Position numbers and translations under genes: made by a program | Notes under the pieces: model-generated | What the model saw: only the letters and a program-made list of their open reading frames with translations | Databases searched by the model: none | Told to the model about the DNA's origin: nothing | In this document: in pieces, positions 1 through 64,000 of the stretch | Position numbering within the stretch: the first letter of the stretch is position 1 | Layout of the letters: the number at the start of each line of letters is the position of its first letter | NCBI GenBank assembly: GCA_021163265.1 | Contig: JAGGXC010000023.1 | Span: 6,378 to 70,377, forward strand | Source of the DNA: a bacterium | GTDB lineage: Bacteria > Patescibacteriota > Minisyncoccia > Minisyncoccales > JAGGXC01 | Length of the DNA: 64,000 nt | Reading direction: 5' to 3'

Positions 1-955
1 ATCTCTTCTCCTCAAATGCTCCAAGAGGACCTGCCCAAAGAATAGTTTTTGCCTTTCTCACAATCTCCGAATAAAGCTCTATAGTATCTGGTCCTATATC
101 ATAGACCTTTTCTTCTTTTCTAATAGTTCCGAGAGCTGCTGCTCTTTGATAAAGCCAGTCGTCTTCCAGCGATAAAAGTACATCTTTTGGTAAGTGAAGA
201 GAAGTATCTGTTAAATCAAATTTCTTTATAGAATCAAGAAGCTTACTATCTGGATAAGGTCTACCAATAAGAATATCTTTAGCAATCAGAATAATTTCGG
301 AAAGAAAACCATTCAATAAAACAGAATCAGACATTTCTAAAAGGCGCGGAAGAAATTTTATCTTTGACAACTTCTTCCCTCCGATAATGATTACCAATGG
401 CCTTCTGGGTTTATTTTTTATCTTGGAAAGATTCTCTATTTCCTTACGTAATAAAAATCCTGCAAAAGAAGGAAGAATTCTGGGAATACCTACAATTGAA
501 GCATGTTCGCGATGAGATACAGAAAAGGCATCGTTTACATATATCTCCCCTAATCGTGAAAGCGCTTTTGCAAACTCAAAATCATTTTTTGTTTCTCCTT
601 TATAAAATCGGAGGTTTTCCAAAAGAACTATCTCTCCACCCAAAAGGGAATTAACTTTCCTTTCTATTCTTCTGCCTATACAATCAGGAAGAAACCGAAC
701 TTTCTTTTTAAGTATTCTTGATAGAACGGCAGCTATAGGTCTAAGGCTATATTTCTTATCTTTTCCTGAAGGCCTTCCTAAGTGACTAATTAAGATTACT
801 TTAGCTTGCTTTCTTTTAAAATATCTAATAGATGGCAGAATGCTTTTTATTCTGAAATCATCAAGCACTTTCCCTTCCTTATCTAAAGGAACATTAAGAT
901 CTACTCTTACTAATAATTTCTTATCTTTAATTTTTATTCCCTCTATATTATTCAT
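1..955 (-). CDS. pgk: Phosphoglycerate kinase, N-terminal about 318 aa. The gene continues past the window start (C-terminus missing).
   Basis: I translated the minus strand from the ATG at 955-953: MNNIEGIKIKDKKLLVRVDLNVPLDKEGKVLDDFRIKSILPSIRYFKRKQAKVILISHLGRPSG. This has the classic PGK N-terminal motifs RVDxNVP and SHLGRP. The ATG overlaps the stop codon of the upstream ORF by 1 nt. It is absent from the ORF track because no stop codon lies within the window. Confidence 0.85.
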   Translation of the reverse strand, partial: MNNIEGIKIKDKKLLVRVDLNVPLDKEGKVLDDFRIKSILPSIRYFKRKQAKVILISHLGRPSGKDKKYSLRPIAAVLSRILKKKVRFLPDCIGRRIERKVNSLLGGEIVLLENLRFYKGETKNDFEFAKALSRLGEIYVNDAFSVSHREHASIVGIPRILPSFAGFLLRKEIENLSKIKNKPRRPLVIIIGGKKLSKIKFLPRLLEMSDSVLLNGFLSEIILIAKDILIGRPYPDSKLLDSIKKFDLTDTSLHLPKDVLLSLEDDWLYQRAAALGTIRKEEKVYDIGPDTIELYSEIVRKAKTILWAGPLGAFEEKR

Positions 956-2598
956 TAATTTTCCGAAGTAGTTTTATTTGAATCTTCTTGTGTTTTATCT
1001 TGTGGAGATTGTTGAGAAGAAGAATGTTTAAGTGACTCTTCAAGAATTTTTCTTAATTCTTCCAGGCTCACCTCTTTTCGAGGCCGAGGTATTGTTTTTT
1101 GTACTAATGGACGCGACATCGAAGATTTATCTTGTAAAGATTTTGCTGGCAATCCTTCTGGAGTAATTTCTCCCTTCTCGATCTTTTTAAGACAAGATTT
1201 ACAATAAACTGGACGCTTGGGATCAGGCTGAAAAGGAACTTTTATATTCTTTTTGCAAGCAAAACATTGAGCATCATAAAGCACAGGGAGTGTTACAGAA
1301 GAAGTTGAAGTTGTTGGCGAAATAAGATTCTCTGACCAACGTGCGATTTTCTCCTCAACAATCCTGCGAGGAGTTCCATATCTTTGACGAGAAATCTTAA
1401 TAATTTTGTCTTTACTAGAATGGGCGGGCTTCTCAAAAGGAGGAAGGGTTTCGGCAGAAAATGGTCTTCCTGCTACTCCATCTATCATTAATTTAACGTA
1501 AATATTGTATTTTGCCAGATTTACTAAATCTTGAGCTGAAAACTCAGGAGCAAATTCTTTCTCCAAAAACTCAGCATCCTCGGCACCAACTCTAAAAGAA
1601 ATTAAAGTTCCTATATTACCAAATACTGCATCGCGCACTTTTTCTTCCATTTGAGCAATATACTGATGTCCAATAATAAGACATAATCTATATTTTCTTG
1701 CTTCAGACAAGATGCTTACAAAACTCTCAGTAGCAAAATTCTGAAATTCATCAACATAAAGATAGAAATCTTTTCTTTCTTCCTCAGGAATTGTAACACG
1801 CTGCATAGCTGCTAACTGTAACTTAGTAATAAGAAGTGCTCCAAGAAGACGAGAAGCATCCTCTCCTATCATTCCTTTAGAAAGATTTAAAATTAAGATC
1901 TTTTCCGTATTCATCACTTCACTCATATCTATTGTTGACTTCACTTGACCAATAATATTTCTGATTAAAGGAGCTGAAATAAACTGACCTACTTTATTTT
2001 GAATTGCAGCTGTAGCTTCGATCTCATATCTTTGAGTATAACGAGCAAATTCTTGCACCCAAAAAGCCTTTACTACGGGATCAGTAATCCTAGAAACTAT
2101 TTTCTCTCTATAAGCAGGATCAGCTAACATCCGGTTAATCCCCAGAAGAGTAGAACCAGGATATTCCAACAAAGCTAAAATACAATTGTTTAAAATATAT
2201 TCCATTCGAGCTGACCAGACATCGGGCCATATTTTTTTAAAAACTCCCATCAATCCTCCTGCCACAAGATGGCGATGCGCCAAATCTACTTTTTCCATTA
2301 CATTAAAAGCAATTGGATATTCCAAATCAGCAGGATTGAAATAAATCACATCGTTGATCCTTTCTGGAGGAACAAAATCAAGAAGCCTTTCTGCAGCCTC
2401 TCCATGGGGGTCTACAAAAGCTACCCCTTTTCCGCTTTGAATATCCTGAATAGCCATATTCTCCATCAATGCAGTTTTCCCCATCCCAGTCTTTCCAATA
2501 ATATACATATGTCTCCTTCTATCATCGGTTTTAATTCCGAACTTCTTTTTAATATTACGAAATGTAGTTCTGGCAAAAAAGTTAACTTCTTCTGACAT
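955..2598 (-). CDS. Soluble P-loop ATPase resembling type IV coupling proteins (VirD4/TraD/TrwB-like), with a C-terminal zinc ribbon and a low-complexity tail.
   Basis: Walker A motif IIGKTGMGKT near the N-terminus. Walker-B-like YLYVDEFQNF. The segment SEARKYRLCLIIGHQYIAQM...GNIGTLISFRVG resembles the TraG-D_C / TraM-recognition region of coupling proteins. CFACKK-N17-CKSC is a CxxC...CxxC zinc ribbon, followed by an S/Q/K-rich tail. There are no N-terminal transmembrane helices. Confidence 0.55.
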   Translation of the reverse strand: MSEEVNFFARTTFRNIKKKFGIKTDDRRRHMYIIGKTGMGKTALMENMAIQDIQSGKGVAFVDPHGEAAERLLDFVPPERINDVIYFNPADLEYPIAFNVMEKVDLAHRHLVAGGLMGVFKKIWPDVWSARMEYILNNCILALLEYPGSTLLGINRMLADPAYREKIVSRITDPVVKAFWVQEFARYTQRYEIEATAAIQNKVGQFISAPLIRNIIGQVKSTIDMSEVMNTEKILILNLSKGMIGEDASRLLGALLITKLQLAAMQRVTIPEEERKDFYLYVDEFQNFATESFVSILSEARKYRLCLIIGHQYIAQMEEKVRDAVFGNIGTLISFRVGAEDAEFLEKEFAPEFSAQDLVNLAKYNIYVKLMIDGVAGRPFSAETLPPFEKPAHSSKDKIIKISRQRYGTPRRIVEEKIARWSENLISPTTSTSSVTLPVLYDAQCFACKKNIKVPFQPDPKRPVYCKSCLKKIEKGEITPEGLPAKSLQDKSSMSRPLVQKTIPRPRKEVSLEELRKILEESLKHSSSQQSPQDKTQEDSNKTTSEN

Positions 2599-2620
2599 GT
2601 TTCTTTTATTATAATATACA

Positions 2621-3892
2621 CTATTCTACAGGTAACCCCGGAGGAGCTTCTTTTTTCTTTGCTTCTACTCTAGGAACAGTAGGAGCTGGAGCAACAGTTC
2701 TTCCAGGAAAATGATAAAGAGTTGCAAGCTCTTCGGTGTTTAATACAAATGTCCCTCCTGGTTTAGGAAAGAGAGGAGAAAATCTCCTTTTGTACCTCAA
2801 AAATATTGCTCGCTTTTTTGCATAAGTTCTGCTTTCTTTCATAAACCACTGAACTTTTGGAAGCGTTTTCGTCCACGGCTTCAATCCATTAAGATTTTCA
2901 GTAGATACATTCTTGAAAAATCCATAAAACATACGTGATTTCGGTTTAAAAAATACATCCTTTTTGGCTATGTATAAACACCTGATATTTGTTACATATC
3001 CAAACTTACCAATCTTTTCTTCGATTGCTTTTACCGCTTCTCTCTCTCCAGGCGTAAGCTTCATTTCCGGAGGAATAAGCTCTTGCTTTTTCTCTTCTGG
3101 TTTTTTGCCTGGAACTTTTCCGCTAATCAACACTTCTGCTGCTTCTCTAAAAATAGAAGGTACTGGCTCTACTTTCTTCTCACGGTGAACTAATTTATCT
3201 ACTAGCTCTTTTCCCTCCTTTTGCCACGGCACCTCTTCCCTTATTGGTTTTATTATAATCTGAAGCCACATATACTCATTTTCTCCGATACTTGCCATGC
3301 TTTCCAAGAGATTAGAAAGAGGGTCAAGTCTCTTTTCTTCTTTAGTCTCTTTTTCATCCTCAAAATATCTATATGTTTTTATAGGATAAGGATCAGGTTT
3401 GGTGGTAACAAAATCAAAACCAAAAACATCCCATTCATCATTAGGGATGTTGTAAGGAACAAGATTGGTGTAATCCTCAACCTTGACAATCTCAGCATCA
3501 GGATATTGAGAATAAATATTTGATTCTATTACACTTCGAAATGATTCAGGAGCTCTGATAAAAAAGCGAACTTCTCCCTCAAGACTTGCTATCTCTAAAG
3601 CAATAGAATATTGAAACTCTCCTTGTAACCACACTTCTTTCCAAGAAAAGACATCATGCACTCCATGAAACCCTGCTATCACTTGCTCCATTGCCTTGAT
3701 AGGCTTTGTTACTTCTCTGGGGATCCTCACCTCCAAAACTATCTTTTTTACCCCTGAATCATACTGCTCACTTTTGTAAAATTTCCAGAAAAAAAGAAAG
3801 TGGCGGTAAAGCAAAAATGGCAAAGGCAACCACCACCAGTTTTTAACAACTAACCAGAAATTGTTTAAGAAAAAATAAAAGTCCATCTTCAC
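2621..3892 (-). CDS. Hypothetical membrane-anchored protein, co-operonic with the ATPase.
   Basis: The N-terminus is strongly hydrophobic and Trp-rich (FLNNFWLVVKNWWWLPLPFLLY) and likely forms transmembrane helices. The rest is a charged soluble region. It lies 22 nt upstream of the ATPase gene on the same strand. I recognise no family for it. Confidence 0.45.
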   Translation of the reverse strand: MKMDFYFFLNNFWLVVKNWWWLPLPFLLYRHFLFFWKFYKSEQYDSGVKKIVLEVRIPREVTKPIKAMEQVIAGFHGVHDVFSWKEVWLQGEFQYSIALEIASLEGEVRFFIRAPESFRSVIESNIYSQYPDAEIVKVEDYTNLVPYNIPNDEWDVFGFDFVTTKPDPYPIKTYRYFEDEKETKEEKRLDPLSNLLESMASIGENEYMWLQIIIKPIREEVPWQKEGKELVDKLVHREKKVEPVPSIFREAAEVLISGKVPGKKPEEKKQELIPPEMKLTPGEREAVKAIEEKIGKFGYVTNIRCLYIAKKDVFFKPKSRMFYGFFKNVSTENLNGLKPWTKTLPKVQWFMKESRTYAKKRAIFLRYKRRFSPLFPKPGGTFVLNTEELATLYHFPGRTVAPAPTVPRVEAKKKEAPPGLPVE

Positions 3893-3897
3893 TTCTT

Positions 3898-4926
3898 TTA
3901 TGCCTCTCTGAGAATATATCTTCCTTGAGAGTCTTTAAGAAAATACTCCTTATTCTGTAAATTTAATAAAATAGTATTTTCTTTTACTAAACGTTGGGAA
4001 AGAACTTTTTCTACTATCTCATTCTTTGAAAGAGGACGTTTCTCTTGCTTGAGAATTTCTACAATAATATCTTTGACTTGGCCCGGAATATATCCCCATT
4101 CCCGAAGAGCATAAATCCCTCGACCAACTAAAACAAAACGAGAATCTCTTATAAGTTCATTATGTACCGTTTGAGGAAGAGCAGGTTTTCGAGAATTAAG
4201 ATTAAGCTCATTAATTTTTTCTGCTACCACTGTAAAATGAAGAGGACGACCAGTCTTTTTCAAAACTATATAAGCTTTATCTTTTATGCCTTTGGGATAT
4301 ATTTCAGGCCATTTTTTTAATCCAAACAATCCCTCATAATTTTGTTCTATTTCTTTAGATATCTCTAAATAAGAAAGAAGGGCAGCGGAAGATATTGTTT
4401 TTAGATTTCCGAAGTCTTTCTTAAAAATTTGCGAGATCTCTTTTGAAGAAAGAGGTCTTCTTTCTTCTTCAAGCTTCGTTATAAAGCTACCTATAATCTC
4501 TTTTGCCAGATCTACTGATTTTGCATCAATAGTCCATAAGGGATACAAATCATCGGTTTCAGGAAACCTTAAAAAAGGCTCACCTAAAGCAAGCCAGAAA
4601 AGAGCTTGATTTTGAAGTTGCGGAGAAGGAAATTGCGATAACAATAAATCTTCTCTTTTCAAATTACCATGCTTTCTAAAATGCTGAACAAAATAACGAA
4701 ATATTTTCTTATAAGCAGGTTTCTGAATTTCTTTTTTTATGAAACTAAGTCCTGCTTTCTCAATCTGACGAATTCTTTCCCGACACACTCCATAACTTTT
4801 TCCGATAGACTCTAAAGTTTCTCTTGTCTTTTCTTCTAACCCAAATCTTCTCTCTATTACATTTCTTATTCTCTCCGGCAAGTTATTAAGAAGATTGCGA
4901 TGAAGATGCTGAAAAGGAATATCCAT
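3898..4926 (-). CDS. Helix-turn-helix protein with an N-terminal sigma-70 region-4-like domain.
   Basis: LESIGKSYGVCRERIRQIEKAGL matches the sigma-70 region 4.2 HTH signature (xTRERIRQIE). The C-terminal part (FVLVGRGIYALREWGY) looks like a winged-helix domain. The gap to the downstream ORF is 5 nt. Confidence 0.45.
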   Translation of the reverse strand: MDIPFQHLHRNLLNNLPERIRNVIERRFGLEEKTRETLESIGKSYGVCRERIRQIEKAGLSFIKKEIQKPAYKKIFRYFVQHFRKHGNLKREDLLLSQFPSPQLQNQALFWLALGEPFLRFPETDDLYPLWTIDAKSVDLAKEIIGSFITKLEEERRPLSSKEISQIFKKDFGNLKTISSAALLSYLEISKEIEQNYEGLFGLKKWPEIYPKGIKDKAYIVLKKTGRPLHFTVVAEKINELNLNSRKPALPQTVHNELIRDSRFVLVGRGIYALREWGYIPGQVKDIIVEILKQEKRPLSKNEIVEKVLSQRLVKENTILLNLQNKEYFLKDSQGRYILREA

Positions 4927-4988
4927 TTTAAGATTTTACGTTAACTTTTGAAGATATTTCTTTATATAAACACATTTACTAAAAGAAG

Positions 4989-5882
4989 TCAAGATTTCTT
5001 TACCCAACTCAGCAAGAGCAAAGAGGCAAGACATATAGAGGAATAAGTACCCAATGTAATACCTAAAATCAAAGCAAGACTAAAATACTTTAAAGCAGAA
5101 CTTCCTAAGAAGAAAAGTGCAAAAAGAACAAATAAAGTAGTAAGTGAAGTACTTAATGAACGTGAGAGTGTTTCATTAAGGCTTTTGTTAATTACATCTT
5201 GAAAAGGAAGGTTAGTTCTAATAAGATTTTCTCTTATTCTATCAAAAATTACCACTGTATCATTCACGGAATAACCAAAAACGGTTAACAACGCAGTAAC
5301 AATAGGAACGGTAATCTCTACTCCATAAAATTTACCAAGGAGAGCAAAGACTCCAATAGGAATTAATACATCATGAAACAAAGCAATAAGAGTAGCCACG
5401 CCATATTGCCAAGAACTTACAGGATAAGAAACTTTGCGAAAAGCAAAAGTCACATAAAACATAATCGAAAGCAAAGCTAAAATAAGAACTATTACAGTCT
5501 TTTTTCTTACCTCCTCTCCTACTATAGGTCCAACAAGTTCAAACCTTGCTTCTTCTAAATCTCCTTTCTGTTTCAGGATATCCAAAATCTTCTGATGCAT
5601 TTCTTCTGATATCGCCTGGGTTCTCAAGATGATTCCCTTATCACCTTTTGGCTGAACAGAAAATTCTTGAAGATCTAACCTGGAAAGATCTGATCTAATC
5701 TCTTGAACATTCGGGTTAATATCTTTATAGTCTACCTCAATAATGCTACCTCCAACAAAATCAATTCCCCATCTCAGGCCAAATAAGATCAAGGCAATTA
5801 TGCTAGCCAGAACCAATATTCCCGAAAGGCTAAAAAATAATTTTTTGTGTTTTACAAAGTTTATTTCCATAGTATTTCCCAT
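4989..5882 (-). CDS. secF: Protein translocase subunit SecF.
   Basis: Multi-pass membrane protein with the typical SecF layout, including FVGGSIIEVDY, an Ala/Leu-rich C-terminal transmembrane bundle and FDRIRENL. It sits immediately downstream of secD. The true start may be the internal Met (MEINF..). Confidence 0.9.
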   Translation of the reverse strand: MGNTMEINFVKHKKLFFSLSGILVLASIIALILFGLRWGIDFVGGSIIEVDYKDINPNVQEIRSDLSRLDLQEFSVQPKGDKGIILRTQAISEEMHQKILDILKQKGDLEEARFELVGPIVGEEVRKKTVIVLILALLSIMFYVTFAFRKVSYPVSSWQYGVATLIALFHDVLIPIGVFALLGKFYGVEITVPIVTALLTVFGYSVNDTVVIFDRIRENLIRTNLPFQDVINKSLNETLSRSLSTSLTTLFVLFALFFLGSSALKYFSLALILGITLGTYSSICLASLLLLSWVKKS

Positions 5883-7156
5883 TTCTCAAAACGAGTATTA
5901 ACAAAACATCTTAAGAAATTCTTCGTAATAAAAATAGCAGAGAATAAACTTATCAAAATACCCAATCCGAGAGTAAGAGCAAAACCCTTTACAAAGCTGC
6001 TACCAAGCCCAAATAAAATTAAAGCTACAATCAGAGTGGTAACATTACTGTCTCTGATCGAGGGCCAGGCACGGGAGAATCCATCTTCAATTACTCTCTC
6101 AAACGGTTTCTCACTTTTCCTTTCTTCTCTCATCCGGGAAAAAATTAAAACATTTGCATCAATTGCCATACCTATGGATAAAATAAAACCAGCAACACCT
6201 GCTAGTGTAAGAGTGACAGGAATAAATTTAAAAATTGCCAAAGCAAAGATTACATAAATGATCAAAGAAAGAGAAGCCAACACTCCAGGAAGTCTATAGA
6301 AAATAATCATAAAGATTATTATTGCCAAGAAACCTATAATTCCTGCCTTCAAGCTTTCCTGTAAAGAAATAGCGCCTAGTGTAGGACCAACAGTTTCTCG
6401 CGAAATCAACTTTATAGGCACAGGAAGAGCTCCGGCACTTAAATTACGAGCAAGTTTCTGAGCTTCCTGAAGTTTGAAATGACCACTAATTTGAGCTTTG
6501 CCTCCAGAAATCTTTTCTCTTACCACAGGAGCAGAAATTAATACATTATCAATATATATTGCTAAGGGTTTATTTATATTTCTTGAGGTAAGATCTTCAA
6601 AAATTTTTGATCCTTCCTTATCAAATTGCAAAGAAACCACTGGTTCATGAGTAGTAGGATTGATCTTGACCTCTGCTCTTTTTAAATAACGACCATTAAG
6701 TTCTGTTGGTTGAAAAAGCTCATCAATCTTCATCTCTCCGGACTCGATTTTATCCTGATTCTGCTCGATAAGTTCGTCATAATTTGGTTTAGGTTCTCTA
6801 AACTCAAGATATGGTGTCTGACCAATCATTTTTATAGCTTCATCAATATTCTTTACCCCGGGCAATTCTACTATCAAACGCCAATTGTTAGCAATTTTTT
6901 CCGTTTGAACTATCGGTTCTCCAACACCAAAAAGATTGACCCTTCTCTCTATTACATCTCTCAATCCTTCCATAGTTGAGCTCCAATCATTTTGATCGAT
7001 TTTGGATAAATCCGCTTGATAAACAAGGTGGCTTCCTCCTTGAAGATCAAGACCTAACTTAAAAGAACGAGGAAAGAGAATCGATAAATCAAACAGCGCA
7101 CAGATAACAACTATCCCTAAAATTCCAACCAAAATTAAATAACTCTTTATCTTCAT
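5861..7156 (-). CDS. secD: Protein translocase subunit SecD.
   Basis: GLDLQGGSHLVYQADL is the SecD signature GLDLxGG. The periplasmic domain and the C-terminal six-helix domain (SIGMAIDANVLIFSRMREE) are also present. The gene overlaps the secF start. Confidence 0.9.
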   Translation of the reverse strand: MKIKSYLILVGILGIVVICALFDLSILFPRSFKLGLDLQGGSHLVYQADLSKIDQNDWSSTMEGLRDVIERRVNLFGVGEPIVQTEKIANNWRLIVELPGVKNIDEAIKMIGQTPYLEFREPKPNYDELIEQNQDKIESGEMKIDELFQPTELNGRYLKRAEVKINPTTHEPVVSLQFDKEGSKIFEDLTSRNINKPLAIYIDNVLISAPVVREKISGGKAQISGHFKLQEAQKLARNLSAGALPVPIKLISRETVGPTLGAISLQESLKAGIIGFLAIIIFMIIFYRLPGVLASLSLIIYVIFALAIFKFIPVTLTLAGVAGFILSIGMAIDANVLIFSRMREERKSEKPFERVIEDGFSRAWPSIRDSNVTTLIVALILFGLGSSFVKGFALTLGLGILISLFSAIFITKNFLRCFVNTRFEKWEILWK

Positions 7157-7160
7157 AATA

Positions 7161-7811
7161 TTAAATAGAAGTTAAAAGCACCGACACAATACCTACTAAA
7201 AATATCCCGTCAAACACCCCTGCTCCCCCGATAGAAACCATCCCAAAAGACGCTTTTCTTATTTTTGGCAAATTCATTAAATCAGCTCCAATAAGTGTTC
7301 CCAAAACTCCGGAAATAAAAGCAAGAGGAGAAGCAAAAGAGGGCATTAACAGATAAGCAAAAAGGGCAGAGAAAATAGGAGGAACAAAAGCAGGAAGAAT
7401 TATTCCTTGACCAGGAACAATCCGAGAAAGAAAATAACAGACTATTGTCATTAAACCTATACCTATTAATGCTGGCTTTAAAGGCACATTTAACAAAAGA
7501 TACAAAGAAATAATAATTGGAATAACTGCTCCCCCTAAATTTATAAATACGCCTTCGTATTCTATTTCGTTTCTCGAGAGTAAACCAAAAAAATAACTCC
7601 TTCTTACCAAAACTGCCTTTCTTTTTGTTAAAGGAATATTTACTACAGATCCTATCAAAATTAAAAAAAGAGTCAAGAAAGCAACCTCTGGAGAAAAACC
7701 AAGTTTTTCAAAACTAAAACTTGCTAGATGAAAAAATGTCAAAAAAAACAAAAGTGGAAAGAGTAAAAACAAAAGCAGCAAAAAAAGACATCCTAAAGGA
7801 ATAAAAACCAT
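7161..7811 (-). CDS. Integral membrane protein, possibly of the DUF1614 family.
   Basis: Roughly six hydrophobic segments, plus INLGGAVIPIIISLYLL and SIGGAGVFDGIFLVGIV motifs. The family assignment is from memory only. Confidence 0.45.
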   Translation of the reverse strand: MVFIPLGCLFLLLLFLLFPLLFFLTFFHLASFSFEKLGFSPEVAFLTLFLILIGSVVNIPLTKRKAVLVRRSYFFGLLSRNEIEYEGVFINLGGAVIPIIISLYLLLNVPLKPALIGIGLMTIVCYFLSRIVPGQGIILPAFVPPIFSALFAYLLMPSFASPLAFISGVLGTLIGADLMNLPKIRKASFGMVSIGGAGVFDGIFLVGIVSVLLTSI

Positions 7812-7819
7812 AATGATTT

Positions 7820-8422
7820 CTAAAAAAGGAGATTAGAAGTAATAAACACCTCAATCAAAGCTGAAAAAAATAAAATAATTAATAGTCTGATAAATAAAGT
7901 AAGCCCTAAATTAAGTTCTTTTACAATACTAACTTCCTTATTAAATATCTTTCTTATTACTGTCCATCCAATTTTTAATCCTATCGCAGAAAAAATCAAA
8001 AAACAAGGAATCTCAAGAATTCCATGAGGAATAATACCTGTAAGGAAATAAGAAAAAGAGGCTTGCTTCAAAGAGAAATTAGCCAAAATACCTAAAATCT
8101 CACCGTTATTCAATAAAGCAATTAACGGAAAAATCCCAAATAGCAAACCTGACAAGATCACAAACAAAGAACTAAGGCCATTTTTTAAAAAAATAGAAAG
8201 CGTCTGAAGAATCTTGTTTTGATGTAAAAGAGGCTCATACGTCTGGCGAATTATCAAAATAAGTTCTTTTGCTTGATCAGGATAAAACTCAGCAAAATAG
8301 TATCCCAGAAAAATACCAACAATAAAAATAACTATTGCCCCCAGAATATAAGGAATAAGAGTTCTTAAATAAAGATACAAAAAATATCTTTTTAGGAAAA
8401 TGATGATTCTTCTTCTATCCAT
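7820..8422 (-). CDS. SpoIIM/DUF95-family membrane protein.
   Basis: NGLSSLFVILSGLLFGIFPLIALLNNGEILG and GIIPHGILEIPCFLIFSAIGL match the SpoIIM-like pattern. I chose the internal start MDRRRIII at 8422, which leaves only an 8-nt overlap with the secA stop. The ORF track extends the reading frame to 8479. Confidence 0.5.
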   Translation of the reverse strand: MDRRRIIIFLKRYFLYLYLRTLIPYILGAIVIFIVGIFLGYYFAEFYPDQAKELILIIRQTYEPLLHQNKILQTLSIFLKNGLSSLFVILSGLLFGIFPLIALLNNGEILGILANFSLKQASFSYFLTGIIPHGILEIPCFLIFSAIGLKIGWTVIRKIFNKEVSIVKELNLGLTLFIRLLIILFFSALIEVFITSNLLF

Positions 8423-10898
8423 ATTTTGGCCAGCAACATTTTTTGTATTTTTTTCCTGAACCGCAAGGACAAGGATCATTGCGACCAGGAGTTTGTCTTA
8501 CCTGACGATGATTTACAACTGTTCTTCGAAAATATTGAGGTGGCTGTGGAGACTCTTTTTTGTTTATTTCTATATTTAAAATGGAGTGAACAATAGCTTT
8601 CTCTATCGTATCCAAAAACTGCCTAAACAAACGGTGACCCTCTGTTTTATATTCTACCAAAGGATCCTGAGCTCCGTAAGCTCTTAAACGAACAGAATCC
8701 TTCAGATGATGTTCCATCATATATAAATGATCTATCCATAACATATCCATTGTACGCAAGGCAACAAACCTCATTATCTTTAACATATTTTCCTTTCCTA
8801 TCAGCTCTTCCTTTTTTTGATATTCATCTTTTGAATAGCCATGTCTTTCTATCATTTCAATTACTTTCTGTCGCAAATCGTCAGGAGTAGCTCTTAAAAT
8901 CTCTTTCCGTTTACGATAAAATGTTTCTCGATGTTTATTAAGCACGTCATCATATTCTAATAGATGCTTTCTTGCATCAAAATTCATTCCCTCAAGCTTT
9001 GACTGAGCCGCTTCAATTGCATTTGAGACCATCTTTGCTTCTATAGGTTGATCCTCGGGAATATTTAGTTTCTCCATTAATACTTTTAACTTTTCTCCTC
9101 CAAATATCTGCATAAGGTCATCCTCGAGAGAAACAAAAAACTGAGAAGAACCAGGATCTCCTTGTCTTCCTGCTCTACCTCTTAATTGATTATCGATTCG
9201 CCGCGCTTCATGTCTTTCTGTTCCTATAACATGAAGCCCTCCCAAAGCTCTCACTTTCTTTGCTTCTTCAGGATCTGGAGGATTTCCTCCTAAAATAATA
9301 TCCACTCCCCTTCCTGCCATATTAGTAGCTACAGTTACCTGTCCCAATCTCCCCGCTTGAGCAATAATCTCTCCTTCTCTTTCATGGTTTGTGGCATCTA
9401 AGACCTGGCAAGCAATCCCTTCTCTCTCCAATAGTCTTTTAATTATCCTGTTTTTTTCAATCGCCCCTTCTGTATGCTCTCTAGCAGCGAACACACCTGT
9501 TCCTATCAAAATTGGTTGACCTAGCGCATGACGTTTTTTTACCTCTTCTACTATAGCTTTCAATTTTCCTTTCTTTGTTCTATACACCCGATCAGGCAAA
9601 TCCTTTCTTATCATTGGTTTATTTGTAGGAACAGAAATCACTTCTAGATTGTAAACCTTATCAAACTCTTCAGCAGATGTAGCCGCTGTTCCTGTCATAC
9701 CCGCTAACTTTTCATACATCCGGAAATAATTCTGAAAAGTAATGGATGCAAGTGTCCGAGATTCAGGCTTTACTTCAAGACCCTCTTTTGCTTCCACTGC
9801 TTGATGAAGACCACCTGACCACCTTCTTCCAGGCATTAATCTCCCTGTAAATTCATCAACTATAATTACTTCCCCATTCTTTACAATATAATCCCTGTCT
9901 CTTTTAAACAAAACGCGAGCTTTAAGAGCAGCCTCTAATTGATGAATAGTAATAATATCACTCTTAGCCCAAGGATCAAAGCCAAGCTCCCTAATAATTC
10001 TTTCTTGCCCTTTTTCGGTAAAAGTAGGAATACGCATCTTCGCATCCATTACATAATCCTGATTTTCTTTAAACTGACTTATCAATCTAGCAAACCGATA
10101 ATACTTCTCTGTAGATTTCTCAGCAGGCGAAGAAATAATTAAAGGTGTTCTTGCTTCATCAATCAAAATAGAATCTATCTCATCAATTATCGCATAAAAA
10201 AAGCCTCTCTGGACCTCTTCCTCTGAACTATAAACCATGTTATCCCGAAGATAATCAAAACCAAACTCATTGTTTGTACCGTAGGTAATATCTGCTTGAT
10301 AAGCTTCTTTTCTGGTACAAGGACGGAGAAAATCTTCTACTACTTTAAAAGAACCTAGTTCGTCTCGGATTTTATCTTTCTCCTCATCTGGCTTTTTATA
10401 CTCCGGATCATAAATAAAAGACTGCTCATGATTAAGACAACCAACAGATAGCCCTAAATAATGATAAATCTGTCCCATCCATACAGTATCTCTTCTTGCT
10501 AAATAATCATTTACTGTAACAAGGTGAACACCCCTACCTGTGAGAGCATTCAAATATAAAGGTAATGTAGCAGCAAGGGTTTTACCTTCACCTGTTTTCA
10601 TTTCGGCAATCTTTCCCTGATGAAGAACTATACCTCCGATGAGTTGACAATCAAAATGTCTCTGACCTAAAGTCCTTTTCGCTGCTTCTCTTACTACAGC
10701 AAATGCTTCAGGTAGAACATTATCAAGAGATTGGCCTTTTTTAATCCTTTCTTTAAACTCAAGTGTCTTTTTTCTTAGTTCTTCTTGTGACAAACGCTCA
10801 AAGTTTTTCTCTAAACTGTTAATCTTCTCAACATAAGGATAAATACTTCTAAGATACTTTTCGTTGGCATCGCCAAATATTTTATTTAAAATTCCCAT
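8415..10898 (-). CDS. secA: Preprotein translocase ATPase SecA.
   Basis: Full-length SecA domain order: DEAD-like NBD1 (GEGKT), preprotein cross-linking domain, NBD2, helical scaffold, and the C-terminal zinc-binding tail CPCGSGKKYKKCC. Confidence 0.95.
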   Translation of the reverse strand: MGILNKIFGDANEKYLRSIYPYVEKINSLEKNFERLSQEELRKKTLEFKERIKKGQSLDNVLPEAFAVVREAAKRTLGQRHFDCQLIGGIVLHQGKIAEMKTGEGKTLAATLPLYLNALTGRGVHLVTVNDYLARRDTVWMGQIYHYLGLSVGCLNHEQSFIYDPEYKKPDEEKDKIRDELGSFKVVEDFLRPCTRKEAYQADITYGTNNEFGFDYLRDNMVYSSEEEVQRGFFYAIIDEIDSILIDEARTPLIISSPAEKSTEKYYRFARLISQFKENQDYVMDAKMRIPTFTEKGQERIIRELGFDPWAKSDIITIHQLEAALKARVLFKRDRDYIVKNGEVIIVDEFTGRLMPGRRWSGGLHQAVEAKEGLEVKPESRTLASITFQNYFRMYEKLAGMTGTAATSAEEFDKVYNLEVISVPTNKPMIRKDLPDRVYRTKKGKLKAIVEEVKKRHALGQPILIGTGVFAAREHTEGAIEKNRIIKRLLEREGIACQVLDATNHEREGEIIAQAGRLGQVTVATNMAGRGVDIILGGNPPDPEEAKKVRALGGLHVIGTERHEARRIDNQLRGRAGRQGDPGSSQFFVSLEDDLMQIFGGEKLKVLMEKLNIPEDQPIEAKMVSNAIEAAQSKLEGMNFDARKHLLEYDDVLNKHRETFYRKRKEILRATPDDLRQKVIEMIERHGYSKDEYQKKEELIGKENMLKIMRFVALRTMDMLWIDHLYMMEHHLKDSVRLRAYGAQDPLVEYKTEGHRLFRQFLDTIEKAIVHSILNIEINKKESPQPPQYFRRTVVNHRQVRQTPGRNDPCPCGSGKKYKKCCWPKYG

Positions 10899-10935
10899 AT
10901 GTAAATATTTAGAGGCTAATCAAAAGAAGTGCTTT

Positions 10936-10964
10936 ATTATATAAAAATATCTCTTTGTTTGCAA
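10936..10964 (-). promoter_or_regulatory. Near-consensus sigma-70-like promoter upstream of secA.
   Basis: On the minus strand: TTGCAA, a 17-nt spacer, then TATAAT. The predicted start of transcription is about 30 nt upstream of the secA ATG. Confidence 0.35.
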
Positions 10965-11023
10965 GAAAAAAAGGCAGTTCCTCTCTACCTTCTCAGATTT
11001 ACAATCTATTTGTTACTTTTGGA

Positions 11024-11443
11024 TTATCTTTTTTTTCTTTCCTGACTAACTGATGATGAAGAAATTATTTCTTTAAACTTCCTACTCGACCTCCGTACTT
11101 TTGAGATCTGTTTTTCTTTATACTGTTTAAGTATCCTTTGAAGTTCATCTTTAACTTCGGTTATTGCCAAGAAAATATCATTTTTCACTGACTCAGCTCT
11201 TACACTCTTACCGGGCAATTTTATTTGACATTCTACTCGAAAGACATCTCCTTTTCGATGATGTAGTCTTTTTTCTAGCTCTACCCATCCTTCCACAGCT
11301 GGTTTTACTTTATGGGATTGTTTGAAATCCTCACCTATATCTTTTATAAGCTTCTCTAATCCTCCGATCTTTTCTTTTACAGCGCTTCTAAGAGAAGGAG
11401 AAATTTTAATATTTGTACCCTTAATTTCAAGTTTAAATCGCAT
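11024..11443 (-). CDS. hpf: Ribosome hibernation promoting factor (RaiA/HPF family).
   Basis: MRFKLEIKGTNIKISPSLRSAVKEKI..LEKL followed by a beta-alpha-beta-beta-beta-alpha pattern typical of HPF/YfiA, with a basic C-terminal tail. The hpf-secA gene order is a widely conserved arrangement. Confidence 0.8.
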   Translation of the reverse strand: MRFKLEIKGTNIKISPSLRSAVKEKIGGLEKLIKDIGEDFKQSHKVKPAVEGWVELEKRLHHRKGDVFRVECQIKLPGKSVRAESVKNDIFLAITEVKDELQRILKQYKEKQISKVRRSSRKFKEIISSSSVSQERKKR

Positions 11444-11548
11444 AATAATTCTGAGTTATAAAAGCTATTTTACAGAAACAATACCGCCCCCTTTGAGTCC
11501 CAAATTTGATAAAAATTCAGATTCTATTTAAGGGGGCGTCCCACAAAA

Positions 11549-11644
11549 CTATTTTTTCTTTCTTCTTTTGGTAGTCTTTTTCTTCTTTGTGGTTTTTTTC
11601 TTCTTTGTACTCTTCTTTTTTGTGGTTTTTTTCTTCTTGGCCAT
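11549..11644 (-). CDS. Candidate 31-aa Lys/Thr-rich basic micro-protein (MAKKKKTTKKKSTKKKKTTKKKKTTKRRKKK).
   Basis: An ATG at 11644 is preceded by GGAGGGG about 7 nt upstream. The frame ends at a TAG at 11551-11549. The sequence is low-complexity, so whether it is coding is uncertain. Confidence 0.25.
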   Translation of the reverse strand: MAKKKKTTKKKSTKKKKTTKKKKTTKRRKKK

Positions 11645-11789
11645 TTATATACCCCTCCAGGTATTTCAAAAACCTGGTATTTTTGTTTTTTGAATGCAAA
11701 TAGTCGACCAGCCTATTTGCAATATAAATTTATTATTTTATTTTCTCATTTCTAAAAAGAGTGTCAAGGTGGATAACTACAAAAGCGAT

Positions 11790-12680
11790 TCAAAAACCAA
11801 GATATTCAATTTCTTCTTTCAGTACAATATTGAATTTTTGTTTTACTTTTTCTTTTGCTAAATTAATTAAATATAAAACATCTTCACTGCTAGCATCTCC
11901 TAGGTTTACAATAAAATTACCATGCTTCTTTGAAATCTCTGCCCCTCCTTTTTTTGCTCCTTTCAGATTACACATTTCAATTAACTTTCCTGCCGAAAAA
12001 CCTTCTGGATTTTTAAAAATAGAGCCTGCTGACCGTAAACCTATTGGTTGTTTTTCTTTCCTATAATTCAAATTTCTCTCTATCCTTTTTTTTATCTCTT
12101 CCCTATTTCCTTTTTCCAGAGTAAGTCTCGCTTCTAAAATTACCAAATTTTTATTTTGTTTAAAAATACTATCTCTGTAATCAAAAAGGCATTGATCTCT
12201 TAAATACTTCCTAATTATTATTTCGGAATCTAGTTCTAGAACTTTTATTTCTTGAATGACTGTTGAAATTGATCTACCAAAAGCACCGCTGTTTCCTCTT
12301 ATTGCTCCTCCCACAGTCCCAGGAATTCCTGCCGCCCATTCCAAGCCAGTAAGCTCAGCTCTTTCTGATAGGCGAACTAATTGGCTTAGTAATACACCTG
12401 CCCCAGCTAATATTTCAAGCTTATTCTGCTCAATTCTTCTATTCTCTGTTTTTATCACTAATCCATCAAAGCCTTTATCAGAAATTAAAAGATTGCTCCC
12501 TCCTCCTAAAATAAAAAAATCAAGTTTATATTCTTTCGCTACCTGAACAGCTTTAATTATTGATTCTGTATCTTTTGCAACAAAAAAATATTTTGCTTGT
12601 CCTCCGATTCCTAAAGTAGTATAAGAAGAAAGTAAAATATTTTTTTTAATGCCATTCAACCTGTTTTCTATTGAAGACAT
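11790..12680 (-). CDS. murB: UDP-N-acetylenolpyruvoylglucosamine reductase MurB.
   Basis: YTTLGIGG (FAD-binding domain), FDYRDSIFK and AGSIFKNP motifs match those of E. coli MurB. The length is typical. Confidence 0.9.
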   Translation of the reverse strand: MSSIENRLNGIKKNILLSSYTTLGIGGQAKYFFVAKDTESIIKAVQVAKEYKLDFFILGGGSNLLISDKGFDGLVIKTENRRIEQNKLEILAGAGVLLSQLVRLSERAELTGLEWAAGIPGTVGGAIRGNSGAFGRSISTVIQEIKVLELDSEIIIRKYLRDQCLFDYRDSIFKQNKNLVILEARLTLEKGNREEIKKRIERNLNYRKEKQPIGLRSAGSIFKNPEGFSAGKLIEMCNLKGAKKGGAEISKKHGNFIVNLGDASSEDVLYLINLAKEKVKQKFNIVLKEEIEYLGF

Positions 12681-12701
12681 CTTTTAGATATAGATATTTA
12701 T

Positions 12702-12764
12702 AAAAAAGGACCGGAGGAGTTGACTCCAATTCTAAGTCTTTTGGTGAGTGCTAGCCTCCGGTCC
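12702..12764 (-). terminator. Hairpin plus U6, about 21 nt upstream of the murB ATG. It could be a second tandem terminator, a leader attenuator or a tiny RNA.
   Basis: On the minus strand, GGACCGGAGG pairs with CCTCCGGTCC across a 36-nt loop that contains an alternative mini-hairpin (GGAG-UCAA-CUCC). The hairpin is followed by TTTTTT. Confidence 0.4.
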
Positions 12765-12771
12765 GATTATC

Positions 12772-12800
12772 ATTATACATTTATTTTTCTCTTGAAGCAA
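12772..12800 (-). promoter_or_regulatory. Sigma-70-like promoter (TTGCTT, 17-nt spacer, TATAAT) lying between the two hairpins.
   Basis: I read the hexamers and the 17-nt spacer directly on the minus strand. The predicted transcription start falls at the base of the 12764 hairpin. Confidence 0.3.
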
Positions 12801-12839
12801 GAAAAAAGTGTCGGACCTCACTGATGTAAGGTCCGACAC
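12796..12839 (-). terminator. Rho-independent terminator of the glycan operon.
   Basis: On the minus strand, GTGTCGGACC, a 12-nt loop and GGTCCGACAC form a 10-bp GC-rich stem, followed by TTTTTTCTT. It lies 90 nt downstream of the stop of the 694-aa gene. Confidence 0.55.
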
Positions 12840-12926
12840 CGACTTTAGAATGGAGTCTCCGATATACTCGGAGTCGCACTCACCGTTTTAATATTAACAA
12901 TATAATCAAAGCTTGTCAAGAGCTTA

Positions 12927-15011
12927 TCATTGACTAAGTTCTTCTTTAGAAACTCCGAGACCTCTTTGATTTAAAAGATTTTGAATGTCGTTGGCCCACT
13001 TAGGATTAATATCTAGAGCTGTTTTAATTGCCCGTTTCATATACTCCTGGTTACCTGTTGCTTTCGCTATCACTATTCCGACATCCACCATTATCATATT
13101 TGACTGCTCAGCACGAGGAGCAAGCAACACTGATTTTCGAGCAACAAGAAAAGCTTCATCAAACTTTCCTTCAAACATTTTGGTTTGAGCAAGAGCCCAA
13201 TAAGCCTGCTGATTTCCGGGACTAATCTCAATAGCTTTATTCAAAACCTCTTCTGCTTTTTTTAAAGCAGAATAATCTATCCTCGAGTAGATATTATATA
13301 CACTTCCTAGCAAGAGATAAGAAGAAAAAAGCAAAGGAGATTCTTTTATATTTTCTTCTAATCCTTGAGCAAGAAAGGTAAGTTCTCTCTTTTGATCTTC
13401 CAGAGGAATTGCTTCCACGATAGGACGAATTTTATATTTAGCCATCTCTTGACTAGCAATGTTTTCTCTCATCTGAAATTTCCCCATAGGAGAAATCGAC
13501 AAGCTCTCTTTATACAAATCAATTCTTTCTTTTGAGTCTTCGGTATGAACAGCTTTTATAAGAGTCATATTGGAACGTGCCGGTTGAATTACAAAATAAA
13601 ACAGAGAGAAACCTAAAGCTAACGAAAAGACCACAAAACCAACCATAAAACCAATTCGATTAAATGAAAGATCTCCCTCTTCGATCTTAATATTTTCTTT
13701 TTGAGAAGCTATACTTCCCACAAACCCCAAGACGACAAAAAACATCATATAACTTGCTACCATATCGAATACAGTTAAATTTTGAATAAAGTAAGCAAGT
13801 AGAGTAACTGAAAAGAGAGAAACGGTTAAGAAATCTAATTCTTGACGATAATATTTTTTCCAAAGTATCCAAAATACAGAAAGAAAAAATAAAAGATAAA
13901 CCAAAAATCCAACCATTCCCATTGCAACTAATGTATCTACTATAATATTATGAGCCCGGTCAAACCAGATGTCATTTCCATATTCCTCTCTGATAAAAAG
14001 GCGGGGGTCAAAATATTTCGTAAAAGCGATATTGAAATTCTCAGGCCCCCATCCAAAAAGAGGCCTTTCTTTCAAAGCTCTTATACCTATATTCCAGACA
14101 AGAGCACGATCTTTTGAAATTGATAAAGAAACTTTATCAAGTATTTCACGCTGAATTATATTTTTCTGTCCAAAATAAGCATATGAAAGAGAGGAATAAA
14201 TTGCCAAAACCAGAGCACATGAGAAGATTATCAAGAGAGAAATACCAGCTATCTTCAGTTTTTTATCTCGATGATAAATACACCAAAGCAAAAACAACAA
14301 AACAAGCCCGCCAACAAATGAAATAGCTGCTGCTCTGCCTGTGCTAAGAAAAAGAGAAATTATAACAATAGCAGAAAAAATCCCAAACAATATCCTCAAT
14401 TCTTGCTCAAAAAGCTCAAAGAAAAGGTAAATTCCAAGAAAAGCATTAAATAATAAATAAGAAGCTAGGAATGAACTATTCCCTAACGTCCCTCCTCCCC
14501 GAGTCTCCAAACCTGCTTTAGCAAGAGGTCCAATATGTTTGGCGGTTAAGATAGCCAGAGAACCTACAATTGCTGCAATTATTATTGATACCTCAAAGAC
14601 TTTTATCCAATCTTCTTTTTTAAAAACCGAAGATGTAGCTACAAATAACCCAAAAAGATGAAACCACATTAACAATCCTGTCATTCTTTCATATTTTGAC
14701 CAAAAACTCTCAGCCGGACAAACCCCAAACACTGTGGAGATTATCATAGACACAAGAAAAAGAGAAAGTCCAACTAAAAGGATGTTTAATTTAGGTCTAT
14801 ATTTAGAAAAAGAAACTGCCAAAATCAAATAGACAAAAATTATCACTTCTGCTACTCCAAAAAAATAAAGAGTTTTTGGAGCAACAAAAGGAAAAAAGAA
14901 ATTCCTGCTTATTATAAGAGGAGTAAGCAAAAGCGAATAAACAGAAAACTTAAAGATCACAAGAAGAAGATGTTCTATTTTCTTGCTTAAACTAAAAATA
15001 TGGTTTGACAT
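12927..15011 (-). CDS. O-antigen ligase/polymerase-family membrane protein (Wzy_C-like) with C-terminal TPR repeats.
   Basis: About ten N-terminal transmembrane helices, with GRAAAISFVGGLVLL and WGPENF-type periplasmic-loop motifs typical of Wzy_C (WaaL/Wzy). The C-terminal roughly 200 aa form TPR-like helical repeats. Confidence 0.65.
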   Translation of the reverse strand: MSNHIFSLSKKIEHLLLVIFKFSVYSLLLTPLIISRNFFFPFVAPKTLYFFGVAEVIIFVYLILAVSFSKYRPKLNILLVGLSLFLVSMIISTVFGVCPAESFWSKYERMTGLLMWFHLFGLFVATSSVFKKEDWIKVFEVSIIIAAIVGSLAILTAKHIGPLAKAGLETRGGGTLGNSSFLASYLLFNAFLGIYLFFELFEQELRILFGIFSAIVIISLFLSTGRAAAISFVGGLVLLFLLWCIYHRDKKLKIAGISLLIIFSCALVLAIYSSLSYAYFGQKNIIQREILDKVSLSISKDRALVWNIGIRALKERPLFGWGPENFNIAFTKYFDPRLFIREEYGNDIWFDRAHNIIVDTLVAMGMVGFLVYLLFFLSVFWILWKKYYRQELDFLTVSLFSVTLLAYFIQNLTVFDMVASYMMFFVVLGFVGSIASQKENIKIEEGDLSFNRIGFMVGFVVFSLALGFSLFYFVIQPARSNMTLIKAVHTEDSKERIDLYKESLSISPMGKFQMRENIASQEMAKYKIRPIVEAIPLEDQKRELTFLAQGLEENIKESPLLFSSYLLLGSVYNIYSRIDYSALKKAEEVLNKAIEISPGNQQAYWALAQTKMFEGKFDEAFLVARKSVLLAPRAEQSNMIMVDVGIVIAKATGNQEYMKRAIKTALDINPKWANDIQNLLNQRGLGVSKEELSQ

Positions 15012-15084
15012 ATTTTATGAACAGTAATAAAAAATATTTTTTAATTATAGCTATTTATTTTTAAAAAAACAAATATTTTATTTT

Positions 15085-16956
15085 TTATTCCTTATGAGAA
15101 AAAGAAGGAACTATTTCTTTTAAGATTTTTATAATTTCTTTTTTATTGTTCTTTGAGATAGTTTCTTTAAGTTCGGCGAGACAAGAATCAAGCTTTTCTT
15201 TATTTACTTCCGGAAGTTTAGCAATAAAAATTCTTTCTCTTTGAGTAGCTTGAGTTCCTTCTTCTGCTGTTAAGATATTTTCAAAAAATTTTTCCCCTGG
15301 TCGAGGTCCAGAAAAAACAATAGGAATATCCTTGTCTGGTTCAAGACCACTAAGACGGATAAGTTCGCGAGCTAAATCAATAATTTTGATAGGTTTTCCC
15401 ATATCTAGAACAAAAATTTCTCCGCCATGACCCATCTCTGCTGCCTGCATTACCAATAGACATGCCTCAGGTATCATCATAAAATACCTCTTCATTTCAG
15501 GATGAGTTACCTCCACTGGCCCTCCTTTCTTGATTTGCTCTTTAAATATAGGAATAACACTTCCTCGACTATCTAATACATTCCCAAATCTTACAGCAAT
15601 AAATCTACAAGAACTACTCTTATTAAGAGCTTGACAAATCATCTCTCCTATCCTTTTAGTGGCACCCATTACCGAAACAGGATTAACTGCTTTGTCTGTA
15701 GAAATAAATATAAATTTCTCTACATTATACTCCACGGCAAGATCAGCTATTGTTTTTGTGCCAAAAATATTATTCTTTACTGCTTCCTCAGGATAAGCTT
15801 CCATTAAAGGAACGTGTTTATAGGCAGCAGCATGGAATACAATCTGAGGTCTAAATTCTTCAAAAGTATATCTCATTTTTTCTTTATCCAGAATATCACC
15901 AACTACTTCTTTGAACTCAAGATCGGGAAATCTAGCCCTAATTTCCTGGTTAATATTAAAAATACCTGTCTCGTCTTGATCTAGCGCTATTAACAAAGCA
16001 GGTTTGAATTTAGCAATCTGCCGACAAAGTTCAGATCCAATCGAACCGGCTGCTCCTGTAACCAAAATCTTTTTGTTCTTGATAAATTTTTTAATTGCAT
16101 CAAAGTCAAAAGAAATAGGCTCTCTTCCTAAAAGATCCTCTATTCTTAAATCTTTAAGATCAGCAACGGAAACTTCCCCATCTACAATTTCTGTTAAACT
16201 AGGAACTACTTTAATATTCTTTATACCTGCTCTCCTTCCTTGTTCTACTGCTCTTCTGATAACATTTGAACCTGCTGAAGGAAGAGCAACAATCATACTT
16301 TCAATCTTTTCTTCTTTTTTTATCTTTGGAATATCATCAATCTTTCCTACAACCTTAACTCCATGAATAAGAACTCCTTGTTTCACTGCACTATCATCAA
16401 CAAAAGCAACAGGTTCAAAAATATTTGACCGCGAAGAAAGAATACTTCTTAGAATCTGCTCTCCTGCATCCCCGGCTCCCACAATAAGTGTCCTTTCCTT
16501 TTTATATTCTGCTTTTTTTCTGAAAAGAGCTAGATATACTCTTTTAGCAAAACGAATTCCTCCCGAAAAAAGAATAATTAAGAAATAACTGATAAAGAAG
16601 GTAGACCGAGGAAAACCAGTCAGCACAGGGCTGTCTTTTAAAAGAAATAAAAACACTCCCAAGAAAGCAAACACTAAAGTAGTTGCTCTTACAAGCGAAA
16701 TCAATTCTTCTGCACTTACATAGGACCAAGAAAAAGAATAAAGTTTATTAAAATAAAATATAGGAAGCGCCAAAGCCAAAGAAACCAAAGTCATCAATAT
16801 TATATCACCACTATACTGAGAAGGTATTTCACCCTCAAATCTCAGAAAGAAAGAAAGATATACAGAAAATGAAATTAAAAAAATATCAGATGTTACGAAA
16901 AATACCGTTCTCGTAAAAGGAGTTCTCTTGATATATTTATTTATAATTCTGAACAT
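15085..16956 (-). CDS. Membrane-anchored UDP-sugar 4,6-dehydratase (PglF/CapD/WbpM family).
   Basis: Four N-terminal transmembrane helices, then two Rossmann domains with LVTGAAGSIGSELCRQI (TGxxGxxG) and the YKHVPLME-type catalytic region typical of CapD/PglF. Confidence 0.85.
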   Translation of the reverse strand: MFRIINKYIKRTPFTRTVFFVTSDIFLISFSVYLSFFLRFEGEIPSQYSGDIILMTLVSLALALPIFYFNKLYSFSWSYVSAEELISLVRATTLVFAFLGVFLFLLKDSPVLTGFPRSTFFISYFLIILFSGGIRFAKRVYLALFRKKAEYKKERTLIVGAGDAGEQILRSILSSRSNIFEPVAFVDDSAVKQGVLIHGVKVVGKIDDIPKIKKEEKIESMIVALPSAGSNVIRRAVEQGRRAGIKNIKVVPSLTEIVDGEVSVADLKDLRIEDLLGREPISFDFDAIKKFIKNKKILVTGAAGSIGSELCRQIAKFKPALLIALDQDETGIFNINQEIRARFPDLEFKEVVGDILDKEKMRYTFEEFRPQIVFHAAAYKHVPLMEAYPEEAVKNNIFGTKTIADLAVEYNVEKFIFISTDKAVNPVSVMGATKRIGEMICQALNKSSSCRFIAVRFGNVLDSRGSVIPIFKEQIKKGGPVEVTHPEMKRYFMMIPEACLLVMQAAEMGHGGEIFVLDMGKPIKIIDLARELIRLSGLEPDKDIPIVFSGPRPGEKFFENILTAEEGTQATQRERIFIAKLPEVNKEKLDSCLAELKETISKNNKKEIIKILKEIVPSFSHKE

Positions 16957-16959
16957 ATT

Positions 16960-18108
16960 TTATCTACTAAAAAATTTCCGCACACAATCAACTACATATT
17001 CTATTTGTTTATCTTCCAATTCTGGATAAATCGGTAAAGAAAGGACCTCGCGCGAAATTTGATCTGTTTTGGGAAGATTAAAATAGTGAAGTTCTTTCAA
17101 ATTTTCTTGACGATAATTTGGGGTTTTCCATTTTATCAATGTCTCTATCCCTTCTTTTTGAAGATATTGAGCTAGAGAATCTCTTTGTTTTGATCTTATA
17201 ACATAATTCTGAAAAACATCAAAAAAACGACCTTCCTCTTCAGGAGCTGGAGGAAGAATTAAATCCCCTACCCCAGAAAGTCTTTCATTGTAAAAAGAAG
17301 CAATCTCTCTTCTTCTTTTGATCCATTCAGGAAAATATTTTAATTTCACATTTAAGAAAGCAGCTTGGAGATTATCTAATATAGTATTAAAACCCCAACA
17401 ATGAATCTTGCTATCTTTGCTTTGCTTTTCTTCTTCTGTTTTCAAATAGGAAGGTTTCTCTCCATGATCACGAAGCAAATATAATCTTTCAGCAAGCTGT
17501 TCGTCGTCTGTACAAACCATTCCTCCCTCACCATAAGAGCCAAGAAGTTTTGCAGGATAAAAGCTAAAGCAACTTGTTTTTCCAAAAGACCCAGCAGGAG
17601 CTCCATTGTATTTTGCTCCCAATGCTTGAGCAGCGTCTTCAATGACCAGCAGGTTATATTTCTGAGCAATTTCCATAATTTTGTCCATCTCACAGCATCG
17701 CCCATTCAAATGTACAGGAATAATAGCTTTTGTCTTATCTGTTATTGCCTCCTCTATTAGATCTGGATCCATATTAAAATCATCGCGTATATCTATTAGC
17801 ACTGGACTTGCTCCGGTTCTTATTATCACATCGATGGTAGCAATATAGGTATGATCAACTGTGATTACTTCATCTCCTGGACCTATTCCATTGGCATAAA
17901 GTGAAAGAAATAAAGCCCCGGTGCAACTACCTGTTCCAATACCGTAATTTTTTCCCACAAAACTAGCAATATCTTTTTCAAACTTAACCATATCCTCACG
18001 ATAAATTAAATCTCCTGACTCCATAATTCTATGAAAAGCATCGTCAATCTCCTTTTTAATCTTCTGATACTGAAGGGAGTAGTTTATAAATGGAACCTTA
18101 TACTTCAT
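16960..18108 (-). CDS. DegT/DnrJ/EryC1-family PLP-dependent sugar aminotransferase (PglE-like).
   Basis: Length and motifs (GTGSCTGALFLSL.., the FYPAKLLG region around the lysine, DEQLAERLYLLRDHG) fit the DegT family. It is adjacent to the PglF-like dehydratase. Confidence 0.8.
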   Translation of the reverse strand: MKYKVPFINYSLQYQKIKKEIDDAFHRIMESGDLIYREDMVKFEKDIASFVGKNYGIGTGSCTGALFLSLYANGIGPGDEVITVDHTYIATIDVIIRTGASPVLIDIRDDFNMDPDLIEEAITDKTKAIIPVHLNGRCCEMDKIMEIAQKYNLLVIEDAAQALGAKYNGAPAGSFGKTSCFSFYPAKLLGSYGEGGMVCTDDEQLAERLYLLRDHGEKPSYLKTEEEKQSKDSKIHCWGFNTILDNLQAAFLNVKLKYFPEWIKRRREIASFYNERLSGVGDLILPPAPEEEGRFFDVFQNYVIRSKQRDSLAQYLQKEGIETLIKWKTPNYRQENLKELHYFNLPKTDQISREVLSLPIYPELEDKQIEYVVDCVRKFFSR

Positions 18109-18113
18109 AATTT

Positions 18114-18599
18114 CTATAATCTTATATAAGCTGGACCTTCTCTTTTATATTCTTGCTGAATAATCTTTTTGACCTCCTCTATATTTCTTGGGGTATATAT
18201 TTTAATATTGGGCAAAGGTTTAAGAATCTGAACATCCTCATCATCTTCAATATTGTGAGTAAATCCCAGAAATTTATAATACTGGTAACCACCAACCGCT
18301 ATAATCTTTACGTTTGCATTATGATAGCAAACATCGTCTCTTAATTGCTCAAAACATCTCATAATGGCAAAGGGAATAATGCCGTAAACATAAGGCTTTT
18401 TCCCCATTTTTGCCAAACCTGCGGCAACTCCCATATAAGTTTGTTCTGTAATTCCACAGTTAAAGTACTGTTTGGGAAATTTTCTCTCAAATTCTTCAAA
18501 CAAATTAAAACCTGTGTCGTCATTAAGCAACACTATGTCTTTATCGTTATCAGCTATCTTTATTAATTCTTTAACGAAGATCTCTCTTAGCTCTCTCAT
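18114..18599 (-). CDS. Transketolase C-terminal-subunit-like protein. It is truncated: the pyrimidine-binding domain only.
   Basis: GITEQTYMGVAAGLAKMGKKPYVYGI and AVGGYQ motifs of the transketolase Pyr domain. The protein is 161 aa where about 310 aa is usual. Confidence 0.65.
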   Translation of the reverse strand: MRELREIFVKELIKIADNDKDIVLLNDDTGFNLFEEFERKFPKQYFNCGITEQTYMGVAAGLAKMGKKPYVYGIIPFAIMRCFEQLRDDVCYHNANVKIIAVGGYQYYKFLGFTHNIEDDEDVQILKPLPNIKIYTPRNIEEVKKIIQQEYKREGPAYIRL

Positions 18600-19326
18600 A
18601 GAGTTCTGGGGTTAGATTATAATAATGCCATTCGACTTTATTTTCGGCAAAAGAAATACCTTTGCCTTTTATGGTATGACATATAATTATATGAGGCCTG
18701 CCTTTTACCTCTATAGATTCCAGAATAGTTTCCCTCAACTCTTCTGTATTATGACCGTCTACTTCTTTTACATCCCATCCAAACGAATTCCACTTGTCTT
18801 TCAGCGGTTCAAGATTAAGAACCTCATTGGTTCTTCCGAATGCCTGAAGTTTATTATAATCGACAAGTACCATCAGATTATCTAATTTATGATGGGAAGC
18901 AAAAAGCGCGCTCTCCCAAGTAGTCCCACAATCCATTTCGCCATCGGAGAGTAAGACGAAAATCCTTCTTCTTTTATCTGCTAAAGCCATACCAATTGCA
19001 ACAGGTAGTCCGTGACCGGCTGAACCCAATGAGTGTTCAACTCCAGGAACACTATGATGCACAAGTCCCCAATACTTTGAATCAACCTCATAATAATTCT
19101 TATATAAATCGTCCCAATCAATAATCCCCTTCTCTGAAAGCACAGAATACAAAGCTGCTGCCGCCCACCCTTTGCTTAATAAAAATTTATCTTCCTCTCT
19201 CATAATATTAAAATAAAGAACTACCAAAATCTCAATACAGGACATACATGAGCCCAAATGTGCCGCCTTATGTCTGTAAAGCAAATCTATTACTTTTCTT
19301 CTGATTTTTTTGGCTATCTCATTCAT
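18571..19326 (-). CDS. Transketolase N-terminal subunit (ThDP-binding).
   Basis: HLGSCMS, GSAGHGLPVAIGMALA and the GDGEMDCGTTWES-type ThDP motif (SDGEMDCG). Confidence 0.75.
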   Translation of the reverse strand: MNEIAKKIRRKVIDLLYRHKAAHLGSCMSCIEILVVLYFNIMREEDKFLLSKGWAAAALYSVLSEKGIIDWDDLYKNYYEVDSKYWGLVHHSVPGVEHSLGSAGHGLPVAIGMALADKRRRIFVLLSDGEMDCGTTWESALFASHHKLDNLMVLVDYNKLQAFGRTNEVLNLEPLKDKWNSFGWDVKEVDGHNTEELRETILESIEVKGRPHIIICHTIKGKGISFAENKVEWHYYNLTPELYERAKRDLR

Positions 19327-19918
19327 TTTTGAAAATTTTTAGTATTGTTTTTAAAATTAATTTAATATCCAATAGAAGTGATTGCTCTTTTATGTATTTG
19401 AGCTGAAGTTCAATTTTTTTGGGTCTTATCTTCTCTAGATAAGTTTTCTCTGGATCCTTGCTACCTTTCAAAATTTCTCCTTCATGGAAATTCCACAATG
19501 AAGCATAATCTGTCATTCCTGGCCTGACCGACAAAATTTTTTTCTTCTCTTCTTCTGAAAGAAGATCTATGTATTGAGGAACCTCTGGTCTTGGACCCAC
19601 AAGACTCATTTCTCCTTTTAATACATTAATCAGTTGAGGAAGTTCGTCTAACTGATACTTCTTTAAAATCTTTCCTATTCTTGTAAGACGGGGGTCGTCG
19701 GCAGCAGTAGATGGACCCCCTATTTTGTCTGCATTTGGTACCATCGTGCGAAATTTATAGATCCGGAAAGGCTTTCCGTGACGGCCTATCCTTACGCCTT
19801 TATAAAAAACAGGGCCTTTTGAATCTAATTTTACCATTAAACCAATGATAATAAAAACAGGAAATAACAAGACAAGTCCAAGGAAAGAAAATGCAATGTC
19901 AAATAATCTTTTCATCAT
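19319..19918 (-). CDS. Initiating sugar-phosphate transferase (bacterial sugar transferase family, PglC/WbaP C-terminal-domain-like).
   Basis: A single N-terminal transmembrane helix, then KGPVFYKGVRIGRHGKPFRIYKFRTM and DELPQLINVLKGEMSLVGPRPE, the hallmark motifs of small polyprenyl-phosphate phosphoglycosyltransferases. Confidence 0.85.
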   Translation of the reverse strand: MMKRLFDIAFSFLGLVLLFPVFIIIGLMVKLDSKGPVFYKGVRIGRHGKPFRIYKFRTMVPNADKIGGPSTAADDPRLTRIGKILKKYQLDELPQLINVLKGEMSLVGPRPEVPQYIDLLSEEEKKKILSVRPGMTDYASLWNFHEGEILKGSKDPEKTYLEKIRPKKIELQLKYIKEQSLLLDIKLILKTILKIFKNE

Positions 19919-20694
19919 TTTTGAGGCTGAGAGAAAATAAATACGATTTTGAAGGTGTATTTCTTAAAGAAATTAATCCTTAAAATCTTTTTATCAAGGG
20001 CTTCAATCATCTTAAAAAATTTCTTAAAAATCCTCAAGCCAGAAAAAGGAAAAAATATCCAGGAGAAAAGATGAAAGTACCAAACTTTAATTTTGGTAAA
20101 ATATCTTTTAATAAATTCGATATCTTTCCTTTGAATAATATGATCAACTGCCCAAGCAGTTCTTTTGCCTGTAATTTTGTTGATCTTCCTTTTTAAATTT
20201 GCTAAGGGATTATGGCCAAAAGTTTCTATCCCAATCAAAAGACCGTCTTTTTTAAGAATTCTTACTATCTCTGGGATAGCTTTTTTAATATCAAGAGAAG
20301 AGAAAGTTCCTCCATCAAAAACAACGTCAAAAGAATCATCTTCAAAATCCATTTTCTCGCAGTCCATTTTCAAGAACTTTATTTTTCGACGCAATCCGTT
20401 TTTTTGAGCTAACCTTCGAGCAACCTCCAAGGATTTCTCTGATAAATCAATAGCCACTACTTCTCTTGCATACCGTGCCAGAAAAACAGAATGGACACCA
20501 TTACCACATCCATAATCTAAAACTTTTTTGTTTCTACAATATTTTTTCAGTAAACCGTAGCAAAAACACCAACTCTCTAAATTGTTAAATCTAAATCCTT
20601 CGAAATCTCCTTCAATATTCTCAGGAAATTCTCTGATTATCTCTTCCGCTTTTTCATTATAATATTCAATTTCTTTTTGTTTCCTATCTTCCAT
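19915..20694 (-). CDS. Class I SAM-dependent methyltransferase.
   Basis: VLDYGCGNGVHSVFLA (motif I), VVAIDLS and FDVVFDGG. Confidence 0.7.
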   Translation of the reverse strand: MEDRKQKEIEYYNEKAEEIIREFPENIEGDFEGFRFNNLESWCFCYGLLKKYCRNKKVLDYGCGNGVHSVFLARYAREVVAIDLSEKSLEVARRLAQKNGLRRKIKFLKMDCEKMDFEDDSFDVVFDGGTFSSLDIKKAIPEIVRILKKDGLLIGIETFGHNPLANLKRKINKITGKRTAWAVDHIIQRKDIEFIKRYFTKIKVWYFHLFSWIFFPFSGLRIFKKFFKMIEALDKKILRINFFKKYTFKIVFIFSQPQK

Positions 20695-21688
20695 TATCTA
20701 GAAATATCTTTATTATACCCCATAGCGAACCGAAGCCATAACCAAAATGACGACAGAAAAATACCACTGGCATAATGAAGAAGAACTTAATATTTTTTTC
20801 TTTTCTGGCAATCTCCAAAGAAAAATAAAAACTAATTATAAAATAAGAAAAAATTATAAATATAAACAAGTAGAGATTAAATAATAACGAAAATATAATC
20901 GCCAGAACAAAAAAAAGAGGAACTAAATGACGAAAAGACAAAGAAAAAAAACCAAATTTCATTGGATACGTACTCCATATTCCGTCAGTAAAATTATGCC
21001 AAAAGAAATCCCTTAAATTTTCAGAAGAAGGATAATAATAAATTACAATATCAGGAAAAAGCATAATTCTTCCTCCTTGTTTCCTTATCCTCCAATTTAA
21101 CTCAAAATCTTCAATCTTTGCCATTTTTTCGTTATAGAGACCTATTTTTTCAAACATCTTTTTCCAATAACATCCGAAGGCTACCGTATCCACTTCTAAC
21201 GGTTTTTTCGCACCTATCCGAAAATAAGAAGTAGCGCTTCCAAAAAAATGCGATAAAGAGATAGCAATTGCTTTGGAGAAAAAAGTATTTTTGCTAGGAA
21301 TAGTTCTGAGCACTCCTCCTACATTATCAGCACCTGAATCTATAAGATGTTTAACACATTTAAAAATATAATCCTTAGGATAAACGCTATGGGCATCCAT
21401 CTTAATAACAATCTCTCCTCTCGCTTGTTTTATCCCAATATTCATTCCTGCCGGTGTAACTTTCTTCTGATTCATCAAGAATCTGATAAAAGAGTATTTC
21501 CTTTCATAATCTTTTATAATTTCTCTGGTTTTATCCTCTGACATTCCATCTACTACTAACACTTCCAGCTTCTCCTTTGGATAATTCTGATTAATTATCG
21601 AATCAAGACATTTACTAATAAACCTCTCCTCATTTCGACAAGGAACAATGACTGACACAAACGGTAAAGATTTACTCATGGTAAACAC
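20684..21688 (-). CDS. Family 2 glycosyltransferase with a C-terminal membrane segment.
   Basis: VSVIVPCRNEERFISKCLDSIINQNYP, a DxD-like VDGMSED motif, and C-terminal hydrophobic helices. Confidence 0.75.
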   Translation of the reverse strand: MFTMSKSLPFVSVIVPCRNEERFISKCLDSIINQNYPKEKLEVLVVDGMSEDKTREIIKDYERKYSFIRFLMNQKKVTPAGMNIGIKQARGEIVIKMDAHSVYPKDYIFKCVKHLIDSGADNVGGVLRTIPSKNTFFSKAIAISLSHFFGSATSYFRIGAKKPLEVDTVAFGCYWKKMFEKIGLYNEKMAKIEDFELNWRIRKQGGRIMLFPDIVIYYYPSSENLRDFFWHNFTDGIWSTYPMKFGFFSLSFRHLVPLFFVLAIIFSLLFNLYLFIFIIFSYFIISFYFSLEIARKEKNIKFFFIMPVVFFCRHFGYGFGSLWGIIKIFLDNGR

Positions 21689-23030
21689 CTATAGCAAGGT
21701 ATTTTGATCTTTTATTAAATCTTTGAGGATCAAGCATTCTCCAGCAATCAATTATCGTAGAATCCGCTTTAAGCCAATCTGGATCTATTTCTTTGAATTC
21801 CGGCCATGGAGTAACAACCACTATCACATCAGAATCGGTGAGGGCTTCTTGCAAAGAGTTAGCAAAATTGGCTTTTCTCAGCAACTGTCTGGCATTATTC
21901 ATCGCAGCCGGATCATATACAGTTACAGAGATATCTTTTTCCTCGAGCTTTTTTGCTAATTTTATCCCTTGAGATTCTTCAATAACATTGGTATCTGGTT
22001 TATAAGAAAGACCAAGAATGCATACTTTTCCCTGAGGTGGTAAAACATCTAAGATTTTCTTCGCAATTCTATCAGGTTGCATTCTATTAATTTCATCTGT
22101 AGCCTCAGCAATAGGAAGAATAACTTTATAATTCCTCGCAGTATAAATTAGCGCCCGATTATCTCGCGGAAAACATGGACCACCATACCCTGTCGCACCT
22201 TTTAAATATTTATGACCAATTCTCTTATCACATCCTAAAGCATCGGTAACTATATCGACATTACCTCCAGGAATCTTCTCACATAGCTCGGCTATCATAT
22301 TAGCATAAGAAATCTTTGTAGTCACATAAGTATTCAGAGCTATCTTCGTTATCTCAGCATTAGTAATGTTCATTCTCTTAATCGGGGTTCCTTCTGGACA
22401 TATGTTCTTGTAAAAAGCTTCTAAGATATCTCCACTTCTTGATTCTGATTCTCCAATCAAAACGAAATCTGGATTCAAAAGATCTTCGATCACATTTCCC
22501 AAAGCAATGAATTCAGGATTATAACAAAGTCCGAAATCAACTCCACATTTCTTACCTGAATACCCCTCCAATGCTGGCAAAAGATCTTTCTCGGTGGACC
22601 CAGGAGTCACAGTACTTACTAATACAACCACATGAAATTCATTTTTCTCTTTTAAACACTTACCTATTTCTTCTCCTGCTTTTACTACATATTGAGTAGA
22701 AAAATTACCATCTTCTTGACTTGGCGTAGGAACAATAATAAATGTAATATCTGAATTTAAAATAGCCTCACGATAATCTTGAGTAGCCGAAATTCTTTCT
22801 TTATAGGAAAGAAGATATTCTCCTAATTTAGGCTCGAATACAGGCGGTTTAGCTTTATTTATAGATTCCACAAAATCTCCATTAATATCAACACCTATTA
22901 CTTTATAACCTTTTGAAGCATAAGCAGCCACCATAGGCGAACCTAATTTTCCTAAACCTATAATTGATAAGACTGGAAGGTTCATATTAATAAAACAAAA
23001 TTTTAGGAGGAGAGTGTCTTTTATATTCAC
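21672..23030 (-). CDS. Nucleotide-sugar dehydrogenase (UDP-glucose/GDP-mannose dehydrogenase family).
   Basis: LSIIGLGKLGSPMVAAYA (NAD-binding GxGxxG) and the catalytic cysteine region GGPCFPRD (GGxCxxKD-like). The length is typical of UDP-sugar 6-dehydrogenases. Confidence 0.85.
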   Translation of the reverse strand: MNIKDTLLLKFCFINMNLPVLSIIGLGKLGSPMVAAYASKGYKVIGVDINGDFVESINKAKPPVFEPKLGEYLLSYKERISATQDYREAILNSDITFIIVPTPSQEDGNFSTQYVVKAGEEIGKCLKEKNEFHVVVLVSTVTPGSTEKDLLPALEGYSGKKCGVDFGLCYNPEFIALGNVIEDLLNPDFVLIGESESRSGDILEAFYKNICPEGTPIKRMNITNAEITKIALNTYVTTKISYANMIAELCEKIPGGNVDIVTDALGCDKRIGHKYLKGATGYGGPCFPRDNRALIYTARNYKVILPIAEATDEINRMQPDRIAKKILDVLPPQGKVCILGLSYKPDTNVIEESQGIKLAKKLEEKDISVTVYDPAAMNNARQLLRKANFANSLQEALTDSDVIVVVTPWPEFKEIDPDWLKADSTIIDCWRMLDPQRFNKRSKYLAIGVYHE

Positions 23031-23772
23031 TCGATTTAATCCTCTCTAAAACTTTGTCTACTAATTCTTTATTAAGACCTTTTTTTATTATTTGAGAACG
23101 AGAATAACCCTTAATAGTATAAAAATAAATAATAGGGTCTGCCTCTTGATAACTAAAGCCAAGCTCTTTCTCGTCGGTTTGACCTTTCCAAAATCCAGCA
23201 GTCGGTTTTTTCTCTAAGATCCATTGAGGAGCTTCTAAAAATTTAGCTACTTCATAAACATGTGTTTTTAAAAGACCAGCAATAGGACTAATATCACACG
23301 CCTGATCTCCATGCAAAGTAAAATATCCTAGATAATATTCACTTAAGTTCTCTGTTCCGATTACTAACCCGTTAAGTTTTCTAGCTAAAGCATATTGAAT
23401 AATCATTCTTTCTCTTGCCATAACATTTCCTATATCTATTTTGTCCATTTTAATAATTTTATTTAACACTTTCACTGTTCTATCAACTAAAGGTGCGATA
23501 TCAACTGTAATAATATTCTTAGCTGGTAAACCAAGAAACCTTGCCATTTTTTTACCTTCGCACCCTCTTCTACCATATGGTAAAATCACAGCAATAATAT
23601 TTAACCCTGCTCTCTTACATAACAAAGCACAAGTAGCAGAATCAATTCCTCCAGAAAGAGCAAGAATTGCATTTTCTTTATTTCTTACATCGAACTCTTT
23701 TTTTAAGAAATCAATAATTTTTTTAGATGTCTCCGGCAGATCCAATGTTGGTATTTCCATAAGTTTAGACAA
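22987..23772 (-). CDS. PP-loop ATP pyrophosphatase. By length it resembles NH3-dependent NAD+ synthetase (NadE-like), but it may instead be a sugar-acid amidotransferase.
   Basis: LALSGGIDSATCALL is the SGGxDS PP-loop motif. The protein is 261 aa and its C-terminus, YKRHSPPK, resembles that of NadE. Its placement inside the glycan operon next to a sugar dehydrogenase is unusual. Confidence 0.5.
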   Translation of the reverse strand: MSKLMEIPTLDLPETSKKIIDFLKKEFDVRNKENAILALSGGIDSATCALLCKRAGLNIIAVILPYGRRGCEGKKMARFLGLPAKNIITVDIAPLVDRTVKVLNKIIKMDKIDIGNVMARERMIIQYALARKLNGLVIGTENLSEYYLGYFTLHGDQACDISPIAGLLKTHVYEVAKFLEAPQWILEKKPTAGFWKGQTDEKELGFSYQEADPIIYFYTIKGYSRSQIIKKGLNKELVDKVLERIKSSEYKRHSPPKILFY

Positions 23773-24661
23773 TAAATTTAGAAATCTTTCTTTTTAGATA
23801 TATTGCGAACCAAAATGGGAATAAAAATATTTTAACAAATATATTTGCTTTCTCAAAATATTTTATAGAAAAAGAAAAAATACGATATAAAGAAAATTTT
23901 TGTTTTCTTACTCCTGTAGAAGTAAGCTTAAAATCGGAATCTCTGATAGTCAACATATGAGTCTCTCCTCCAGCTAATCTCAAATTCTCCAATGCTTCTT
24001 CTCCCTTCCAGACCCTTTTTTTTCCTTGAGAAAAAGAATAAGAATGATTCTGATGAATCGCCAATACTACACCTGTTGCGTCTACTATCGGAATACCTAA
24101 TTGCCAAGCTTTCCATAAAAGCCAATTATCCCATACTGTTCTACCTATGGCAAAAGACGGGATATCTAAAAAACTTCCTCTTCTAAAAACGAAATAATCG
24201 ATTCCAGATGGGCCCTCGATTTTTCCTTCCTTCTTTACTCTTTCCTTCAAAATATGAAACCATTCCGGATCATCAAAATTTATTTCTTTCTTTACATCAA
24301 GATTCCATCTCTGTCCCACCATTAAAAACTTATCAAAAGTTACTGAGCATGTTTTTACGGCTCTCAAAAAATCTTTAGCTAATATAATATCAGCATTAAC
24401 ATAAACCAATAGATCATATGTAGATAATCTTTGAGCTTTTTCAAATATCTCGTCTAATAAAGGTGTATTAAATCGATTTTTACGGATTTCTGGATACCAA
24501 CGGATATTATAATCTACTGCTATTTCTTTTGTGCCTGCCTCATTACCAAATAAGATTATTTCTTTCTTGCAAGGCAACTTAACCCAACTTTTAATAGCAT
24601 TGGTTTGAATAATTCTAAATGTATTATTAAATGGTTTCGGAATACTAAAAATTGTTAACAT
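23765..24661 (-). CDS. Hypothetical protein, possibly a glycosyltransferase-like nucleotide-diphospho-sugar transferase.
   Basis: It sits inside the glycan operon and has a DxD-like motif (YVNADIIL), but I recognise no robust signature. Confidence 0.35.
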   Translation of the reverse strand: MLTIFSIPKPFNNTFRIIQTNAIKSWVKLPCKKEIILFGNEAGTKEIAVDYNIRWYPEIRKNRFNTPLLDEIFEKAQRLSTYDLLVYVNADIILAKDFLRAVKTCSVTFDKFLMVGQRWNLDVKKEINFDDPEWFHILKERVKKEGKIEGPSGIDYFVFRRGSFLDIPSFAIGRTVWDNWLLWKAWQLGIPIVDATGVVLAIHQNHSYSFSQGKKRVWKGEEALENLRLAGGETHMLTIRDSDFKLTSTGVRKQKFSLYRIFSFSIKYFEKANIFVKIFLFPFWFAIYLKRKISKFIV

Positions 24662-24662
24662 T

Positions 24663-25577
24663 CTATCTCTTTAGAATATTACATAACTTACGCCTTAAGG
24701 GTAGCGTGGATCTCGAAATAACATAAGGAAGATTCAAAGGATCGACCAATGCAGCTCTAAATACATACAAAATAGCTAAAGGCCAAGCATGAATTCCGCA
24801 TAAATAAGCATAATTTGCTCCCCGTAAGTAAGAATTGCTTATTGCCCTTCTTTTCTTTCTTTTGATTTTTAAAGGAATGCCAGATAAACTAAAAAATTTT
24901 TTCGTCACTTGCACACACGACGGAACAATGGTTTTGGCCTCAAAACTTATTCCTCTAATATTTCTTTCATAAGCTAATATACATGGAATATGTTTAATAT
25001 TTCCTACAAGCCCTATCCTTAACCATAACTCATGATCCTTTTTCTGAACAAAATTTTCATCCAACCATCCTACTTTCTCCAGTATCCTCCGTCGAATAAA
25101 GGCAGCCGGTTGAGGAATACAATAATCACAATATTCTACTGCATATTCTAAATCCCATTCGTGATAATAACTTAATCCATCCTGAATATTCCCTTTCCTA
25201 TCAATTATTCCACAATTACCGTACAACACATCAGCTTCAGGATAAAGCTTAAAATAATTCACCACTTGACTCACAGCATTAGGAACTTTCCATACATCAT
25301 CTACATTTAACCATGATAAAATATCTCCTTTGCTCATTTTCCATCCTTTATTAATAGCATTTGCATGACCTTCATCAGGCTCAGAAATCCATTTTATCCT
25401 TTCTCCGTAACTTTCTAATATTTTCAAAGATCCATCTCGGGACCCACCGTCTACCACTATACATTCTATATGAGGATAATCTTGATTTAAAACGCTCTCA
25501 ATAGTAGCTTCTAAAAATTCTGCCCTATTTAAAGAAGGAATAACAACAGAAACTAATGGATTATCGTTCTCCGACAT
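24663..25577 (-). CDS. Family 2 glycosyltransferase.
   Basis: VSVVIPSLNRAEFLEATIESVLNQDYPHIECIVVDGGSRDGS and the WLNVDD (DxD) motif. Confidence 0.75.
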   Translation of the reverse strand: MSENDNPLVSVVIPSLNRAEFLEATIESVLNQDYPHIECIVVDGGSRDGSLKILESYGERIKWISEPDEGHANAINKGWKMSKGDILSWLNVDDVWKVPNAVSQVVNYFKLYPEADVLYGNCGIIDRKGNIQDGLSYYHEWDLEYAVEYCDYCIPQPAAFIRRRILEKVGWLDENFVQKKDHELWLRIGLVGNIKHIPCILAYERNIRGISFEAKTIVPSCVQVTKKFFSLSGIPLKIKRKKRRAISNSYLRGANYAYLCGIHAWPLAILYVFRAALVDPLNLPYVISRSTLPLRRKLCNILKR

Positions 25578-27312
25578 ACATTTTTTTTATTTGTTTTGTC
25601 TTTGAAGAATGTATAGCTATTATGTTCTCTGACTCATAATAACGTTTGAATTGTGTCTTTTTTATCCACTTTGTAGTACTGTCAAAAGTATAGAAACAAT
25701 AACCAAGATCCTCAAGAAAATCCCATACTTCCTTAGAGCTTGATCCTTGCTTAGAAAGAGTAAGATCTGACAGCTCAAACAATATAACAGGAGTATATTT
25801 TCTAATGCATCGTCTCCCTCCTTGAAGAACTTTCAATTCAGCACCTTCTACATCTATCTTAATACAATCCAGTCTTCTTAGATTAAATTTTTCCAAAAAT
25901 TCATCAAGAGTAATAGCATTTACCTCTCTTATCTCTTTTAACCGAGTAGCTTTATAAACAAAACTTCCCAAGGTGTTATGTCCTTCATGACCTTCTTCTG
26001 CAATTTTTAATTTTTCTTTGCCTATCTTATCTACCACCACTCCTTCATAAATCTTTATGTTAGAAAAATTATTAAGAGAAATGTTTTCTCTAAAATGTCT
26101 CAGCTCGCGAGGACTAGGTTCAGCAGCTATAACTAGACCTTCATCTCCGACTTTTTTCGAAGCAAACAAAGAATAAAGTCCTGTATTTGCTCCTATATCT
26201 ACAAACACCATCCCTTTCTTAAGAAAATTATCTAAGAAATAAAACTGGTTAGGCTCATACATGCCTTCAATATAAATACAGCGGTCAATTTCATTCTTAG
26301 AATACAAAGAAATCTTAATATCTTTGTCCCAACTGACGATCATTCTTCTCCGAGCTTTAGCACTAAATATTTCCCACATCAGATTAAGGAAAACTCTGTA
26401 AAAATTTTCTTTACTCCCTGCTCCCATTACCCAATTCGGAAAAAACCGAGTTGGCTGACGCCGGTAGAATAAAGGTAATATTTTTATCAATAAAATGTCC
26501 GGTATTATCTTTCCTAAGGAACTGGCGAAGTTTTTAATCTTATGCTTAATAAAGCTTTTCAAGCCTTCTTCGTTTTTAAAATGAATTTCATTATTTACTA
26601 ATTTTAAATTCGGATTAAACAACTCAAATTTAGAAGCTATAAAAATTTGTCTTATAGGATGACCGTTGCGTTGAATAGAAAAATCTCCTCTGTATTTAAA
26701 ATGAAAATCAGGATGATTTGGTGTTTTCTTAGGATAATATATATATTTAAAACCGGATTTTATCAAATTAAGTATTATATATGAAGGAGTAGGTCGAGAT
26801 CCTATTCCGTAAAGTGACTGACTAAAATCATCCGTTTCTTGAACCAATCTAAGAGCAGGATAAGGATAATCAGCGATACACGTCTCTAGAATTAAAAGTT
26901 CTCGACAAACAGAACTAATATTTTCTAAAACTACAGCTGGTTTCGAACAATGATACAAAAGACCGTAGCAGAAAACTATATCAAATTTCCCAAATTTTGA
27001 AAGATTTTCTTCTTCTACGTTTACTACCCTACTTTCTAAACCAGAATAAAGTGATCTTAGTTTCTGAATATTTTCTTCCCGACCATCCACACAGAAAACT
27101 TTACAATTCTTTTTAAGAAAAAACTGGGCTAGATGTCCGACACCGCATCCTACGTCAATAACGGTTTTCTTCTCAAGGTCTAATCCAAGAGAATCAAGAT
27201 GTTCTAATCTTGCTCTATTAATCGAAAAGGCTTCTAACTTATCGAAAGTCTGAGTTCCTATTGATATTTCTTTTGAGATTTCCTTTTTCTTCTTAGAATA
27301 AGCAAATATCAT
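25561..27312 (-). CDS. Two-domain methyltransferase: an N-terminal class I SAM methyltransferase fused to a C-terminal FkbM-family methyltransferase.
   Basis: VIDVGCGVGHLAQF (motif I) in the N-terminal domain. VFVDIGANTGLYSLFAS..VIAAEPSP in the C-terminal domain matches the FkbM signature. Confidence 0.65.
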   Translation of the reverse strand: MIFAYSKKKKEISKEISIGTQTFDKLEAFSINRARLEHLDSLGLDLEKKTVIDVGCGVGHLAQFFLKKNCKVFCVDGREENIQKLRSLYSGLESRVVNVEEENLSKFGKFDIVFCYGLLYHCSKPAVVLENISSVCRELLILETCIADYPYPALRLVQETDDFSQSLYGIGSRPTPSYIILNLIKSGFKYIYYPKKTPNHPDFHFKYRGDFSIQRNGHPIRQIFIASKFELFNPNLKLVNNEIHFKNEEGLKSFIKHKIKNFASSLGKIIPDILLIKILPLFYRRQPTRFFPNWVMGAGSKENFYRVFLNLMWEIFSAKARRRMIVSWDKDIKISLYSKNEIDRCIYIEGMYEPNQFYFLDNFLKKGMVFVDIGANTGLYSLFASKKVGDEGLVIAAEPSPRELRHFRENISLNNFSNIKIYEGVVVDKIGKEKLKIAEEGHEGHNTLGSFVYKATRLKEIREVNAITLDEFLEKFNLRRLDCIKIDVEGAELKVLQGGRRCIRKYTPVILFELSDLTLSKQGSSSKEVWDFLEDLGYCFYTFDSTTKWIKKTQFKRYYESENIIAIHSSKTKQIKKMYVGER

Positions 27313-27345
27313 ATCATATAAAATAACAAATGAAGTAGTTAGAAA

Positions 27346-28269
27346 TTAATAATCTCCATACCATTCCCTCATTTTTTCTCCACAGATAGTATCAAATATA
27401 AATCTCTGCTCCTCTGACCACTCGCTGGTATAAACTTTATAAGGATTATATTCTTGAGTATCCACATGTCGATTGATACGCTGATTCATCATTCTTTCCA
27501 GAGTATTATAAGGCACATCAGATAAACCAGTAATTTCATAAAACATCTGTACTGCTTTTCGAGGATCATTAAAATCTTCTATTCGAAAAGTCTTAACAGT
27601 AGGAGCTTCAATATACTCAAGCCAGTGATAACAACAGAAAATAAAAGTTTTAAACTTATCTTCAATTTCTGAAAGTTGGGGAAACCTCTTAACAGCTTTT
27701 TTCACTGAAGGATCTATTAAAATCCTTAGTTGCTTGGGTAGATTTTTTTTAGGTAGTTGAGAACGAACATATAAGATACCATTTCTAGTCAAACCAAACA
27801 CCTTAAAACGTTGATTGACTTCGGGCATTCTAACCATCTCCGGCGTAATACTACCAATATCTCCTATTGCTTTATAAATCTTGTGATAATGATTCTGAAG
27901 CACTAAAGAATAAATCCATGCTAAACAATCTTCTTCAGTGACTCTCCAATAAGGAAAAGGAAATACTTTTTGAAGTGCTCCTTCATGAAAACACAAAACA
28001 TCGGGATGACTATTAAGGAGTTTTGTCAACCATAAACTCCCGCAGTGTCCTGGTCTAATTATAACAAAATAACGAGGTTCATCGGGTTTCGGTAAGAGAG
28101 CAAAGCTCAATTTCACCGACTCCATTTCTTTTCTCAATCGTTCTACTATATCAAACTGACGTCTAATTTGTCTCTTTATTCTATAAATATGTAATAAAAG
28201 TTTCTTACTTTCCGGAAGTTGCATCCTAACCAAGAAACTTTTTAGTTGTTTTTTAAGACTATCAATCAT
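27346..28269 (-). CDS. Sulfotransferase-like protein (tentative).
   Basis: IIRPGHCGSLWLTKLL resembles a 5'-PSB loop (PKxGTTW-like). The size and the context, next to a clear sulfotransferase and PAPS-synthesis genes, support the call. Sequence evidence is weak. Confidence 0.4.
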   Translation of the reverse strand: MIDSLKKQLKSFLVRMQLPESKKLLLHIYRIKRQIRRQFDIVERLRKEMESVKLSFALLPKPDEPRYFVIIRPGHCGSLWLTKLLNSHPDVLCFHEGALQKVFPFPYWRVTEEDCLAWIYSLVLQNHYHKIYKAIGDIGSITPEMVRMPEVNQRFKVFGLTRNGILYVRSQLPKKNLPKQLRILIDPSVKKAVKRFPQLSEIEDKFKTFIFCCYHWLEYIEAPTVKTFRIEDFNDPRKAVQMFYEITGLSDVPYNTLERMMNQRINRHVDTQEYNPYKVYTSEWSEEQRFIFDTICGEKMREWYGDY

Positions 28270-28270
28270 A

Positions 28271-29155
28271 CTAATACCAGGAACTTAAATCTCTATTTAT
28301 CAATTTTTCCAATTTCTCAATATCCTTTCTAAAGATACCTCTTAAATAATTCCTAACTTCTTGAGTCAATTCCGGTCTATTATCCAAATGACATTTCCTA
28401 GAAGGTTTCTGGCTAAGACGATTTATCTTTCTTAGGATATAAACTCCAAGACCACTCTGACTTAAAAATTCATAAATCACTCTAAATACAGGACTTGATT
28501 GTCTTTTTTGAAAAAAATGACGAATCATAGCTGCTTTTGCTTGAAGAGTTCTATCTCTAAGGTCTTCTTTCTTAGATTCAAGATATTTCTTATGTAAAGA
28601 GAAGGGAACAAAGTTCTCTTCCACATCTAAAAATTTAAACAATTTTTGACAAACTTGCAAGGGATCTTTAACAATATCCTCATAAATAATAATAAAGATA
28701 TTATTTCTTGGAAATTCTTTATAATATTGAGAAAGAAATGAATAATAAAGGCTTCCGTTAATAATTGATTTTATCTCTCTAACAACTTTCCCAAGAGGAT
28801 ATTTATTCCTAATACTAGGAGGATAGGACTGAAGATAGTCAGAGTATACGCGTTCTATTGGATTCCTTAAAGAACATATTAATTTTACCTCAGGATTATG
28901 TGCCTTAATCTTTTCTATCACCTCAGGATGATATACATACATAGGAGTAAATTCTCCTTTAATTTTTTCTCCTTTGCAGTGTTTAAAATAAGAACTGTAC
29001 GGCTTTATTCCTATATCTTTTCTCAAGAAAAAGTAGGTTTCTTTTGGTTCTGACATACAAATTTGAGGATGTTCTTTTAGGCAGTAATAAATCCACGTAG
29101 TAGCGCATCGTGGCGCACCGATCCCAATAAAATCAATTTTAAATATCGATGTCAT
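28271..29155 (-). CDS. Sulfotransferase-family protein.
   Basis: IGAPRCATTWIYYCL (5'-PSB-like) and SLRNPIERVYSDY (3'-PB RNPxDRxxS-like motif). Confidence 0.6.
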   Translation of the reverse strand: MTSIFKIDFIGIGAPRCATTWIYYCLKEHPQICMSEPKETYFFLRKDIGIKPYSSYFKHCKGEKIKGEFTPMYVYHPEVIEKIKAHNPEVKLICSLRNPIERVYSDYLQSYPPSIRNKYPLGKVVREIKSIINGSLYYSFLSQYYKEFPRNNIFIIIYEDIVKDPLQVCQKLFKFLDVEENFVPFSLHKKYLESKKEDLRDRTLQAKAAMIRHFFQKRQSSPVFRVIYEFLSQSGLGVYILRKINRLSQKPSRKCHLDNRPELTQEVRNYLRGIFRKDIEKLEKLINRDLSSWY

Positions 29156-30501
29156 AACTTCTGTAGTATTCTCCTGATTTTCTTTAAGACAGGAAAACGC
29201 GTTATAGCTGTATCAATGAAGGAATATTTACTTAATTTTAAATAGATAGAAACATCTTTAGGAATACTTTTTTCTTTTTCTTTTCTTTTCTTTAATTCCT
29301 CAATATTGTTTATCTTCGGCTCATCTTTGAGATTACTGAAATAAACATTTTTCTCTTCTAGCTCCAATTGATATACTAGAATTTTAAATAGTTTTCTAGG
29401 AGAAACATCACTTAAAAAATTATTGCCATAAATAAACCTGAATTTGTGAAAATTAGCAAGAGGTGGTAGAACAGGATATCTCATATCTCTTAAAGCATTA
29501 TAATATTTATATTCAGGAATAAGATTAATTACATTCCTTGCTAAAACGGAAGGTAAATTCATATGAGATCCATGTACTCCAATGATAGAATCTGCTCTTT
29601 TATACTCTTCTATCCATTTCTTTTCTAATTCTAAATTAAATTTTTCCTCTCTGAAGTCTATAATATCTTTTCTAAATTTTTCTTTCTTTCCTAAACCACA
29701 CAAAACAAATCTTATGTTCTTGTAATAATCCTTTAAATAAGTAAACAGTTTTTCAATATTTCTTTTCTGAAGCCAAGGTGTTAACCCCCATGTTCTTCCG
29801 TCTTCTCTATAAGAAAATACAATTGATTTTGTCTTATTTTGAGAAGATATTCTTCTCCGAAGAATAGGAAATAATGAAATGTCGTAAGAAGTGGGATGAA
29901 AGGAATAAATGTTCGAAGCAAGGTATACTCTTTCCTTATTATCCACAATGCTATGTATTTTCTTATTAATTGCAGAGTACCATTTCCGATATTCGCGAAA
30001 AGGTAGATAAAATAATAAGAGCTCAGAGACACCTTCGGGAACAAGATGCTGCAATTGATAAGGAATCATAAGACATATCCCAAAAGTTTCCCTAAATTTT
30101 TTGATATAACGAGCACAATCAAGCAACGCCCAAATCGAATGACCGTAACATCCATCTAGACAATTAACCAAGATAATATTCTTGCTCTCCTTGAAAACCT
30201 TATGAGTAATTTTTATTTCTTTCTCATTCTTTTTTTTATAAGATTCAACCATTTCTTCCGCCCAATCCTTTCTCCCTGCTTCTTTTATTTCTAAACTCTC
30301 TTTGTCTATCGTAGCTTGATAAGCAAACCCAAGACGTGCAGGAAGATCAGAAAGAAATTCTTTACCGCAGCTTTTGCATTTAAACTCGACTATATTTCTC
30401 ATGCCAACAATAAAAAAATTTTTAATCAGTATTTCTGATCCACAGAGAGGACATCTATAGTAAGAAGCATTTTTATTTATATCGGGTTTTATCTCTAGCA
30501 T
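29152..30501 (-). CDS. Hypothetical protein with an N-terminal zinc ribbon (CPLCGS..CKSCGK). Possibly glycosyltransferase-like.
   Basis: CxxC...CxxC at the N-terminus. The remainder has no signature I recognise. The gene is embedded in the glycan operon. Confidence 0.4.
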   Translation of the reverse strand: MLEIKPDINKNASYYRCPLCGSEILIKNFFIVGMRNIVEFKCKSCGKEFLSDLPARLGFAYQATIDKESLEIKEAGRKDWAEEMVESYKKKNEKEIKITHKVFKESKNIILVNCLDGCYGHSIWALLDCARYIKKFRETFGICLMIPYQLQHLVPEGVSELLLFYLPFREYRKWYSAINKKIHSIVDNKERVYLASNIYSFHPTSYDISLFPILRRRISSQNKTKSIVFSYREDGRTWGLTPWLQKRNIEKLFTYLKDYYKNIRFVLCGLGKKEKFRKDIIDFREEKFNLELEKKWIEEYKRADSIIGVHGSHMNLPSVLARNVINLIPEYKYYNALRDMRYPVLPPLANFHKFRFIYGNNFLSDVSPRKLFKILVYQLELEEKNVYFSNLKDEPKINNIEELKKRKEKEKSIPKDVSIYLKLSKYSFIDTAITRFPVLKKIRRILQKL

Positions 30502-30504
30502 CTT

Positions 30505-31284
30505 TTATAAATTAGATATAATTTTACTATGAATAAGTTTATTAGAAGCAATAAGACCATTAATATTTTCAAATGGTTCTCTCCCATACAGAAGCATCTT
30601 TCCCTTTAGATCAGTAATTCTTCCACCCGCTTCCTCCAGGATAATCTCAGGAGCACAAGTATCCCATTGACAAGTCTTCTTACTAAAATTTATATAACCA
30701 TCAGCTTGACCCTCAGAAATCATCGCAAGCTTTAGTCCAATACTTCCTTTCTTTGTATAATCTACATTATTTTTTTTTAGAAATTCAGTCTCTTCTTCTG
30801 ATAAATGACTTCGACTAACAACAAATTTAGAACAAAAGATGTCTGAAATTTCCGAAACTTTGATTTTTTTAATATAACCTTTCTGCTGAAGAAAAGCCCC
30901 TTTTCCTTTCTGGGCAAAGTATAATTTATCTAATATTGGACAATAGACTACTCCTTTCACCGGTTTTCCCTTTTCTACTAATCCTATCATCACAGAGAAC
31001 TCACCGGTTCTTTGAAGAAAATCGTTTGTGCCATCGAGTGGATCAATAATCCATAATTTTTCTCTTTTTGTTTCTACAAATCTATCTCTGCTTTCCTCTG
31101 ACAGAATTCCGTAACCGTATCTTCTAAGAACAGAGAGAATAATTTGCTCTGAAGCAAGATCTGCTTCAGTCACCAATGAACTATCTTTCTTGGTATAAAC
31201 TTTAAAACTGCGGGAGTAAAATTCTAGTATTTTTTCTCCGGCTTTCCTTGCTAGATTAATAATTTCTTTTAATTCTTCATCCAT
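30505..31284 (-). CDS. 3'(2'),5'-bisphosphate nucleotidase (CysQ-like, inositol monophosphatase superfamily).
   Basis: LWIIDPLDGTNDF (the DPxDGT metal-binding motif) and the WDTCAPEIILEEAGG region typical of the IMPase/CysQ fold. Confidence 0.7.
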   Translation of the reverse strand: MDEELKEIINLARKAGEKILEFYSRSFKVYTKKDSSLVTEADLASEQIILSVLRRYGYGILSEESRDRFVETKREKLWIIDPLDGTNDFLQRTGEFSVMIGLVEKGKPVKGVVYCPILDKLYFAQKGKGAFLQQKGYIKKIKVSEISDIFCSKFVVSRSHLSEEETEFLKKNNVDYTKKGSIGLKLAMISEGQADGYINFSKKTCQWDTCAPEIILEEAGGRITDLKGKMLLYGREPFENINGLIASNKLIHSKIISNL

Positions 31285-32844
31285 CTAATTTAATATTAAT
31301 ATATTATCAAAGCCTCCTTTGAACAATTTCTTTATTCCTTTCTTAATAACATATAAACAAAGTGTATAAACTATCACTCCTATCACTACAAGCCACAAAA
31401 CAGACAGTGAGTAAAAGAGAAGTTTCGATACAACAATATACATCAGAAAAACAGCTAGAATCACACTGATTAATGTTTGTTGAAATCTTGAAGTCATAAT
31501 CTCAACTTTCACGAACTTTACGCTAAGAAGAACAAACAAGACGAACATCATAAAATAGGTAATAACCGTAGCAACCGCTGCTCCATAGAGACTATATATA
31601 GGAATTAGAATGAAATTTAAAACAATATTCACGATTGCTCCTATAAATTCAACCCAAAAAATCTTTCTTTGGTGATTTGCAGCAATTAAAGCCCGATTAA
31701 AAGGAGTAAGAAGAAAAATAAACCCGCTAGCCAAAATTAGTATCTGAAAAGCTAATATCGAAGGAGAATATTCAGAACCATAGAGAAAATCTATAATTTT
31801 TGGTGCCAAAACAACACCTCCTACCACTAAAGGTACAGCTAAAACCATCATTGCTTCTATATGATAGCTTATAATCTTTTTAAATCTCTTGCTTGAGTCT
31901 TTAAAGGCTACACTAAGAAAAGGAAAAAAACTTTTTGAGATTAAGGCAGCAGGCGCTGCAGTAAATTGAATAATTCTATAAACAGCATTGTACCACCCAG
32001 TTTCGGTAACCTGTCCAAAAAAACCCATCATAACACTATCAATTCGAACATAAATTACAGCGAAGAGTCCCACAAAAGCTAATGGCCACGACATACTTAG
32101 ATATTTTTTCCATAGAAGAACATCCCACTTAAAACTTAAATGATAAATTTTAAGATGAAAAAATAACAAAAGAAAAAACAAAAACAAAAGAGCACTAACC
32201 AAATAACCAAGACTTAGATTCTGAATAGAAGGAAAATAAAACACAACGAAAAAACCAATGCTAACCAAAAAAACTGCCTGTAGAATCTTAGCTACTGCTT
32301 CGTACTCCATTCGATGGCAGGCTTCCAAATAAGCATAAAATAAATCACTCAACCTATTTATAATTACATATATCGCTAAGATTAAAACAATCTTTTGAAT
32401 TTCGGACTGATCGAAAAAGAAAATACAAGCTACAAAAGTCACTCCTAACGTAATAAGCATTAAAATAAATTTCAAGGATAACAGTCCAACGAACTCTTCT
32501 TTACTCTTTTTTTCCCGAGAAAACTCTCTTGTAGCAATAGAAGATATACCCAAATCTGAGAGTACGCCTAATAACACAACGAAGGATAAAGCAAAAGCAA
32601 ATATCCCATAATTACTCGGACCGAATTCTCTAGCCACACACACAAATAAAGAAAATGTAAAGAACTTAGTTATTACTTGAGCCAAAAAGAGCCAGATCGT
32701 GTTTTTTAAAATCGTCTGTCGGATACTTATGTTCTGAAAAAAAACATAAAATAACTTCGCAAAAGAAATCTTTTCTCTAAACATCTTGACTTTCATTTTA
32801 AATAAGCTCCTTCTTTTCCAAATATCTAATAATTTTAGATACAC
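31285..32844 (-). CDS. Oligosaccharide flippase (Wzx / MOP superfamily polysaccharide biosynthesis protein).
   Basis: Twelve to fourteen predicted transmembrane helices, with the sequence character of polysaccharide biosynthesis (Wzx) proteins. Operon context supports the call. Confidence 0.7.
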   Translation of the reverse strand: MYLKLLDIWKRRSLFKMKVKMFREKISFAKLFYVFFQNISIRQTILKNTIWLFLAQVITKFFTFSLFVCVAREFGPSNYGIFAFALSFVVLLGVLSDLGISSIATREFSREKKSKEEFVGLLSLKFILMLITLGVTFVACIFFFDQSEIQKIVLILAIYVIINRLSDLFYAYLEACHRMEYEAVAKILQAVFLVSIGFFVVFYFPSIQNLSLGYLVSALLFLFFLLLFFHLKIYHLSFKWDVLLWKKYLSMSWPLAFVGLFAVIYVRIDSVMMGFFGQVTETGWYNAVYRIIQFTAAPAALISKSFFPFLSVAFKDSSKRFKKIISYHIEAMMVLAVPLVVGGVVLAPKIIDFLYGSEYSPSILAFQILILASGFIFLLTPFNRALIAANHQRKIFWVEFIGAIVNIVLNFILIPIYSLYGAAVATVITYFMMFVLFVLLSVKFVKVEIMTSRFQQTLISVILAVFLMYIVVSKLLFYSLSVLWLVVIGVIVYTLCLYVIKKGIKKLFKGGFDNILILN

Positions 32845-34438
32845 AATCTTCTATACTTTCTCGATCAGTTCTCAATTCTATTTCTGGATTTTCTGGAGGT
32901 TCAAAAGGATCGGATATTCCCGTGAAATTTTTAATTTTTCCTTCTCTTGCCTTCCGATATAATCCTTTTGTATCTCTTTTTTCGCAGATTTCTAAAGGAC
33001 AATTTACAAATATCTCCACAAAATTAGGAATCCTCCTTCTTAATTCCTCTCTAGCTTCTCTGTAAGGAGAAATAAAAGAAGCTACTACACAAACCCCTCG
33101 CTGGACAAATAAACGCGCTAGACTACCCACTCTTCTTAAATTTTCTTTCCTATCTTCTTTAGTGAAACCCAAGTCTTTTGTTAAAGTTTGACGCACTACA
33201 TCTCCGTCCAATCTTTCCACTTTTAAACCCTTTTTATTCAAGATTTCATACACTTTATCAGCAATTGTTGTTTTGCCAGCTTGAGATAGCCCAGTGAACC
33301 ACAAACAAAATCCAGGATTCTTATTTTCTCTACGATATAAATCATCTACTAAAGAATTTAAACCATGAGAAAGAAGATGATATACTTCTGGCCTCATAAT
33401 ATAGGATGGAGGCATTTCTTTATTTTTGATCTTCTCTCGTACTTTCGTTCCAGAAAAACGAATGATCTCCTCAGAATGAGAACAACTATCGATAAAAGTG
33501 TGCCTACGACACTTTTTACAATAAACTACCTCGGGAAATTTCAGAATCTCTATACCAATTTCTCTCTTACTAAAATTTTTAAATATCTCTTGAGCATCGT
33601 AAGGCGAATAATAATTTCCTACACCTGCATGATCTCTACCAACAATAAAATGAGTACACCCAAAATTTCTCCGGATAAGAGCGTGGAAAAGAGCTTCTCT
33701 CGGACCTGCATATCTCATCTTTAAAGGTAAAATTCCTAAAAGTACTTTATTCTTAGGGTAATATCTCTCGATTAAAACCTCGAAAGAAGAAAGAATATAT
33801 TCATCTTTGAAATCATTTACCTTTTTTTTACCAATGACAGGTTGAATAAATAAACCGTCTACTATTTTTAATGCTTCTTTCTGAAGAAATTCATGACCGC
33901 AATGAGGAACATTTCTTGTCTGGAACGCACAAACAGTTCTCCAATTTTTTTCCTGAAAATATTTTTTTGTTTCCGCGGGCGAAAAATTGTAATCAGGAAA
34001 TGGATCCTTTGAATCATCCAAAAGTTCTATCTCTCCTCCTACTAAATAATCTCCCATCTGATATACTTCCGCTACTCCTGGATGATTTCTATCTGTAGTA
34101 GAAAAAACATTCTTCGCAAGAAAATTCTTATCATATTCAAAAATCTCAATATCTTTTAGAAAAGCAATAGGCAAATTCTGACTATCCACTAAAAGGAGAT
34201 CTTTCTCTCTTTTGACTGCTTCGTATTCCTTTTTATCTAAATCGAGAACAATAGGAATACTCCATACTGATCCGTCTTCTAATCTCATATCAGAAACAAC
34301 TCTCAAGAAATCCTTCTCTTTCAAAAAACCTCGAAGCGGGGCATACACTCCTCGAGCAATATTCTTAACATCTTTTATTTGTTCTTCGTTCAACTGCAAA
34401 GATTTATATTGATCTATTTCTTTCAAACTTTTATTCAT
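32798..34438 (-). CDS. Bifunctional sulfate adenylyltransferase (ATP sulfurylase) and adenylylsulfate kinase, i.e. a PAPS synthase.
   Basis: N-terminal ATP-sulfurylase motifs CAFQTRNVPHCGHEF and VGRDHAGVG. C-terminal APS kinase with the P-loop GLSQAGKTT and ERLDGDVVR. Confidence 0.85.
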   Translation of the reverse strand: MNKSLKEIDQYKSLQLNEEQIKDVKNIARGVYAPLRGFLKEKDFLRVVSDMRLEDGSVWSIPIVLDLDKKEYEAVKREKDLLLVDSQNLPIAFLKDIEIFEYDKNFLAKNVFSTTDRNHPGVAEVYQMGDYLVGGEIELLDDSKDPFPDYNFSPAETKKYFQEKNWRTVCAFQTRNVPHCGHEFLQKEALKIVDGLFIQPVIGKKKVNDFKDEYILSSFEVLIERYYPKNKVLLGILPLKMRYAGPREALFHALIRRNFGCTHFIVGRDHAGVGNYYSPYDAQEIFKNFSKREIGIEILKFPEVVYCKKCRRHTFIDSCSHSEEIIRFSGTKVREKIKNKEMPPSYIMRPEVYHLLSHGLNSLVDDLYRRENKNPGFCLWFTGLSQAGKTTIADKVYEILNKKGLKVERLDGDVVRQTLTKDLGFTKEDRKENLRRVGSLARLFVQRGVCVVASFISPYREAREELRRRIPNFVEIFVNCPLEICEKRDTKGLYRKAREGKIKNFTGISDPFEPPENPEIELRTDRESIEDCVSKIIRYLEKKELI

Positions 34439-34462
34439 AAGACAATATAGTTAAGAACAAGA

Positions 34463-35425
34463 TTAATTTCTAATTCCTAACTGCTCTTTGATCCACTGAT
34501 AATTTCTTTTTAGACCCTCTTCTAAAGAAATTTGGGGTTCCCATTTTAATACCTCTTTAACCAAAGTAAGATCAGCATTCCTTCCTCTTACTCCTTGGGG
34601 TTTATCTAAAAGATGCTTCTTTTTTATGCTTTTTCCTGCAATTTTGGCAATGATATCAACCATTTCATTAATAGTCACTAGTCTATCAGAACCAATATTT
34701 AAAGGTTTCTCAAAATCTGATTCCATAAGACGATATGTTCCTTCCAGACAATCATCAATATAACAGAAGCTTCTTGTTTGTTCCCCGTCTCCCCAAATTT
34801 CAATTTCATCTCCGTCTTTTGCGAGAGCAACTTTCCGACAAAGAGCAGCGGGTGCTTTTTCTCTTCCTTTCTCAAACGTCCCCTCAGGACCGTAAATGTT
34901 ATGATAGCGAGCAATTCTTATATCCAACTCATAATCCTCATGATATGCCTGATACACTCTCTCTGAGTAAAGTTTCTCCCAACCATATTCATTGTCAGGA
35001 TCAGCAGGATAAGCATCACTTTCTTTTAATGGAGTAACTTGGGGATCAGTTTGTTTAAAAGTAGGATAAACACAAGCGGAAGAAGAAAAAAATATTCTCT
35101 TCACACCTGCTCTCAAGCAAGCTTCAGCCATATTCACATTTATTAAAACATTATCCCGCATTACATCAGCTTTCACCGCGGTAATAAAACCTATGCCTCC
35201 CATATTAGCGGCAAAATTATACACTTTGTCTATTCCATGAACTGCTTCCATAGCATTCCTAAAATTTCTTAGATCAAGAAGTAAAAACTCATCAGCTTCA
35301 TCAGGCGAAGAAAACTCTGGATATTTTATATCCACTCCTCGAACCCAATAACCTTTCTTTTTCAAGAACCTTACCATATGATGGCCAATAAACCCTCCCG
35401 CGCCTGTTACTAAAATCTTTTCCAT
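34463..35425 (-). CDS. NAD-dependent nucleotide-sugar epimerase/dehydratase (extended SDR).
   Basis: ILVTGAGGFIGHHMV (the TGxxGxxG motif) and the YxxxK region (YPADPDNEYGWEK). Confidence 0.8.
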   Translation of the reverse strand: MEKILVTGAGGFIGHHMVRFLKKKGYWVRGVDIKYPEFSSPDEADEFLLLDLRNFRNAMEAVHGIDKVYNFAANMGGIGFITAVKADVMRDNVLINVNMAEACLRAGVKRIFFSSSACVYPTFKQTDPQVTPLKESDAYPADPDNEYGWEKLYSERVYQAYHEDYELDIRIARYHNIYGPEGTFEKGREKAPAALCRKVALAKDGDEIEIWGDGEQTRSFCYIDDCLEGTYRLMESDFEKPLNIGSDRLVTINEMVDIIAKIAGKSIKKKHLLDKPQGVRGRNADLTLVKEVLKWEPQISLEEGLKRNYQWIKEQLGIRN

Positions 35426-35495
35426 ATTTTTTGAAATTTATTTTTTTAATTTATTTACTTTTTAAAAAACCTTTTTATTTTTTATTTCCATTTTT

Positions 35496-36197
35496 TTATT
35501 TCCATTTTTTTAAAGCTTCTTCATAACGCTGGAAAGTACCGCAATCTATCCACTTCCCTTGAAACTTAAAGCCTCCGACTCTATTTTCTTTTACTAATTT
35601 CGGCAGAAGATCTGTTTCAATCATACTAAATTTATTAGGCCCAGGATGATAATCAAAAATCTCGGGAGAAAACATATAAAGACCTGAGGAGATATAATCA
35701 GAAGGCGGATTTTTAGGCTTCTCTATAAATTCACATACAAGTCCGTTTTTGCAAATCACCACTCCATAATCTTGAGGATTCTTTACCTTTACCAACGCTA
35801 CTGTAGCTATCACAGGTTTTCTTTGATGAAACTCTGCCATTTTCTTAAGATCAATTCTTTTAAGTTCATCACCATTACTCATAAAAAAATCGTTCCCTGA
35901 AAGCCAATCTTTTAAACTCCATAATCCCCCTAAAGTGCCAAGATGCTTCTTTTCTTCCTGAATGAAAATCTTATGATTAGAATGATATCTTTTTTTCCAC
36001 CATTCAAACTCTTCTCTAAATTCCTTGTTAATCAAAACCGCAATATCTTTTATTCCATGCTTAACAAACAAATCCACAAGATGACTTAAAATAGGCTTTC
36101 TTTTTACCGGTAATAAAGGTTTGGGAATTTCGTAAGTAATAGGGTAAAGCCGCGTTCCCTTTCCTCCTGCCAAAATTACTGCTTTATATTTTCTCAT
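35496..36197 (-). CDS. Sugar-1-phosphate nucleotidyltransferase.
   Basis: KAVILAGGKGTRLYPIT..PKPLLPV, the GxGxRL nucleotidyltransferase signature. It is the first gene of the glycan operon. Confidence 0.8.
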   Translation of the reverse strand: MRKYKAVILAGGKGTRLYPITYEIPKPLLPVKRKPILSHLVDLFVKHGIKDIAVLINKEFREEFEWWKKRYHSNHKIFIQEEKKHLGTLGGLWSLKDWLSGNDFFMSNGDELKRIDLKKMAEFHQRKPVIATVALVKVKNPQDYGVVICKNGLVCEFIEKPKNPPSDYISSGLYMFSPEIFDYHPGPNKFSMIETDLLPKLVKENRVGGFKFQGKWIDCGTFQRYEEALKKWK

Positions 36198-36208
36198 AGA
36201 TTTATAAA

Positions 36209-36232
36209 GATAACAGCAAGGCAGCTGTTATC
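36209..36232 (-). promoter_or_regulatory. Perfect 9-bp inverted repeat, GATAACAGC-N6-GCTGTTATC, 12 nt upstream of the first gene of the glycan operon.
   Basis: I read it directly from the sequence. The dyad symmetry suggests an operator for a dimeric HTH protein, or alternatively a stem-loop. Confidence 0.35.
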
Positions 36233-36249
36233 AAATCCCAAGAGAAATA

Positions 36250-36495
36250 TTACCACTTCTCAATTGTTTCTCTAGTTTTGTCTTTAACTTTCCTGTAAAC
36301 TTTATAAACTTTTGACTCCAATTCAGGAGATACTAATTTTAAAATCTCGCTTCCCCAGATACGATATCTTCCTCCTACCTTATAAGCTTTGATTATTCCT
36401 TTCTTCAAAAATCTCTTTATTGTGCTCTCACTTATCTTTAAAAAATCTCTTGCTTCTTCGGTAGTATATATCTCATTTGGCTTAATTTCGGACAT
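36250..36495 (-). CDS. Small helix-turn-helix DNA-binding protein of the excisionase/MerR-like HTH_17 family.
   Basis: YTTEEARDFLKISESTIKRFLKKGIIKAYKVGGRYRI matches the HTH_17 pattern (tveEaaelL.vs..tv.rl...G.l.a.kvGrrwri). An AGGAAA ribosome-binding site lies 5 nt before the ATG. Confidence 0.6.
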   Translation of the reverse strand: MSEIKPNEIYTTEEARDFLKISESTIKRFLKKGIIKAYKVGGRYRIWGSEILKLVSPELESKVYKVYRKVKDKTRETIEKW

Positions 36496-36536
36496 TTTTC
36501 CTAGAATTACTTTTATTATTTAATAATAGGGCACCT

Positions 36537-36571
36537 GTCAAACCGTGTCAAGAGGGGTCAATAGGTGTCAA
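36537..36571 (-). promoter_or_regulatory. Four direct repeats of TTGACA (plus strand GTCAA) phased at exactly 10 bp, upstream of the HTH_17 gene.
   Basis: Plus-strand GTCAA occurs at 36537, 36547, 36557 and 36567. On the coding strand each reads as the -35 consensus TTGACA, and an AT-rich stretch follows. This looks like an iteron or operator-type array. Confidence 0.45.
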
Positions 36572-36589
36572 ATCGGAGGTTTTCCACAG

Positions 36590-36621
36590 CCAAATTAAAA
36601 CTCCGCTCTTGACGGAGTTTT
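36590..36621 (-). terminator. Rho-independent terminator of the 1735-aa gene (also symmetric).
   Basis: AAAACTCCG, a 7-nt loop and CGGAGTTTT, followed on the minus strand by TTTTAATTT. It starts 23 nt after the stop codon. Confidence 0.6.
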
Positions 36622-36643
36622 AATCACTATCCCCTGTTTTCGA

Positions 36644-39600
36644 TTATCTCGCTCCCAACAATTGATTAAGTTTGGCACGAGTGGTTCTTCCAACTAAACC
36701 AGTCCCTTTAACGAGTCCCCACGGAGCCAGAATCTCCTGAGCATATTTCTCTTGAAAACGGATCACCGCTGATTTGGTTAAGAGACCAAAGTAATTTGTC
36801 TCTTTACCAGGAGAACCAGGACCTGAATTAGCTAATTTGGTGTCAGGATCAGAATTCAAAATGATTTGCAAACATTTAACATCCTCTCCTGTCATACCTT
36901 TTCTCAGATTCCTGTCAAATTTCGAGATAGTACACCTTGATATTGTCCCTGCTCCCTCCACTTGGGCCAATAACTGCTTAAGCTTAGCAATAGCACTCAT
37001 AATTTCGAAAATTTTCTCTTTTATCTCCTCAACAGTCATTTCTGAAATTGGCTTCTCAAAAGTCACAGTAGGAATCTCGGTAATCTCTCCTGCTTGTTTT
37101 GGTATAACTTCTTCTCCTCTAGCAAGAGTCGTAAAAGTCTGATTAGTATAAAATCCAACATTGCCACTCTCGTCTCGCGATTTAATTTGATAATGATAGG
37201 TTGTTTCTGGCAAAAGCCCAGACAAAGTAAGAGAATGGAAAGTAGTTGTAGTAGAAGTTTTTATTTCTAATCCATAATCAGTACTTGTGCCGTATAAAAC
37301 CCATGAAATGGAAGGTTCGTTTGTTTTCCAAGTAATAACAGCGTAAGTATCACCTGGCTTTGCTTCAATGTCAGAAATAGAAGGAGCAACAGTATCTCCT
37401 AAATTCTCTACTGATATCCCTCCCCCTCCGCTGCTTTCTTCTTCCGAAGAAGATTCACTAGGAGTAGCAGAAACTGCGTCGGTAGCTGCTGATTCTTGAT
37501 CAGCATCATTTGCCGCAGAAACCTTGTAATAATAAGTAGTTCCATTAGTTAATCCTGTATCAGTATAGGAAGTATTAGTGGTAGTAGCTAAAAAAGGATA
37601 TTGTGATCCAGATTTACGATAAATATAGTAGAAAGTTGCTCCAGAGGAGCTATCCCAGCTTAATGTTACCTGACTATCACCTGCGGTAGCGTTTAATCCT
37701 GTAGGAGTCGGAGGAGCACCCTCAGAGGATTTACTTGGAGCAAAAGCAGAAAAGTGATCAGTGGAAGCTCTTAGAGTAATTGATTGCAGTGTTGACCAAG
37801 TAGCATCGCTTGGAGTCAGAGTAACAGCAGTAGGAATCTCCACCCAGTTATTGGCTGTGCTGTCATAATAGGAAATCTTTAATTTTCTTGCTTCGTCTAT
37901 GCTAGAAATACCTTCAGCAGAAAGTTCTGATTTTGTCAATTTCATCTCTATATCAACGGATTGATTTAGATTAGTAATCGATCTTCCCTGGTTGTCTCCG
38001 CTGGAATAATAAGCGCTAATTTCTTTAGCTTTTGAAGAGAATATCTTTGCTCCTTGAGCTTCAGGAACTTTCATTGTATTCTGAACCCTTATAGCTACTT
38101 CTGTAGCTTCTGAACCAAGAGCGCCATTAGGAATCTCTACTTTTGTATCTGTTGTCTGAATAACACCTCCTTGAGAAGCCCGAATAGACTGCTCTTTTCT
38201 TTGAGGATTAAAGTCCACAGCAGATAAATTAATAGTAACCCCAGTAGCAGGAGCAGTAATCCTCAAAGGCGTAGAAAGACGATAACCCTCAGCCACCGCT
38301 TCAATTTTCCAGTCTCCCGAAGAAACATTTAATGTAAAAGATCCATCTGCATCAGATACTGTCTGTGCCCATCCTCCTTGACCATTGCTAGCCCAAACCA
38401 TCGCATTAGCTACCGGAGTTGAATTGTACTGAACGGTTCCTGAAATAGTAACACCTGCATTCCGACTTAAAGAAAGAGTTAAACCGGAAATATCAGAGTT
38501 AACAGTAGTGCTGGTTACTGATCCAGAATAACCAGCTTTTCCTACTCCGATGTCATACTCTCCCACTCTTAATCTCAAAGTAAAGGTACCATCTGGATTG
38601 ACCCTTGTTCCTCCTCCTCCATTTGGACCACCTGCCCACACAAAAGCATCGCTTGATGTGCCACTATCAACTGTAACTGTACCCGAAACAGTATAATAAC
38701 TCACACTGCTTAAGTCGATATTGATGGTAGTAGAGGCAGAAACCGTAACAGTAGTAGCCGGAATGGGACCAAAAGCAGGAATCCCTCCCTCAATAGTATA
38801 TTGAGTAGAACCACTGAAAGGAACTTCAATTTTGTAGACATCGTAACTGCTAGAAGTAGAAACTCTCACATCAGTAAAACTATGTCCAAGATTAGAATGA
38901 GCACCAATAAAAACATCTTCAAAGGTATTCCCTGGAGCAAGATGAATTTCCAGAATAGCGGTAGAGCGAGAAATATTTTGACCAGTCAAATCAGAATTAA
39001 CAGCGTTTCCACTATTTAGAATCCCTTTATAAATTTCTCCTCTGCCGGGAACTGCTGCATGAAGGTACAAATTGGAAAGTCCTTTTCTAATTTTAATACT
39101 GTAATTACCAGAGGTATCTGTCTTCGACCATCCTACACCGCTTCCAAACTCCCCTCGGGTAATCCAAACATCAACATCGCTCTGTGCTGATCCATTTTTA
39201 GTCACTTGTCCTGATATAGTAACAAAGTTGCTACTTTCCAAAGTAAAGTTTACAATCGGATTTTGGGAAGCTGTCACAGCAATATTGCTTTGTTCTGTCA
39301 GTTCTCCATATTCTCTGGCAAAGCCGCCAACATGATAATTAGAACAAAGAGGAACATACATTTTATAATATCCCTGGGAATCAGTAAAAGCATGACCTCC
39401 GCCAGGACCGCCTTCACACCAACAATAGATATCAACGCTAGCAACCCCATTACCTGATCCGTCTTTTACATATCCTTCAATATAGGAAGTCGGTGGCTCC
39501 AGTTTAATTGTTGTATCCAGACCTATATCAGTAAGATCAAAATCACTGCTTGAATCAACAAGAATATCTTTTTGAACCGGGAAAGGCATCATTAGACCTG

Positions 39601-41851
39601 TGATTTCAATTTTATAAGAGCCTTCAGTTACATAAAGATCAAAATATCCTTGCGAGTTGGCTTGAGCGGCACTAGATTTTCCATTAGCTTTTGGCTCAAA
39701 GGCTATAATCCACAATTCTCGATATTTAATAGCAGATAAGGGATTACCATCAGCTCCGACTATTCTTCCCCTAATTCTTCTATCTGCTTCAGTAAAAGTA
39801 AAGTTGGCAGATGCTGTAGGGGAACCAGCGCTAACAGTAACTGTTTGCGAAGAAGGATCCAACAACTGGCTTGTCCCACTAACAAATGGAGGAATATGAG
39901 CTTCTATTCGATAAGTTCCTTCGTCTGGTAAAGCAAGGGTGTAGTTTGTTGTACAAGAAGTATTAGTCTTAAAGAAAGAAGGTTGAGGACCTCCCGGACC
40001 CATTTCTGCTTCTACTCCTTCAGGTAAAGCCATTACTGCCACTAATTTGTTCTGCCCTTGAGATGTACAGCTTGTCCCTAATGTAATAGTTCCAGACACT
40101 TTATAAGCGGTAGTTCCCTGGAGAATTAAAACCTGAGGACTGGAAGTAGAATTCCCTATCTGGATCTCTGAGCCAGGAGCAGACAGATAAGCTCCAGAAG
40201 CATCAAAAGCCCAACTAAATCCCATTGAAGAAACATTAGGAACTGTATAGAGATAAGAAGAAGGATCAAAGCTCGTTCCATGAGAATCACCATCATAATA
40301 AACATCTTCTGATGTCATAGAACCAATAAATATCCTCATGTTGGTTGAGGTAGCTATAGGATTGGTGGTGGTAGAATCAACGATTTTGAAATAAAGATTA
40401 CCTAAAACGTCAAAAAATGATGACTCCTCAATATCTGAAATTATACCATCGGATGTTCTTACCTGAACTGGCCCTGACTGAGCACCGGCAGGCACAATAG
40501 CAGTAATAAAAGCATCAGACCAAGCAGTAGTGGAGGCTTCTACTGGCGGTAGAGGTCCTGTAGATGGATTAAATCCTCCACAGAAAAGAAGGGTGCCTGT
40601 AGCATTACCAAAATCAGAACCAGAGATAGTCACGGTAGCCCCGGTGGTAGTGGCATTTGGAGAAATAGAGGAAATTTGAGGGACAGAACCCGAATCTACT
40701 GATAGGGTTGTGGTGGAATAACTAAATGGAAACTGTTCATAGTTGGTATCCTGAATACCTGAGGCCGAGAAACTAATCTGAGAACCAACGGTAAGATCCA
40801 ATCCTCTTATTACAACTTGATTGCCAAAGAAATCTATAAAAGGATATCCGGGCTGGCCGCAATTGGAAAGAGTGGATCCATTTATCACGTAATTAGAACA
40901 GGTCATTACCTGATCTCCTCTCAGGGTTTTGTTGGTATTAAAAATTATTCTATCGCTGAGAGCTTTAATAGATGTTACTGATGGAAGAGCAGGCAAGCTG
41001 TATTGAACAAGAGAGCTTGAAGAATTACCCAAAACATCTATTTCTCCTAACCAGACAGAAGAATAATAACTATTTCCAATATTAAAATTGATCTGGCCTG
41101 ATTGACCTACTGAAGTGGTAGCTAGTAGTGTAGTCCCCCCTGCATCAGCATAAGCATAAAGAAGACCTATTTCCCCTACACTGCTTGTAGACTGTAAATA
41201 ATAGTTTCCTCCTTGATAAAAAGCCTTTATCGAACTAGTATTTGGAACTTGCGAATGAGTATCAGCAGGAAATGACTGAGTAGTAGTTGCATTGATACTT
41301 GCAGGCGTACTCGAAGCAATTACTCCATCTGTATCAATACTTACCTCAAATGCTTGACGCACAGCGCTTCCATTTTCGGGCCATCCATTATCTGTCCAGG
41401 AAGTAGAAGAAGCAGTTTTAACTATAACAAAAAACAACCCTTGAGCAGGAGTAGTAGTAGCAGAAGCAATATCAATAGTAGTAGTAACTCCTATTCCTGA
41501 AACAGTGGTCGTAGTTAAAACCACATCTAAAGAACCATCTGAATCTGTATCTTTTCCTACTCCTACCCAATCAAAACTGCTAGTAGAAAGCTCAGTAGGA
41601 GTAGCATTGGTAGAAGAAACAATAGTAATAATCACACTATCTAAATTTTCTGGTGGAGTGGAGGTAGAAGAAAGCTCTATCATCATAACAGATACCTCTG
41701 ACTCTGCTTTTATCTTTCCATTAACCTGAGGGTTCGGTATCAAAACTGTAGAAGTACCAGAAACTGCTGCCTGACAATCAGTAACGAAGAGGAATAAAAA
41801 AAATCCTCCAAAAAGGAGAAAAAAGAAAATTAGTTTTTTGAAATTGAACAT
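36644..41851 (-). CDS. Giant secreted surface protein (1735 aa) with a signal peptide, Thr/Ser-rich Ig-like and carboxypeptidase-regulatory-like repeats, fibronectin type III domains, a coiled coil and a C-terminal peptidoglycan-binding-like domain.
   Basis: N-terminal signal peptide ending ..VTDCQA. FN3-like domains (PTGLNATAGDSQVTLSW..YYYKV). C-terminal module KLKQLLAQVEG..RCTISKFDRNLRKGMTGEDVKCLQIILNSDPD...AVIRFQEKYA, which resembles PG_binding_1. Confidence 0.7.
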   Translation of the reverse strand: MFNFKKLIFFFLLFGGFFLFLFVTDCQAAVSGTSTVLIPNPQVNGKIKAESEVSVMMIELSSTSTPPENLDSVIITIVSSTNATPTELSTSSFDWVGVGKDTDSDGSLDVVLTTTTVSGIGVTTTIDIASATTTPAQGLFFVIVKTASSTSWTDNGWPENGSAVRQAFEVSIDTDGVIASSTPASINATTTQSFPADTHSQVPNTSSIKAFYQGGNYYLQSTSSVGEIGLLYAYADAGGTTLLATTSVGQSGQINFNIGNSYYSSVWLGEIDVLGNSSSSLVQYSLPALPSVTSIKALSDRIIFNTNKTLRGDQVMTCSNYVINGSTLSNCGQPGYPFIDFFGNQVVIRGLDLTVGSQISFSASGIQDTNYEQFPFSYSTTTLSVDSGSVPQISSISPNATTTGATVTISGSDFGNATGTLLFCGGFNPSTGPLPPVEASTTAWSDAFITAIVPAGAQSGPVQVRTSDGIISDIEESSFFDVLGNLYFKIVDSTTTNPIATSTNMRIFIGSMTSEDVYYDGDSHGTSFDPSSYLYTVPNVSSMGFSWAFDASGAYLSAPGSEIQIGNSTSSPQVLILQGTTAYKVSGTITLGTSCTSQGQNKLVAVMALPEGVEAEMGPGGPQPSFFKTNTSCTTNYTLALPDEGTYRIEAHIPPFVSGTSQLLDPSSQTVTVSAGSPTASANFTFTEADRRIRGRIVGADGNPLSAIKYRELWIIAFEPKANGKSSAAQANSQGYFDLYVTEGSYKIEITGLMMPFPVQKDILVDSSSDFDLTDIGLDTTIKLEPPTSYIEGYVKDGSGNGVASVDIYCWCEGGPGGGHAFTDSQGYYKMYVPLCSNYHVGGFAREYGELTEQSNIAVTASQNPIVNFTLESSNFVTISGQVTKNGSAQSDVDVWITRGEFGSGVGWSKTDTSGNYSIKIRKGLSNLYLHAAVPGRGEIYKGILNSGNAVNSDLTGQNISRSTAILEIHLAPGNTFEDVFIGAHSNLGHSFTDVRVSTSSSYDVYKIEVPFSGSTQYTIEGGIPAFGPIPATTVTVSASTTINIDLSSVSYYTVSGTVTVDSGTSSDAFVWAGGPNGGGGTRVNPDGTFTLRLRVGEYDIGVGKAGYSGSVTSTTVNSDISGLTLSLSRNAGVTISGTVQYNSTPVANAMVWASNGQGGWAQTVSDADGSFTLNVSSGDWKIEAVAEGYRLSTPLRITAPATGVTINLSAVDFNPQRKEQSIRASQGGVIQTTDTKVEIPNGALGSEATEVAIRVQNTMKVPEAQGAKIFSSKAKEISAYYSSGDNQGRSITNLNQSVDIEMKLTKSELSAEGISSIDEARKLKISYYDSTANNWVEIPTAVTLTPSDATWSTLQSITLRASTDHFSAFAPSKSSEGAPPTPTGLNATAGDSQVTLSWDSSSGATFYYIYRKSGSQYPFLATTTNTSYTDTGLTNGTTYYYKVSAANDADQESAATDAVSATPSESSSEEESSGGGGISVENLGDTVAPSISDIEAKPGDTYAVITWKTNEPSISWVLYGTSTDYGLEIKTSTTTTFHSLTLSGLLPETTYHYQIKSRDESGNVGFYTNQTFTTLARGEEVIPKQAGEITEIPTVTFEKPISEMTVEEIKEKIFEIMSAIAKLKQLLAQVEGAGTISRCTISKFDRNLRKGMTGEDVKCLQIILNSDPDTKLANSGPGSPGKETNYFGLLTKSAVIRFQEKYAQEILAPWGLVKGTGLVGRTTRAKLNQLLGAR

Positions 41852-41976
41852 AAACCCAGAAGAATTAATTTTTGGACATTATAAAATTTTCGCACATCAA
41901 AAAACCTTGTCAAGATAGCATACTCACAATTACCCAACTTTACTTAACACCCAGAGATGAGTAAGGTCGGAGAGAA

Positions 41977-43743
41977 TTATCTAGTGACTAGTAAAGCGTT
42001 AATTTTCTTACGAGTCATTGGTCCAACAAACCCAGTTCCCTTCTCTAATCCTAATGGATCCAGAATTTCTTCTCTATATTTTTCTTGAAAACGAATCACT
42101 GCTGCTTTTGTAAGACTAAGAAAGTTTCCTGTAACAAGGCCTTCAGGATATATATCAGAACCTTGAGATTTTAAAAATTCTTGTAAGCATCTCACTTGAG
42201 GATTATGCATCATTCCGAAATAAAGATTTTGATAAAAACCATCACATCCAATCCTCGATTGATTATCTTCTTTATTCTCAATTACTGCCAGTTGAGCTTT
42301 TAACTGATTCAAAAGTTCGGTAAGCTCAGCAATTTTGGCTACCAACTCTTCTTTGGTCATTTCTCCAATTGGTTTTTCCAAATATTTAGAATTAACTTGA
42401 GACAAGCTCTCTTTTTTCTTCTCCTCATATATAGTAGAAGCCTCCCAGAAAAAAGGAATTTCAGGCTCAGAATCTGAGAAATCTGAGATTTTTGTCTCTG
42501 CTAAGGGAATAATAGTTACCGAAGTAATGCTCTCTCCTATTTCAGGAACAGTAATCTCTCCTCTTTGCTCTTTGTCAAGATCAAAGAATCCAAGAGACCA
42601 GTTACCAGAAATATCCCTTAAGAGATAGGGTACTCTAAATAAATTCTGAGGATTGCCGATGAATTTTATTTTTAAAACTCCTTTCCCTCCAATAAACTTA
42701 AACCAATTACCTGTCCAGTTCTTGGTTGTTTGATTAACTCCTAAACTACTCTTCCCTCGAAGAGGTAAAAAATTAATCAAAGGAGTAACTCTAATATTTA
42801 AAAGATTTTTGTTTTTAAAACAGTATTCTCTTCCTAAAGAACAATCATTAGCCAATACCGCAATTGCCCAATCAGTAAAGATATCTGAAAAACTTTTTTG
42901 AAACCCATTCTTTACGAGAGCTTCGTTGATACTTGCAATTCCTGTCTTATTTGAATGTAGAGAATCTACAAGTATTTCTATCCCATATTTCTCTACAAGA
43001 TAATGCACAAACATACTCAAAGCACCGTAATCAGCAGAAACGCCCTTCCATTCTGTAATTGAATCTGACGGATTTCTTAGAAAAGTATTTACTCTATCTT
43101 GAAAATAACTACCCACATATTGGTCGTCATATCCTAATAAAGTAGGGGCGTATTCAGCTCTTGCTTCGTTCAACCAGACATCTTCTTTTGCTTTGTACTT
43201 TCTTTCTTTCTGGTTAAAGGTAATTAGATGGACAAACTCGTGAGCCAAGAAGCTTTTAGCCAAAGGACTAGTAATGTATTCCGCGTTTAAATAAAGCATT
43301 TCTCTTTCATTAGAATTAGGAGCCTGAATCCTAGAATATTCATCAGTATCTCTAAAGTATCCGCGCGCCTCTTTCTTCATTGGATGAATCAACACGGTAA
43401 TATTGTAATCTTTATCAATACCGGGCCTCCATTCAGAACCAAAGGTAGATGTTAAAGTAGGATAAATCACATAATAAAATTCTTCTCCCAAAGAATTCAG
43501 AGATTCTTCTATTTTTTGTTTCTCCTGCGAATCAAGAGATCTCCACCAGCTGTTATCAATATAAAAATTTATCTTTTGTGTCTGGAGTTTTAAAGTGGCA
43601 AGCAACTCGTTTCTTCCTGATGCATCGTAAGAAGGATCAACAAAAAAATTCACTTGTTGACCCAAAGTATCAGCAGAAACAATAACAGGTAAAAAAACAA
43701 AAAACAATCCAATAAAAATTAACTTTATGTCATTCCTCATCAA
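41977..43743 (-). CDS. Secreted gluzincin-type metallopeptidase-like protein with a C-terminal coiled coil and peptidoglycan-binding-like module.
   Basis: Signal peptide MMRNDIKLIFIGLFFVFLPVIVSA. HEFVH (HEXXH) with NEARAEY about 20 aa downstream, arranged like the thermolysin third zinc ligand. The C-terminus, LNQLKAQLAV..VRCLQEFL..AVIRFQEKYREE, is shared with the neighbouring genes. Confidence 0.55.
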   Translation of the reverse strand: MMRNDIKLIFIGLFFVFLPVIVSADTLGQQVNFFVDPSYDASGRNELLATLKLQTQKINFYIDNSWWRSLDSQEKQKIEESLNSLGEEFYYVIYPTLTSTFGSEWRPGIDKDYNITVLIHPMKKEARGYFRDTDEYSRIQAPNSNEREMLYLNAEYITSPLAKSFLAHEFVHLITFNQKERKYKAKEDVWLNEARAEYAPTLLGYDDQYVGSYFQDRVNTFLRNPSDSITEWKGVSADYGALSMFVHYLVEKYGIEILVDSLHSNKTGIASINEALVKNGFQKSFSDIFTDWAIAVLANDCSLGREYCFKNKNLLNIRVTPLINFLPLRGKSSLGVNQTTKNWTGNWFKFIGGKGVLKIKFIGNPQNLFRVPYLLRDISGNWSLGFFDLDKEQRGEITVPEIGESITSVTIIPLAETKISDFSDSEPEIPFFWEASTIYEEKKKESLSQVNSKYLEKPIGEMTKEELVAKIAELTELLNQLKAQLAVIENKEDNQSRIGCDGFYQNLYFGMMHNPQVRCLQEFLKSQGSDIYPEGLVTGNFLSLTKAAVIRFQEKYREEILDPLGLEKGTGFVGPMTRKKINALLVTR

Positions 43744-43775
43744 AATTTATTTTAACAAAAAATAATATGCATGCA

Positions 43776-43818
43776 AGAAAGAAAAAGAAACACTGCCCGC
43801 ATCTGCGGGCAGTGTTTC
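43776..43818 (-). terminator. Strong symmetric rho-independent terminator after the 1134-aa gene.
   Basis: A 14-bp perfect stem, GAAACACTGCCCGC / GCGGGCAGTGTTTC, with a 4-nt loop, flanked by T-runs on both strands. A second GC-rich hairpin (CCCCCGCG..CGTGGGGG) sits at 43828-43857. Confidence 0.6.
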
Positions 43819-43874
43819 TTTTTCAATCCCCCGCGCCGCCACAAGGAAACGTGGGGGTCCGTTTCTATCAACTA

Positions 43875-46800
43875 CTAGAAGGTCAGCACTCCTCCAAGAA
43901 CTGGTGAAGCAAAGGTTCTGGTAGTTTCAATGGCTGCAGACACACCATCATCCCAGTTAAAGTCAGTACCGTCAGCAATGTAGAACTGAGCAACTGTTCC
44001 TGGGTTACCGCCTGAACCAGCAGAAGCATCCCGAGTATCACCAATTACATAGAATGTCTTGGTAGCGCCAGCAGGAATTGCTTTAGGGGAACTTAGAGTG
44101 AATGTCAATTTCTTACCATTAATCGTATCGGCAACAGTCATTGAAGAAGTGGCCAAAACAGTACTCAGATCGCTACTATCATACAAAGAGAATATTCTCG
44201 TCTGAGACGGTGTGGCATGACCTGTACCTGCGCTCCAGCTAATGGTAGTAGTTACTCCATTCAGGTAAGCAGTGTAATCACCAATATTGGTCACGTCAAA
44301 GTAGAAGACATGATCATACTGGCTTGGGAAGTCGCTTCCTGAAGGAGTACTAGCATTAGCCGCAACGGTTACACCAGTCTTGTAGATGTACATCGGATTA
44401 CCTGCGTAAATACCTGTGGTAGTTGCTGTACTTCCGCTGATAGCTCCTTTATAAGTAATTCCCGCAGTGAGACCACTTGCGCTACTGGTATTAATATTCA
44501 ATGCTACGCTTGAACCAGAACTAGCATAAATGATGTAATTGATCTTTGCTTTCACCATCAAGTTCTTGGTGGTACCTTTAGTGATTATCCATGGATCGCT
44601 TGTAAGATCAAAGATAGCTCTTCCGTGACTGTCAAGAGAAGTCAAAGTAGAACCAATCTGAGTAGAACCATCCCATAAACTAATATCATAGATAGAACTT
44701 GTTGGTGCACCACCTCCCAGACTTGCGGTATATACTATCCTTGTCACCTCTATATCTTCTCCTAAACCAGCTGTAAACTTGGTTTGGGTAAAGTCAATAA
44801 GATCACCCGTACCAGCAATTACATTAGCTGAAATTGGAGTATCATCTCCTTGAGCCACTATTAAACTACCACTATCTGCTATGTGTATAGTCTGACCATT
44901 AACATTCTGAGTGTAGTTCACAGAATTATTTGTAGTCTTACCAGTTCCATCAACTTCATCTATCACTATATAACCACCATTAGCAGTGGAAGTGGTAGTC
45001 TTAATATCAGCATAAATGTATATCGGCAACTGCTGAGAAGCCTCAAGACTAATGTAAGGAGAAGGATAGAAAGTGTAGGTAGAACCGCTTGTCAAGGAAG
45101 ATTGAGTAGAACCAATCTGAGTACCGGTCTCTTTCAAGCCGTTATAAACTTTCAAGTTGGTCAAGTTACCAAATCCAAGAGTTCCATCATCTGTTATCTT
45201 GATAGCAGTAATATCAGCACCTTCCGATGCTCCAGCAGTAATAATGAAGGCACCAACCAAGGCTTCTGTCTGACCAGGAACACCGGTTGGATTTGAAGCT
45301 GACCAGTTGCTTACAGCGCTGTTTTGAGCAACAGTTAAGCTTCCAGACTTAATTGTCAATTGATTACCAGCTGAGCTTACTGAGCTTACTGAAGCCAATG
45401 AATCTCTTCCGGTAGCACTCACAGAGTGAATCTTTACAGTAAGTGTCTCGTTACCAGTGTATGAATTACCATTTGCTTTCTTAACATCAGATTTAATCTC
45501 TATTGTGTGTTCCTGACCGTCAGCAGGTACAATGAAAGTACTGCCAAAAGTAAATGTAGTTGCACCAGCAGCTGCATCAGTAGCAGAAGAAGATGCATTC
45601 TTGGTAGATCCCTTCTGAGAACCATCAAAGTATACTTTCATCTGATATAAACCACTTGTACCAATTGATCCGTAAGTGTGAATTACCATCGAACTAATCT
45701 TTACATCTTCTCCGCTAGCTTTAACAGCAAACTTAGCAAGACTTACGTTGGTTCCATCGAGAGGAATATTTCCGCTTGGAGAATCAGAAGCTCTGGTCAA
45801 TGTCAGCTTACCAGTGTTGATGGTAGAAGCAGTGGCTTTCAAAACTGTCCATCCTGAAGCATTAGGTTTGATGTAGACACCATAACCTTGATCATATGCT
45901 TCAATATCGGTCTGCTCCTGAATTGAGAATTGGAAAGTTCTGTTGGTACCTCCAACAATATCAGCTCTCAGATGCATATTCTTGGTCACACCCTTGTCAA
46001 TCACCAATGGGTTGCTACCAAAATCAAATGTTACTGTCTTGTCACTTGCCATATCAGCAATAGTGTCAAGCAGTTGTGTACCGCCATCATATAACTTGAA
46101 GTTCTTCAAGTCACCGGCAGCAGTAGAACCCATATTGGTGAACTTGATCTTTCTGATCTCAATCTTCTGATCCATCGCAGTCAAATTAAAGTTGAATACC
46201 TCAAAATTATCCTGAGGATCAACGCTAGCAGATGGATCAGTGGAAGTAGCAACAGTTAACTTTCCAAGGTCAGAAGCAGTAGCAGTAGTCAGGGTATTTC
46301 CAGTGATTGGGAAACTGCCACTAACCTCTACACCATCTGTAATATAATCGGCAGAATCTATGCTGAAGTAGAATGTCTTTCCTGAACCAGTACCGTTAGC
46401 CAAATCAAACTTGAAAGTAATAGTCTTTGTTCCTCCGGCGGGAACAGTAAACAATCCACTGGAGTTCTCGAAGACCATTACTTTATCAGAGAAAGAATTG
46501 TATTCAGCTAACTTAGTATCGCCATCATAAAGATAACCTTGAGCAATATCGCTATCAGCAGAAATTCCGTTTCTCTTTATCTTCAGAGTGGTTATTGTTA
46601 CATCTGAATCAGTTCCATTAGAGAATGTAACTTTTAAAGCTGGAATTAATGCCTGAGCTCCATCATTTGAAGTGCTGTCAGCAACGATGGTACCTGCAGC
46701 AGGCGTATCAGCAGCTAAAGCTACTGAGAATTCTCCGGTTGTAACACCACCTGTTTCACCTCCAGTCTCGCCACCTGTTTCACCACCTGTTTCGCCGCCT

Positions 46801-47279
46801 CCTGCACCAGCACTCAGAAGCTCATTCAGCTTTGCTCGAGTTGTGGAACCAACAAACCCAGTTCCGCTTGTTAAACCCCAAGGAGAAAGAACTTCTGCTG
46901 CGTATTTCTCTTGGAATTTAATAACAGCTGCCTTGGTCAAAGGACCAAAGTAGGAAGTCTCATTACCAGGAGAACCTGGACCTGAGTCAGCTACTTTTGT
47001 GTCAGGATCAGAGTTAAGTACTATCTGTAAGCACTTAACATCATCTCCTGTCATTCCCATACTCAGGTTGCGGTCAAAGCTGGTAATGGTACACCCTGTA
47101 ATTGTAGCAGCTCCTCCTCCTTGTATTGCGGCTAACTGAGCTTGAAGTTGAGCCAACTGAGCAAGTAATGCATCAATCTGAGCCTGCAGCTCTTCAGCAG
47201 TAACAGCACTTGCACTCGGAGCTATTGCCCAAAATGAAATGCTTAATGCTAATGCGAATGCGAATAACTTTTTTAACAT
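43875..47279 (-). CDS. Large secreted surface protein (1134 aa): signal peptide, N-terminal coiled coil plus peptidoglycan-binding-like module, a GGET linker, then many beta-rich Ig-like repeats.
   Basis: Signal peptide ..APSASA. EELQAQIDALLAQLAQLQAQLAAIQ is followed by CTITSFDRNLSMGMTGDDVKCLQIVLNSDPD..AVIKFQEKYAAE, the same module as in the 1735-aa and 588-aa proteins. Confidence 0.7.
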   Translation of the reverse strand: MLKKLFAFALALSISFWAIAPSASAVTAEELQAQIDALLAQLAQLQAQLAAIQGGGAATITGCTITSFDRNLSMGMTGDDVKCLQIVLNSDPDTKVADSGPGSPGNETSYFGPLTKAAVIKFQEKYAAEVLSPWGLTSGTGFVGSTTRAKLNELLSAGAGGGETGGETGGETGGETGGVTTGEFSVALAADTPAAGTIVADSTSNDGAQALIPALKVTFSNGTDSDVTITTLKIKRNGISADSDIAQGYLYDGDTKLAEYNSFSDKVMVFENSSGLFTVPAGGTKTITFKFDLANGTGSGKTFYFSIDSADYITDGVEVSGSFPITGNTLTTATASDLGKLTVATSTDPSASVDPQDNFEVFNFNLTAMDQKIEIRKIKFTNMGSTAAGDLKNFKLYDGGTQLLDTIADMASDKTVTFDFGSNPLVIDKGVTKNMHLRADIVGGTNRTFQFSIQEQTDIEAYDQGYGVYIKPNASGWTVLKATASTINTGKLTLTRASDSPSGNIPLDGTNVSLAKFAVKASGEDVKISSMVIHTYGSIGTSGLYQMKVYFDGSQKGSTKNASSSATDAAAGATTFTFGSTFIVPADGQEHTIEIKSDVKKANGNSYTGNETLTVKIHSVSATGRDSLASVSSVSSAGNQLTIKSGSLTVAQNSAVSNWSASNPTGVPGQTEALVGAFIITAGASEGADITAIKITDDGTLGFGNLTNLKVYNGLKETGTQIGSTQSSLTSGSTYTFYPSPYISLEASQQLPIYIYADIKTTTSTANGGYIVIDEVDGTGKTTNNSVNYTQNVNGQTIHIADSGSLIVAQGDDTPISANVIAGTGDLIDFTQTKFTAGLGEDIEVTRIVYTASLGGGAPTSSIYDISLWDGSTQIGSTLTSLDSHGRAIFDLTSDPWIITKGTTKNLMVKAKINYIIYASSGSSVALNINTSSASGLTAGITYKGAISGSTATTTGIYAGNPMYIYKTGVTVAANASTPSGSDFPSQYDHVFYFDVTNIGDYTAYLNGVTTTISWSAGTGHATPSQTRIFSLYDSSDLSTVLATSSMTVADTINGKKLTFTLSSPKAIPAGATKTFYVIGDTRDASAGSGGNPGTVAQFYIADGTDFNWDDGVSAAIETTRTFASPVLGGVLTF
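46749..46796 (-). repeat. Four tandem 12-nt repeats encoding (GGET)x4.
   Basis: Plus-strand acctgtttcacc / tccagtctcgcc / acctgtttcacc / acctgtttcgcc. They encode a Gly-Gly-Glu-Thr linker that could vary in length. Confidence 0.5.
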
Positions 47280-47493
47280 AATTGTTTAATCTTTTTTTTT
47301 ATGACCTTTTATTTTAAACCGTGTCGACCTTTTTAGTTTATAAGTCTTCATGGCTAAAGCTTTAAAGCCACGAAGATCACGGTTTTTTTAATTTATTTCT
47401 TCTGCCGCGGCCGACCTTATTATTTAAACCGCGACTTTTTTTCAATAAAATAAATATACTAAAACTTCTCTTTAGTTTCAATATTTCTTCTTT

Positions 47494-48225
47494 TTATTTT
47501 TCCTGTGGATAACTCAAGATAAGAATTTTTTCCAGTGCTTTTGAATATTCCTCTTTATTGTAATCGTCTTTTATTTCTTTCAGTATCTTCTCTTGATCAA
47601 AAGAAAGAGATTGATTCTCTAAATCTTTAATTTCATTCTTCACTACTTCAGCTAAAGCGTTTTTCAATTCTTTAGGTTCCTCTACCACTATCCCCAAAGA
47701 TTCAGCTTTTTCTTTATTTTCTTCCAATTCTTTTGTTTTCTCAACTATCTTTTTTACATCTGGTTTTTCAATCTTTTTTAAGATCTTAGCAGCTTCTGAA
47801 ACATTAGCTTGATATTCTTCAATTAAAGGTGCAAGTTTTTCAATCTTTTTCTTTTCAGCTACTTCAACAAGATTTTCTAATTGCTGATTTGCATATTCCA
47901 GCTGAAGAGTAGGCTGGTCTCTTTCTGGGACAATAGCCAATCTCGCTCTTTCAGTAATCTTTTTGATAGGATAAAAAAGATCGCCTGGTAAACTTTGTTG
48001 AGCAGAAACAAATATACTTCCTAGCAAGAATACTGCTACCAAACTCACTGTTGCATATTTATATCTAAACAGTGCCTCAAAAATATCCCACTTCTTACTG
48101 CGAGAAAAATCCCTTACATTCACTTCTCGGAATATTCTTTTCTTAGTCAAAAAAACCCACTCTTCTCTGGGTTTTATATTCCTTAATTCTTTAATTTTCG
48201 CAATCAATTCTGTTTCGCCCCTCAT
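47494..48225 (-). CDS. Putative anti-sigma factor: a single-pass membrane protein with a helical, possibly DUF5667-like, extracytoplasmic domain.
   Basis: It sits immediately downstream of the ECF sigma gene. There is a cytoplasmic N-terminus, one transmembrane helix (YATVSLVAVFLLGSIFVSA) and an LFYPIKKITERARL motif. The DUF5667 assignment is from memory. Confidence 0.5.
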   Translation of the reverse strand: MRGETELIAKIKELRNIKPREEWVFLTKKRIFREVNVRDFSRSKKWDIFEALFRYKYATVSLVAVFLLGSIFVSAQQSLPGDLFYPIKKITERARLAIVPERDQPTLQLEYANQQLENLVEVAEKKKIEKLAPLIEEYQANVSEAAKILKKIEKPDVKKIVEKTKELEENKEKAESLGIVVEEPKELKNALAEVVKNEIKDLENQSLSFDQEKILKEIKDDYNKEEYSKALEKILILSYPQEK

Positions 48226-48267
48226 TACTATTATGACGCAAAAATTATCTTTTTGTTACACCTAAAT

Positions 48268-48777
48268 CTAAACCAAAGTAGTCTTTTGAAGCTGTTTTTT
48301 TAGAGCTTTCAAAGCGCGATGCAGCATTACCCGCGTGTTTCCTTCTGATCTCCCTATAATTTGAGCTATATCTTGAATAGGAAGATCCTCTATGTAATGA
48401 AGAATAATCATGTTCTGATAGTCTTCTTTTAACTCAGCAAGTGCTTGGCGAATCAAAAGAATATCAGAATCATTCTTAGCTTTTTCTTCAGGATCTGGAC
48501 GAGGATCTGGAAGAGGCCCAGAGTTCTCTGCAGAAACTATTTTTATTTTCTCTTTGTTTCTATAAAAATCTACTATTAAATTACGAGCAATCCGATAGAG
48601 AAATGCCTGAAAATTATCGATTTCTTTGCCATTCTCAAAATATCTCCACCCCCTAAGAAAAGTCTCTGAAGTTAAATCCTCTGCAATCTCCACAGAGTTT
48701 ACTTTAAGAAAAATAAATCTGTAAATTTTGTTTATATATTTGTCGTATATTTTACTAAATTCTGACTGCTTTCCCAT
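48268..48777 (-). CDS. ECF-type sigma-70-family RNA polymerase sigma factor.
   Basis: Region 2 (FLRGWRYFENG..FQAFLYRIARNLIVDFYR) and region 4 (DLPIQDIAQIIGRSEGNTRVMLHRALKALK). The protein is 169 aa. Confidence 0.85.
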   Translation of the reverse strand: MGKQSEFSKIYDKYINKIYRFIFLKVNSVEIAEDLTSETFLRGWRYFENGKEIDNFQAFLYRIARNLIVDFYRNKEKIKIVSAENSGPLPDPRPDPEEKAKNDSDILLIRQALAELKEDYQNMIILHYIEDLPIQDIAQIIGRSEGNTRVMLHRALKALKKQLQKTTLV

Positions 48778-48826
48778 ATTCTAAAGCATAGGAAATAGGA
48801 CATTATGTCCTATCATAAGCATTGTC

Positions 48827-49690
48827 CTATTTTACATTAATGTCCGAACTATTTGTCCTATCAACTAATTGGTAAAAAGTATTATTTCTTTCTCCTATTC
48901 TCCGAACCAATCCTTTTTCCATTAAATAGCGAAAATCTCTTCTTAAGGTTCGCTTACTTACCGAAGGAAAGATTTTTTTAAAATCCTTTACTTGGGCATT
49001 ACCTTTTTCTCGTAATATCTCTAAAATCTTTTTCTGTCTTTCATGTAAATCTTCACTAAAAGATTTCGAATCATTATCTGAATCACTGGAGGCATCTTTA
49101 ATGAAATTCCTTTCTTTTTCCGAAAAACCAAATTTTTCTTCTGAATTACTTAAAGAATTTTTTGGTTCTAATTGAGAAAGCTCTATACCTTCTTCCCTAT
49201 CATCCACACCCTCATCTTCATCTAGATCTCTGTTGCTTTGCTCTTCCTGATCTCTGTTGTTATTTTTTTCTTCAAGTAATGTTTTTTGTTGAGGAAGACT
49301 TTCTTTTTTTGTATCTCTCCACTCAAATTTTTCAACTTCACTAATTTTTATCGCCTGAATTTCTGAAATCTTTTTTAACTCATTACTTATTTTACTATAT
49401 TCTTTTTCGATCTCCAAGAGGTCTTTAGAATCAATCCAGTCCAGCGTTTTCACCACCCCAAAAAAACTAAGCAAGGCTTCTATGTCTTTTCTCGTATTAT
49501 CTATTATTTCTCTTGATTGATAAAATGCCCCTTCCAAAATAAAAATCAGGTTGGCTAGAATATCAGCCCCTAATTTTCTCATTTTCAACCTCAAAGGATC
49601 ATCCTGAGGAAAGAATAAAGTCAACCGATAAAGCTTTGAGGTAAGTTTTACAAAATAATTCTTATCCATCGAATTTGTAGAGTATAGCAA
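48827..49690 (-). CDS. Fusion protein: an N-terminal four-helix-bundle domain (23S rRNA-IVS-protein-like), an acidic low-complexity linker and a C-terminal DeoR-like winged HTH.
   Basis: YRLTLFFPQDDPLRLKMRKLGADILANLIFILEGA resembles the four-helix-bundle family. The C-terminus, ERQKKILEILREKGNAQVKDFKKIFPSVSKRTLRRDFRYLMEKGLVRR, resembles HTH_DeoR. Confidence 0.45.
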   Translation of the reverse strand: MLYSTNSMDKNYFVKLTSKLYRLTLFFPQDDPLRLKMRKLGADILANLIFILEGAFYQSREIIDNTRKDIEALLSFFGVVKTLDWIDSKDLLEIEKEYSKISNELKKISEIQAIKISEVEKFEWRDTKKESLPQQKTLLEEKNNNRDQEEQSNRDLDEDEGVDDREEGIELSQLEPKNSLSNSEEKFGFSEKERNFIKDASSDSDNDSKSFSEDLHERQKKILEILREKGNAQVKDFKKIFPSVSKRTLRRDFRYLMEKGLVRRIGERNNTFYQLVDRTNSSDINVK

Positions 49691-49729
49691 AAATAAAAAA
49701 GAGAGTCAAAGTATTTATCTAAACTCTCT
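49688..49729 (-). terminator. Rho-independent terminator after the LTD protein gene.
   Basis: On the minus strand, AGAGAGT, a 16-nt loop and ACTCTCT, followed by TTTTTTATTTTT. Confidence 0.5.
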
Positions 49730-49737
49730 AACATAAA

Positions 49738-52700
49738 TCAAGGAGTGGGATAAATATCATAGGTATTATTTTCAAAACTCAGATTATCTAAGACAGGGTT
49801 TGAACTTCCCTCAAGTCGAATACCGCAGGATGTCTTATAAGGGGGACCATATCCATAATTTTGATTATGATTCCTAAAAACAGAATCTTCAATTACAGAA
49901 TCAGAATTTGTCAGCCAGACTCCTGCTACTAAATTGCTATCAAATACAGAATTTCTAATCGTGGCTGTTGCATTATCAATCCAGATTGCTCCTTTATAAA
50001 ACACAGGAGTTAAAGGAAGATAGTAATACCACCCTCCACATCTAATTTCTACATTGTCAAAAATCGAACCAGAACTTCTAAGATAGATATAACGCCAACT
50101 TCCAGCTTTGCAATCACCGGTAGGACCAAAAATAATTGGTTTTTCAGATGTTCCTAAAGCAATGAGAGTACCTTGCACTTCTATACTAGGACGACGAACC
50201 ACATCAGATACAAGCTCTATATGTACGCCCGGCTCAATTAAGAGAATAGCGTCCTGAGAAATATAGAATGTTCCCCTAAACGTATAAGGACTCCCTTCTT
50301 TGGTAAGAATAGTGTCATGAGTAAGGGGATCGTTGGTATAATGAAAGAAATCACCAGAGGAATAATTATGCCGACTATTCTCTCTTTTTGGAGTCCCTTG
50401 TATGATGTTGCCGTCAGAATCATGACCGAATATATTAAACCCATCATTCGTCATCCAATTAGAAGGATCGTCTCCTGATAATTGAGGATTTATTCTCTCC
50501 ATAGACATCCGAATCCATCTTTCCTTTATTTTTCTATTTCTTCCGCTGAACCACCCAGAAGAACAATCAACTGAATCTATTAAATTACCAAAAGAATCAC
50601 GCAACTCCAATTTCTCTCCATTGTTTGAGAAAGCCCCTGTGTATATCTGATCTGTCTCTATGTCGCTAATTGTTTGGTTATCACTCCTCTCAAGAAGAAA
50701 GTATCCATTTGCTGGAATAATTCCCGAAAGCGTGGTAGAAGGTGAACCATCTTGAGAATAAAGCTGCCAGCCATCGAGATTAACTTCCTCATCGGTATTA
50801 TTCAAAAGTTCAATCCATTCATCATTAGCATCACTTTTTGTCCCCATCCAAGCAATTTCGTTAATTACAACAGACAAAGTAGGAGCGGGTTTTGAATTAA
50901 TAGTTAGATTTATTGGAATCGAGGAAGTTACAAATCCGTCGGAGACAAAGACAGTAGCTTGATACAAGCCAGGAGAAAGCCCAGATAAATGAGGAGTAAT
51001 TTCTAATGTAGAGGAAGCAACCGCAGGTATTGTTCCGCTAGCCGAACTCAAAACAATCCAATCAGTAGAAGTGGAGCTTGTGGAATATTCAACAAAAGCT
51101 TCCCATATTGTAGAAGTAGAAGATAAGTTTCCTAAAACAAGGCTCTGTGGGAGAGGATTCTGGCCTTCCTCTATGTCGAATTCTATGATAGAAGGCGTTA
51201 TCTTCAAGAAAGAAGAGAAAATTTCTATTGTAGTAGTAGCAGGAGAGCTTGTAGAATAATTGTTGTCTATTACCTCAAGTTTTGCTGTAAAAATACCCGA
51301 AGTAGCATAAGAATAAGCAACTGTAGAAGTTTGAGTAGTGGTAGAATGTCCATCTCCGAAATCCCAGATGAAAGAAGCTATTTCGCCATCTATATCAGTA
51401 GAAGAAGCAGCATTAAAAAATATCTCCTCGCCTATCAGCGCTCTTGATAAAGAAACCTCAAATACAGCAATAGGAGGATTATTTTCAGAAAAGAGATTTT
51501 GTTTTTTAGGTGTAGATTCTTGAAGCTCAAAATCTTTACTGTTGTCATTAGTATCTTGGTATTTATCTGAGACCTCATTCCATTTTCGAGCCAAGGTTTG
51601 TCTCTGTCCTGGATTTTGCGAAAAAGGACTACCTTCTACAAAAGGATCTGTGCTGCTTCCCCATGCTACAGTATCAAGAATATTTTTGTTTCTATCAAAC
51701 AAGGCAATACTATTATTTTTTGCCAATGTTTGAGAAGAAGTTGCGTCGGCATCAATTCCACTTGAGGAAGCGTAGTCAGAATTTACCCAGAGAAAATACC
51801 CCTCAGCAGGAATAACACTTCCCTGTGGAAAAACCCTGATTGAGTATTCTTTACCTAAGGATGTCTTTTTCTTTAATTGAAAACCAGAAATATCCACAGA
51901 ACTGGTAGAAGGATTATAAAATTCCACAAAATCATCAGAAGACCTATCTCCTTCAATTTGAACCTCGGTGATAATAATTTTTGATGAACTTACTGAAATC
52001 GAAGGTTCGGCATCCTCTTGCAAAGAGCTCCCGCTGCCTTTTCCTATATAGGAAAAAGGACTGATACTGTTTTCACGCTTTGGTGTCCCAAATACCTCAT
52101 TAAAGGCAGGTCCGTAGTAAGTATGCCATCCATAACCGCTTTTATTCCTCTCCATTGAACGTTTTTCCTTTTTATTTCCCGCAGGCCAATTTGAGCGGAC
52201 CACGATTCTATCTTCTAAAGAGCAATCTTCGTCAAATAAATACAATTCTTCGTTAGTATCGTTGATTGCTCCTGTATAGATAAAATCGGCTTTGACATTA
52301 GGAACTGAATTATCGTCTGTTCTTTCCAGAAGATAAAATGATTTTGGTAACAAGACGGTACCAGAAGCAAAAACTATTTTAATTTGGTGCTCTTTATCAA
52401 AAATCTGCCATCCCGAAATATCCACAGAGAAATTAGAGATATTTTTTAATTCTATCCACTCGTCACTTGCAGAATTTGAGGTACCCATCCATGCAATTTC
52501 ATTAAATACAATCCTGTTCTGACGAGGACTGACATAGTAAGAAGGCTTTGGACATAAAAGATCTCGTCCTATCTCCTCTTGTCCTATTCCTTCTATTTTT
52601 TTCCACTCTTCTTCTGACTCTTTTTGTTTTATTTCTGGCTTTTCTACCAATTTTGTCTCTTGCTTTTCTTGATTCTCGGTCTCTTCTGAAGAAATATTTA

Positions 52701-53997
52701 ATTTTTCCTGACCCAATAGATTCGATATCTGCTGATTAATTAAATCTATTCTTTCTCCGATATCATCTAATTCTTCCTGAATCTCTTCCAGACTTTTCCC
52801 TTTCTGTATTTTTTCCTTGATGTTGGAAGGATTCACTTCTGCAATCTTTTCCTCAATAGTAGAAATTTCTTTCTCGACCTCTTCTATTGGTTGTTCTGAT
52901 TCTTCTATTGATTGTTCTGATTCTTGAGGTGGCTTCTTCTGCTTTTGAACATCTTTCTGTGGATAACTTCCTTGCGAGATAAACAATGAGGGAGTTGTTT
53001 CCACGATAGAAGCCGGTGAAAACGGGTTTATCTCTGATAAATAAGATTGAATTTTATCCAAAATATTCTCTATTGAATTTCTGATATTCTCTCCTTTCTT
53101 GCTAATCTTGTTTCTTACATTGTCTATTGCTTTTGTTATTCCAAAACGATGTACTAAAGCTTTTGTCTTTTCTATTCTGTTTTTAATACGAAAGTAATAA
53201 TCTCCCAAAAAAGGAATTTTTCTGATATCTTCTTCTTTTTCTATTTGAGAAAAATCAGGCATCTTTTCATTGAATTTCACTTCTATACTAACTGTCCTAT
53301 CCCAGTGATAATCGCCAAGTGTCCTACCTACTTTACCTTTTATACGAACAATAAATGGAGGAATTTTTTCCTTCCCTTGAGTCCGCCATGTCCCAAAATC
53401 CCAATCAAAACCCAATAAACCACCTATTGAGCCTCTCCCTGTTTCTGGTTCGATCTCGTTTGGCGAATAAAATTCTACTGCCAATTCTCCCGAATTTTCA
53501 TCAAGCGAATGGTAAGCCAGATTGTAGTAAAAAACTATCTCTTGGTAATTCCCTTTATAAGAAGTAAAAGAATCTTTTAATTTCCCACTTGCCACTTTAA
53601 TTTCGTTCTGCAAAAACCAGTCAGTTAAGTCTTTAACTGCTTTTTTAACACTTTCTTTCTCAATTTTGTCCAATATTTGACTTACATCAGGAGAAAAATA
53701 TAAAAAAGCGGCTAATTTAGCCACTCTCTCTAATACTTCCAAAGGCAAATCGCAAAAAGCATAACTAAGTTCTCTTTTCTGAATGGCATTTCTTACTAAA
53801 AACAGTGCTGCTTGCTTCTCTGGTTCAGAAAATTCTTCAGAAGCAGTAATATCGATCCATTCATTTATTATCCCTCGTTGAATTGAGATAAGTAAGTGAT
53901 GGGTATCTAATTCTGGAAGTTGAATGTCCGCTAAAATCCTGGAAGGTAAAAGTAAGAAAAATACCAAAGAAATGATAAAGAAAACCCTCTCCCTCAT
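49738..53997 (-). CDS. Giant secreted protein (1419 aa) with three lamin-tail domains (LTD), a PKD domain, a coiled-coil/acidic repeat region and C-terminal parallel beta-helix repeats.
   Basis: Three LTD signatures: NEIAWMGTSNSASDEWIELKN..DISGWQI, IIITEVQIEGDRSSDDFVEFYNPS..DISGFQL and VINEIAWMGTKSDANDEWIELLN..LDGWQL. The PKD domain shows WDFGDGHS. The C-terminus has beta-helix-like repeats (IRNSVFDSNLVAGVWLTNSDSVIEDSVF). There is an N-terminal signal peptide. Confidence 0.75.
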   Translation of the reverse strand: MRERVFFIISLVFFLLLPSRILADIQLPELDTHHLLISIQRGIINEWIDITASEEFSEPEKQAALFLVRNAIQKRELSYAFCDLPLEVLERVAKLAAFLYFSPDVSQILDKIEKESVKKAVKDLTDWFLQNEIKVASGKLKDSFTSYKGNYQEIVFYYNLAYHSLDENSGELAVEFYSPNEIEPETGRGSIGGLLGFDWDFGTWRTQGKEKIPPFIVRIKGKVGRTLGDYHWDRTVSIEVKFNEKMPDFSQIEKEEDIRKIPFLGDYYFRIKNRIEKTKALVHRFGITKAIDNVRNKISKKGENIRNSIENILDKIQSYLSEINPFSPASIVETTPSLFISQGSYPQKDVQKQKKPPQESEQSIEESEQPIEEVEKEISTIEEKIAEVNPSNIKEKIQKGKSLEEIQEELDDIGERIDLINQQISNLLGQEKLNISSEETENQEKQETKLVEKPEIKQKESEEEWKKIEGIGQEEIGRDLLCPKPSYYVSPRQNRIVFNEIAWMGTSNSASDEWIELKNISNFSVDISGWQIFDKEHQIKIVFASGTVLLPKSFYLLERTDDNSVPNVKADFIYTGAINDTNEELYLFDEDCSLEDRIVVRSNWPAGNKKEKRSMERNKSGYGWHTYYGPAFNEVFGTPKRENSISPFSYIGKGSGSSLQEDAEPSISVSSSKIIITEVQIEGDRSSDDFVEFYNPSTSSVDISGFQLKKKTSLGKEYSIRVFPQGSVIPAEGYFLWVNSDYASSSGIDADATSSQTLAKNNSIALFDRNKNILDTVAWGSSTDPFVEGSPFSQNPGQRQTLARKWNEVSDKYQDTNDNSKDFELQESTPKKQNLFSENNPPIAVFEVSLSRALIGEEIFFNAASSTDIDGEIASFIWDFGDGHSTTTQTSTVAYSYATSGIFTAKLEVIDNNYSTSSPATTTIEIFSSFLKITPSIIEFDIEEGQNPLPQSLVLGNLSSTSTIWEAFVEYSTSSTSTDWIVLSSASGTIPAVASSTLEITPHLSGLSPGLYQATVFVSDGFVTSSIPINLTINSKPAPTLSVVINEIAWMGTKSDANDEWIELLNNTDEEVNLDGWQLYSQDGSPSTTLSGIIPANGYFLLERSDNQTISDIETDQIYTGAFSNNGEKLELRDSFGNLIDSVDCSSGWFSGRNRKIKERWIRMSMERINPQLSGDDPSNWMTNDGFNIFGHDSDGNIIQGTPKRENSRHNYSSGDFFHYTNDPLTHDTILTKEGSPYTFRGTFYISQDAILLIEPGVHIELVSDVVRRPSIEVQGTLIALGTSEKPIIFGPTGDCKAGSWRYIYLRSSGSIFDNVEIRCGGWYYYLPLTPVFYKGAIWIDNATATIRNSVFDSNLVAGVWLTNSDSVIEDSVFRNHNQNYGYGPPYKTSCGIRLEGSSNPVLDNLSFENNTYDIYPTP

Positions 53998-54005
53998 AAA
54001 GGAAG

Positions 54006-54599
54006 CTATTCCAAGGATAATGTATCTAAAAATTTATTAAATTCTTGGTTACAAGTTTCTATTTCTTGAGAACCACTATATATACAAATACTATACACTC
54101 TATCTTGAGAGGGAATATAGACTGCATCTCCATACCCTAGCACTTTATCCAGAAACTCATTTCTCAAAGCATTTATCTGTTTTATTTCTACTGACACAAT
54201 CCTATCAATTTCTATGGTAGGACTAGTATGCATTTCTTTAATTCTTTCTTCTATCTCATCAATACTCATACTTTTATATATAACAGCCACTTCAATCATA
54301 CATCCCTTTTTAAGAGGAGGACGCAAAGGTCCAGTAGGATATACACTCTCAGCATCAGGACTATAAAGCACTACAGATCCTTCATCTACTTCTACCTTTT
54401 TGACTTTCCATCCTTCTGGAACCTTGAATTTCAATCCTGCTTTTAAGTTTTCTACAACTTTTCCTTCGTTGCTTTCTTTAATCACATAATCATCGGGGCT
54501 TCCTTTTATTTCTCTCTTATTTGTCTTCCACCAAAAAACTCCTCCAGCAATAATAAGGAGGACAATTAACAAAAACAGAAAAATTGAGTTTTTTTTCAT
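54006..54599 (-). CDS. Hypothetical N-terminally membrane-anchored protein.
   Basis: A single N-terminal transmembrane helix (IFLFLLIVLLIIAGGVFWW). It lies 8 nt upstream of the LTD gene. No family recognised. Confidence 0.4.
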   Translation of the reverse strand: MKKNSIFLFLLIVLLIIAGGVFWWKTNKREIKGSPDDYVIKESNEGKVVENLKAGLKFKVPEGWKVKKVEVDEGSVVLYSPDAESVYPTGPLRPPLKKGCMIEVAVIYKSMSIDEIEERIKEMHTSPTIEIDRIVSVEIKQINALRNEFLDKVLGYGDAVYIPSQDRVYSICIYSGSQEIETCNQEFNKFLDTLSLE

Positions 54600-54702
54600 A
54601 AATCAAAAAAACGAGCTTTAAAAATAAAAAAACCTATTTTAATATAATAGTCCTTTATCTTGATCTTAACAACTGTGGAAAACTATCAATTTTATATAAA
54701 TT

Positions 54703-54734
54703 CAAAAAGAGAAAAACCCTCCAAGCAGAGGGTT
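54703..54734 (-). terminator. Rho-independent terminator in the 433-bp intergenic region.
   Basis: On the minus strand, AACCCTC, a 7-nt loop and GAGGGTT, followed by TTTTCTCTTTTT. Confidence 0.5.
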
Positions 54735-54878
54735 AGCAATATCATAAAGAACAAAAAGGGGAAGGAGGGGATGGAAGGTCGGGAAATATAAAATATAAAA
54801 AAGAAAAATAAAACCTGGAGTATCCTTTTTTCCCGACCTATTTCTAGTATAAATGCTTTCTAATAAATCTGTCAATAC

Positions 54879-55028
54879 CTATCTTCCAAAAAATACATTA
54901 AAGGAATTCTGAAGATCAGCAAACACAGAAGCAGACTCATTACGCAATAGAGTCATTAATAAAACAATCCCTATAATACAAACAATAATTCCAATTAAGG
55001 TATCTAAAATGAGTGCGTTTTTATCCAT
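54879..55028 (-). CDS. Candidate 49-aa single-pass membrane micro-protein (MDKNALILDTLIGIIVCIIGIVLLMTLLRNESASVFADLQNSFNVFFGR).
   Basis: The ATG lies 5 nt after the stop of the upstream GT-like gene. It has one hydrophobic helix and ends at a TAG at 54881-54879. No ribosome-binding site is evident. Confidence 0.25.
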   Translation of the reverse strand: MDKNALILDTLIGIIVCIIGIVLLMTLLRNESASVFADLQNSFNVFFGR

Positions 55029-55032
55029 ATTC

Positions 55033-56211
55033 TTATAACTTATTTAAGAGATAATCGCGTTTCTCAAAGAAATAATTTGCTTGCTCTAATACTTTTTTTT
55101 CTGACTCTTCAGGCGAAAGCATAGCAATCTCTTCAAAAAAATGAGCTACTCGCCCAAAATAAAGAGACCGCAACGCCTTTATTATCTCGGAGTCCTTTTC
55201 TTTATTAAAGCAGTAAATACTATCATAAATTATTTTTATCCATACGTCAACCCCGATCTGAGGAGTTTTGCCATTTTCTTGCTGGATTTGCTCAATAATT
55301 TCTTTAGAAATACAGTCTCCAAGAATATCTCTGTAAACACCAAATTCTGCCTGAAATAACTTCTTGAAGTGGCTGCTATCAGGGATAGTATTTTCTATCT
55401 TGGGAATATCTTTTTCTCCCAGCATTGACACTTCTTTTACTTTTTCCACAAGCTTAATTTTTTCTATATTATCGTTAATAATCCCAAATAATGTAGAGGC
55501 TACTTGTATAAACATCGGACCAAGATTTGGAGCACTAGGCTTATGAATCTTATTAATTAGATTCACTTGACAAAGAGGAAACTCCGATAGAATTGCATAA
55601 GTACTCATAAAAACATCTATACCATATTGATTCACTTGTTCTGACCATTTCTGATTTAACCAAAAATCGACCAACTCATTCGAAAACGAAAATTCTCCCC
55701 CAATAGGCTGACGGATATTTACTCCGAACAATCCATAAACAAGAGGAAATACAATTTGGTTAGTAATAGTAGCATCGTCTTTCTTTCTTGCATAAAAAGG
55801 AGCAGCATATTTATATTTCCCTGAAAAAATAGGCTCGGCTAAATGTTTTACCCAGATCGGTTTTATGCTTTTTAAATCCGCATCTACCACTATTCCAACT
55901 TTTGCTTTTAACTCTCTAAACAAAGAAAAAAGATTATAGAAATTATAACCTTTTCCTTTTACTCCTTGAGGAGTACTAATATAAATCAAGGGTATCTCTG
56001 ACTTGGAAGATAAAAAAGCTCCTTTAGTATTATCCGGAGAATTATTATCTACATTTATAATCACACTTTTCAGTCGAGGATAATATTCCTTCAGACCACG
56101 TGAGACCTGCTCTGTTACGAAACTAATAGTAGATGCTTCGCTGTAAGAAGGAATGCCTACCACCAAATCCGCTTGTTTTACATTTGATGGATTATAGATC
56201 TCATCTATCAT
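55033..56211 (-). CDS. GT-A-fold glycosyltransferase-like protein.
   Basis: DLVVGIPSYSEASTISFV, VDNNSPDNTKG (the counterpart of DxGSTDxT) and VVDADL (DxD). Confidence 0.5.
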   Translation of the reverse strand: MIDEIYNPSNVKQADLVVGIPSYSEASTISFVTEQVSRGLKEYYPRLKSVIINVDNNSPDNTKGAFLSSKSEIPLIYISTPQGVKGKGYNFYNLFSLFRELKAKVGIVVDADLKSIKPIWVKHLAEPIFSGKYKYAAPFYARKKDDATITNQIVFPLVYGLFGVNIRQPIGGEFSFSNELVDFWLNQKWSEQVNQYGIDVFMSTYAILSEFPLCQVNLINKIHKPSAPNLGPMFIQVASTLFGIINDNIEKIKLVEKVKEVSMLGEKDIPKIENTIPDSSHFKKLFQAEFGVYRDILGDCISKEIIEQIQQENGKTPQIGVDVWIKIIYDSIYCFNKEKDSEIIKALRSLYFGRVAHFFEEIAMLSPEESEKKVLEQANYFFEKRDYLLNKL

Positions 56212-56214
56212 ACT

Positions 56215-56460
56215 TTACATATGTTGCATCATCTTTTGAGCTGCAACAATCTGCATTTTCTTGAATGCTTCATTTATACACCTTTTTAAAACCTCTGATT
56301 GTTGAATATGATCAAGCTGAGGATTCAACTGGATTTCCTCAACTTCCATCTTTCCGTTCATAACAATTTTTACACCTTCCTTTTGAATCTCTATTTTCTC
56401 TTGAGCTAAAGATTTTTGTATTTCTTTTAACTGTTTCAATTTTTTGAGATTCTCAAACAT
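56215..56460 (-). CDS. YbaB/EbfC-family nucleoid-associated protein (tentative).
   Basis: 81 aa. It has an N-terminal helical LKQLKEIQKSLAQEK, then the core EGVKIVMNGKMEVEEIQLNPQL, then a helical tail, which is the YbaB architecture. Confidence 0.45.
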   Translation of the reverse strand: MFENLKKLKQLKEIQKSLAQEKIEIQKEGVKIVMNGKMEVEEIQLNPQLDHIQQSEVLKRCINEAFKKMQIVAAQKMMQHM

Positions 56461-56517
56461 AAATTTAATAAGAAAAAGTCCAGTAGAGAACTGAACTTTC
56501 TCTTTTTTCTGATTTTA

Positions 56518-56847
56518 TTATTTTATCTTTTCTTTGTCAAAACTCTCCAGTTTTTTATAGAGGGAAGATTTCTTGGTAATAATCTTGTAAATATTCTCAA
56601 TAAAATCTCCTCCCGCATATCCTACAATAAATCCAAGCGCTGGCGTAAAAGAACCAAGAAATTCAAAACCCAATTCTTTTATTGCCCCTGCGCACAGAAC
56701 TCCAATCACTCCCGAGATAAACATCATTGTCAAAAAATAAGGAAGATCAAAACCCACATTTTTATAAGAAAATTGATGCTTCACAAAACCAACCAGTCCT
56801 CTTACCACTCCGCCCCCAAAACCAGCAATGAGAATTTGGAGATACAT
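56518..56847 (-). CDS. Small integral membrane protein.
   Basis: Three predicted transmembrane helices with Gly-rich segments. No family recognised. Confidence 0.4.
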   Translation of the reverse strand: MYLQILIAGFGGGVVRGLVGFVKHQFSYKNVGFDLPYFLTMMFISGVIGVLCAGAIKELGFEFLGSFTPALGFIVGYAGGDFIENIYKIITKKSSLYKKLESFDKEKIK

Positions 56848-56857
56848 AAGAATATAA

Positions 56858-57757
56858 TTAGTGAGACATTATCCTCACATATTTAATAGTATAATCAATA
56901 GGTATATGAATCTGGGGAACAAAATCAGGTAAGGGATAAATTTCTAGCATCCCTCCAGGGGGAACCCAAACAGTGGGAAGGAGAGTAAAAGAAAAACTTT
57001 TGCTTTCTCCTGCGTCAAGACTTATTGTTGTTTTACACCAGAAATTATCATCACCTGCCTCGCGATTACACTCGCTTTCTTTTTGGGCCGGTAACAAAGA
57101 AAACCCAGATTCTTTTCTTAAACCAAATTCAATATTATTTAAAGGAATCGTCCAATTGTTTATCACCTCTATCTTTACCTCAAACGGCTGATCAACCGTG
57201 ACCATTTCTGGAGCATCCATATCGATACTCACAGCGGGCTTTTCTTCAAAACATTTAGAAATCATCACATCATCAAGATAGTATACTGTCTGTTCAGATG
57301 CTTCTGGCAAGAGAGGATGCCAGGTTGTTTTTGCTATTTTTCCTGAGATAGCACCAAAGAAACACTCGCCAGTCTTGGAATCAACACACGCATCTATCAT
57401 ACCTACTTTGTTATATATCTTTGCTGGAACTTTTCCTTCCTCGCAGCTAAGACAGAAACCTCCAAAGGCACACCCCTCTTCTTTTTCTATAAATATTTTA
57501 TCTAGATTAATCTTTTTGCCTACTTTATTCTTTAAATCGCCCCACCCCTCCCAAGAAAGCTCTGGATCGTCTAGCGAATAAGAAACAACAGGTGGGGAAA
57601 CCGGTGTCGGACGAGGAACTATCAAATAAGCAATAATCCCTATAACTGCAACTACAATAACGATTACCACAAAAAGAACAATTTCTTTTAAAAAATGATT
57701 TGAGAATAAATTCTTTTGATTTTGATTGTTGTTCTCGTTTTGCTTTTCTGTTTCCAT
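56858..57757 (-). CDS. Hypothetical membrane-anchored, Cys-rich extracytoplasmic protein.
   Basis: An N/Q-rich N-terminus, one transmembrane helix (IVLFVVIVIVVAVIGIIAYLIV), a Pro-rich stalk and a Cys-containing domain. Confidence 0.4.
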   Translation of the reverse strand: METEKQNENNNQNQKNLFSNHFLKEIVLFVVIVIVVAVIGIIAYLIVPRPTPVSPPVVSYSLDDPELSWEGWGDLKNKVGKKINLDKIFIEKEEGCAFGGFCLSCEEGKVPAKIYNKVGMIDACVDSKTGECFFGAISGKIAKTTWHPLLPEASEQTVYYLDDVMISKCFEEKPAVSIDMDAPEMVTVDQPFEVKIEVINNWTIPLNNIEFGLRKESGFSLLPAQKESECNREAGDDNFWCKTTISLDAGESKSFSFTLLPTVWVPPGGMLEIYPLPDFVPQIHIPIDYTIKYVRIMSH

Positions 57758-57787
57758 GTTTTTTATTGTTAATTATTTTATTTTTGA

Positions 57788-58291
57788 TTATTTTATCTCA
57801 AAACGAGCCGAAGAATCATTTAAACACTCCCATCTATCCACAAATAAATGATAGTCATACACTGGACATTTTCCGTTTACCTGACCCGGCTCGCACTCTA
57901 TTTCTATTTTCTTTAAAACTCCTTCTACCTTAAGAATACCCTCACAAGAAATGTTTTCTTTTGAATGTAGCATCACCTGTTTTCCTTCTGTTAGATCAAG
58001 ATATTCAGAATAAGCGTATTCTTTATACTTATCTGCTAATTCAGGGGTAACTACATGTTCTCGTATCAAAGATGCAATACTTCCTTTAAGAGAAACTTTC
58101 TTGCCGTCACAAAGATTGAGCGAAGACCTACAAAATTCTTTTGAAGCAAGGACTACCTCTGTCTCACTACGTCCTTCTTTTTGCATAGCCAAAAATTCCA
58201 TCCAAGTTATATTTGCAACCAAAGAAGCAAGGCACAATATAATAAGAATAGCTAAAGGTGTAGATATTCCTTTATTTAAATAATTATACAT
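57788..58291 (-). CDS. Secreted or membrane-anchored protein carrying the conserved KYLNKGISTP leader (paralog family member 3).
   Basis: The N-terminus, MYNYLNKGISTPLAILIILCLASLVA, is shared with the two upstream paralogs, including at the nucleotide level. Confidence 0.5.
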   Translation of the reverse strand: MYNYLNKGISTPLAILIILCLASLVANITWMEFLAMQKEGRSETEVVLASKEFCRSSLNLCDGKKVSLKGSIASLIREHVVTPELADKYKEYAYSEYLDLTEGKQVMLHSKENISCEGILKVEGVLKKIEIECEPGQVNGKCPVYDYHLFVDRWECLNDSSARFEIK

Positions 58292-58320
58292 AGTTTTGTA
58301 AATATTAATTATTACTCCAT

Positions 58321-58350
58321 TTTACCAAAAAATCGCCAAAAAGGCGATTT
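58321..58350 (-). terminator. Rho-independent terminator between paralogs 2 and 3.
   Basis: On the minus strand, AAATCGCC, a 5-nt loop and GGCGATTT, followed by TTTTGG. It lies about 30 nt upstream of the ATG at 58291. Confidence 0.5.
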
Positions 58351-58474
58351 GAATAATCAACATTGTTAAAACATTACCTCATAGTAATTAACAAACTCAC
58401 TCCAAAAATTTAAAAGTAGAAAGGATCTGGCTAAAAAATCTTTCTTTACTATAGAAAAGAAAATTAGCTTAATT

Positions 58475-59761
58475 TCATCTTAGAAAACGGAATGTTTTTG
58501 CAACCTCGGTAAGTTCCTCAAAAGCGTCATACACATTGAAAGGGAATCCATACATTTCTGCTTCCTTGATTGCTTGTTCTCTTTTTACTGGCCAGTTAGT
58601 AAATCCATACCCAGCTACAATTATCTGAATACGATAACACATATTATCCCGCAGCGTACTAAATCGTCGCATAGAAAATCTGTTTCCCATACCAGCATCA
58701 CTAAACTCAGTTCTCATAAATCTGATCCCATTTATTATTTCTTCCTCACTTTCTCTTATCCTCGCCGAAGAAGATAAGCAATCACTTAAAGCTTTCGTAG
58801 AAGTCCCAATCTCAAATTCAATTAAAGCAGAAATCTCTTTGGTAGACCCAGGCATTTTTAACCGTTTTAAAATTTTAAAATCTTTTTCTTCCTGAGATTG
58901 ATAATATAAATAATAATCATGATATTTCGTGTCTGACTCAACTAAATACTTAGGGTATGTTACCTCAAATCCATATTTCTCGTCTTTATAGGTTTCTTCA
59001 TTAGCAATCTTTTCTGACTTTTCTGGCTTTCCTAAAAATCTAAAAGTGGAAAGCATTTTGTTAAAAATTTTTCTATTCTCTGCTTCCCACATTTTTCTCT
59101 CTTCCTCATTTCGGGGTGTGTCAATAATCTGATAGGATATCTCATAAAGTCGTAATCCTCTCGGTAAATAAACCACATCTGCCGGTCCCTCTCCTCCTGG
59201 AGGTAAACCAACAAATTGATTAAGTCTCACTCCCCGAACTCCATCAATAACGACATACTCACTCTTTCTATAACTTCTTTTGATCCTCTCAAGCGAAAAA
59301 GAAGATGGAATTTCACTAACACATACCGTAAAATTACTTAAAGCATTTAGCCCAAAATCTTCATCAGTACTAGTCCATTTATCGCTTTCATGATAAAAAG
59401 ATACTTCGATTAAACGATAAAGAGAGCCAACAGGAGAAAATTCTTCCGTGAAGGAATAGCGAATATCAACACTCTCCCTCATATCCGGATACTGTATCTC
59501 AAATCCATACTTTTCACTCCTTCCAATGCTCCAACCAGTTTCTTTATCTATTCCAACGACCTTAAAATCAGTAGTTTCGTCTTTCTTTTCCGAACGTTTT
59601 GTCTCTTTCTTTTCTGGAATTATAATCTCAGGCAATTCTATTCCTTGTTTCCACATCTTCCCATGCTCCCACCAAATAAATCCGCCTACAATGATAGCTA
59701 AAATAAGGATGATAGACAAAGCTACAGGTGTAGATATTCCTTTGTTGAGGTATTTGAGCAT
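58475..59761 (-). CDS. Secreted or membrane-anchored protein with the KYLNKGISTP leader and two YGFE(I/V)xYP repeat domains (paralog 2).
   Basis: N-terminus MLKYLNKGISTPVALSIILILAIIVGG. Internal repeats KYGFEIQYPD and KYGFEVTYPK. Confidence 0.55.
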   Translation of the reverse strand: MLKYLNKGISTPVALSIILILAIIVGGFIWWEHGKMWKQGIELPEIIIPEKKETKRSEKKDETTDFKVVGIDKETGWSIGRSEKYGFEIQYPDMRESVDIRYSFTEEFSPVGSLYRLIEVSFYHESDKWTSTDEDFGLNALSNFTVCVSEIPSSFSLERIKRSYRKSEYVVIDGVRGVRLNQFVGLPPGGEGPADVVYLPRGLRLYEISYQIIDTPRNEEERKMWEAENRKIFNKMLSTFRFLGKPEKSEKIANEETYKDEKYGFEVTYPKYLVESDTKYHDYYLYYQSQEEKDFKILKRLKMPGSTKEISALIEFEIGTSTKALSDCLSSSARIRESEEEIINGIRFMRTEFSDAGMGNRFSMRRFSTLRDNMCYRIQIIVAGYGFTNWPVKREQAIKEAEMYGFPFNVYDAFEELTEVAKTFRFLR

Positions 59762-59863
59762 AAATTTAACAATTGTATTATAACCCTTTATTGATTATCT
59801 TACTCTGTCAAAAAATGATTGCTCGACAATTGCATTTACCGCTTAGAGAATTTACACAAGATA

Positions 59864-61639
59864 CTAATTAGAAACCAACTCAAATCGACAACTCTTTTCA
59901 TTCCATTTTAATATCTTATAATCAGTTTCTGGACAGGGCTCGCCTGAATAATGTGCAATAGCAGGAACTTTTTTAACTATAACTTCGTTACCTGAGAAAG
60001 TCATTTTTAAACCATATGTAGGCCCAGAAGCTGCTTCAATATAAGGGAAAGATATCAAAGGAATATAGGAACTACTATTTTCTTCTAGAGAAATGCTGTC
60101 TACAAATTGAACTCTTTTGAATTCTCCTTTATCTACTTTTATTACTTGAAGAGAATCATCACAACATGACCCATTAGCGCATGGCCCCGAAATAGAGGCA
60201 ATATATTTTGTGCCATCGCTTTTGCAATTAAAAAATTTAAACGTTCCCCTATCGCCCCCTATATGGTAACTAGCAAGAGAGCCGGTTAGATCACTAAATC
60301 TCTTAAAGTTGATGGGAGGGGTAATTAAATCTTTGTTTTCATTAAACACTCCTAAATATGCATGATACAAACCTCCTACATGTGCAACCCCAGCAAGTTG
60401 AGCAATAAAGAGATATTCTCTAGCATAAGGAGTTGAAAAGGAACCTTTTATTACCTTATCGAGATAAAGAGTGGTGTACTCATCTTTTGAGGGAGACAGT
60501 ATCTCATTACCTTTTATGCCAGCTAACGAAGGAAATATTTGTTTTAACATTTTCTCTTTTTCTTGGATCGAAAGATCGCCAGCAATGGTGAAATAATTAT
60601 CACTAAAATCCTCAGCATAATATTCTCTTCCTTTAGTGCTCTCAATTAGAATAACATATCTAGAAGGAGGCAAATCGTCTGGAATAATCCATTCATATTT
60701 TCCTTCTTGAGCAGGAATATTACTCACAATCTTTCTTTCTGTTAGATAATCTCTCTCACTATTTGTCTCTTCTAACAAGATATTAACTTTTGATACTCCT
60801 CTCGATTTCCAAGATATAACACATTTATCTCCATTCTTATAATTCTCTCCTCCATTAGGAGATAAAACAGTAATATACCTTTCTTTATTAATAAACTTAA
60901 AAGTAGAAAGTATTTTGTCTACCAAAGAATCTAATTTTTGGTAGTCTGTTTCTCTTCCTTTCAAACATTCGGAATCTCCTCTCGGACAATTACTATATCC
61001 AATTGAGAAACTTAAAGATATATGTTTATTATCTTTACTTGTAACATACTCAAGTTCTTTCTCGCATGATCCCATACCACAACTTACTCCGCTAAGTTTA
61101 CAATAAATTGAGGTATTAATTACTACTTTTTCCTGGTAAACATTGGGGTGATTCCTAGCAAAACTAGGATCTACAAAATCCTCTGGTCTTGGTTGAGGAC
61201 CTGCAACAGGCCCCATATTAAGAGTTGAGCAATTGAAATCTGAACCAGCATCTTTTACTTTAATTTCAGGAGGCCAATCAGACTGACTAATATACTTCAA
61301 TTCAATTTCTTTAAGATCTTCTGGATACTTTATCTCAAACCCATATTCTTCATTCTTATAGGTTTTCCAGTTAGAGGTATCAATTTCTTCTGTTGAAGTA
61401 CTTTCTTGTGGTTGAGTAGAGGTAGCTTCTTTTTCTTCCTCAAGAACTATTGTCTTATCTGGAATCTTAACCTCTGGAAGGTTGGTTTCTTCCTTCTGTA
61501 TCTCTGAATACTGCCAGAAGGTAAAGATACCTACAATAATGGCAAGGATTAGAATAATAGATAGGGCTCGGGGTGTAGATATTCCTTTGTTGAGATATTT
61601 GAACATAAAAAATATTTTATTAATAAAATATTTTATCAA
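59864..61639 (-). CDS. Secreted or membrane-anchored protein with the KYLNKGISTP leader and a YGFEIKYP domain (paralog 1). The true start is likely the internal Met at 61606.
   Basis: The sequence from the second Met, MFKYLNKGISTPRALSIILILAIIVG, aligns with the N-termini of the other two paralogs. It also has EEYGFEIKYPED and a Cys-rich C-terminal half. Confidence 0.55.
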   Translation of the reverse strand: MIKYFINKIFFMFKYLNKGISTPRALSIILILAIIVGIFTFWQYSEIQKEETNLPEVKIPDKTIVLEEEKEATSTQPQESTSTEEIDTSNWKTYKNEEYGFEIKYPEDLKEIELKYISQSDWPPEIKVKDAGSDFNCSTLNMGPVAGPQPRPEDFVDPSFARNHPNVYQEKVVINTSIYCKLSGVSCGMGSCEKELEYVTSKDNKHISLSFSIGYSNCPRGDSECLKGRETDYQKLDSLVDKILSTFKFINKERYITVLSPNGGENYKNGDKCVISWKSRGVSKVNILLEETNSERDYLTERKIVSNIPAQEGKYEWIIPDDLPPSRYVILIESTKGREYYAEDFSDNYFTIAGDLSIQEKEKMLKQIFPSLAGIKGNEILSPSKDEYTTLYLDKVIKGSFSTPYAREYLFIAQLAGVAHVGGLYHAYLGVFNENKDLITPPINFKRFSDLTGSLASYHIGGDRGTFKFFNCKSDGTKYIASISGPCANGSCCDDSLQVIKVDKGEFKRVQFVDSISLEENSSSYIPLISFPYIEAASGPTYGLKMTFSGNEVIVKKVPAIAHYSGEPCPETDYKILKWNEKSCRFELVSN

Positions 61640-61791
61640 AATTATCTTGTGTTGACAGAAAATTTTGAGAAAAACTCTTGCTCTTAAAGAATTTTAGCAA
61701 ATTGAGAAGACACCAACAAACTACCTAGCAATTAACTCAAAACAGGTTTCCCTCCAAAAGTCATTCTTAATTTTGTTGCCCAGAACAGGGT

Positions 61792-62442
61792 TTATGCACG
61801 GTAATCCTTTCTGATTACCTTTCTTCTAAACAGAAGACAGAAAAGCATACCTGTTAAGAATCCTCCGATATGAGCCATATAAGCTACTGAGGTAGAAACA
61901 CCCATATACAACAATTGATAAAGAAACCAAACACCCACAAAGAAAAAGGCTGGAATATCATATACAAAAGCTCGGTAAAATAAAAATATTAATGTCTTTA
62001 TTTTATTGTAGGGATACAAAACAACATATGCACCAATTACTCCTGAGATAGCACCCGAAGCTCCCACCATTGGCATATACATATCTTTAGAAGAAGCCAT
62101 AAAAACATGAATCAAACTTGCGATTACTCCAACCAGAAGATAAAAAGCAAGAAATCTTAGTGGTCCGAAATTAAACTCTACGTTATCTCCAAAAATCCAT
62201 AAAAACCACATATTTCCTATCAAATGAAAAACTCCGGCATGTAAAAATAATGATGTTATTAAAGTAAAAAGTCTCTTGCCTTCTAAAATATTGTAAGGAA
62301 TTACCCCAAACGTAGAAAGTGTTCCTTCCGGAGAAATACTGAAAATTGTAAAGATAAACACAAAAACATTAATTCCGATAAGAGCGAAAACAATGTAAGG
62401 AGGACTTATTGATGGAGCAGATTCGTCGTAGAGAGGAAACAT
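61792..62442 (-). CDS. Rhomboid-family intramembrane serine protease.
   Basis: Six transmembrane helices. GASGAISGVIGAY is the catalytic GxSG motif and AHIGGFLTGMLF supplies the catalytic His in TM6. Confidence 0.8.
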   Translation of the reverse strand: MFPLYDESAPSISPPYIVFALIGINVFVFIFTIFSISPEGTLSTFGVIPYNILEGKRLFTLITSLFLHAGVFHLIGNMWFLWIFGDNVEFNFGPLRFLAFYLLVGVIASLIHVFMASSKDMYMPMVGASGAISGVIGAYVVLYPYNKIKTLIFLFYRAFVYDIPAFFFVGVWFLYQLLYMGVSTSVAYMAHIGGFLTGMLFCLLFRRKVIRKDYRA

Positions 62443-62456
62443 AAATTAACCAATTA

Positions 62457-63995
62457 CTAGAATTCCAACTCATTTACCTTTTCCCAGTCTATTTCGTTGA
62501 GGACGGTTATCTTGTTGTCGCCGATTATATACAAATAATCGTTGATATAAATTGCTCTTCTTGCTCTAATTCCACTCACTGCTTTTTGTAGTTTCAGTTC
62601 ATCGTTATTATAAGAGAACACATATCCTCCCTTAGAGCCCGGCATAAAGAATATCTTGTGTTTTTTGTCTAAAAGAAAGGCATGATGGGTATTTAAGATA
62701 TCCGACCAATATTCATCAAGAATATATTTATCTGCTTCAGAAGGATCGTCAGGAGAACTCACATCAAACAAAGATATTTTTACTTTTGAACCTTCTTTTC
62801 CTATACCAAGAACTCTCTCTTTTGTAATTGGATGAAGGTAAGAAGAAAAACCAGGAATCTTAAGTTCTCCTTTTAATTCTGGTTTTTGAGGATCAGATAA
62901 ATCAAGCACATAAAACGGATCTATCCGACGGAAAGTCACTACATATCCTTTATCCTCAACAAATCTGACCGAATAAATTCTTTCTCTCAAGCCAAGATCT
63001 TTAACTGAACCAACAATTTTTAAGTCTTTATCCAACACATATACATCATTTGCTGATTCTCTGCTACTAATACCAATTGATCCCATTCCAAAAAATCTTT
63101 CTCCTACAGTAATGGCTATTCTCAGATGATTTTGATATTCATCGAGAGAAAACTGATTGAGCGGTTTCCCGGGAACATCTCCAGAAGCATAAATCTCAAA
63201 ATCCTTCAATCCTATTTTTACTATTCCTGTTCTTTCTAAGTCTCTTTTGTGCTTTTTATAATAATCAGAAAGGCGATTGGTAAGTTCGTTTTCTATTCTT
63301 AGTCTTTCATCGTCACTCAGAGAACTAAAATATTTTTCAATAAGAACTTGAAACTCTGTCATCTTTGCTGCCTTACTTATATCGTATTCGGAAAGTTTGT
63401 TAAGTTTTGAAATAAACCAATCGGGAATTATATCCTGACACTCTTGATTAAAGAAATTAGCAAAAAATTCAATAAGGTCACCCCAGTAAGAATATGTGAC
63501 ATAAATCCCTTTAGTAGACATATAAACAACAGATGAATCAGAAGAGCCCACAAAGGAAATCTTTTTCTCAATTTTTCCAGAACGAGGATCAACAATCATA
63601 GCCGTGTAGGTAACATCAACAGGAACCGGCCTTATCGGATGATAGATATCAGTACACTTTACCTCTAAAGGAGCTCCTTCTATCACTAAAGGTTTGATTG
63701 GACAAGGTCGAAAAGTATTTATGGTTGTTTTTGTAACAAGATATAACTTTCCATTGTAAAGACGGGCACCGGTTATAAAGTTTCTCTTCTCGATTTCAAT
63801 TACCCATTTCTTTTCCGGTGATTTAGGATTAGAAACATCATATCCATAAATCTTATCTCCTGAGAAAATCATCAATATATTGTCTGATAAAAGCAAATTG
63901 CCTATTTTATCAATTTCTTCCTCGATCTTTAAATCTGTAGGAGGAAAAGCTTTTATTACTTTTGTTATACCTTTAATCCAGTAAGGTATCCTCAT
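62457..63995 (-). CDS. Beta-propeller-domain protein (PF09826-like). It is probably N-terminally incomplete and continues beyond the window.
   Basis: The C-terminal half (RFVEDKGYVVTFRRIDPFYVLDLSDPQKPELKGELKIPGFSSYLHP) matches the secreted beta-propeller family common in archaea and CPR. No signal peptide is visible at the annotated start, so the gene likely extends past 64000. Confidence 0.55.
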   Translation of the reverse strand: MRIPYWIKGITKVIKAFPPTDLKIEEEIDKIGNLLLSDNILMIFSGDKIYGYDVSNPKSPEKKWVIEIEKRNFITGARLYNGKLYLVTKTTINTFRPCPIKPLVIEGAPLEVKCTDIYHPIRPVPVDVTYTAMIVDPRSGKIEKKISFVGSSDSSVVYMSTKGIYVTYSYWGDLIEFFANFFNQECQDIIPDWFISKLNKLSEYDISKAAKMTEFQVLIEKYFSSLSDDERLRIENELTNRLSDYYKKHKRDLERTGIVKIGLKDFEIYASGDVPGKPLNQFSLDEYQNHLRIAITVGERFFGMGSIGISSRESANDVYVLDKDLKIVGSVKDLGLRERIYSVRFVEDKGYVVTFRRIDPFYVLDLSDPQKPELKGELKIPGFSSYLHPITKERVLGIGKEGSKVKISLFDVSSPDDPSEADKYILDEYWSDILNTHHAFLLDKKHKIFFMPGSKGGYVFSYNNDELKLQKAVSGIRARRAIYINDYLYIIGDNKITVLNEIDWEKVNELEF

Positions 63996-64000
63996 TTCTT

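Follow-up and report, generated by a model that had tools for sequence, protein, structure and literature searches.

An ECF-type sigma factor and a single-pass membrane protein encoded directly upstream of three large secreted proteins raise the question of whether the sigma factor governs these proteins and what the proteins do at the cell surface. In the 64 kb stretch of DNA from an ultra-small Patescibacteria bacterium analysed here, which as a whole we call the window, five genes on the minus strand encode the ECF sigma factor, a DUF5667 membrane protein and secreted proteins of 1134, 588 and 1735 aa. A check of the open reading frames found all five adjacent and where a first-pass annotation had placed them, with the sigma gene (48268-48777) and the DUF5667 gene (47494-48225, 42 nt further on) directly upstream of the 1134-aa gene (43875-47279). 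Comparison with related loci suggests that the window carries a copy of a cell-envelope gene cluster conserved in its Patescibacteria (Paceibacteria-type, CPR) lineage. The conserved unit consists, in order, of a wHTH regulator, TAGGACA palindromes, the ECF sigma gene, an ECF-type promoter, the DUF5667 gene, a structured RNA leader, an anchored protein of ~1150 aa and a terminator. The gene order HTH, sigma, DUF5667 and large protein is kept in 47 of the 66 related species with sufficient upstream sequence, which argues, as first proposed, for a functional link between the sigma/DUF5667 pair and the first large gene. In 55 of 74 loci both sigma and DUF5667 are present, with DUF5667 as the next gene after sigma, and in the other 19 the large gene occurs without them; these synteny counts are not independent events because related loci have common ancestry. 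Named homologs come only from Parcubacteria, Paceibacterota or Nealsonbacteria. The window also holds a complete Wzx/Wzy glycan cluster, and in 27 of 61 loci the 6 kb that follow the large gene include a Wzy_C-family gene. Both observations lend some circumstantial weight to the first-pass suggestion that Thr/Ser-rich segments of the large proteins may be targets of the adjacent glycosylation machinery.

The three secreted proteins had been said to share a module, a coiled coil followed by a peptidoglycan-binding-like domain, placed at the N-terminus of the 1134-aa protein and at the C-terminus of the 588- and 1735-aa proteins. Sequence, an AlphaFold model and Foldseek matches to solved structures bear out both the module and its placement. 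The copies align over ~135 residues (64% and 47% identity to the 1134-aa copy; BLASTP E 7e-52 to 2e-22), and an HMM of the module finds no copies in the window beyond these three. In the 1134-aa protein the module (46800-47210, minus strand; residues ~24-160) comprises a heptad coiled coil at residues 27-53, whose core on inspection is L31, I35, L38, L42, L45, L49 and I52, and a PG_binding_1 fold with two conserved Cys. The AF2 model (pLDDT 88) is predicted to adopt the three-helix PG_binding_1 fold: significant Foldseek matches in the PDB are all PG_binding_1, the top 15 at probability 0.99-1.0, and include CtpB, SleC, 5tv7, 1lbu, SleB-N (TM 0.79 normalised to SleB-N) and phiKZ gp144. A module profile matches 1lbu at E 1.7e-3. 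Against a gathering score of 23 bits, PF01471 scores 26.5 for the 588-aa copy, 20.2 for the 1134-aa copy and 17.0 for the 1735-aa copy, and PF01471 is precomputed in many close homologs. The PG_binding_1 domains of CtpB, SleB/SleC, the Streptomyces Zn DD-peptidase (1lbu) and phage endolysins have the same three-helix fold (Foldseek probability 1.0), but the window module is preceded by an obligatory heptad coiled coil, carries a ~20-residue insert (SDPDTKVADSGPGSPGNET) and the conserved Cys pair, and its cargo appears to be structural or a protease, not a wall hydrolase. From the predicted fold we infer that the module may assemble the protein into oligomers and hold it on peptidoglycan without a covalent bond. 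Coiled-coil wall tethers such as Braun's lipoprotein (Lpp), in which a short parallel coiled coil multimerises peptidoglycan attachment, offer a functional analogy only, as the window proteins have no lipid anchor, no covalent peptidoglycan link and no homology to Lpp.

All three proteins have, as had been predicted, a putative signal peptide, recognised by hydropathy as a single N-terminal hydrophobic segment followed by an AxA-like site. In the 1134-aa protein the coiled coil and PG_binding_1 domain are followed by a GGET linker and a Cys-free body of ~950 aa (pI 4.6; rich in T, G, S and A), which AF2 models as six to seven Ig-like beta-sandwich domains (pLDDT 87.9, all-beta). Full-length orthologs occupy the same position in 80 loci/species at 29-81% identity over ~1100 aa, and at E<=1e-3 the body family counts 1778 50%-cluster representatives. 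The body has no Pfam or NCBIfam domain match; its fold matches are generic Ig strings only (TM 0.1-0.17), among them the N. maritimus S-layer protein 8c8m, and the protein shows no homology to a known S-layer protein family. It nevertheless combines S-layer-type traits, being acidic and Cys-poor with a wall-anchoring domain of non-classical type and putative self-assembly domains. Because an anchor is joined to an acidic, Cys-free Ig-like string that would project outward, the ~1150-aa family may be a structural surface protein, possibly an S-layer or major envelope protein. Like the Gram-positive S-layer proteins SbsC, SbpA and SlpA it is secreted, acidic, Cys-poor and ~1100 aa long, with an N-terminal wall-anchoring domain followed by Ig-like domains as beads on a string, and its gene is flanked, as judged from sequence, by a strong promoter and a strong terminator and has a long structured 5' UTR; as in S-layer glycosylation clusters, a Wzx/Wzy_C glycan cluster adjoins. 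It differs from them in that its anchor is a coiled coil plus PG_binding_1 rather than SLH or CWB2, in lacking sequence or specific fold similarity to S-layer proteins, and in its unusual conservation, since identity across orders is 35-60%, better than is typical of S-layer proteins.

The sigma gene encodes a 169-aa protein with Sigma70_r2 and r4_2 matches. It scores 102.8 bits with NCBIfam TIGR02937, the ECF superfamily model (cut-off 42.9), and has sigma-2 and sigma-4 domains alone, as in ECF group 4. It is not assignable to a defined ECF subfamily: the best model, TIGR02952 (BldN family), gives 125.5 bits against a cut-off of 206, and the remaining named subfamily models all score it below their cut-offs. 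ECF promoters in B. subtilis have the consensus TGxAAC-N16/17-CGTC or CGTA. The cluster contains a canonical ECF-type promoter, TGTAAC-N16-CGTC(ATAAT) at 48235-48260 on the minus strand, ~10 nt upstream of the DUF5667 start codon; TGTAAC-N16-CGTC occurs this once in the 64 kb window (0.08 expected). The site scores 38.1 with a PWM built from 58 sites of other species, and a relaxed threshold yielded no second ECF-type site in the window. In 60 of 89 loci a single site of this kind occupies the corresponding position, TGTAAY-N16/17-CGTC is present in at least 58 loci, and 52 of 53 PWM matches in 1.02 Mb are upstream of DUF5667. Conservation extends to bases that the search pattern did not force: GTAA is preceded by T in 56 of 58 sites, and CGTC is followed by ATA. 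The AAC/CGT-type promoter is in the sigma factor's own locus, upstream of the partner gene and not of the sigma gene; neither the sigma gene nor the HTH gene has an ECF-type motif upstream. A search before the three large genes, as the first-pass annotation had suggested, found no ECF-type motif directly upstream of the 1134-, 588- or 1735-aa gene by either motif or PWM. As the sole ECF promoter drives DUF5667, the 1134-aa gene would be reachable by the sigma factor through read-through only. Adjacency and the classical ECF consensus suggest that this sigma factor uses the TGTAAC/CGTC promoter. In two Nealsonbacteria an extra ECF-type site was seen upstream of a nucleotide-sugar operon.

The DUF5667 protein (243 aa; minus strand; PF18915, 37.5 bits) has a conserved, putatively cytoplasmic N-terminal block of 35 residues and by hydropathy a single hydrophobic segment, a 19-mer at residues 57-75. 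It had been called an anti-sigma factor. Its place directly downstream of sigma, the conserved linkage and the single-pass topology agree with that role; similarity to known anti-sigma domains was not found, residues 1-77 having no Pfam match even at E<=10 (ASD, zf-HC2, RsgI_N and others absent) and the profile nothing in the PDB below E 0.2. We therefore treat it as a candidate anti-sigma factor, or envelope sensor, on the basis of gene position and membrane topology only. The conserved unit opens with a gene for a 287-aa regulator (48827-49690, minus strand) with a C-terminal DeoR-type winged HTH (Pfam HTH_DeoR, E 7.6e-9), which precedes sigma in 47 of 66 loci, sigma and DUF5667 being present there too; the idea that its N-terminal half is a 23S-IVP-like four-helix bundle found no support in Pfam. 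Four of the window's seven TAGGACA copies fall inside 65 bp (48796-48860), a cluster of TAGGACA/TGTCCTA boxes at the HTH stop and sigma start that includes the palindrome TAGGACAtaaTGTCCTA. The HTH-sigma intergenic region is filled with such boxes and palindromes in nearly all related loci; none occurs near the large gene or in HTH-only loci, whose weak neighbours are probably unrelated wHTH proteins. The box cluster is a candidate operator of the wHTH protein.

The two genes beyond the 1134-aa gene have different histories. The 588-aa gene (41977-43743, minus strand; module at ~41980-42381) encodes a putative secreted HExxH (gluzincin-like) metalloprotease with weak matches to Peptidase_MA_2, M78 and MXAN_6640_HExxH; since its frame begins TTG-ATG, translation more likely starts at the second codon, ATG. 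The 1735-aa gene (36644-41851, minus strand; module at ~36647-37060) encodes a secreted multidomain protein with three CarboxypepD_reg-like domains, fn3 and a PAP_N-like domain. Orthologs of the former directly follow the large gene in 16 of 78 loci and of the latter accompany the cluster in 3 of 78 only, and both genes appear to be accessory, lineage-variable passengers. A terminator had been placed after each large gene. This holds for the 1134-aa gene, followed by an intrinsic terminator at 43781-43824 (minus strand; 20-bp stem, 10 G-C pairs, T-run), and for the 1735-aa gene, where inspection shows a hairpin and T-run at ~36623-36595 that the scan did not flag; no terminator-like site follows the 588-aa gene. 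The consensus scan places a sigma-70-like promoter before the 1735-aa gene (41913-41886), and a TTGCAT...TAAAAT pair seen by inspection precedes the 588-aa gene. The three-gene run therefore comprises several transcription units, given its internal terminator and separate sigma-70-like promoters. The gap between DUF5667 and the 1134-aa gene (47280-47493) holds no terminator-like site.

That gap does hold a putative sigma-70-like promoter for the 1134-aa gene, TTGAAA-N17-TATATT (47453-47481, minus strand; 10 of 12 consensus matches), whose position is conserved in two related loci (L008 and L002) and which is preceded by TTATCCACA (47504-47512). With its own promoter of this kind, the 1134-aa gene may be expressed in a largely sigma-independent manner. 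TTWTCCACA was rejected as a locus-specific signal, as many unrelated promoters in these genomes have it upstream, and with one mismatch allowed it is not enriched in the window. Downstream of the promoter lies a leader that folds with z = -4.36 as a whole. It contains hairpin A (47404-47435, minus strand), GUCGCGG...AAGGUCGG-CCGCGGC, a minimal copy of an RNA motif whose design matches the leader of another locus (L007), and element B (47306-47400, minus strand), a full copy (66.2 bits and E 4e-14 with our covariance model R1). The motif consists of a helix P1, a hairpin P2, an invariant GGUCGA and an A-rich tail; in element B, P1 is AAACCGUG/CACGGUUU, P2 is UCUUCGUGGCU/AGCCAUGAAGA and GGUCGA stands just 5' of the 3' strand of P1. 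A search of both strands of 1.08 Mb with R1 gives 40 matches at E<=1 (36 with E<0.01), all on the sense strand directly upstream of a large-gene ortholog, and 68 of 135 sense-strand GGTCGA copies lie within 150 nt upstream of a large gene. In the 40-match alignment, which was fitted to the covariance model and so favours structure, 92.1% of cells are paired compared with 84.7% when shuffled and 22-53% when slid; in an unfitted MAFFT alignment P2 stays strong (96%) and P1 drops to 55% because of register shifts. Compensatory double changes occur at 10 of 14 pairs of the motif. Neither the window nor ten canonical loci match an Rfam 15 family at gathering score, and at E<=10 they give chance matches only. 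Covariation-supported helices and a conserved position upstream of orthologs point to a structured, cis-regulatory-type RNA.

The leader could instead be a DNA element, a promoter or a protein-binding inverted repeat, and parts of it invite that reading: many loci have a TTGACA-like hexamer directly 5' of P1 and TAnTAC in the P2 loop, and GTCGAC and ACGT/AGCT are palindromes. We find this very improbable, since on inspection the TTGACA-TAnTAC spacing varies between 14 and 19 nt and the second hexamer does not end in the invariant T, and since P1 keeps its locus-specific complementarity across a variable insert of 13-170 nt. There are 35 distinct P1 arm pairs, and pairing within a locus exceeds that across loci (p = 7e-7) by a GC-weighted same-locus versus cross-locus comparison, which replaced a naive stem-length statistic that discriminated poorly in AT-rich sequence. 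P2 has compensatory changes at 6 of 8 pairs, and the G-U wobbles are confined to the sense strand; on the opposite strand these positions would form C-A mismatches. A sigma-70 or ECF promoter made of the leader hexamers (AAGTCG-N15-17-CGTAAA) was likewise rejected, as the spacing varies, both helices covary and ACGT becomes AGCT or AAAGCTTT in several loci. A UUGAC-GUCGA pseudoknot pairing fails because the TTGAGA and TTGAAA variants are uncompensated, and a 21-codon leader peptide ORF in the window is on inspection not conserved in L008 or elsewhere.

How far the sigma factor's reach extends can be weighed against two further explanations. That the pair heads a single envelope-stress operon or regulon directly driving all three anchored proteins would fit five adjacent genes on one strand, a module common to three proteins and the 588-aa orthologs behind some large genes, but the 20-bp-stem terminator, the single ECF-type site in the window, which precedes none of the three large genes, the sigma-70-like promoters in every intergenic region and the rarity of the 1735-aa ortholog make it highly unlikely. 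Of the sigma-dependent expression first proposed for the run, the ECF promoter and the linkage to the first gene stand and the single sigma-driven operon does not; the 588- and 1735-aa genes, beyond the strong terminator and with their own promoters, fall outside it. Conversely, the linkage might be positional only, the large gene being constitutive from a housekeeping promoter and sigma/DUF5667 regulating itself or distant genes, with proximity due to chance or shared descent. The sigma-70-like promoter upstream of the leader, preceded by the general TTWTCCACA motif, the 19 loci in which the large gene stands without the pair, and the nucleotide-sugar operon site speak for this. We think it unlikely, though less so than the single operon, because the genes stay in this order even where protein identity has fallen to 29-44%, in different named candidate phyla, and because terminator-like sites are found in fewer of the regions that separate DUF5667 from the large gene (11 of 62) than of those that follow it (42 of 70). 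Covariance-model matches moreover occur in 34 of 55 loci with sigma/DUF5667 and in 0 of 19 without, and GGUCGR in 51 of 55 and 10 of 19, respectively (Fisher p = 3e-4, which shared phylogeny may inflate).

The reading we favour, and consider somewhat probable, is a conserved regulated envelope cluster in which an anchored ~1150-aa surface protein is placed under three regulatory layers: wHTH/operator, ECF sigma/promoter and RNA leader. The wHTH protein would act on the TAGGACA palindromes overlapping the start region of the sigma gene. The ECF sigma factor would recognise the TGTAAC-N16-CGTC promoter ahead of DUF5667 and, when active, would therefore induce its own membrane partner, a negative feedback; transcription would also continue into the large gene, as no terminator intervenes. 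Read-through transcripts and those from the sigma-70-like promoter would both carry the structured leader, whose most likely role is to bind a ligand or protein, or to make the mRNA more stable, and the unit would end at the strong terminator after the 1134-aa gene. At the wall, the N-terminal coiled coil and PG_binding_1 domain would hold the large protein while its Ig-like string projects outward, and the same cassette would be reused at the C-termini of the 588- and 1735-aa proteins. A bolder version, which we put forward only tentatively, identifies the ~1150-aa family as the major envelope protein, or S-layer, of Paceibacteria-type CPR bacteria. Its output would be set by a circuit not described before, in which DUF5667 would be a new class of membrane anti-sigma sensor monitoring envelope assembly and the leader a new, lineage-only structured RNA that serves as a riboswitch or protein-binding element.

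The favoured arrangement resembles known systems in part. The envelope-stress ECF sigma factors SigX, SigM, SigW and SigV of B. subtilis, which have membrane anti-sigma partners, are likewise small (sigma-2 and sigma-4 only) with a single-pass membrane protein encoded by the next gene, recognise promoters of the same architecture and nearly the same sequence as TGTAAY-N16/17-CGTC, and target cell-envelope genes, as we infer here. In contrast to them, the window promoter lies between sigma and partner rather than upstream of sigma, the sigma gene stands behind a candidate wHTH operator, the partner is a DUF5667 protein without ASD or zf-HC2, and no ECF group model reaches its cut-off. In the SigI/RsgI systems of Clostridium thermocellum an alternative sigma factor and a membrane sensor adjoin and control very large secreted surface proteins, but the sigma and anti-sigma families differ and the sensing domains are carbohydrate-binding modules.

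Almost all CPR/Patescibacteria are uncultured. To our knowledge there is essentially no characterisation of their gene regulation or envelope proteins, and we know of few or no ECF promoters defined in CPR lineages; the literature searched held nothing relevant on a CPR S-layer protein or a Patescibacteria RNA motif and no mention of DUF5667. The locus supplies a candidate major surface protein family of 1778 cluster representatives whose body has no Pfam domain or informative name, and suggests a plausible role for DUF5667. It also supplies a defined ECF-type promoter in a CPR lineage, a candidate wHTH operator and a lineage-specific structured RNA absent from Rfam. The coiled-coil plus PG_binding_1 cassette would be a portable wall-anchoring device, with whose help a catalogue of these organisms' anchored surface proteins could be drawn up.

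Almost every long ORF in the 64-kb window (G+C ∼34%) lies on the minus strand, and all five ORFs of the cluster called by the first-pass annotation were recovered where it had placed them. The ECF sigma gene (169 aa, 48268-48777 (-), Sigma70_r2 plus r4_2) encodes a protein that scores 102.8 bits against the ECF superfamily model TIGR02937, above its cut-off of 42.9, and passes none of the ECF subfamily models. It is followed by the DUF5667 gene (243 aa, 47494-48225 (-)), whose product has one internal hydrophobic segment (residues 57-75), and by genes for proteins of 1134, 588 and 1735 aa, each with a single hydrophobic segment, located at the N-terminus. Elsewhere in the window, a 342-aa protein (3898-4926 (-)) exhibits an unusual architecture of N-terminal Sigma70 region 4 and C-terminal HARE-HTH.

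We surveyed synteny in one genome per species, finding relatives in 263 stretches, of which 80 loci were kept and their ORFs scanned by HMM. Homologs carry the names Parcubacteria, Paceibacterota, Nealsonbacteria or "Patescibacteria group", which assigns the window to the CPR/Patescibacteria. The order HTH_DeoR, sigma, DUF5667 and a ∼1100-1180-aa protein was found around DUF5667 homologs down to 44% identity, and these large proteins are full-length orthologs of the 1134-aa protein. Of the 66 loci whose sequence extends ≥3 kb upstream of the large gene, 47 carry HTH, sigma and DUF5667 genes on that side, 11 have only a weak HTH-like neighbor and 6 have none of the three. An ortholog of the 588-aa HExxH protein lies directly downstream of the large gene in 16/78 loci, and an ortholog of the 1735-aa protein is present in 3/78. 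The conserved unit therefore consists of HTH, sigma, DUF5667 and large protein. The 1134-aa protein is the conserved center of the locus, with the 588- and 1735-aa proteins being variable passengers that reuse its anchor.

Two further genes lie upstream of the HTH gene, encoding a 197-aa membrane protein (54006-54599 (-)) and a 1419-aa secreted protein (49738-53997 (-)) with three lamin-tail domains, PKD and a beta-helix. The latter may be an additional cluster member, since relatives of this LTD/PKD/beta-helix protein occur in 35/78 loci, mostly upstream of the HTH gene. In one lineage (L006:9494-9904 and L007:4121-4531) sigma and DUF5667 are separated by an inserted gene of the bAvd / 23S-rRNA-IVP four-helix-bundle family, from which the diversity-generating retroelement accessory protein comes; the fetched flanks showed no reverse transcriptase. 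An HTH_17 (excisionase-type) gene recurs near the large gene in two other loci, L002 and L004, and in the window four tandem TTGAC(A) repeats spaced 10 or 11 nt apart (TTGACAcctaTTGACccctcTTGACAcggtTTGACA, 36530-36580 (-)) lie upstream of an 81-aa HTH_17 gene.

The module that the first-pass annotation had recognized in all three secreted proteins is real. Its three copies align over ∼135 residues with 64% and 47% identity to the copy of the 1134-aa protein (BLASTP E 7e-52 to 2e-22). Against Pfam PG_binding_1 (cut-off 23 bits), the copy of the 588-aa protein scores 26.5 bits, and those of the 1134- and 1735-aa proteins fall below the cut-off at 20.2 and 17.0 bits. We modeled residues 24-165 of the 1134-aa protein with AlphaFold2 and 62 homologs (pLDDT 88); a single long helix (5-30) leads into a compact helical domain. 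Every significant Foldseek match to this model in the PDB is a PG_binding_1 domain (CtpB, SleC, 5tv7, 1lbu, SleB-N and phiKZ gp144), with a TM of 0.79 on the target for SleB-N. The sequence profile also matches 1lbu (E 1.7e-3), and over the helix it resembles designed heptad coiled coils; by inspection, the hydrophobic core L31, I35, L38, L42, L45, L49 and I52 follows 4-3 spacing. Cys 63 and 83 are invariant among orthologs. The module is thus a coiled coil plus a predicted peptidoglycan-binding domain. We infer that the coiled coil multimerises a weak peptidoglycan binder, giving higher avidity.

Beyond the anchor, neither Pfam nor NCBIfam matches the body of the 1134-aa protein (residues 171-1134). 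Its homologs of 1100-1370 aa number more than 433, all named "hypothetical" or "peptidoglycan-binding", and clusters at 50% identity gave 1778 representatives at E≤1e-3 and 511 at E≤1e-30. AlphaFold2 predicts an all-beta body (pLDDT 87.9) made up of six to seven sandwich domains, each of ∼150 residues, for which Foldseek returned only generic strings of Ig-like domains (TM 0.1-0.17) from PrgB, alpha-2-macroglobulin, integrins and a Nitrosopumilus S-layer protein. The protein has a pI of 4.6, is 45% T, G, S and A, and has Cys confined to the anchor. These predicted traits are consistent with a structural surface protein and resemble those of Gram-positive S-layer proteins, making the 1134-aa protein a putative S-layer protein. 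A surface lattice has been reported for ultra-small groundwater bacteria. We also note that the best 120 database matches to the N-terminal module are all fragments of ≤232 aa, mostly marked "partial", and that the JGI metagenome copy of the contig (L001) breaks inside the 1134-aa gene at aa 759. Assemblies seem to fail within this gene, perhaps from variation of the body between strains.

The 42-nt gap between sigma and DUF5667 contains an ECF-type promoter, GTGTAAC-N16-CGTCATAAT (48235-48260). Its core, TGTAAY-N16/17-CGTC, has a single match on both strands of the window, where 0.08 is expected by chance and 8 of 100 shuffled windows have one. The motif lies just upstream of DUF5667 in nearly every locus, with one match per locus in 60/89. 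In 58 collected sites the spacer is 16 (50 sites) or 17 (8 sites), and two unforced positions are kept, the T preceding GTAA and the T two positions past CGTC, each in 56/58. A position weight matrix built without the window scores the window site at 38.1 (training median 29.7), finds no other window site at a relaxed threshold and none in 20 shuffles, and places 52 of its 53 matches in 1.02 Mb upstream of DUF5667. The DUF5667 site has classical ECF promoter architecture; the B. subtilis SigX/SigM/SigW consensus is TGxAAC-N16-17-CGTC or CGTA.

No ECF-type motif was found upstream of the 1134-, 588- and 1735-aa genes, nor upstream of the sigma or HTH genes. The 1134-aa gene has a sigma-70-like candidate promoter TTGAAA-N17-TATATT (47481-47453 (-)), the 1735-aa gene TTGACA-N16-GAAAAT and the 588-aa gene, by inspection, TTGCAT...TAAAAT. 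A terminator with a 20-bp stem lies 3' of the 1134-aa gene, and in the window the intergenic region separating DUF5667 from this gene has no terminator-like site. Across loci, terminator-like sites are present in only 11/62 DUF5667-large-gene regions compared with 42/70 regions after the large gene. On the likeliest reading, sigma would drive DUF5667 and, through read-through, supplement the large gene's own transcription, with the 588- and 1735-aa genes outside its control. Of the first-pass interpretation, the anchor stands and envelope-linked ECF control is plausible for the first large gene, while its extension to the 588- and 1735-aa genes is not supported.

Two Nealsonbacteria (L052:11327-11352, L083:11358-11383) have an additional ECF-type site, TGTAATAAAT...AACGTC, immediately beyond the large gene and ∼130 nt upstream of a nucleotide-sugar operon with a UDP-glucose-dehydrogenase-like gene and epimerases. 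It hints that the sigma regulon includes glycan synthesis. Separately, a DnaA-box-like GTT(T/A)TCCACAG lies immediately 5' of the -35 box in many unrelated sigma-70-like promoters of these genomes (window 47504-47512 (-) and 54674-54682 (-); L057:527, L048:5748 and L067:3354 among many loci). At 47504 the conserved SYPQ codons at the C-terminal end of DUF5667 make up the motif, which is instead intergenic in species whose DUF5667 protein lacks the SYPQ ending.

The DUF5667 family conserves a putatively cytoplasmic N-terminal segment, ELIxKIxELRxIKPxxxWV, a TM helix, the DUF5667 region from AQxxLPGD and a C-terminal LSYPQ. The first-pass annotation had called this protein a single-pass anti-sigma factor. 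Its one hydrophobic segment and position beside sigma agree with that call. Because no sequence link to known anti-sigma domains was found, "anti-sigma factor" is a positional hypothesis, strengthened in that the ECF-type promoter directly targets the DUF5667 gene. The literature searched contains no mention of DUF5667.

Upstream of sigma, four TAGGACA boxes, including TAGGACAtaaTGTCCTA, are found where the HTH gene ends and in the following 49-nt gap, so that 4 of the 7 window copies fall within 65 bp. The same boxes and palindromes fill the HTH-sigma intergenic region of nearly all loci, a few lineages having an altered half-site such as ATGTCGCA, GATGCGACA or TGTCCGCA. The boxes are a putative operator of the adjacent wHTH protein (48827-49690 (-)).

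Hairpins and repeated AAGGTCG occur in the 214 nt preceding the 1134-aa gene. Of 135 sense-strand GGTCGA copies in 1.02 Mb, 68 are located in the 150 nt upstream of a large gene. Across loci the leader comprises a helix P1, whose 3' strand is preceded by an almost invariant GGUCGR; a hairpin P2, CUCGUGGC/GUCGCGAG with loop UAAUACGUAAR and in the window type UCUUCGUGGCU/AGCCAUGAAGA with loop ..AAAGCUUU..; after P2, an insert varying from 0 to 80 nt; and an A-rich tail ending 35-60 nt before the ATG. In a second class, P1 and GGUCGA are retained and P2 is UUUUGRAU...AUYCAAAAGA, also covarying. P1 arms vary between loci yet stay complementary (35 distinct arm pairs), pairing better within than across loci (Mann-Whitney p = 7e-7). 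When 21 leaders are aligned by MAFFT without fitting, pairing reaches 96% in P2, where 3/8 pairs show compensatory changes, and only 55% in P1 because of register shifts of 1-2 nt.

A covariance model built from 11 leaders and searched against both strands of 1.08 Mb gave 40 matches at E≤1 (36 at E<0.01), all on the sense strand directly upstream of a large gene, one per locus; the window match is at 47306-47400 (66.2 bits, E 4e-14). In the alignment fitted to this model, which biases pair counts towards structure, 92.1% of cells pair compared with 84.7% when shuffled and 22-53% when slid, both-sided changes occur at 10/14 pairs (52 cells), and 0/500 shuffles reach the observed values. The window leader folds into hairpin A (47435-47404) and element B (47385-47317) with z = -4.36, and no Rfam 15 family matches the motif. 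Covariance-model matches occur in 34/55 loci with sigma/DUF5667 and 0/19 without, a co-occurrence for which shared phylogeny may account in part. The leader could act as a regulatory element that binds a protein or ligand, or it could stabilise the mRNA. In the intergenic region upstream of the 197-aa gene, a long inverted repeat beginning AGGTCG, AGGTCGGGAAA...TTTCCCGACCT (54790-54860 (-)), directly follows a TTGACA-N17-TATACT-like promoter and precedes a terminator, and may represent a small RNA.

Downstream of the cluster, 12927-36197 encodes a complete Wzx/Wzy-type glycan pathway: initiating transferase, DegT aminotransferase, PglF-like dehydratase, GT2 glycosyltransferases, UDP-glucose dehydrogenase, methyltransferases, Wzx flippase and Wzy_C (12927-15011). 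Within it, a sulfation set (28271-34438 (-)) comprises a fused ATP sulfurylase/APS kinase (32798-34438 (-)), a CysQ-like phosphatase (30505-31284 (-)) and a sulfotransferase (28271-29155 (-)), which in a CPR Wzx/Wzy cluster suggests a sulfated surface glycan. Given this pathway, and a Wzy_C-family gene ≤6 kb downstream of the large gene in 27/61 loci, putative glycosylation of the Thr/Ser-rich surface protein or wall glycopolymer synthesis is plausible. Taken together, the locus combines known kinds of parts, namely an ECF circuit, a PG_binding_1 anchor and an S-layer-like protein, while the leader RNA and a candidate role for DUF5667 are apparently undescribed.

Follow-up and report, generated by a model that had tools for sequence, protein, structure and literature searches.

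Why should three adjacent genes in an uncultured bacterium, ultra-small and of Patescibacteria type, encode proteins that begin alike and then diverge, and what does the common beginning do? An earlier note on this locus, which lies in a 64,000-nucleotide stretch of DNA that we call the window, had described tandem paralogs with a conserved N-terminal leader and had offered a lineage-specific signal, a shared RNA-level element and gene conversion as possible accounts of it.

Results

The three genes, here called g591, g428 and g167, all lie on the minus strand, to which all coordinates below refer (59864..61606, 58475..59761 and 57788..58291), and encode proteins of 580, 428 and 167 aa that share an N-terminal leader, confirming the tandem arrangement. 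The largest product had been given as 591 aa, its length if the ORF (59864-61639) is counted from a TTG; its leader was borne out and its length was not, because the evidence in the sequence places the real start at the second Met (ATG at 61606). The public gene call (hypothetical protein MCD6550456.1 at NCBI) begins there, a TG-extended -10 element, TGATAAAAT (61630..61638, within a promoter scan hit of CTGTCA-17-TAAAAT), overlaps the spurious upstream TTG, and leader homologues all have tails of just 4-15 residues. Promoter elements can be proposed from sequence alone for the other two genes: a candidate -10 hexamer TATAAT (59777..59782) stands 15 nt upstream of the g428 ATG, with the -35 missing and no flag from the promoter scan, and a candidate extended -10, TGGTAAAAT (58319..58327), stands about 27 nt upstream of the g167 ATG, which has no Shine-Dalgarno sequence. 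Elements of this TGGTAnAAT type recur upstream of leader genes at other loci. As for the terminator-separated gene mentioned earlier, a terminator-like hairpin and T-run upstream of g167 (AAATCGCC-TTTTT-GGCGATTT, 58330..58350) are seen in the sequence and RNA fold, the T-run continuing into the g167 promoter, but the terminator scan did not flag them.

The common leader reads M-x-(K/N)-Y-L-N-K-G-I-S-T-P-x-A-(L/I) and continues as a hydrophobic helix, the three proteins beginning MYNYLNKGISTPLAILIILCLA, MLKYLNKGISTPVALSIILILAIIVGG and MFKYLNKGISTPRALSIILILAIIVGI. Codons 1-33 of g591 (61508..61606) specify a basic tail (MFKYLNKG), an S-T-P helix start, a transmembrane helix and an aromatic end, FWQY; those of g428 (59663..59761) specify MLKYLNKG followed by ISTPVALSIILILAIIVGGFIWWEH; and those of g167 (58193..58291) form the most diverged copy, without WWQY and, as in g591, without GG. 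The reported identity of 19-20 of 20 nucleotides between the genes held up on inspection: a 17-nt block, AAAGGAATATCTACACC, which covers the codons K-G-I-S-T and the CC of Pro and is preceded by AAY, is identical in g591 (61572..61588), g428 (59727..59743) and g167 (58257..58273), and has no further occurrence in the 64 kb when as many as 2 mismatches are allowed (0.01 chance matches expected). The K-G-I-S-T codons are thus the same in all three genes (joint probability ∼9e-5 under window codon usage), whereas the first 40 codons contain 12 further positions with a common amino acid, every one of which shows synonymous differences. The window leaders are under selection on protein sequence: synonymous sites are saturated outside the 17 nt, and the amino acids are kept. 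The bodies diverge as described, since BLASTP similarity of g167 to g428 and g591 stops at residues 51-57, and g428 and g591 have residues 1-113 in common (42%) together with one domain.

Beyond the leader, the AlphaFold model of g428 (pLDDT 77.8) predicts a helix (residues 11-38, pLDDT 88-94), a charged, Pro-containing stalk that is probably disordered (residues 39-61, 59579..59647, pLDDT <50) and two tandem PsbP-fold domains, at residues 66-243 (59033..59566) and 255-428 (58478..58999), which end in STFRFL and KTFRFL, respectively. Foldseek matched the model to PsbP structures 4rth, 1v2b and 2xb3 with probability 1.0 and target TM-scores of 0.55-0.66. In g591, the leader and an acidic stalk precede a PsbP-like domain (residues ∼78-240 of 580, 60887..61375), which BLASTP aligns to domain 2 of g428 (24% identity, E 2e-07) and which scores 2.2e-4 against Pfam PsbP_2, under the model cut-off; a Kre9_KNH-type Ig-like domain (60602..60862; PF10342, E 1.7e-08, 35.5 bits where the cut-off is 24.6) and a C-terminal part of unknown fold follow. 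The motif YGFExxYP does occur in two of the genes, as had been claimed, but in several copies only in g428 (YGFEIQYP, Y85-P92, 59486-59509; YGFEVTYP, Y263-P270, 58952-58975) and once in g591 (YGFEIKYP, Y88-P95 in the 580-aa numbering, 61322-61345); its reading as a repeat feature is not supported, each motif lying at the start of a PsbP-fold domain. The small, Cys-containing body of g167 gave a poor single-sequence AlphaFold model (pLDDT 39), and a homologue search with it detected one fragment, 93% identical, and no others.

The leader is not limited to these genes and identity is not uniform along them, contrary to the outcome that the earlier note had named as refuting its view. Of the 150 best representatives of clusters (50% identity, public metagenomes), 89 have the module of about 55 N-terminal residues, always at the extreme N-terminus of ORFs; many of the family matches cover query residues 1-55 only. 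True matches are confined to Patescibacteria/Paceibacterota-type MAGs and metagenome contigs, in agreement with the proposed lineage-specific signal, and no Pfam or NCBIfam model covers the module. It consists of a basic tail (median 8 residues, range 4-15), S-T-P at the start of the helix, a run of about 23 hydrophobic residues with a conserved V-G-G, an aromatic W-W-Q-Y end and an acidic, Pro-containing stalk (consensus E(I/M)xKEExxLPE(V/I)x(I/L)PEKKE). Numbered from the residue after the usual K-G, conservation is 100% for K/R at -2, 93% for I+1, 94% for S+2, 87% for T+3, 89% for P+4, 85% for A+6, 91% for I+7, 83% for G+18, 74% for G+19 and 69-79% for W/Q/Y at +23 to +25. The bodies, by contrast, vary: among 85 family members, 28 match PF18933 PsbP_2 (best E-value 8e-16), others carry FG-GAP, Gmad2, Kre9_KNH, GH113 or PD40, and more than half have no Pfam match.

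Gene conversion, suggested for the window, is more clearly visible in other MAGs, where paralogues are 94-100% identical in nucleotide sequence over the leader start and then fall abruptly to ∼30%. In the JAQTZP paralogues, 97-100% identity runs from -8 to about +110 and then drops to ∼30%; in those of CAZSHN, 94-100% identity reaches +35; and a pair at locus L032 has the terminator, promoter, 5'UTR and first codons in common. In the syntenic position at locus L021, a single leader gene carries an unrelated, Cys-rich body.

The neighbours named earlier were confirmed as a rhomboid-family protease (61792..62442; PF01694, 7.5e-34) and a beta-propeller protein (Beta_propel, PF09826, 1e-94). The other secreted proteins of the window, at least two of which carry the wall-binding module PG_binding_1, begin with ordinary signal peptides that are not conserved in sequence and in which position -1 is Ala (CQA|A, VSA|D, ASA|V, ILA|D), and the leader therefore forms a separate class.

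Discussion

We favor, at a probability of roughly one half, the reading that the module is a ∼55-residue uncleaved Sec/SRP-type signal anchor of N-in/C-out topology, joined to a stalk that displays extracytoplasmic domains. The family's tails carry a net charge of +1.9, about +2, and the 20 residues after the uncharged stretch a net charge of -2.4, a pattern that fits the positive-inside rule; the median length of the uncharged stretch, 26 residues, is that of a membrane span and not of a signal-peptide core; and a conserved stalk would be meaningful only with the helix still attached. Type II signal anchors are built likewise: a short tail with basic residues stays in the cytoplasm, a hydrophobic helix longer than 20 residues follows, and an acidic outer flank leads to an extracytoplasmic passenger domain. 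Unlike them, the leader family conserves some 25 positions of the helix, along with the stalk, over at least 89 clusters, and its DNA is homogenised within genomes; to our knowledge, the sequences of ordinary signal anchors are not conserved between unrelated proteins. A plain anchor needs no such degree of sequence conservation. We suspect that the helix is conserved for a specific membrane partner or for self-association along its small-residue face.

Alternatively, the leader could be a cleavable Sec signal peptide, with MxKYLNKGIST as n-region, PIAIGIILILVII as h-region and V-G-G as c-region, from which signal peptidase I would release a protein that begins at F+20 with FTWWQY and the stalk. 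We regard this as unlikely, although V-G-G at +17 to +19 agrees with the -3/-1 rule in ∼90% of the 89 members (V/A/L/G at +17, G/S at +19), so that cleavage is possible, and the total length of ∼27 residues is typical of signals in single-membrane bacteria. The 26-residue uncharged stretch has no polar c-region, the aromatic WWQY immediately after the putative site is conserved as well, and a conserved flexible stalk would be hard to account for in a released protein. Such peptides normally vary freely, as do the classical ones in the window, which also have shorter h-regions and Ala at -1.

A divergent class III signal, similar to those of type IV or archaeal pilins, is a more doubtful proposal. 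Here, a prepilin-type peptidase would cleave behind K-G, and the protein would join a pilus-like or bindosome-like assembly at the cell surface through its conserved helix; in archaea, some non-pilin surface proteins enter such assemblies. The resemblance lies in a very short, basic tail that usually ends in K-G and a strongly conserved, ∼25-residue hydrophobic helix common to proteins with differing C-terminal parts; moreover, the series of K/R-G, a hydrophobic residue, S, (T), P and a hydrophobic run may resemble the N-termini of archaeal pilins, which likewise are not known to have Glu at +5. However, 26% of members have K, R, E or A instead of Gly at -1, and in one genome (L032) neighbouring genes carry the G and R variants; P+4 sets the leader apart, and E or D at +5 occurs in none of 99 members. 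As the earlier note had said, the leader falls outside the canonical type IV prepilin class: TIGR02532, PF07963 and PF07790 do not match, nor does any Pfam/NCBIfam prepilin or archaeal pilin model at E up to 10, and the PDB gave no match to a pilin chain of full length. The model helix leads into a disordered stalk rather than packing on a globular pilin head, and the gene contexts read around leader genes contained neither pilus genes nor a prepilin peptidase. In favor of the proposal, Patescibacteria are known to depend on type IV pili (PMC11623550).

It is improbable that nothing special is involved and that these are recently duplicated paralogues whose N-termini are alike only by common descent. 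The tandem order, the PsbP-like domain common to g428 and g591, and the near-identical leaders in several MAGs are what duplication would produce, but the saturated synonymous sites alongside unchanged amino acids, the retention of the module on unrelated bodies in at least 89 clusters from many samples, and the abrupt end of identity at the helix end indicate that this reading is already largely refuted.

Very improbable is a role of the leader as substrate signal for the adjacent rhomboid, which would cut near V-G-G at the outer leaflet and cause the ectodomain to be shed or transferred. The rhomboid gene is directly upstream on the same strand, and a conserved GG near the outer helix end with basic residues on the cytoplasmic side presents, at the N-terminus, in reversed order and with opposite topology, the elements of the GlyGly-CTERM signal of rhombosortase, which marks many proteins by a Gly-Gly motif, a helix in the membrane and a cluster of basic residues (PMC6219818, PMC3237569). 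Yet the adjacency is found in this window only: at L021 the same flanking genes enclose a leader gene but no rhomboid, and none was found in ∼25 other loci. The window rhomboid scores 33.8 bits against rhombosortase TIGR03902 (cut-off 84), and two of the three window leaders have no GG. Known bacterial rhomboid substrates, furthermore, have the orientation opposite to N-in. The rhomboid is probably outside the leader system.

Least probable of all is that the 17-nt identity is an RNA- or DNA-level element, such as one to which a regulator or small RNA common to the family would bind or at which recombination would occur, for which the five identical codons, the 5'-end identity peak in CAZSHN and the over-use of AAC, GGA, ATA and TCT in leaders relative to gene bodies (30 genes across genomes, not phylogenetically independent) could be cited, but which finds no Rfam match, common fold (z-scores -0.5 to -1.6) or antisense copy in the window, while Thr and Pro third positions vary between genomes, contig Ga0272441_10000003, from one genome, has no homogenisation, and direct repeats as recombination sites would delete rather than invert. 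Within-genome gene conversion appears to fit the nucleotide identity better; the codon over-use is a residual bias that the anchor model does not account for.

The family grows by tandem duplication and leader-cassette recombination: recombination or gene conversion keeps the leader start, and in some genomes the promoter, near-identical within a genome, while the bodies drift apart or are swapped. Mycoplasma variable lipoproteins and staphylococcal tandem lipoprotein clusters are similar in having tandem paralogues with a near-identical 5' signal region (sometimes also promoter) and diverging bodies; they differ from the leader family, which has no lipobox Cys and in which no repeats or invertible elements, and no sign of phase or antigenic variation, were seen. 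In the YSIRK and KxYKxGKxW signals of Gram-positive bacteria, too, certain surface proteins are set apart by a conserved motif within their N-terminal export signal, but motif and spacing differ, the leader has no clear signal peptidase site, and TIGR03715 does not match, so the earlier exclusion of YSIRK-type signals stands. The passengers of g428 and g591 have the fold of PsbP/Mog1-type envelope proteins (PF18933 PsbP_2; DcrB, LpqN, MTC28), which carry lipoprotein or ordinary signal peptides where the window proteins have leader and stalk, with the domain doubled in g428.

Under the signal-anchor reading, the tail would remain cytoplasmic, the helix would span the membrane, and the stalk would keep a variable extracytoplasmic domain, in the window PsbP-fold and Ig-like domains, off the membrane of the single-membrane Patescibacteria cell. 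The leader is apparently an undescribed export-and-anchor segment, reused on at least 89 surface-protein clusters of related genomes.

Results

We found that the three tandem genes g167, g428 and g591 open on a common N-terminus, M-x-(K/N)-Y-L-N-K-G-I-S-T-P-x-A-(L/I) and then a hydrophobic stretch, and that their bodies diverge behind it, as the earlier note had proposed from the sequence and as open reading frames, BLASTP, a 17-mer scan and a codon comparison now agree. The window belongs to a bacterial MAG (G+C ~34%; NCBI locus tags of the contig J7K24_), and every large ORF in it is encoded on the minus strand: the genes for SecA, MurB, a rhomboid protease and glycan-synthesis enzymes, for example, and also g167 (57788-58291), g428 (58475-59761) and g591 (59864-61639 as listed, with a TTG start and 591 aa). 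By BLASTP, the similarity of g167 to the other two proteins ends at residues 51-57, and that between g428 and g591 covers residues 1-113 (42% identity) and one further, weakly similar domain (24%). Because the public gene call for g591 (MCD6550456.1, hypothetical protein) begins at the ATG at 61606, a TG-extended -10 element overlaps the upstream TTG, and the tail before the motif is 4-15 residues long in all relatives, we conclude that this ATG is the true start, that the protein has 580 aa, and that the TTG start adds 11 spurious residues.

The leader, a module of ~55 residues comprising the KYLNKGISTP start, a hydrophobic helix and a stalk, extends well beyond these three genes. An exhaustive phmmer search with g428 against 1.84 billion cluster representatives returned 527 matches with E-values of 1e-3 or less, of which many cover residues 1-55 only, and the leader is present in 89 of the 150 matches listed of these 527. 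The family consensus is M(W/F/L)KYLNKG-ISTPIAIGIILIL(A/V)I(L/I)VGGFTWWQY-xE(I/M)xKEExxLPE(V/I)x(I/L)PEKKE; counting the I of K-G-I-S-T-P as +1, conservation among the 89 leaders is 100% for K/R at -2, 93% for I+1, 94% for S+2, 87% for T+3, 89% for P+4, 85% for A+6, 91% for I+7, 83% for G+18 and 74% for G+19. A back-translated DNA pattern of the leader, scanned against one-genome-per-species contigs, metagenomes and viral contigs, matched 17 stretches in the first collection, about 8 of them by chance (in unrelated phyla and away from ORF starts; our own information-content estimate was ~10), and the true matches there are 11 genes; the seven MAGs that contain them bear the names Candidatus Paceibacterota, Staskawiczbacteria or, in third-party assemblies, Saccharibacteria. 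The metagenomes added ~16 further leader genes, and the viral contig collection yielded 0 matches, which speaks against carriage of the leader by phage. All true matches have the motif 4-9 codons downstream of the ATG, and in several genomes two or three leader genes stand close together. The alternative that the earlier note had named, a motif confined to the three genes with identity uniform throughout them, is not what we observe. Word-index homologue searches were uninformative on family size, the 40-aa leader alone giving no candidate and the leader profile only 13 short fragments. No Pfam or NCBIfam model covers the leader, and we found no description of it in the literature on the motif or on leader and anchor families of Patescibacteria (CPR). 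An N-terminal export or anchor signal on paralogous surface proteins with a homogenised 5' end is an already known kind of feature; the specific, highly conserved module, restricted to one CPR lineage, appears to be undescribed.

The bodies carried behind the leader are diverse. PsbP_2 (PF18933) was matched by Pfam in 28 of 85 leader proteins (best E 8e-16), single proteins carry FG-GAP, Gmad2, Kre9_KNH, GH113 or PD40, and more than half are without a Pfam match. Pfam gives no match for g428, and the PsbP_2 score of g591 is below cut-off (21.7 bits vs 27). An AlphaFold model of g428 built with 52 homologues (pLDDT 77.8) has a helix at residues 11-38 (pLDDT 88-94), disorder at residues 39-61 before the first domain, and alpha/beta domains at 66-243 and 255-428, which match PsbP and CyanoP as well as envelope proteins such as DcrB and LpqN (Foldseek probability 1.0, with target TM-scores of 0.55-0.66 against PsbP). 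These passenger domains are PsbP-like (PF18933 / PsbP-Mog1 fold), by family model in the 28 proteins and by fold in g428. The motif YGFExxYP, previously read as repeats in two of the three paralogs, is not a repeat feature of its own, each copy lying at the start of a PsbP-fold domain; g428 has two copies (Y85-P92 and Y263-P270), and g591 has a single one, followed by a Kre9_KNH Ig-like domain. The Cys-containing body of g167 is an orphan, for which a homologue search gave one fragment only and single-sequence structure prediction was poor (pLDDT 39).

Other anchored proteins show partial likeness to the family. A 197-aa protein (54006-54599, minus strand) has a different N-terminal anchor, LLIIAGGVFWWK, with only the GG-aromatic end in common with the leader; its body starts with GLKFKVPEGW, resembling YGFExxYP, a homologue adjoins a leader gene in another locus (L040), and it may be a distant relative of the leader family. 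Four PsbP-like CPR proteins (P0003, P0013, P0042 and P0074) have a looser layout of K-G/E, F/I, T/A/L, P, helix, GG(G) and aromatic residues (e.g., QKGFTPIVIALIVVILAGAGG), and the KGISTP leader may represent a single subtype within a more general style of CPR anchor.

At the nucleotide level, the 17-mer AAAGGAATATCTACACC, covering the codons of K-G-I-S-T and the CC of Pro, is identical in g167, g428 and g591, with no further copy in the window even allowing two mismatches (0.01 expected). The three genes agree in their codons for K-G-I-S-T (joint probability ~9e-5 under the window's own codon usage); synonymous differences occur at all 12 of the other identical-residue positions in the first 40 codons, which indicates that selection maintains the leader amino acids and that silent sites have mostly reached saturation. 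Identity of the 17-nt block comes on top of this and is separate from amino-acid selection on the leader.

For this block the earlier note had offered a shared RNA-level element or recent gene conversion. We dropped the RNA element because an Rfam scan of the window found nothing, the three 5' regions fold into no common structure (z-scores -0.5 to -1.6), and the window holds no antisense or inverted copy of the 17-mer. A Shine-Dalgarno or pausing role for the AAAGGA within the block was rejected as well, since only 3 of 48 window genes have a Shine-Dalgarno-like sequence and there is no in-frame start at a suitable distance; by this count the genome makes essentially no use of Shine-Dalgarno sequences. 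Gene conversion gained support from paralogues in other MAGs: the three genes of JAQTZP are 97-100% identical from -8 to ~+110 and ~30% identical thereafter, those of CAZSHN are 94-100% identical from the ATG to +35 and 52-79% in the helix, and in the pair of the L032 locus ~110 nt of terminator, promoter and 5'UTR recurs along with the first leader codons (about 1280-1430 and 3500-3650; 85-100% identity). The contig Ga0272441_10000003 shows no homogenisation, and the silent positions of Thr and Pro vary between genomes. Because identity is higher within than between genomes, the 5' identity is best read as the signature of gene conversion or cassette recombination. Across 30 non-identical leader genes, AAC (69% vs 25%), GGA (83% vs 47%) and ATA (67% vs 37%) are over-used in the leader relative to the bodies of the same genes, as are TCT, and GTA at +17; possible causes are selection acting on the 5' coding region of mRNAs that lack a Shine-Dalgarno sequence, or non-independence of the genes.

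Each of g167, g428 and g591 has its own -10-like element (TGGTAAAAT, TATAAT or TGATAAAAT) 15-27 nt upstream of the ATG, and ahead of g167 the T-run of a terminator hairpin leads straight into the putative promoter. The same TTTTTGGTAnAAT arrangement is found ahead of leader genes at other loci as well, in two cases immediately behind a tRNA gene. In several genes a TG-extended -10 (TGGTAnAAT) is preceded by a T-run that forms the tail of the previous terminator hairpin (window 58319-58350; also loci L020, L028 and L032), and tRNA genes immediately precede leader genes in L032 and, upstream of 9692, in L020.

At the other end of the window, a TrwB/TraG-type coupling-protein ATPase with a treble-clef zinc finger (955-2598) stands beside a 423-aa membrane protein without a Pfam match (2621-3892), a pair that may be the remnant of a DNA/protein translocation system or a minimal one; a sigma-70 region 4 + HARE-HTH protein follows at 3898-4926, and all three are on the minus strand.

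Discussion

We favour the reading that the leader is an uncleaved signal anchor with a stalk. The tail before the helix (median 8 residues) has a net charge of +1.9, the uncharged stretch behind it has a median of 26 residues, and the next 20 residues carry a net charge of -2.4; from this charge distribution and the positive-inside rule we infer an N-in/C-out topology in which the hydrophobic length would span the membrane. Positive-inside charges and a hydrophobic span of at least 20 residues are those of a type II signal anchor, and the flexible conserved stalk behind the helix fits a tethered protein. Other secreted proteins of the window, at least two with a peptidoglycan-binding module, carry signal peptides of the ordinary, variable type, with Ala at -1, a contrast suggesting that the leader marks a different fate. 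The basic tail would thus remain in the cytoplasm, with the helix across the membrane and the body outside; S-T-P, at the modelled helix start (residue 11), would cap the helix at the inner interface, and W-W-Q-Y would form an aromatic belt at the outer one.

Among the proteins with ordinary signal peptides, three large ones (36644-41851, 41977-43743 and 43875-47279, all minus strand) share a ~130-aa module at 43-64% identity, which matches PG_binding_1 in two of them, is C-terminal in two and directly follows the signal peptide in the third; it resembles a movable element for wall attachment.

Alternatively, signal peptidase I might cut the leader at V-G-G. Cleavable Sec signals have an h-region of ~7-15 residues, then a polar c-region whose -3 and -1 residues are small, and the -3/-1 rule is satisfied by V-G-G (+17 to +19) in ~90% of members (n = 89). 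However, the hydrophobic run goes on through F-T-W-W without a polar c-region, the residues past the putative site are themselves conserved and hydrophobic, and the normal signals of this genome, with Ala at -1, are different.

The leader could also be a divergent class III (pilin-type) signal (TIGR02532 / PF07963), for it has a short basic segment followed by ~20 hydrophobic residues, its layout presumably resembles that of archaeal pilin N-termini, and in archaea class III signals are found on non-pilin surface proteins too. In type IV prepilins, Gly (rarely Ala or Ser) is invariant at -1, Glu (or Asp) occupies +5, and the helix extends into the globular head and packs against it. Although all three window genes have G at -1, that position is G in 66 of 89 leaders, K in 13, R in 4, A in 3 and E in 3 (26% non-G), with R and G variants in adjacent genes of L032, and +5 is I, V or L, being E or D in 0 of 99 leaders. 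Prepilin and pilin N-terminal models matched neither the three proteins nor the leader consensus (full-length Pfam scan at E up to 1, other scans up to 10), the leader profile matched no pilin chain in the PDB, and in the g428 model the helix is predicted not to pack on a head, disorder following instead. There is no A24 prepilin peptidase among the 19 Pfam-scanned window proteins or in the contexts read, and no pilus genes lie near leader genes in those contexts. The leader is thus no canonical type IV prepilin leader, as the earlier note had proposed, and a divergent class III signal is unlikely. A search of 258 kb of related loci for canonical GFTLIE-type pilins found none, so that these loci offer no such pilin for comparison with the leader.

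A substrate signal for the neighbouring rhomboid protease is attractive as a mirror of GlyGly-CTERM, which, as outlined in PMC3237569 and PMC6219818, is C-terminal and consists of a Gly/Ser-rich motif, a helix and basic residues in that order; the leader, in contrast, is at the extreme N-terminus in every gene. The syntenic relative L021 retains the glycosyltransferase, YbaB-like gene, 109-aa membrane protein and beta-propeller gene (55-68% identity) and has a single leader gene between the same flanking genes, without a rhomboid; none stands beside a leader gene at any of ~25 other loci, and the window rhomboid scores 33.8 bits against a rhombosortase (TIGR03902) cut-off of 84. The functional link hinted at by the rhomboid and beta-propeller neighbourhood was thus rejected on synteny, and for the rhomboid on this score as well. 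The same comparison (window 56518-63995, L021 600-5500) delimits a variable island, bounded by the genes for the beta-propeller and 109-aa membrane proteins, which contains the rhomboid, the three leader genes and a 299-aa anchored protein in the window, and in L021 a 105-aa ORF and a single leader gene whose body is unrelated and Cys-rich.

Bacterial lipoprotein signals differ in their invariant lipobox Cys, the leader consensus being without Cys, and YSIRK or KxYKxGKxW signals, the former already discounted in the earlier note, can be dismissed since the motif is absent from the window proteins and no NCBIfam model matches at E up to 10.

To return to the uncleaved anchor, conservation of its helix exceeds what anchoring needs, which suggests a specific membrane partner or self-association. 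A bolder version, which we consider unlikely, would make the leader a dedicated N-terminal sorting signal of Patescibacteria, its helix being recognised within the membrane by a specific partner. Such a partner, whether a relaxed prepilin-type peptidase, another intramembrane protease or an assembly platform, would process or organise a whole set of surface proteins, comparable to the archaeal use of class III signals on non-pilin surface proteins; the 5' block would additionally be a family-wide regulatory or recombination site, letting new passenger domains plug in behind a ready promoter-leader cassette.

Patescibacteria are believed to live in attachment to other microbes, and most of their surface proteins carry the annotation 'hypothetical'. 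A recognisable leader would supply a simple sequence tag with which to catalogue part of one CPR lineage's surface proteome, improve the annotation of start codons and topology, and point to proteins likely to mediate host contact. Catalogued prokaryotic sorting signals are mainly C-terminal, and if a dedicated enzyme processes the leader, it would be an N-terminal addition to that catalogue. The promoter-leader cassette, homogenised within genomes, also offers a concrete case of how tiny genomes make new surface proteins.
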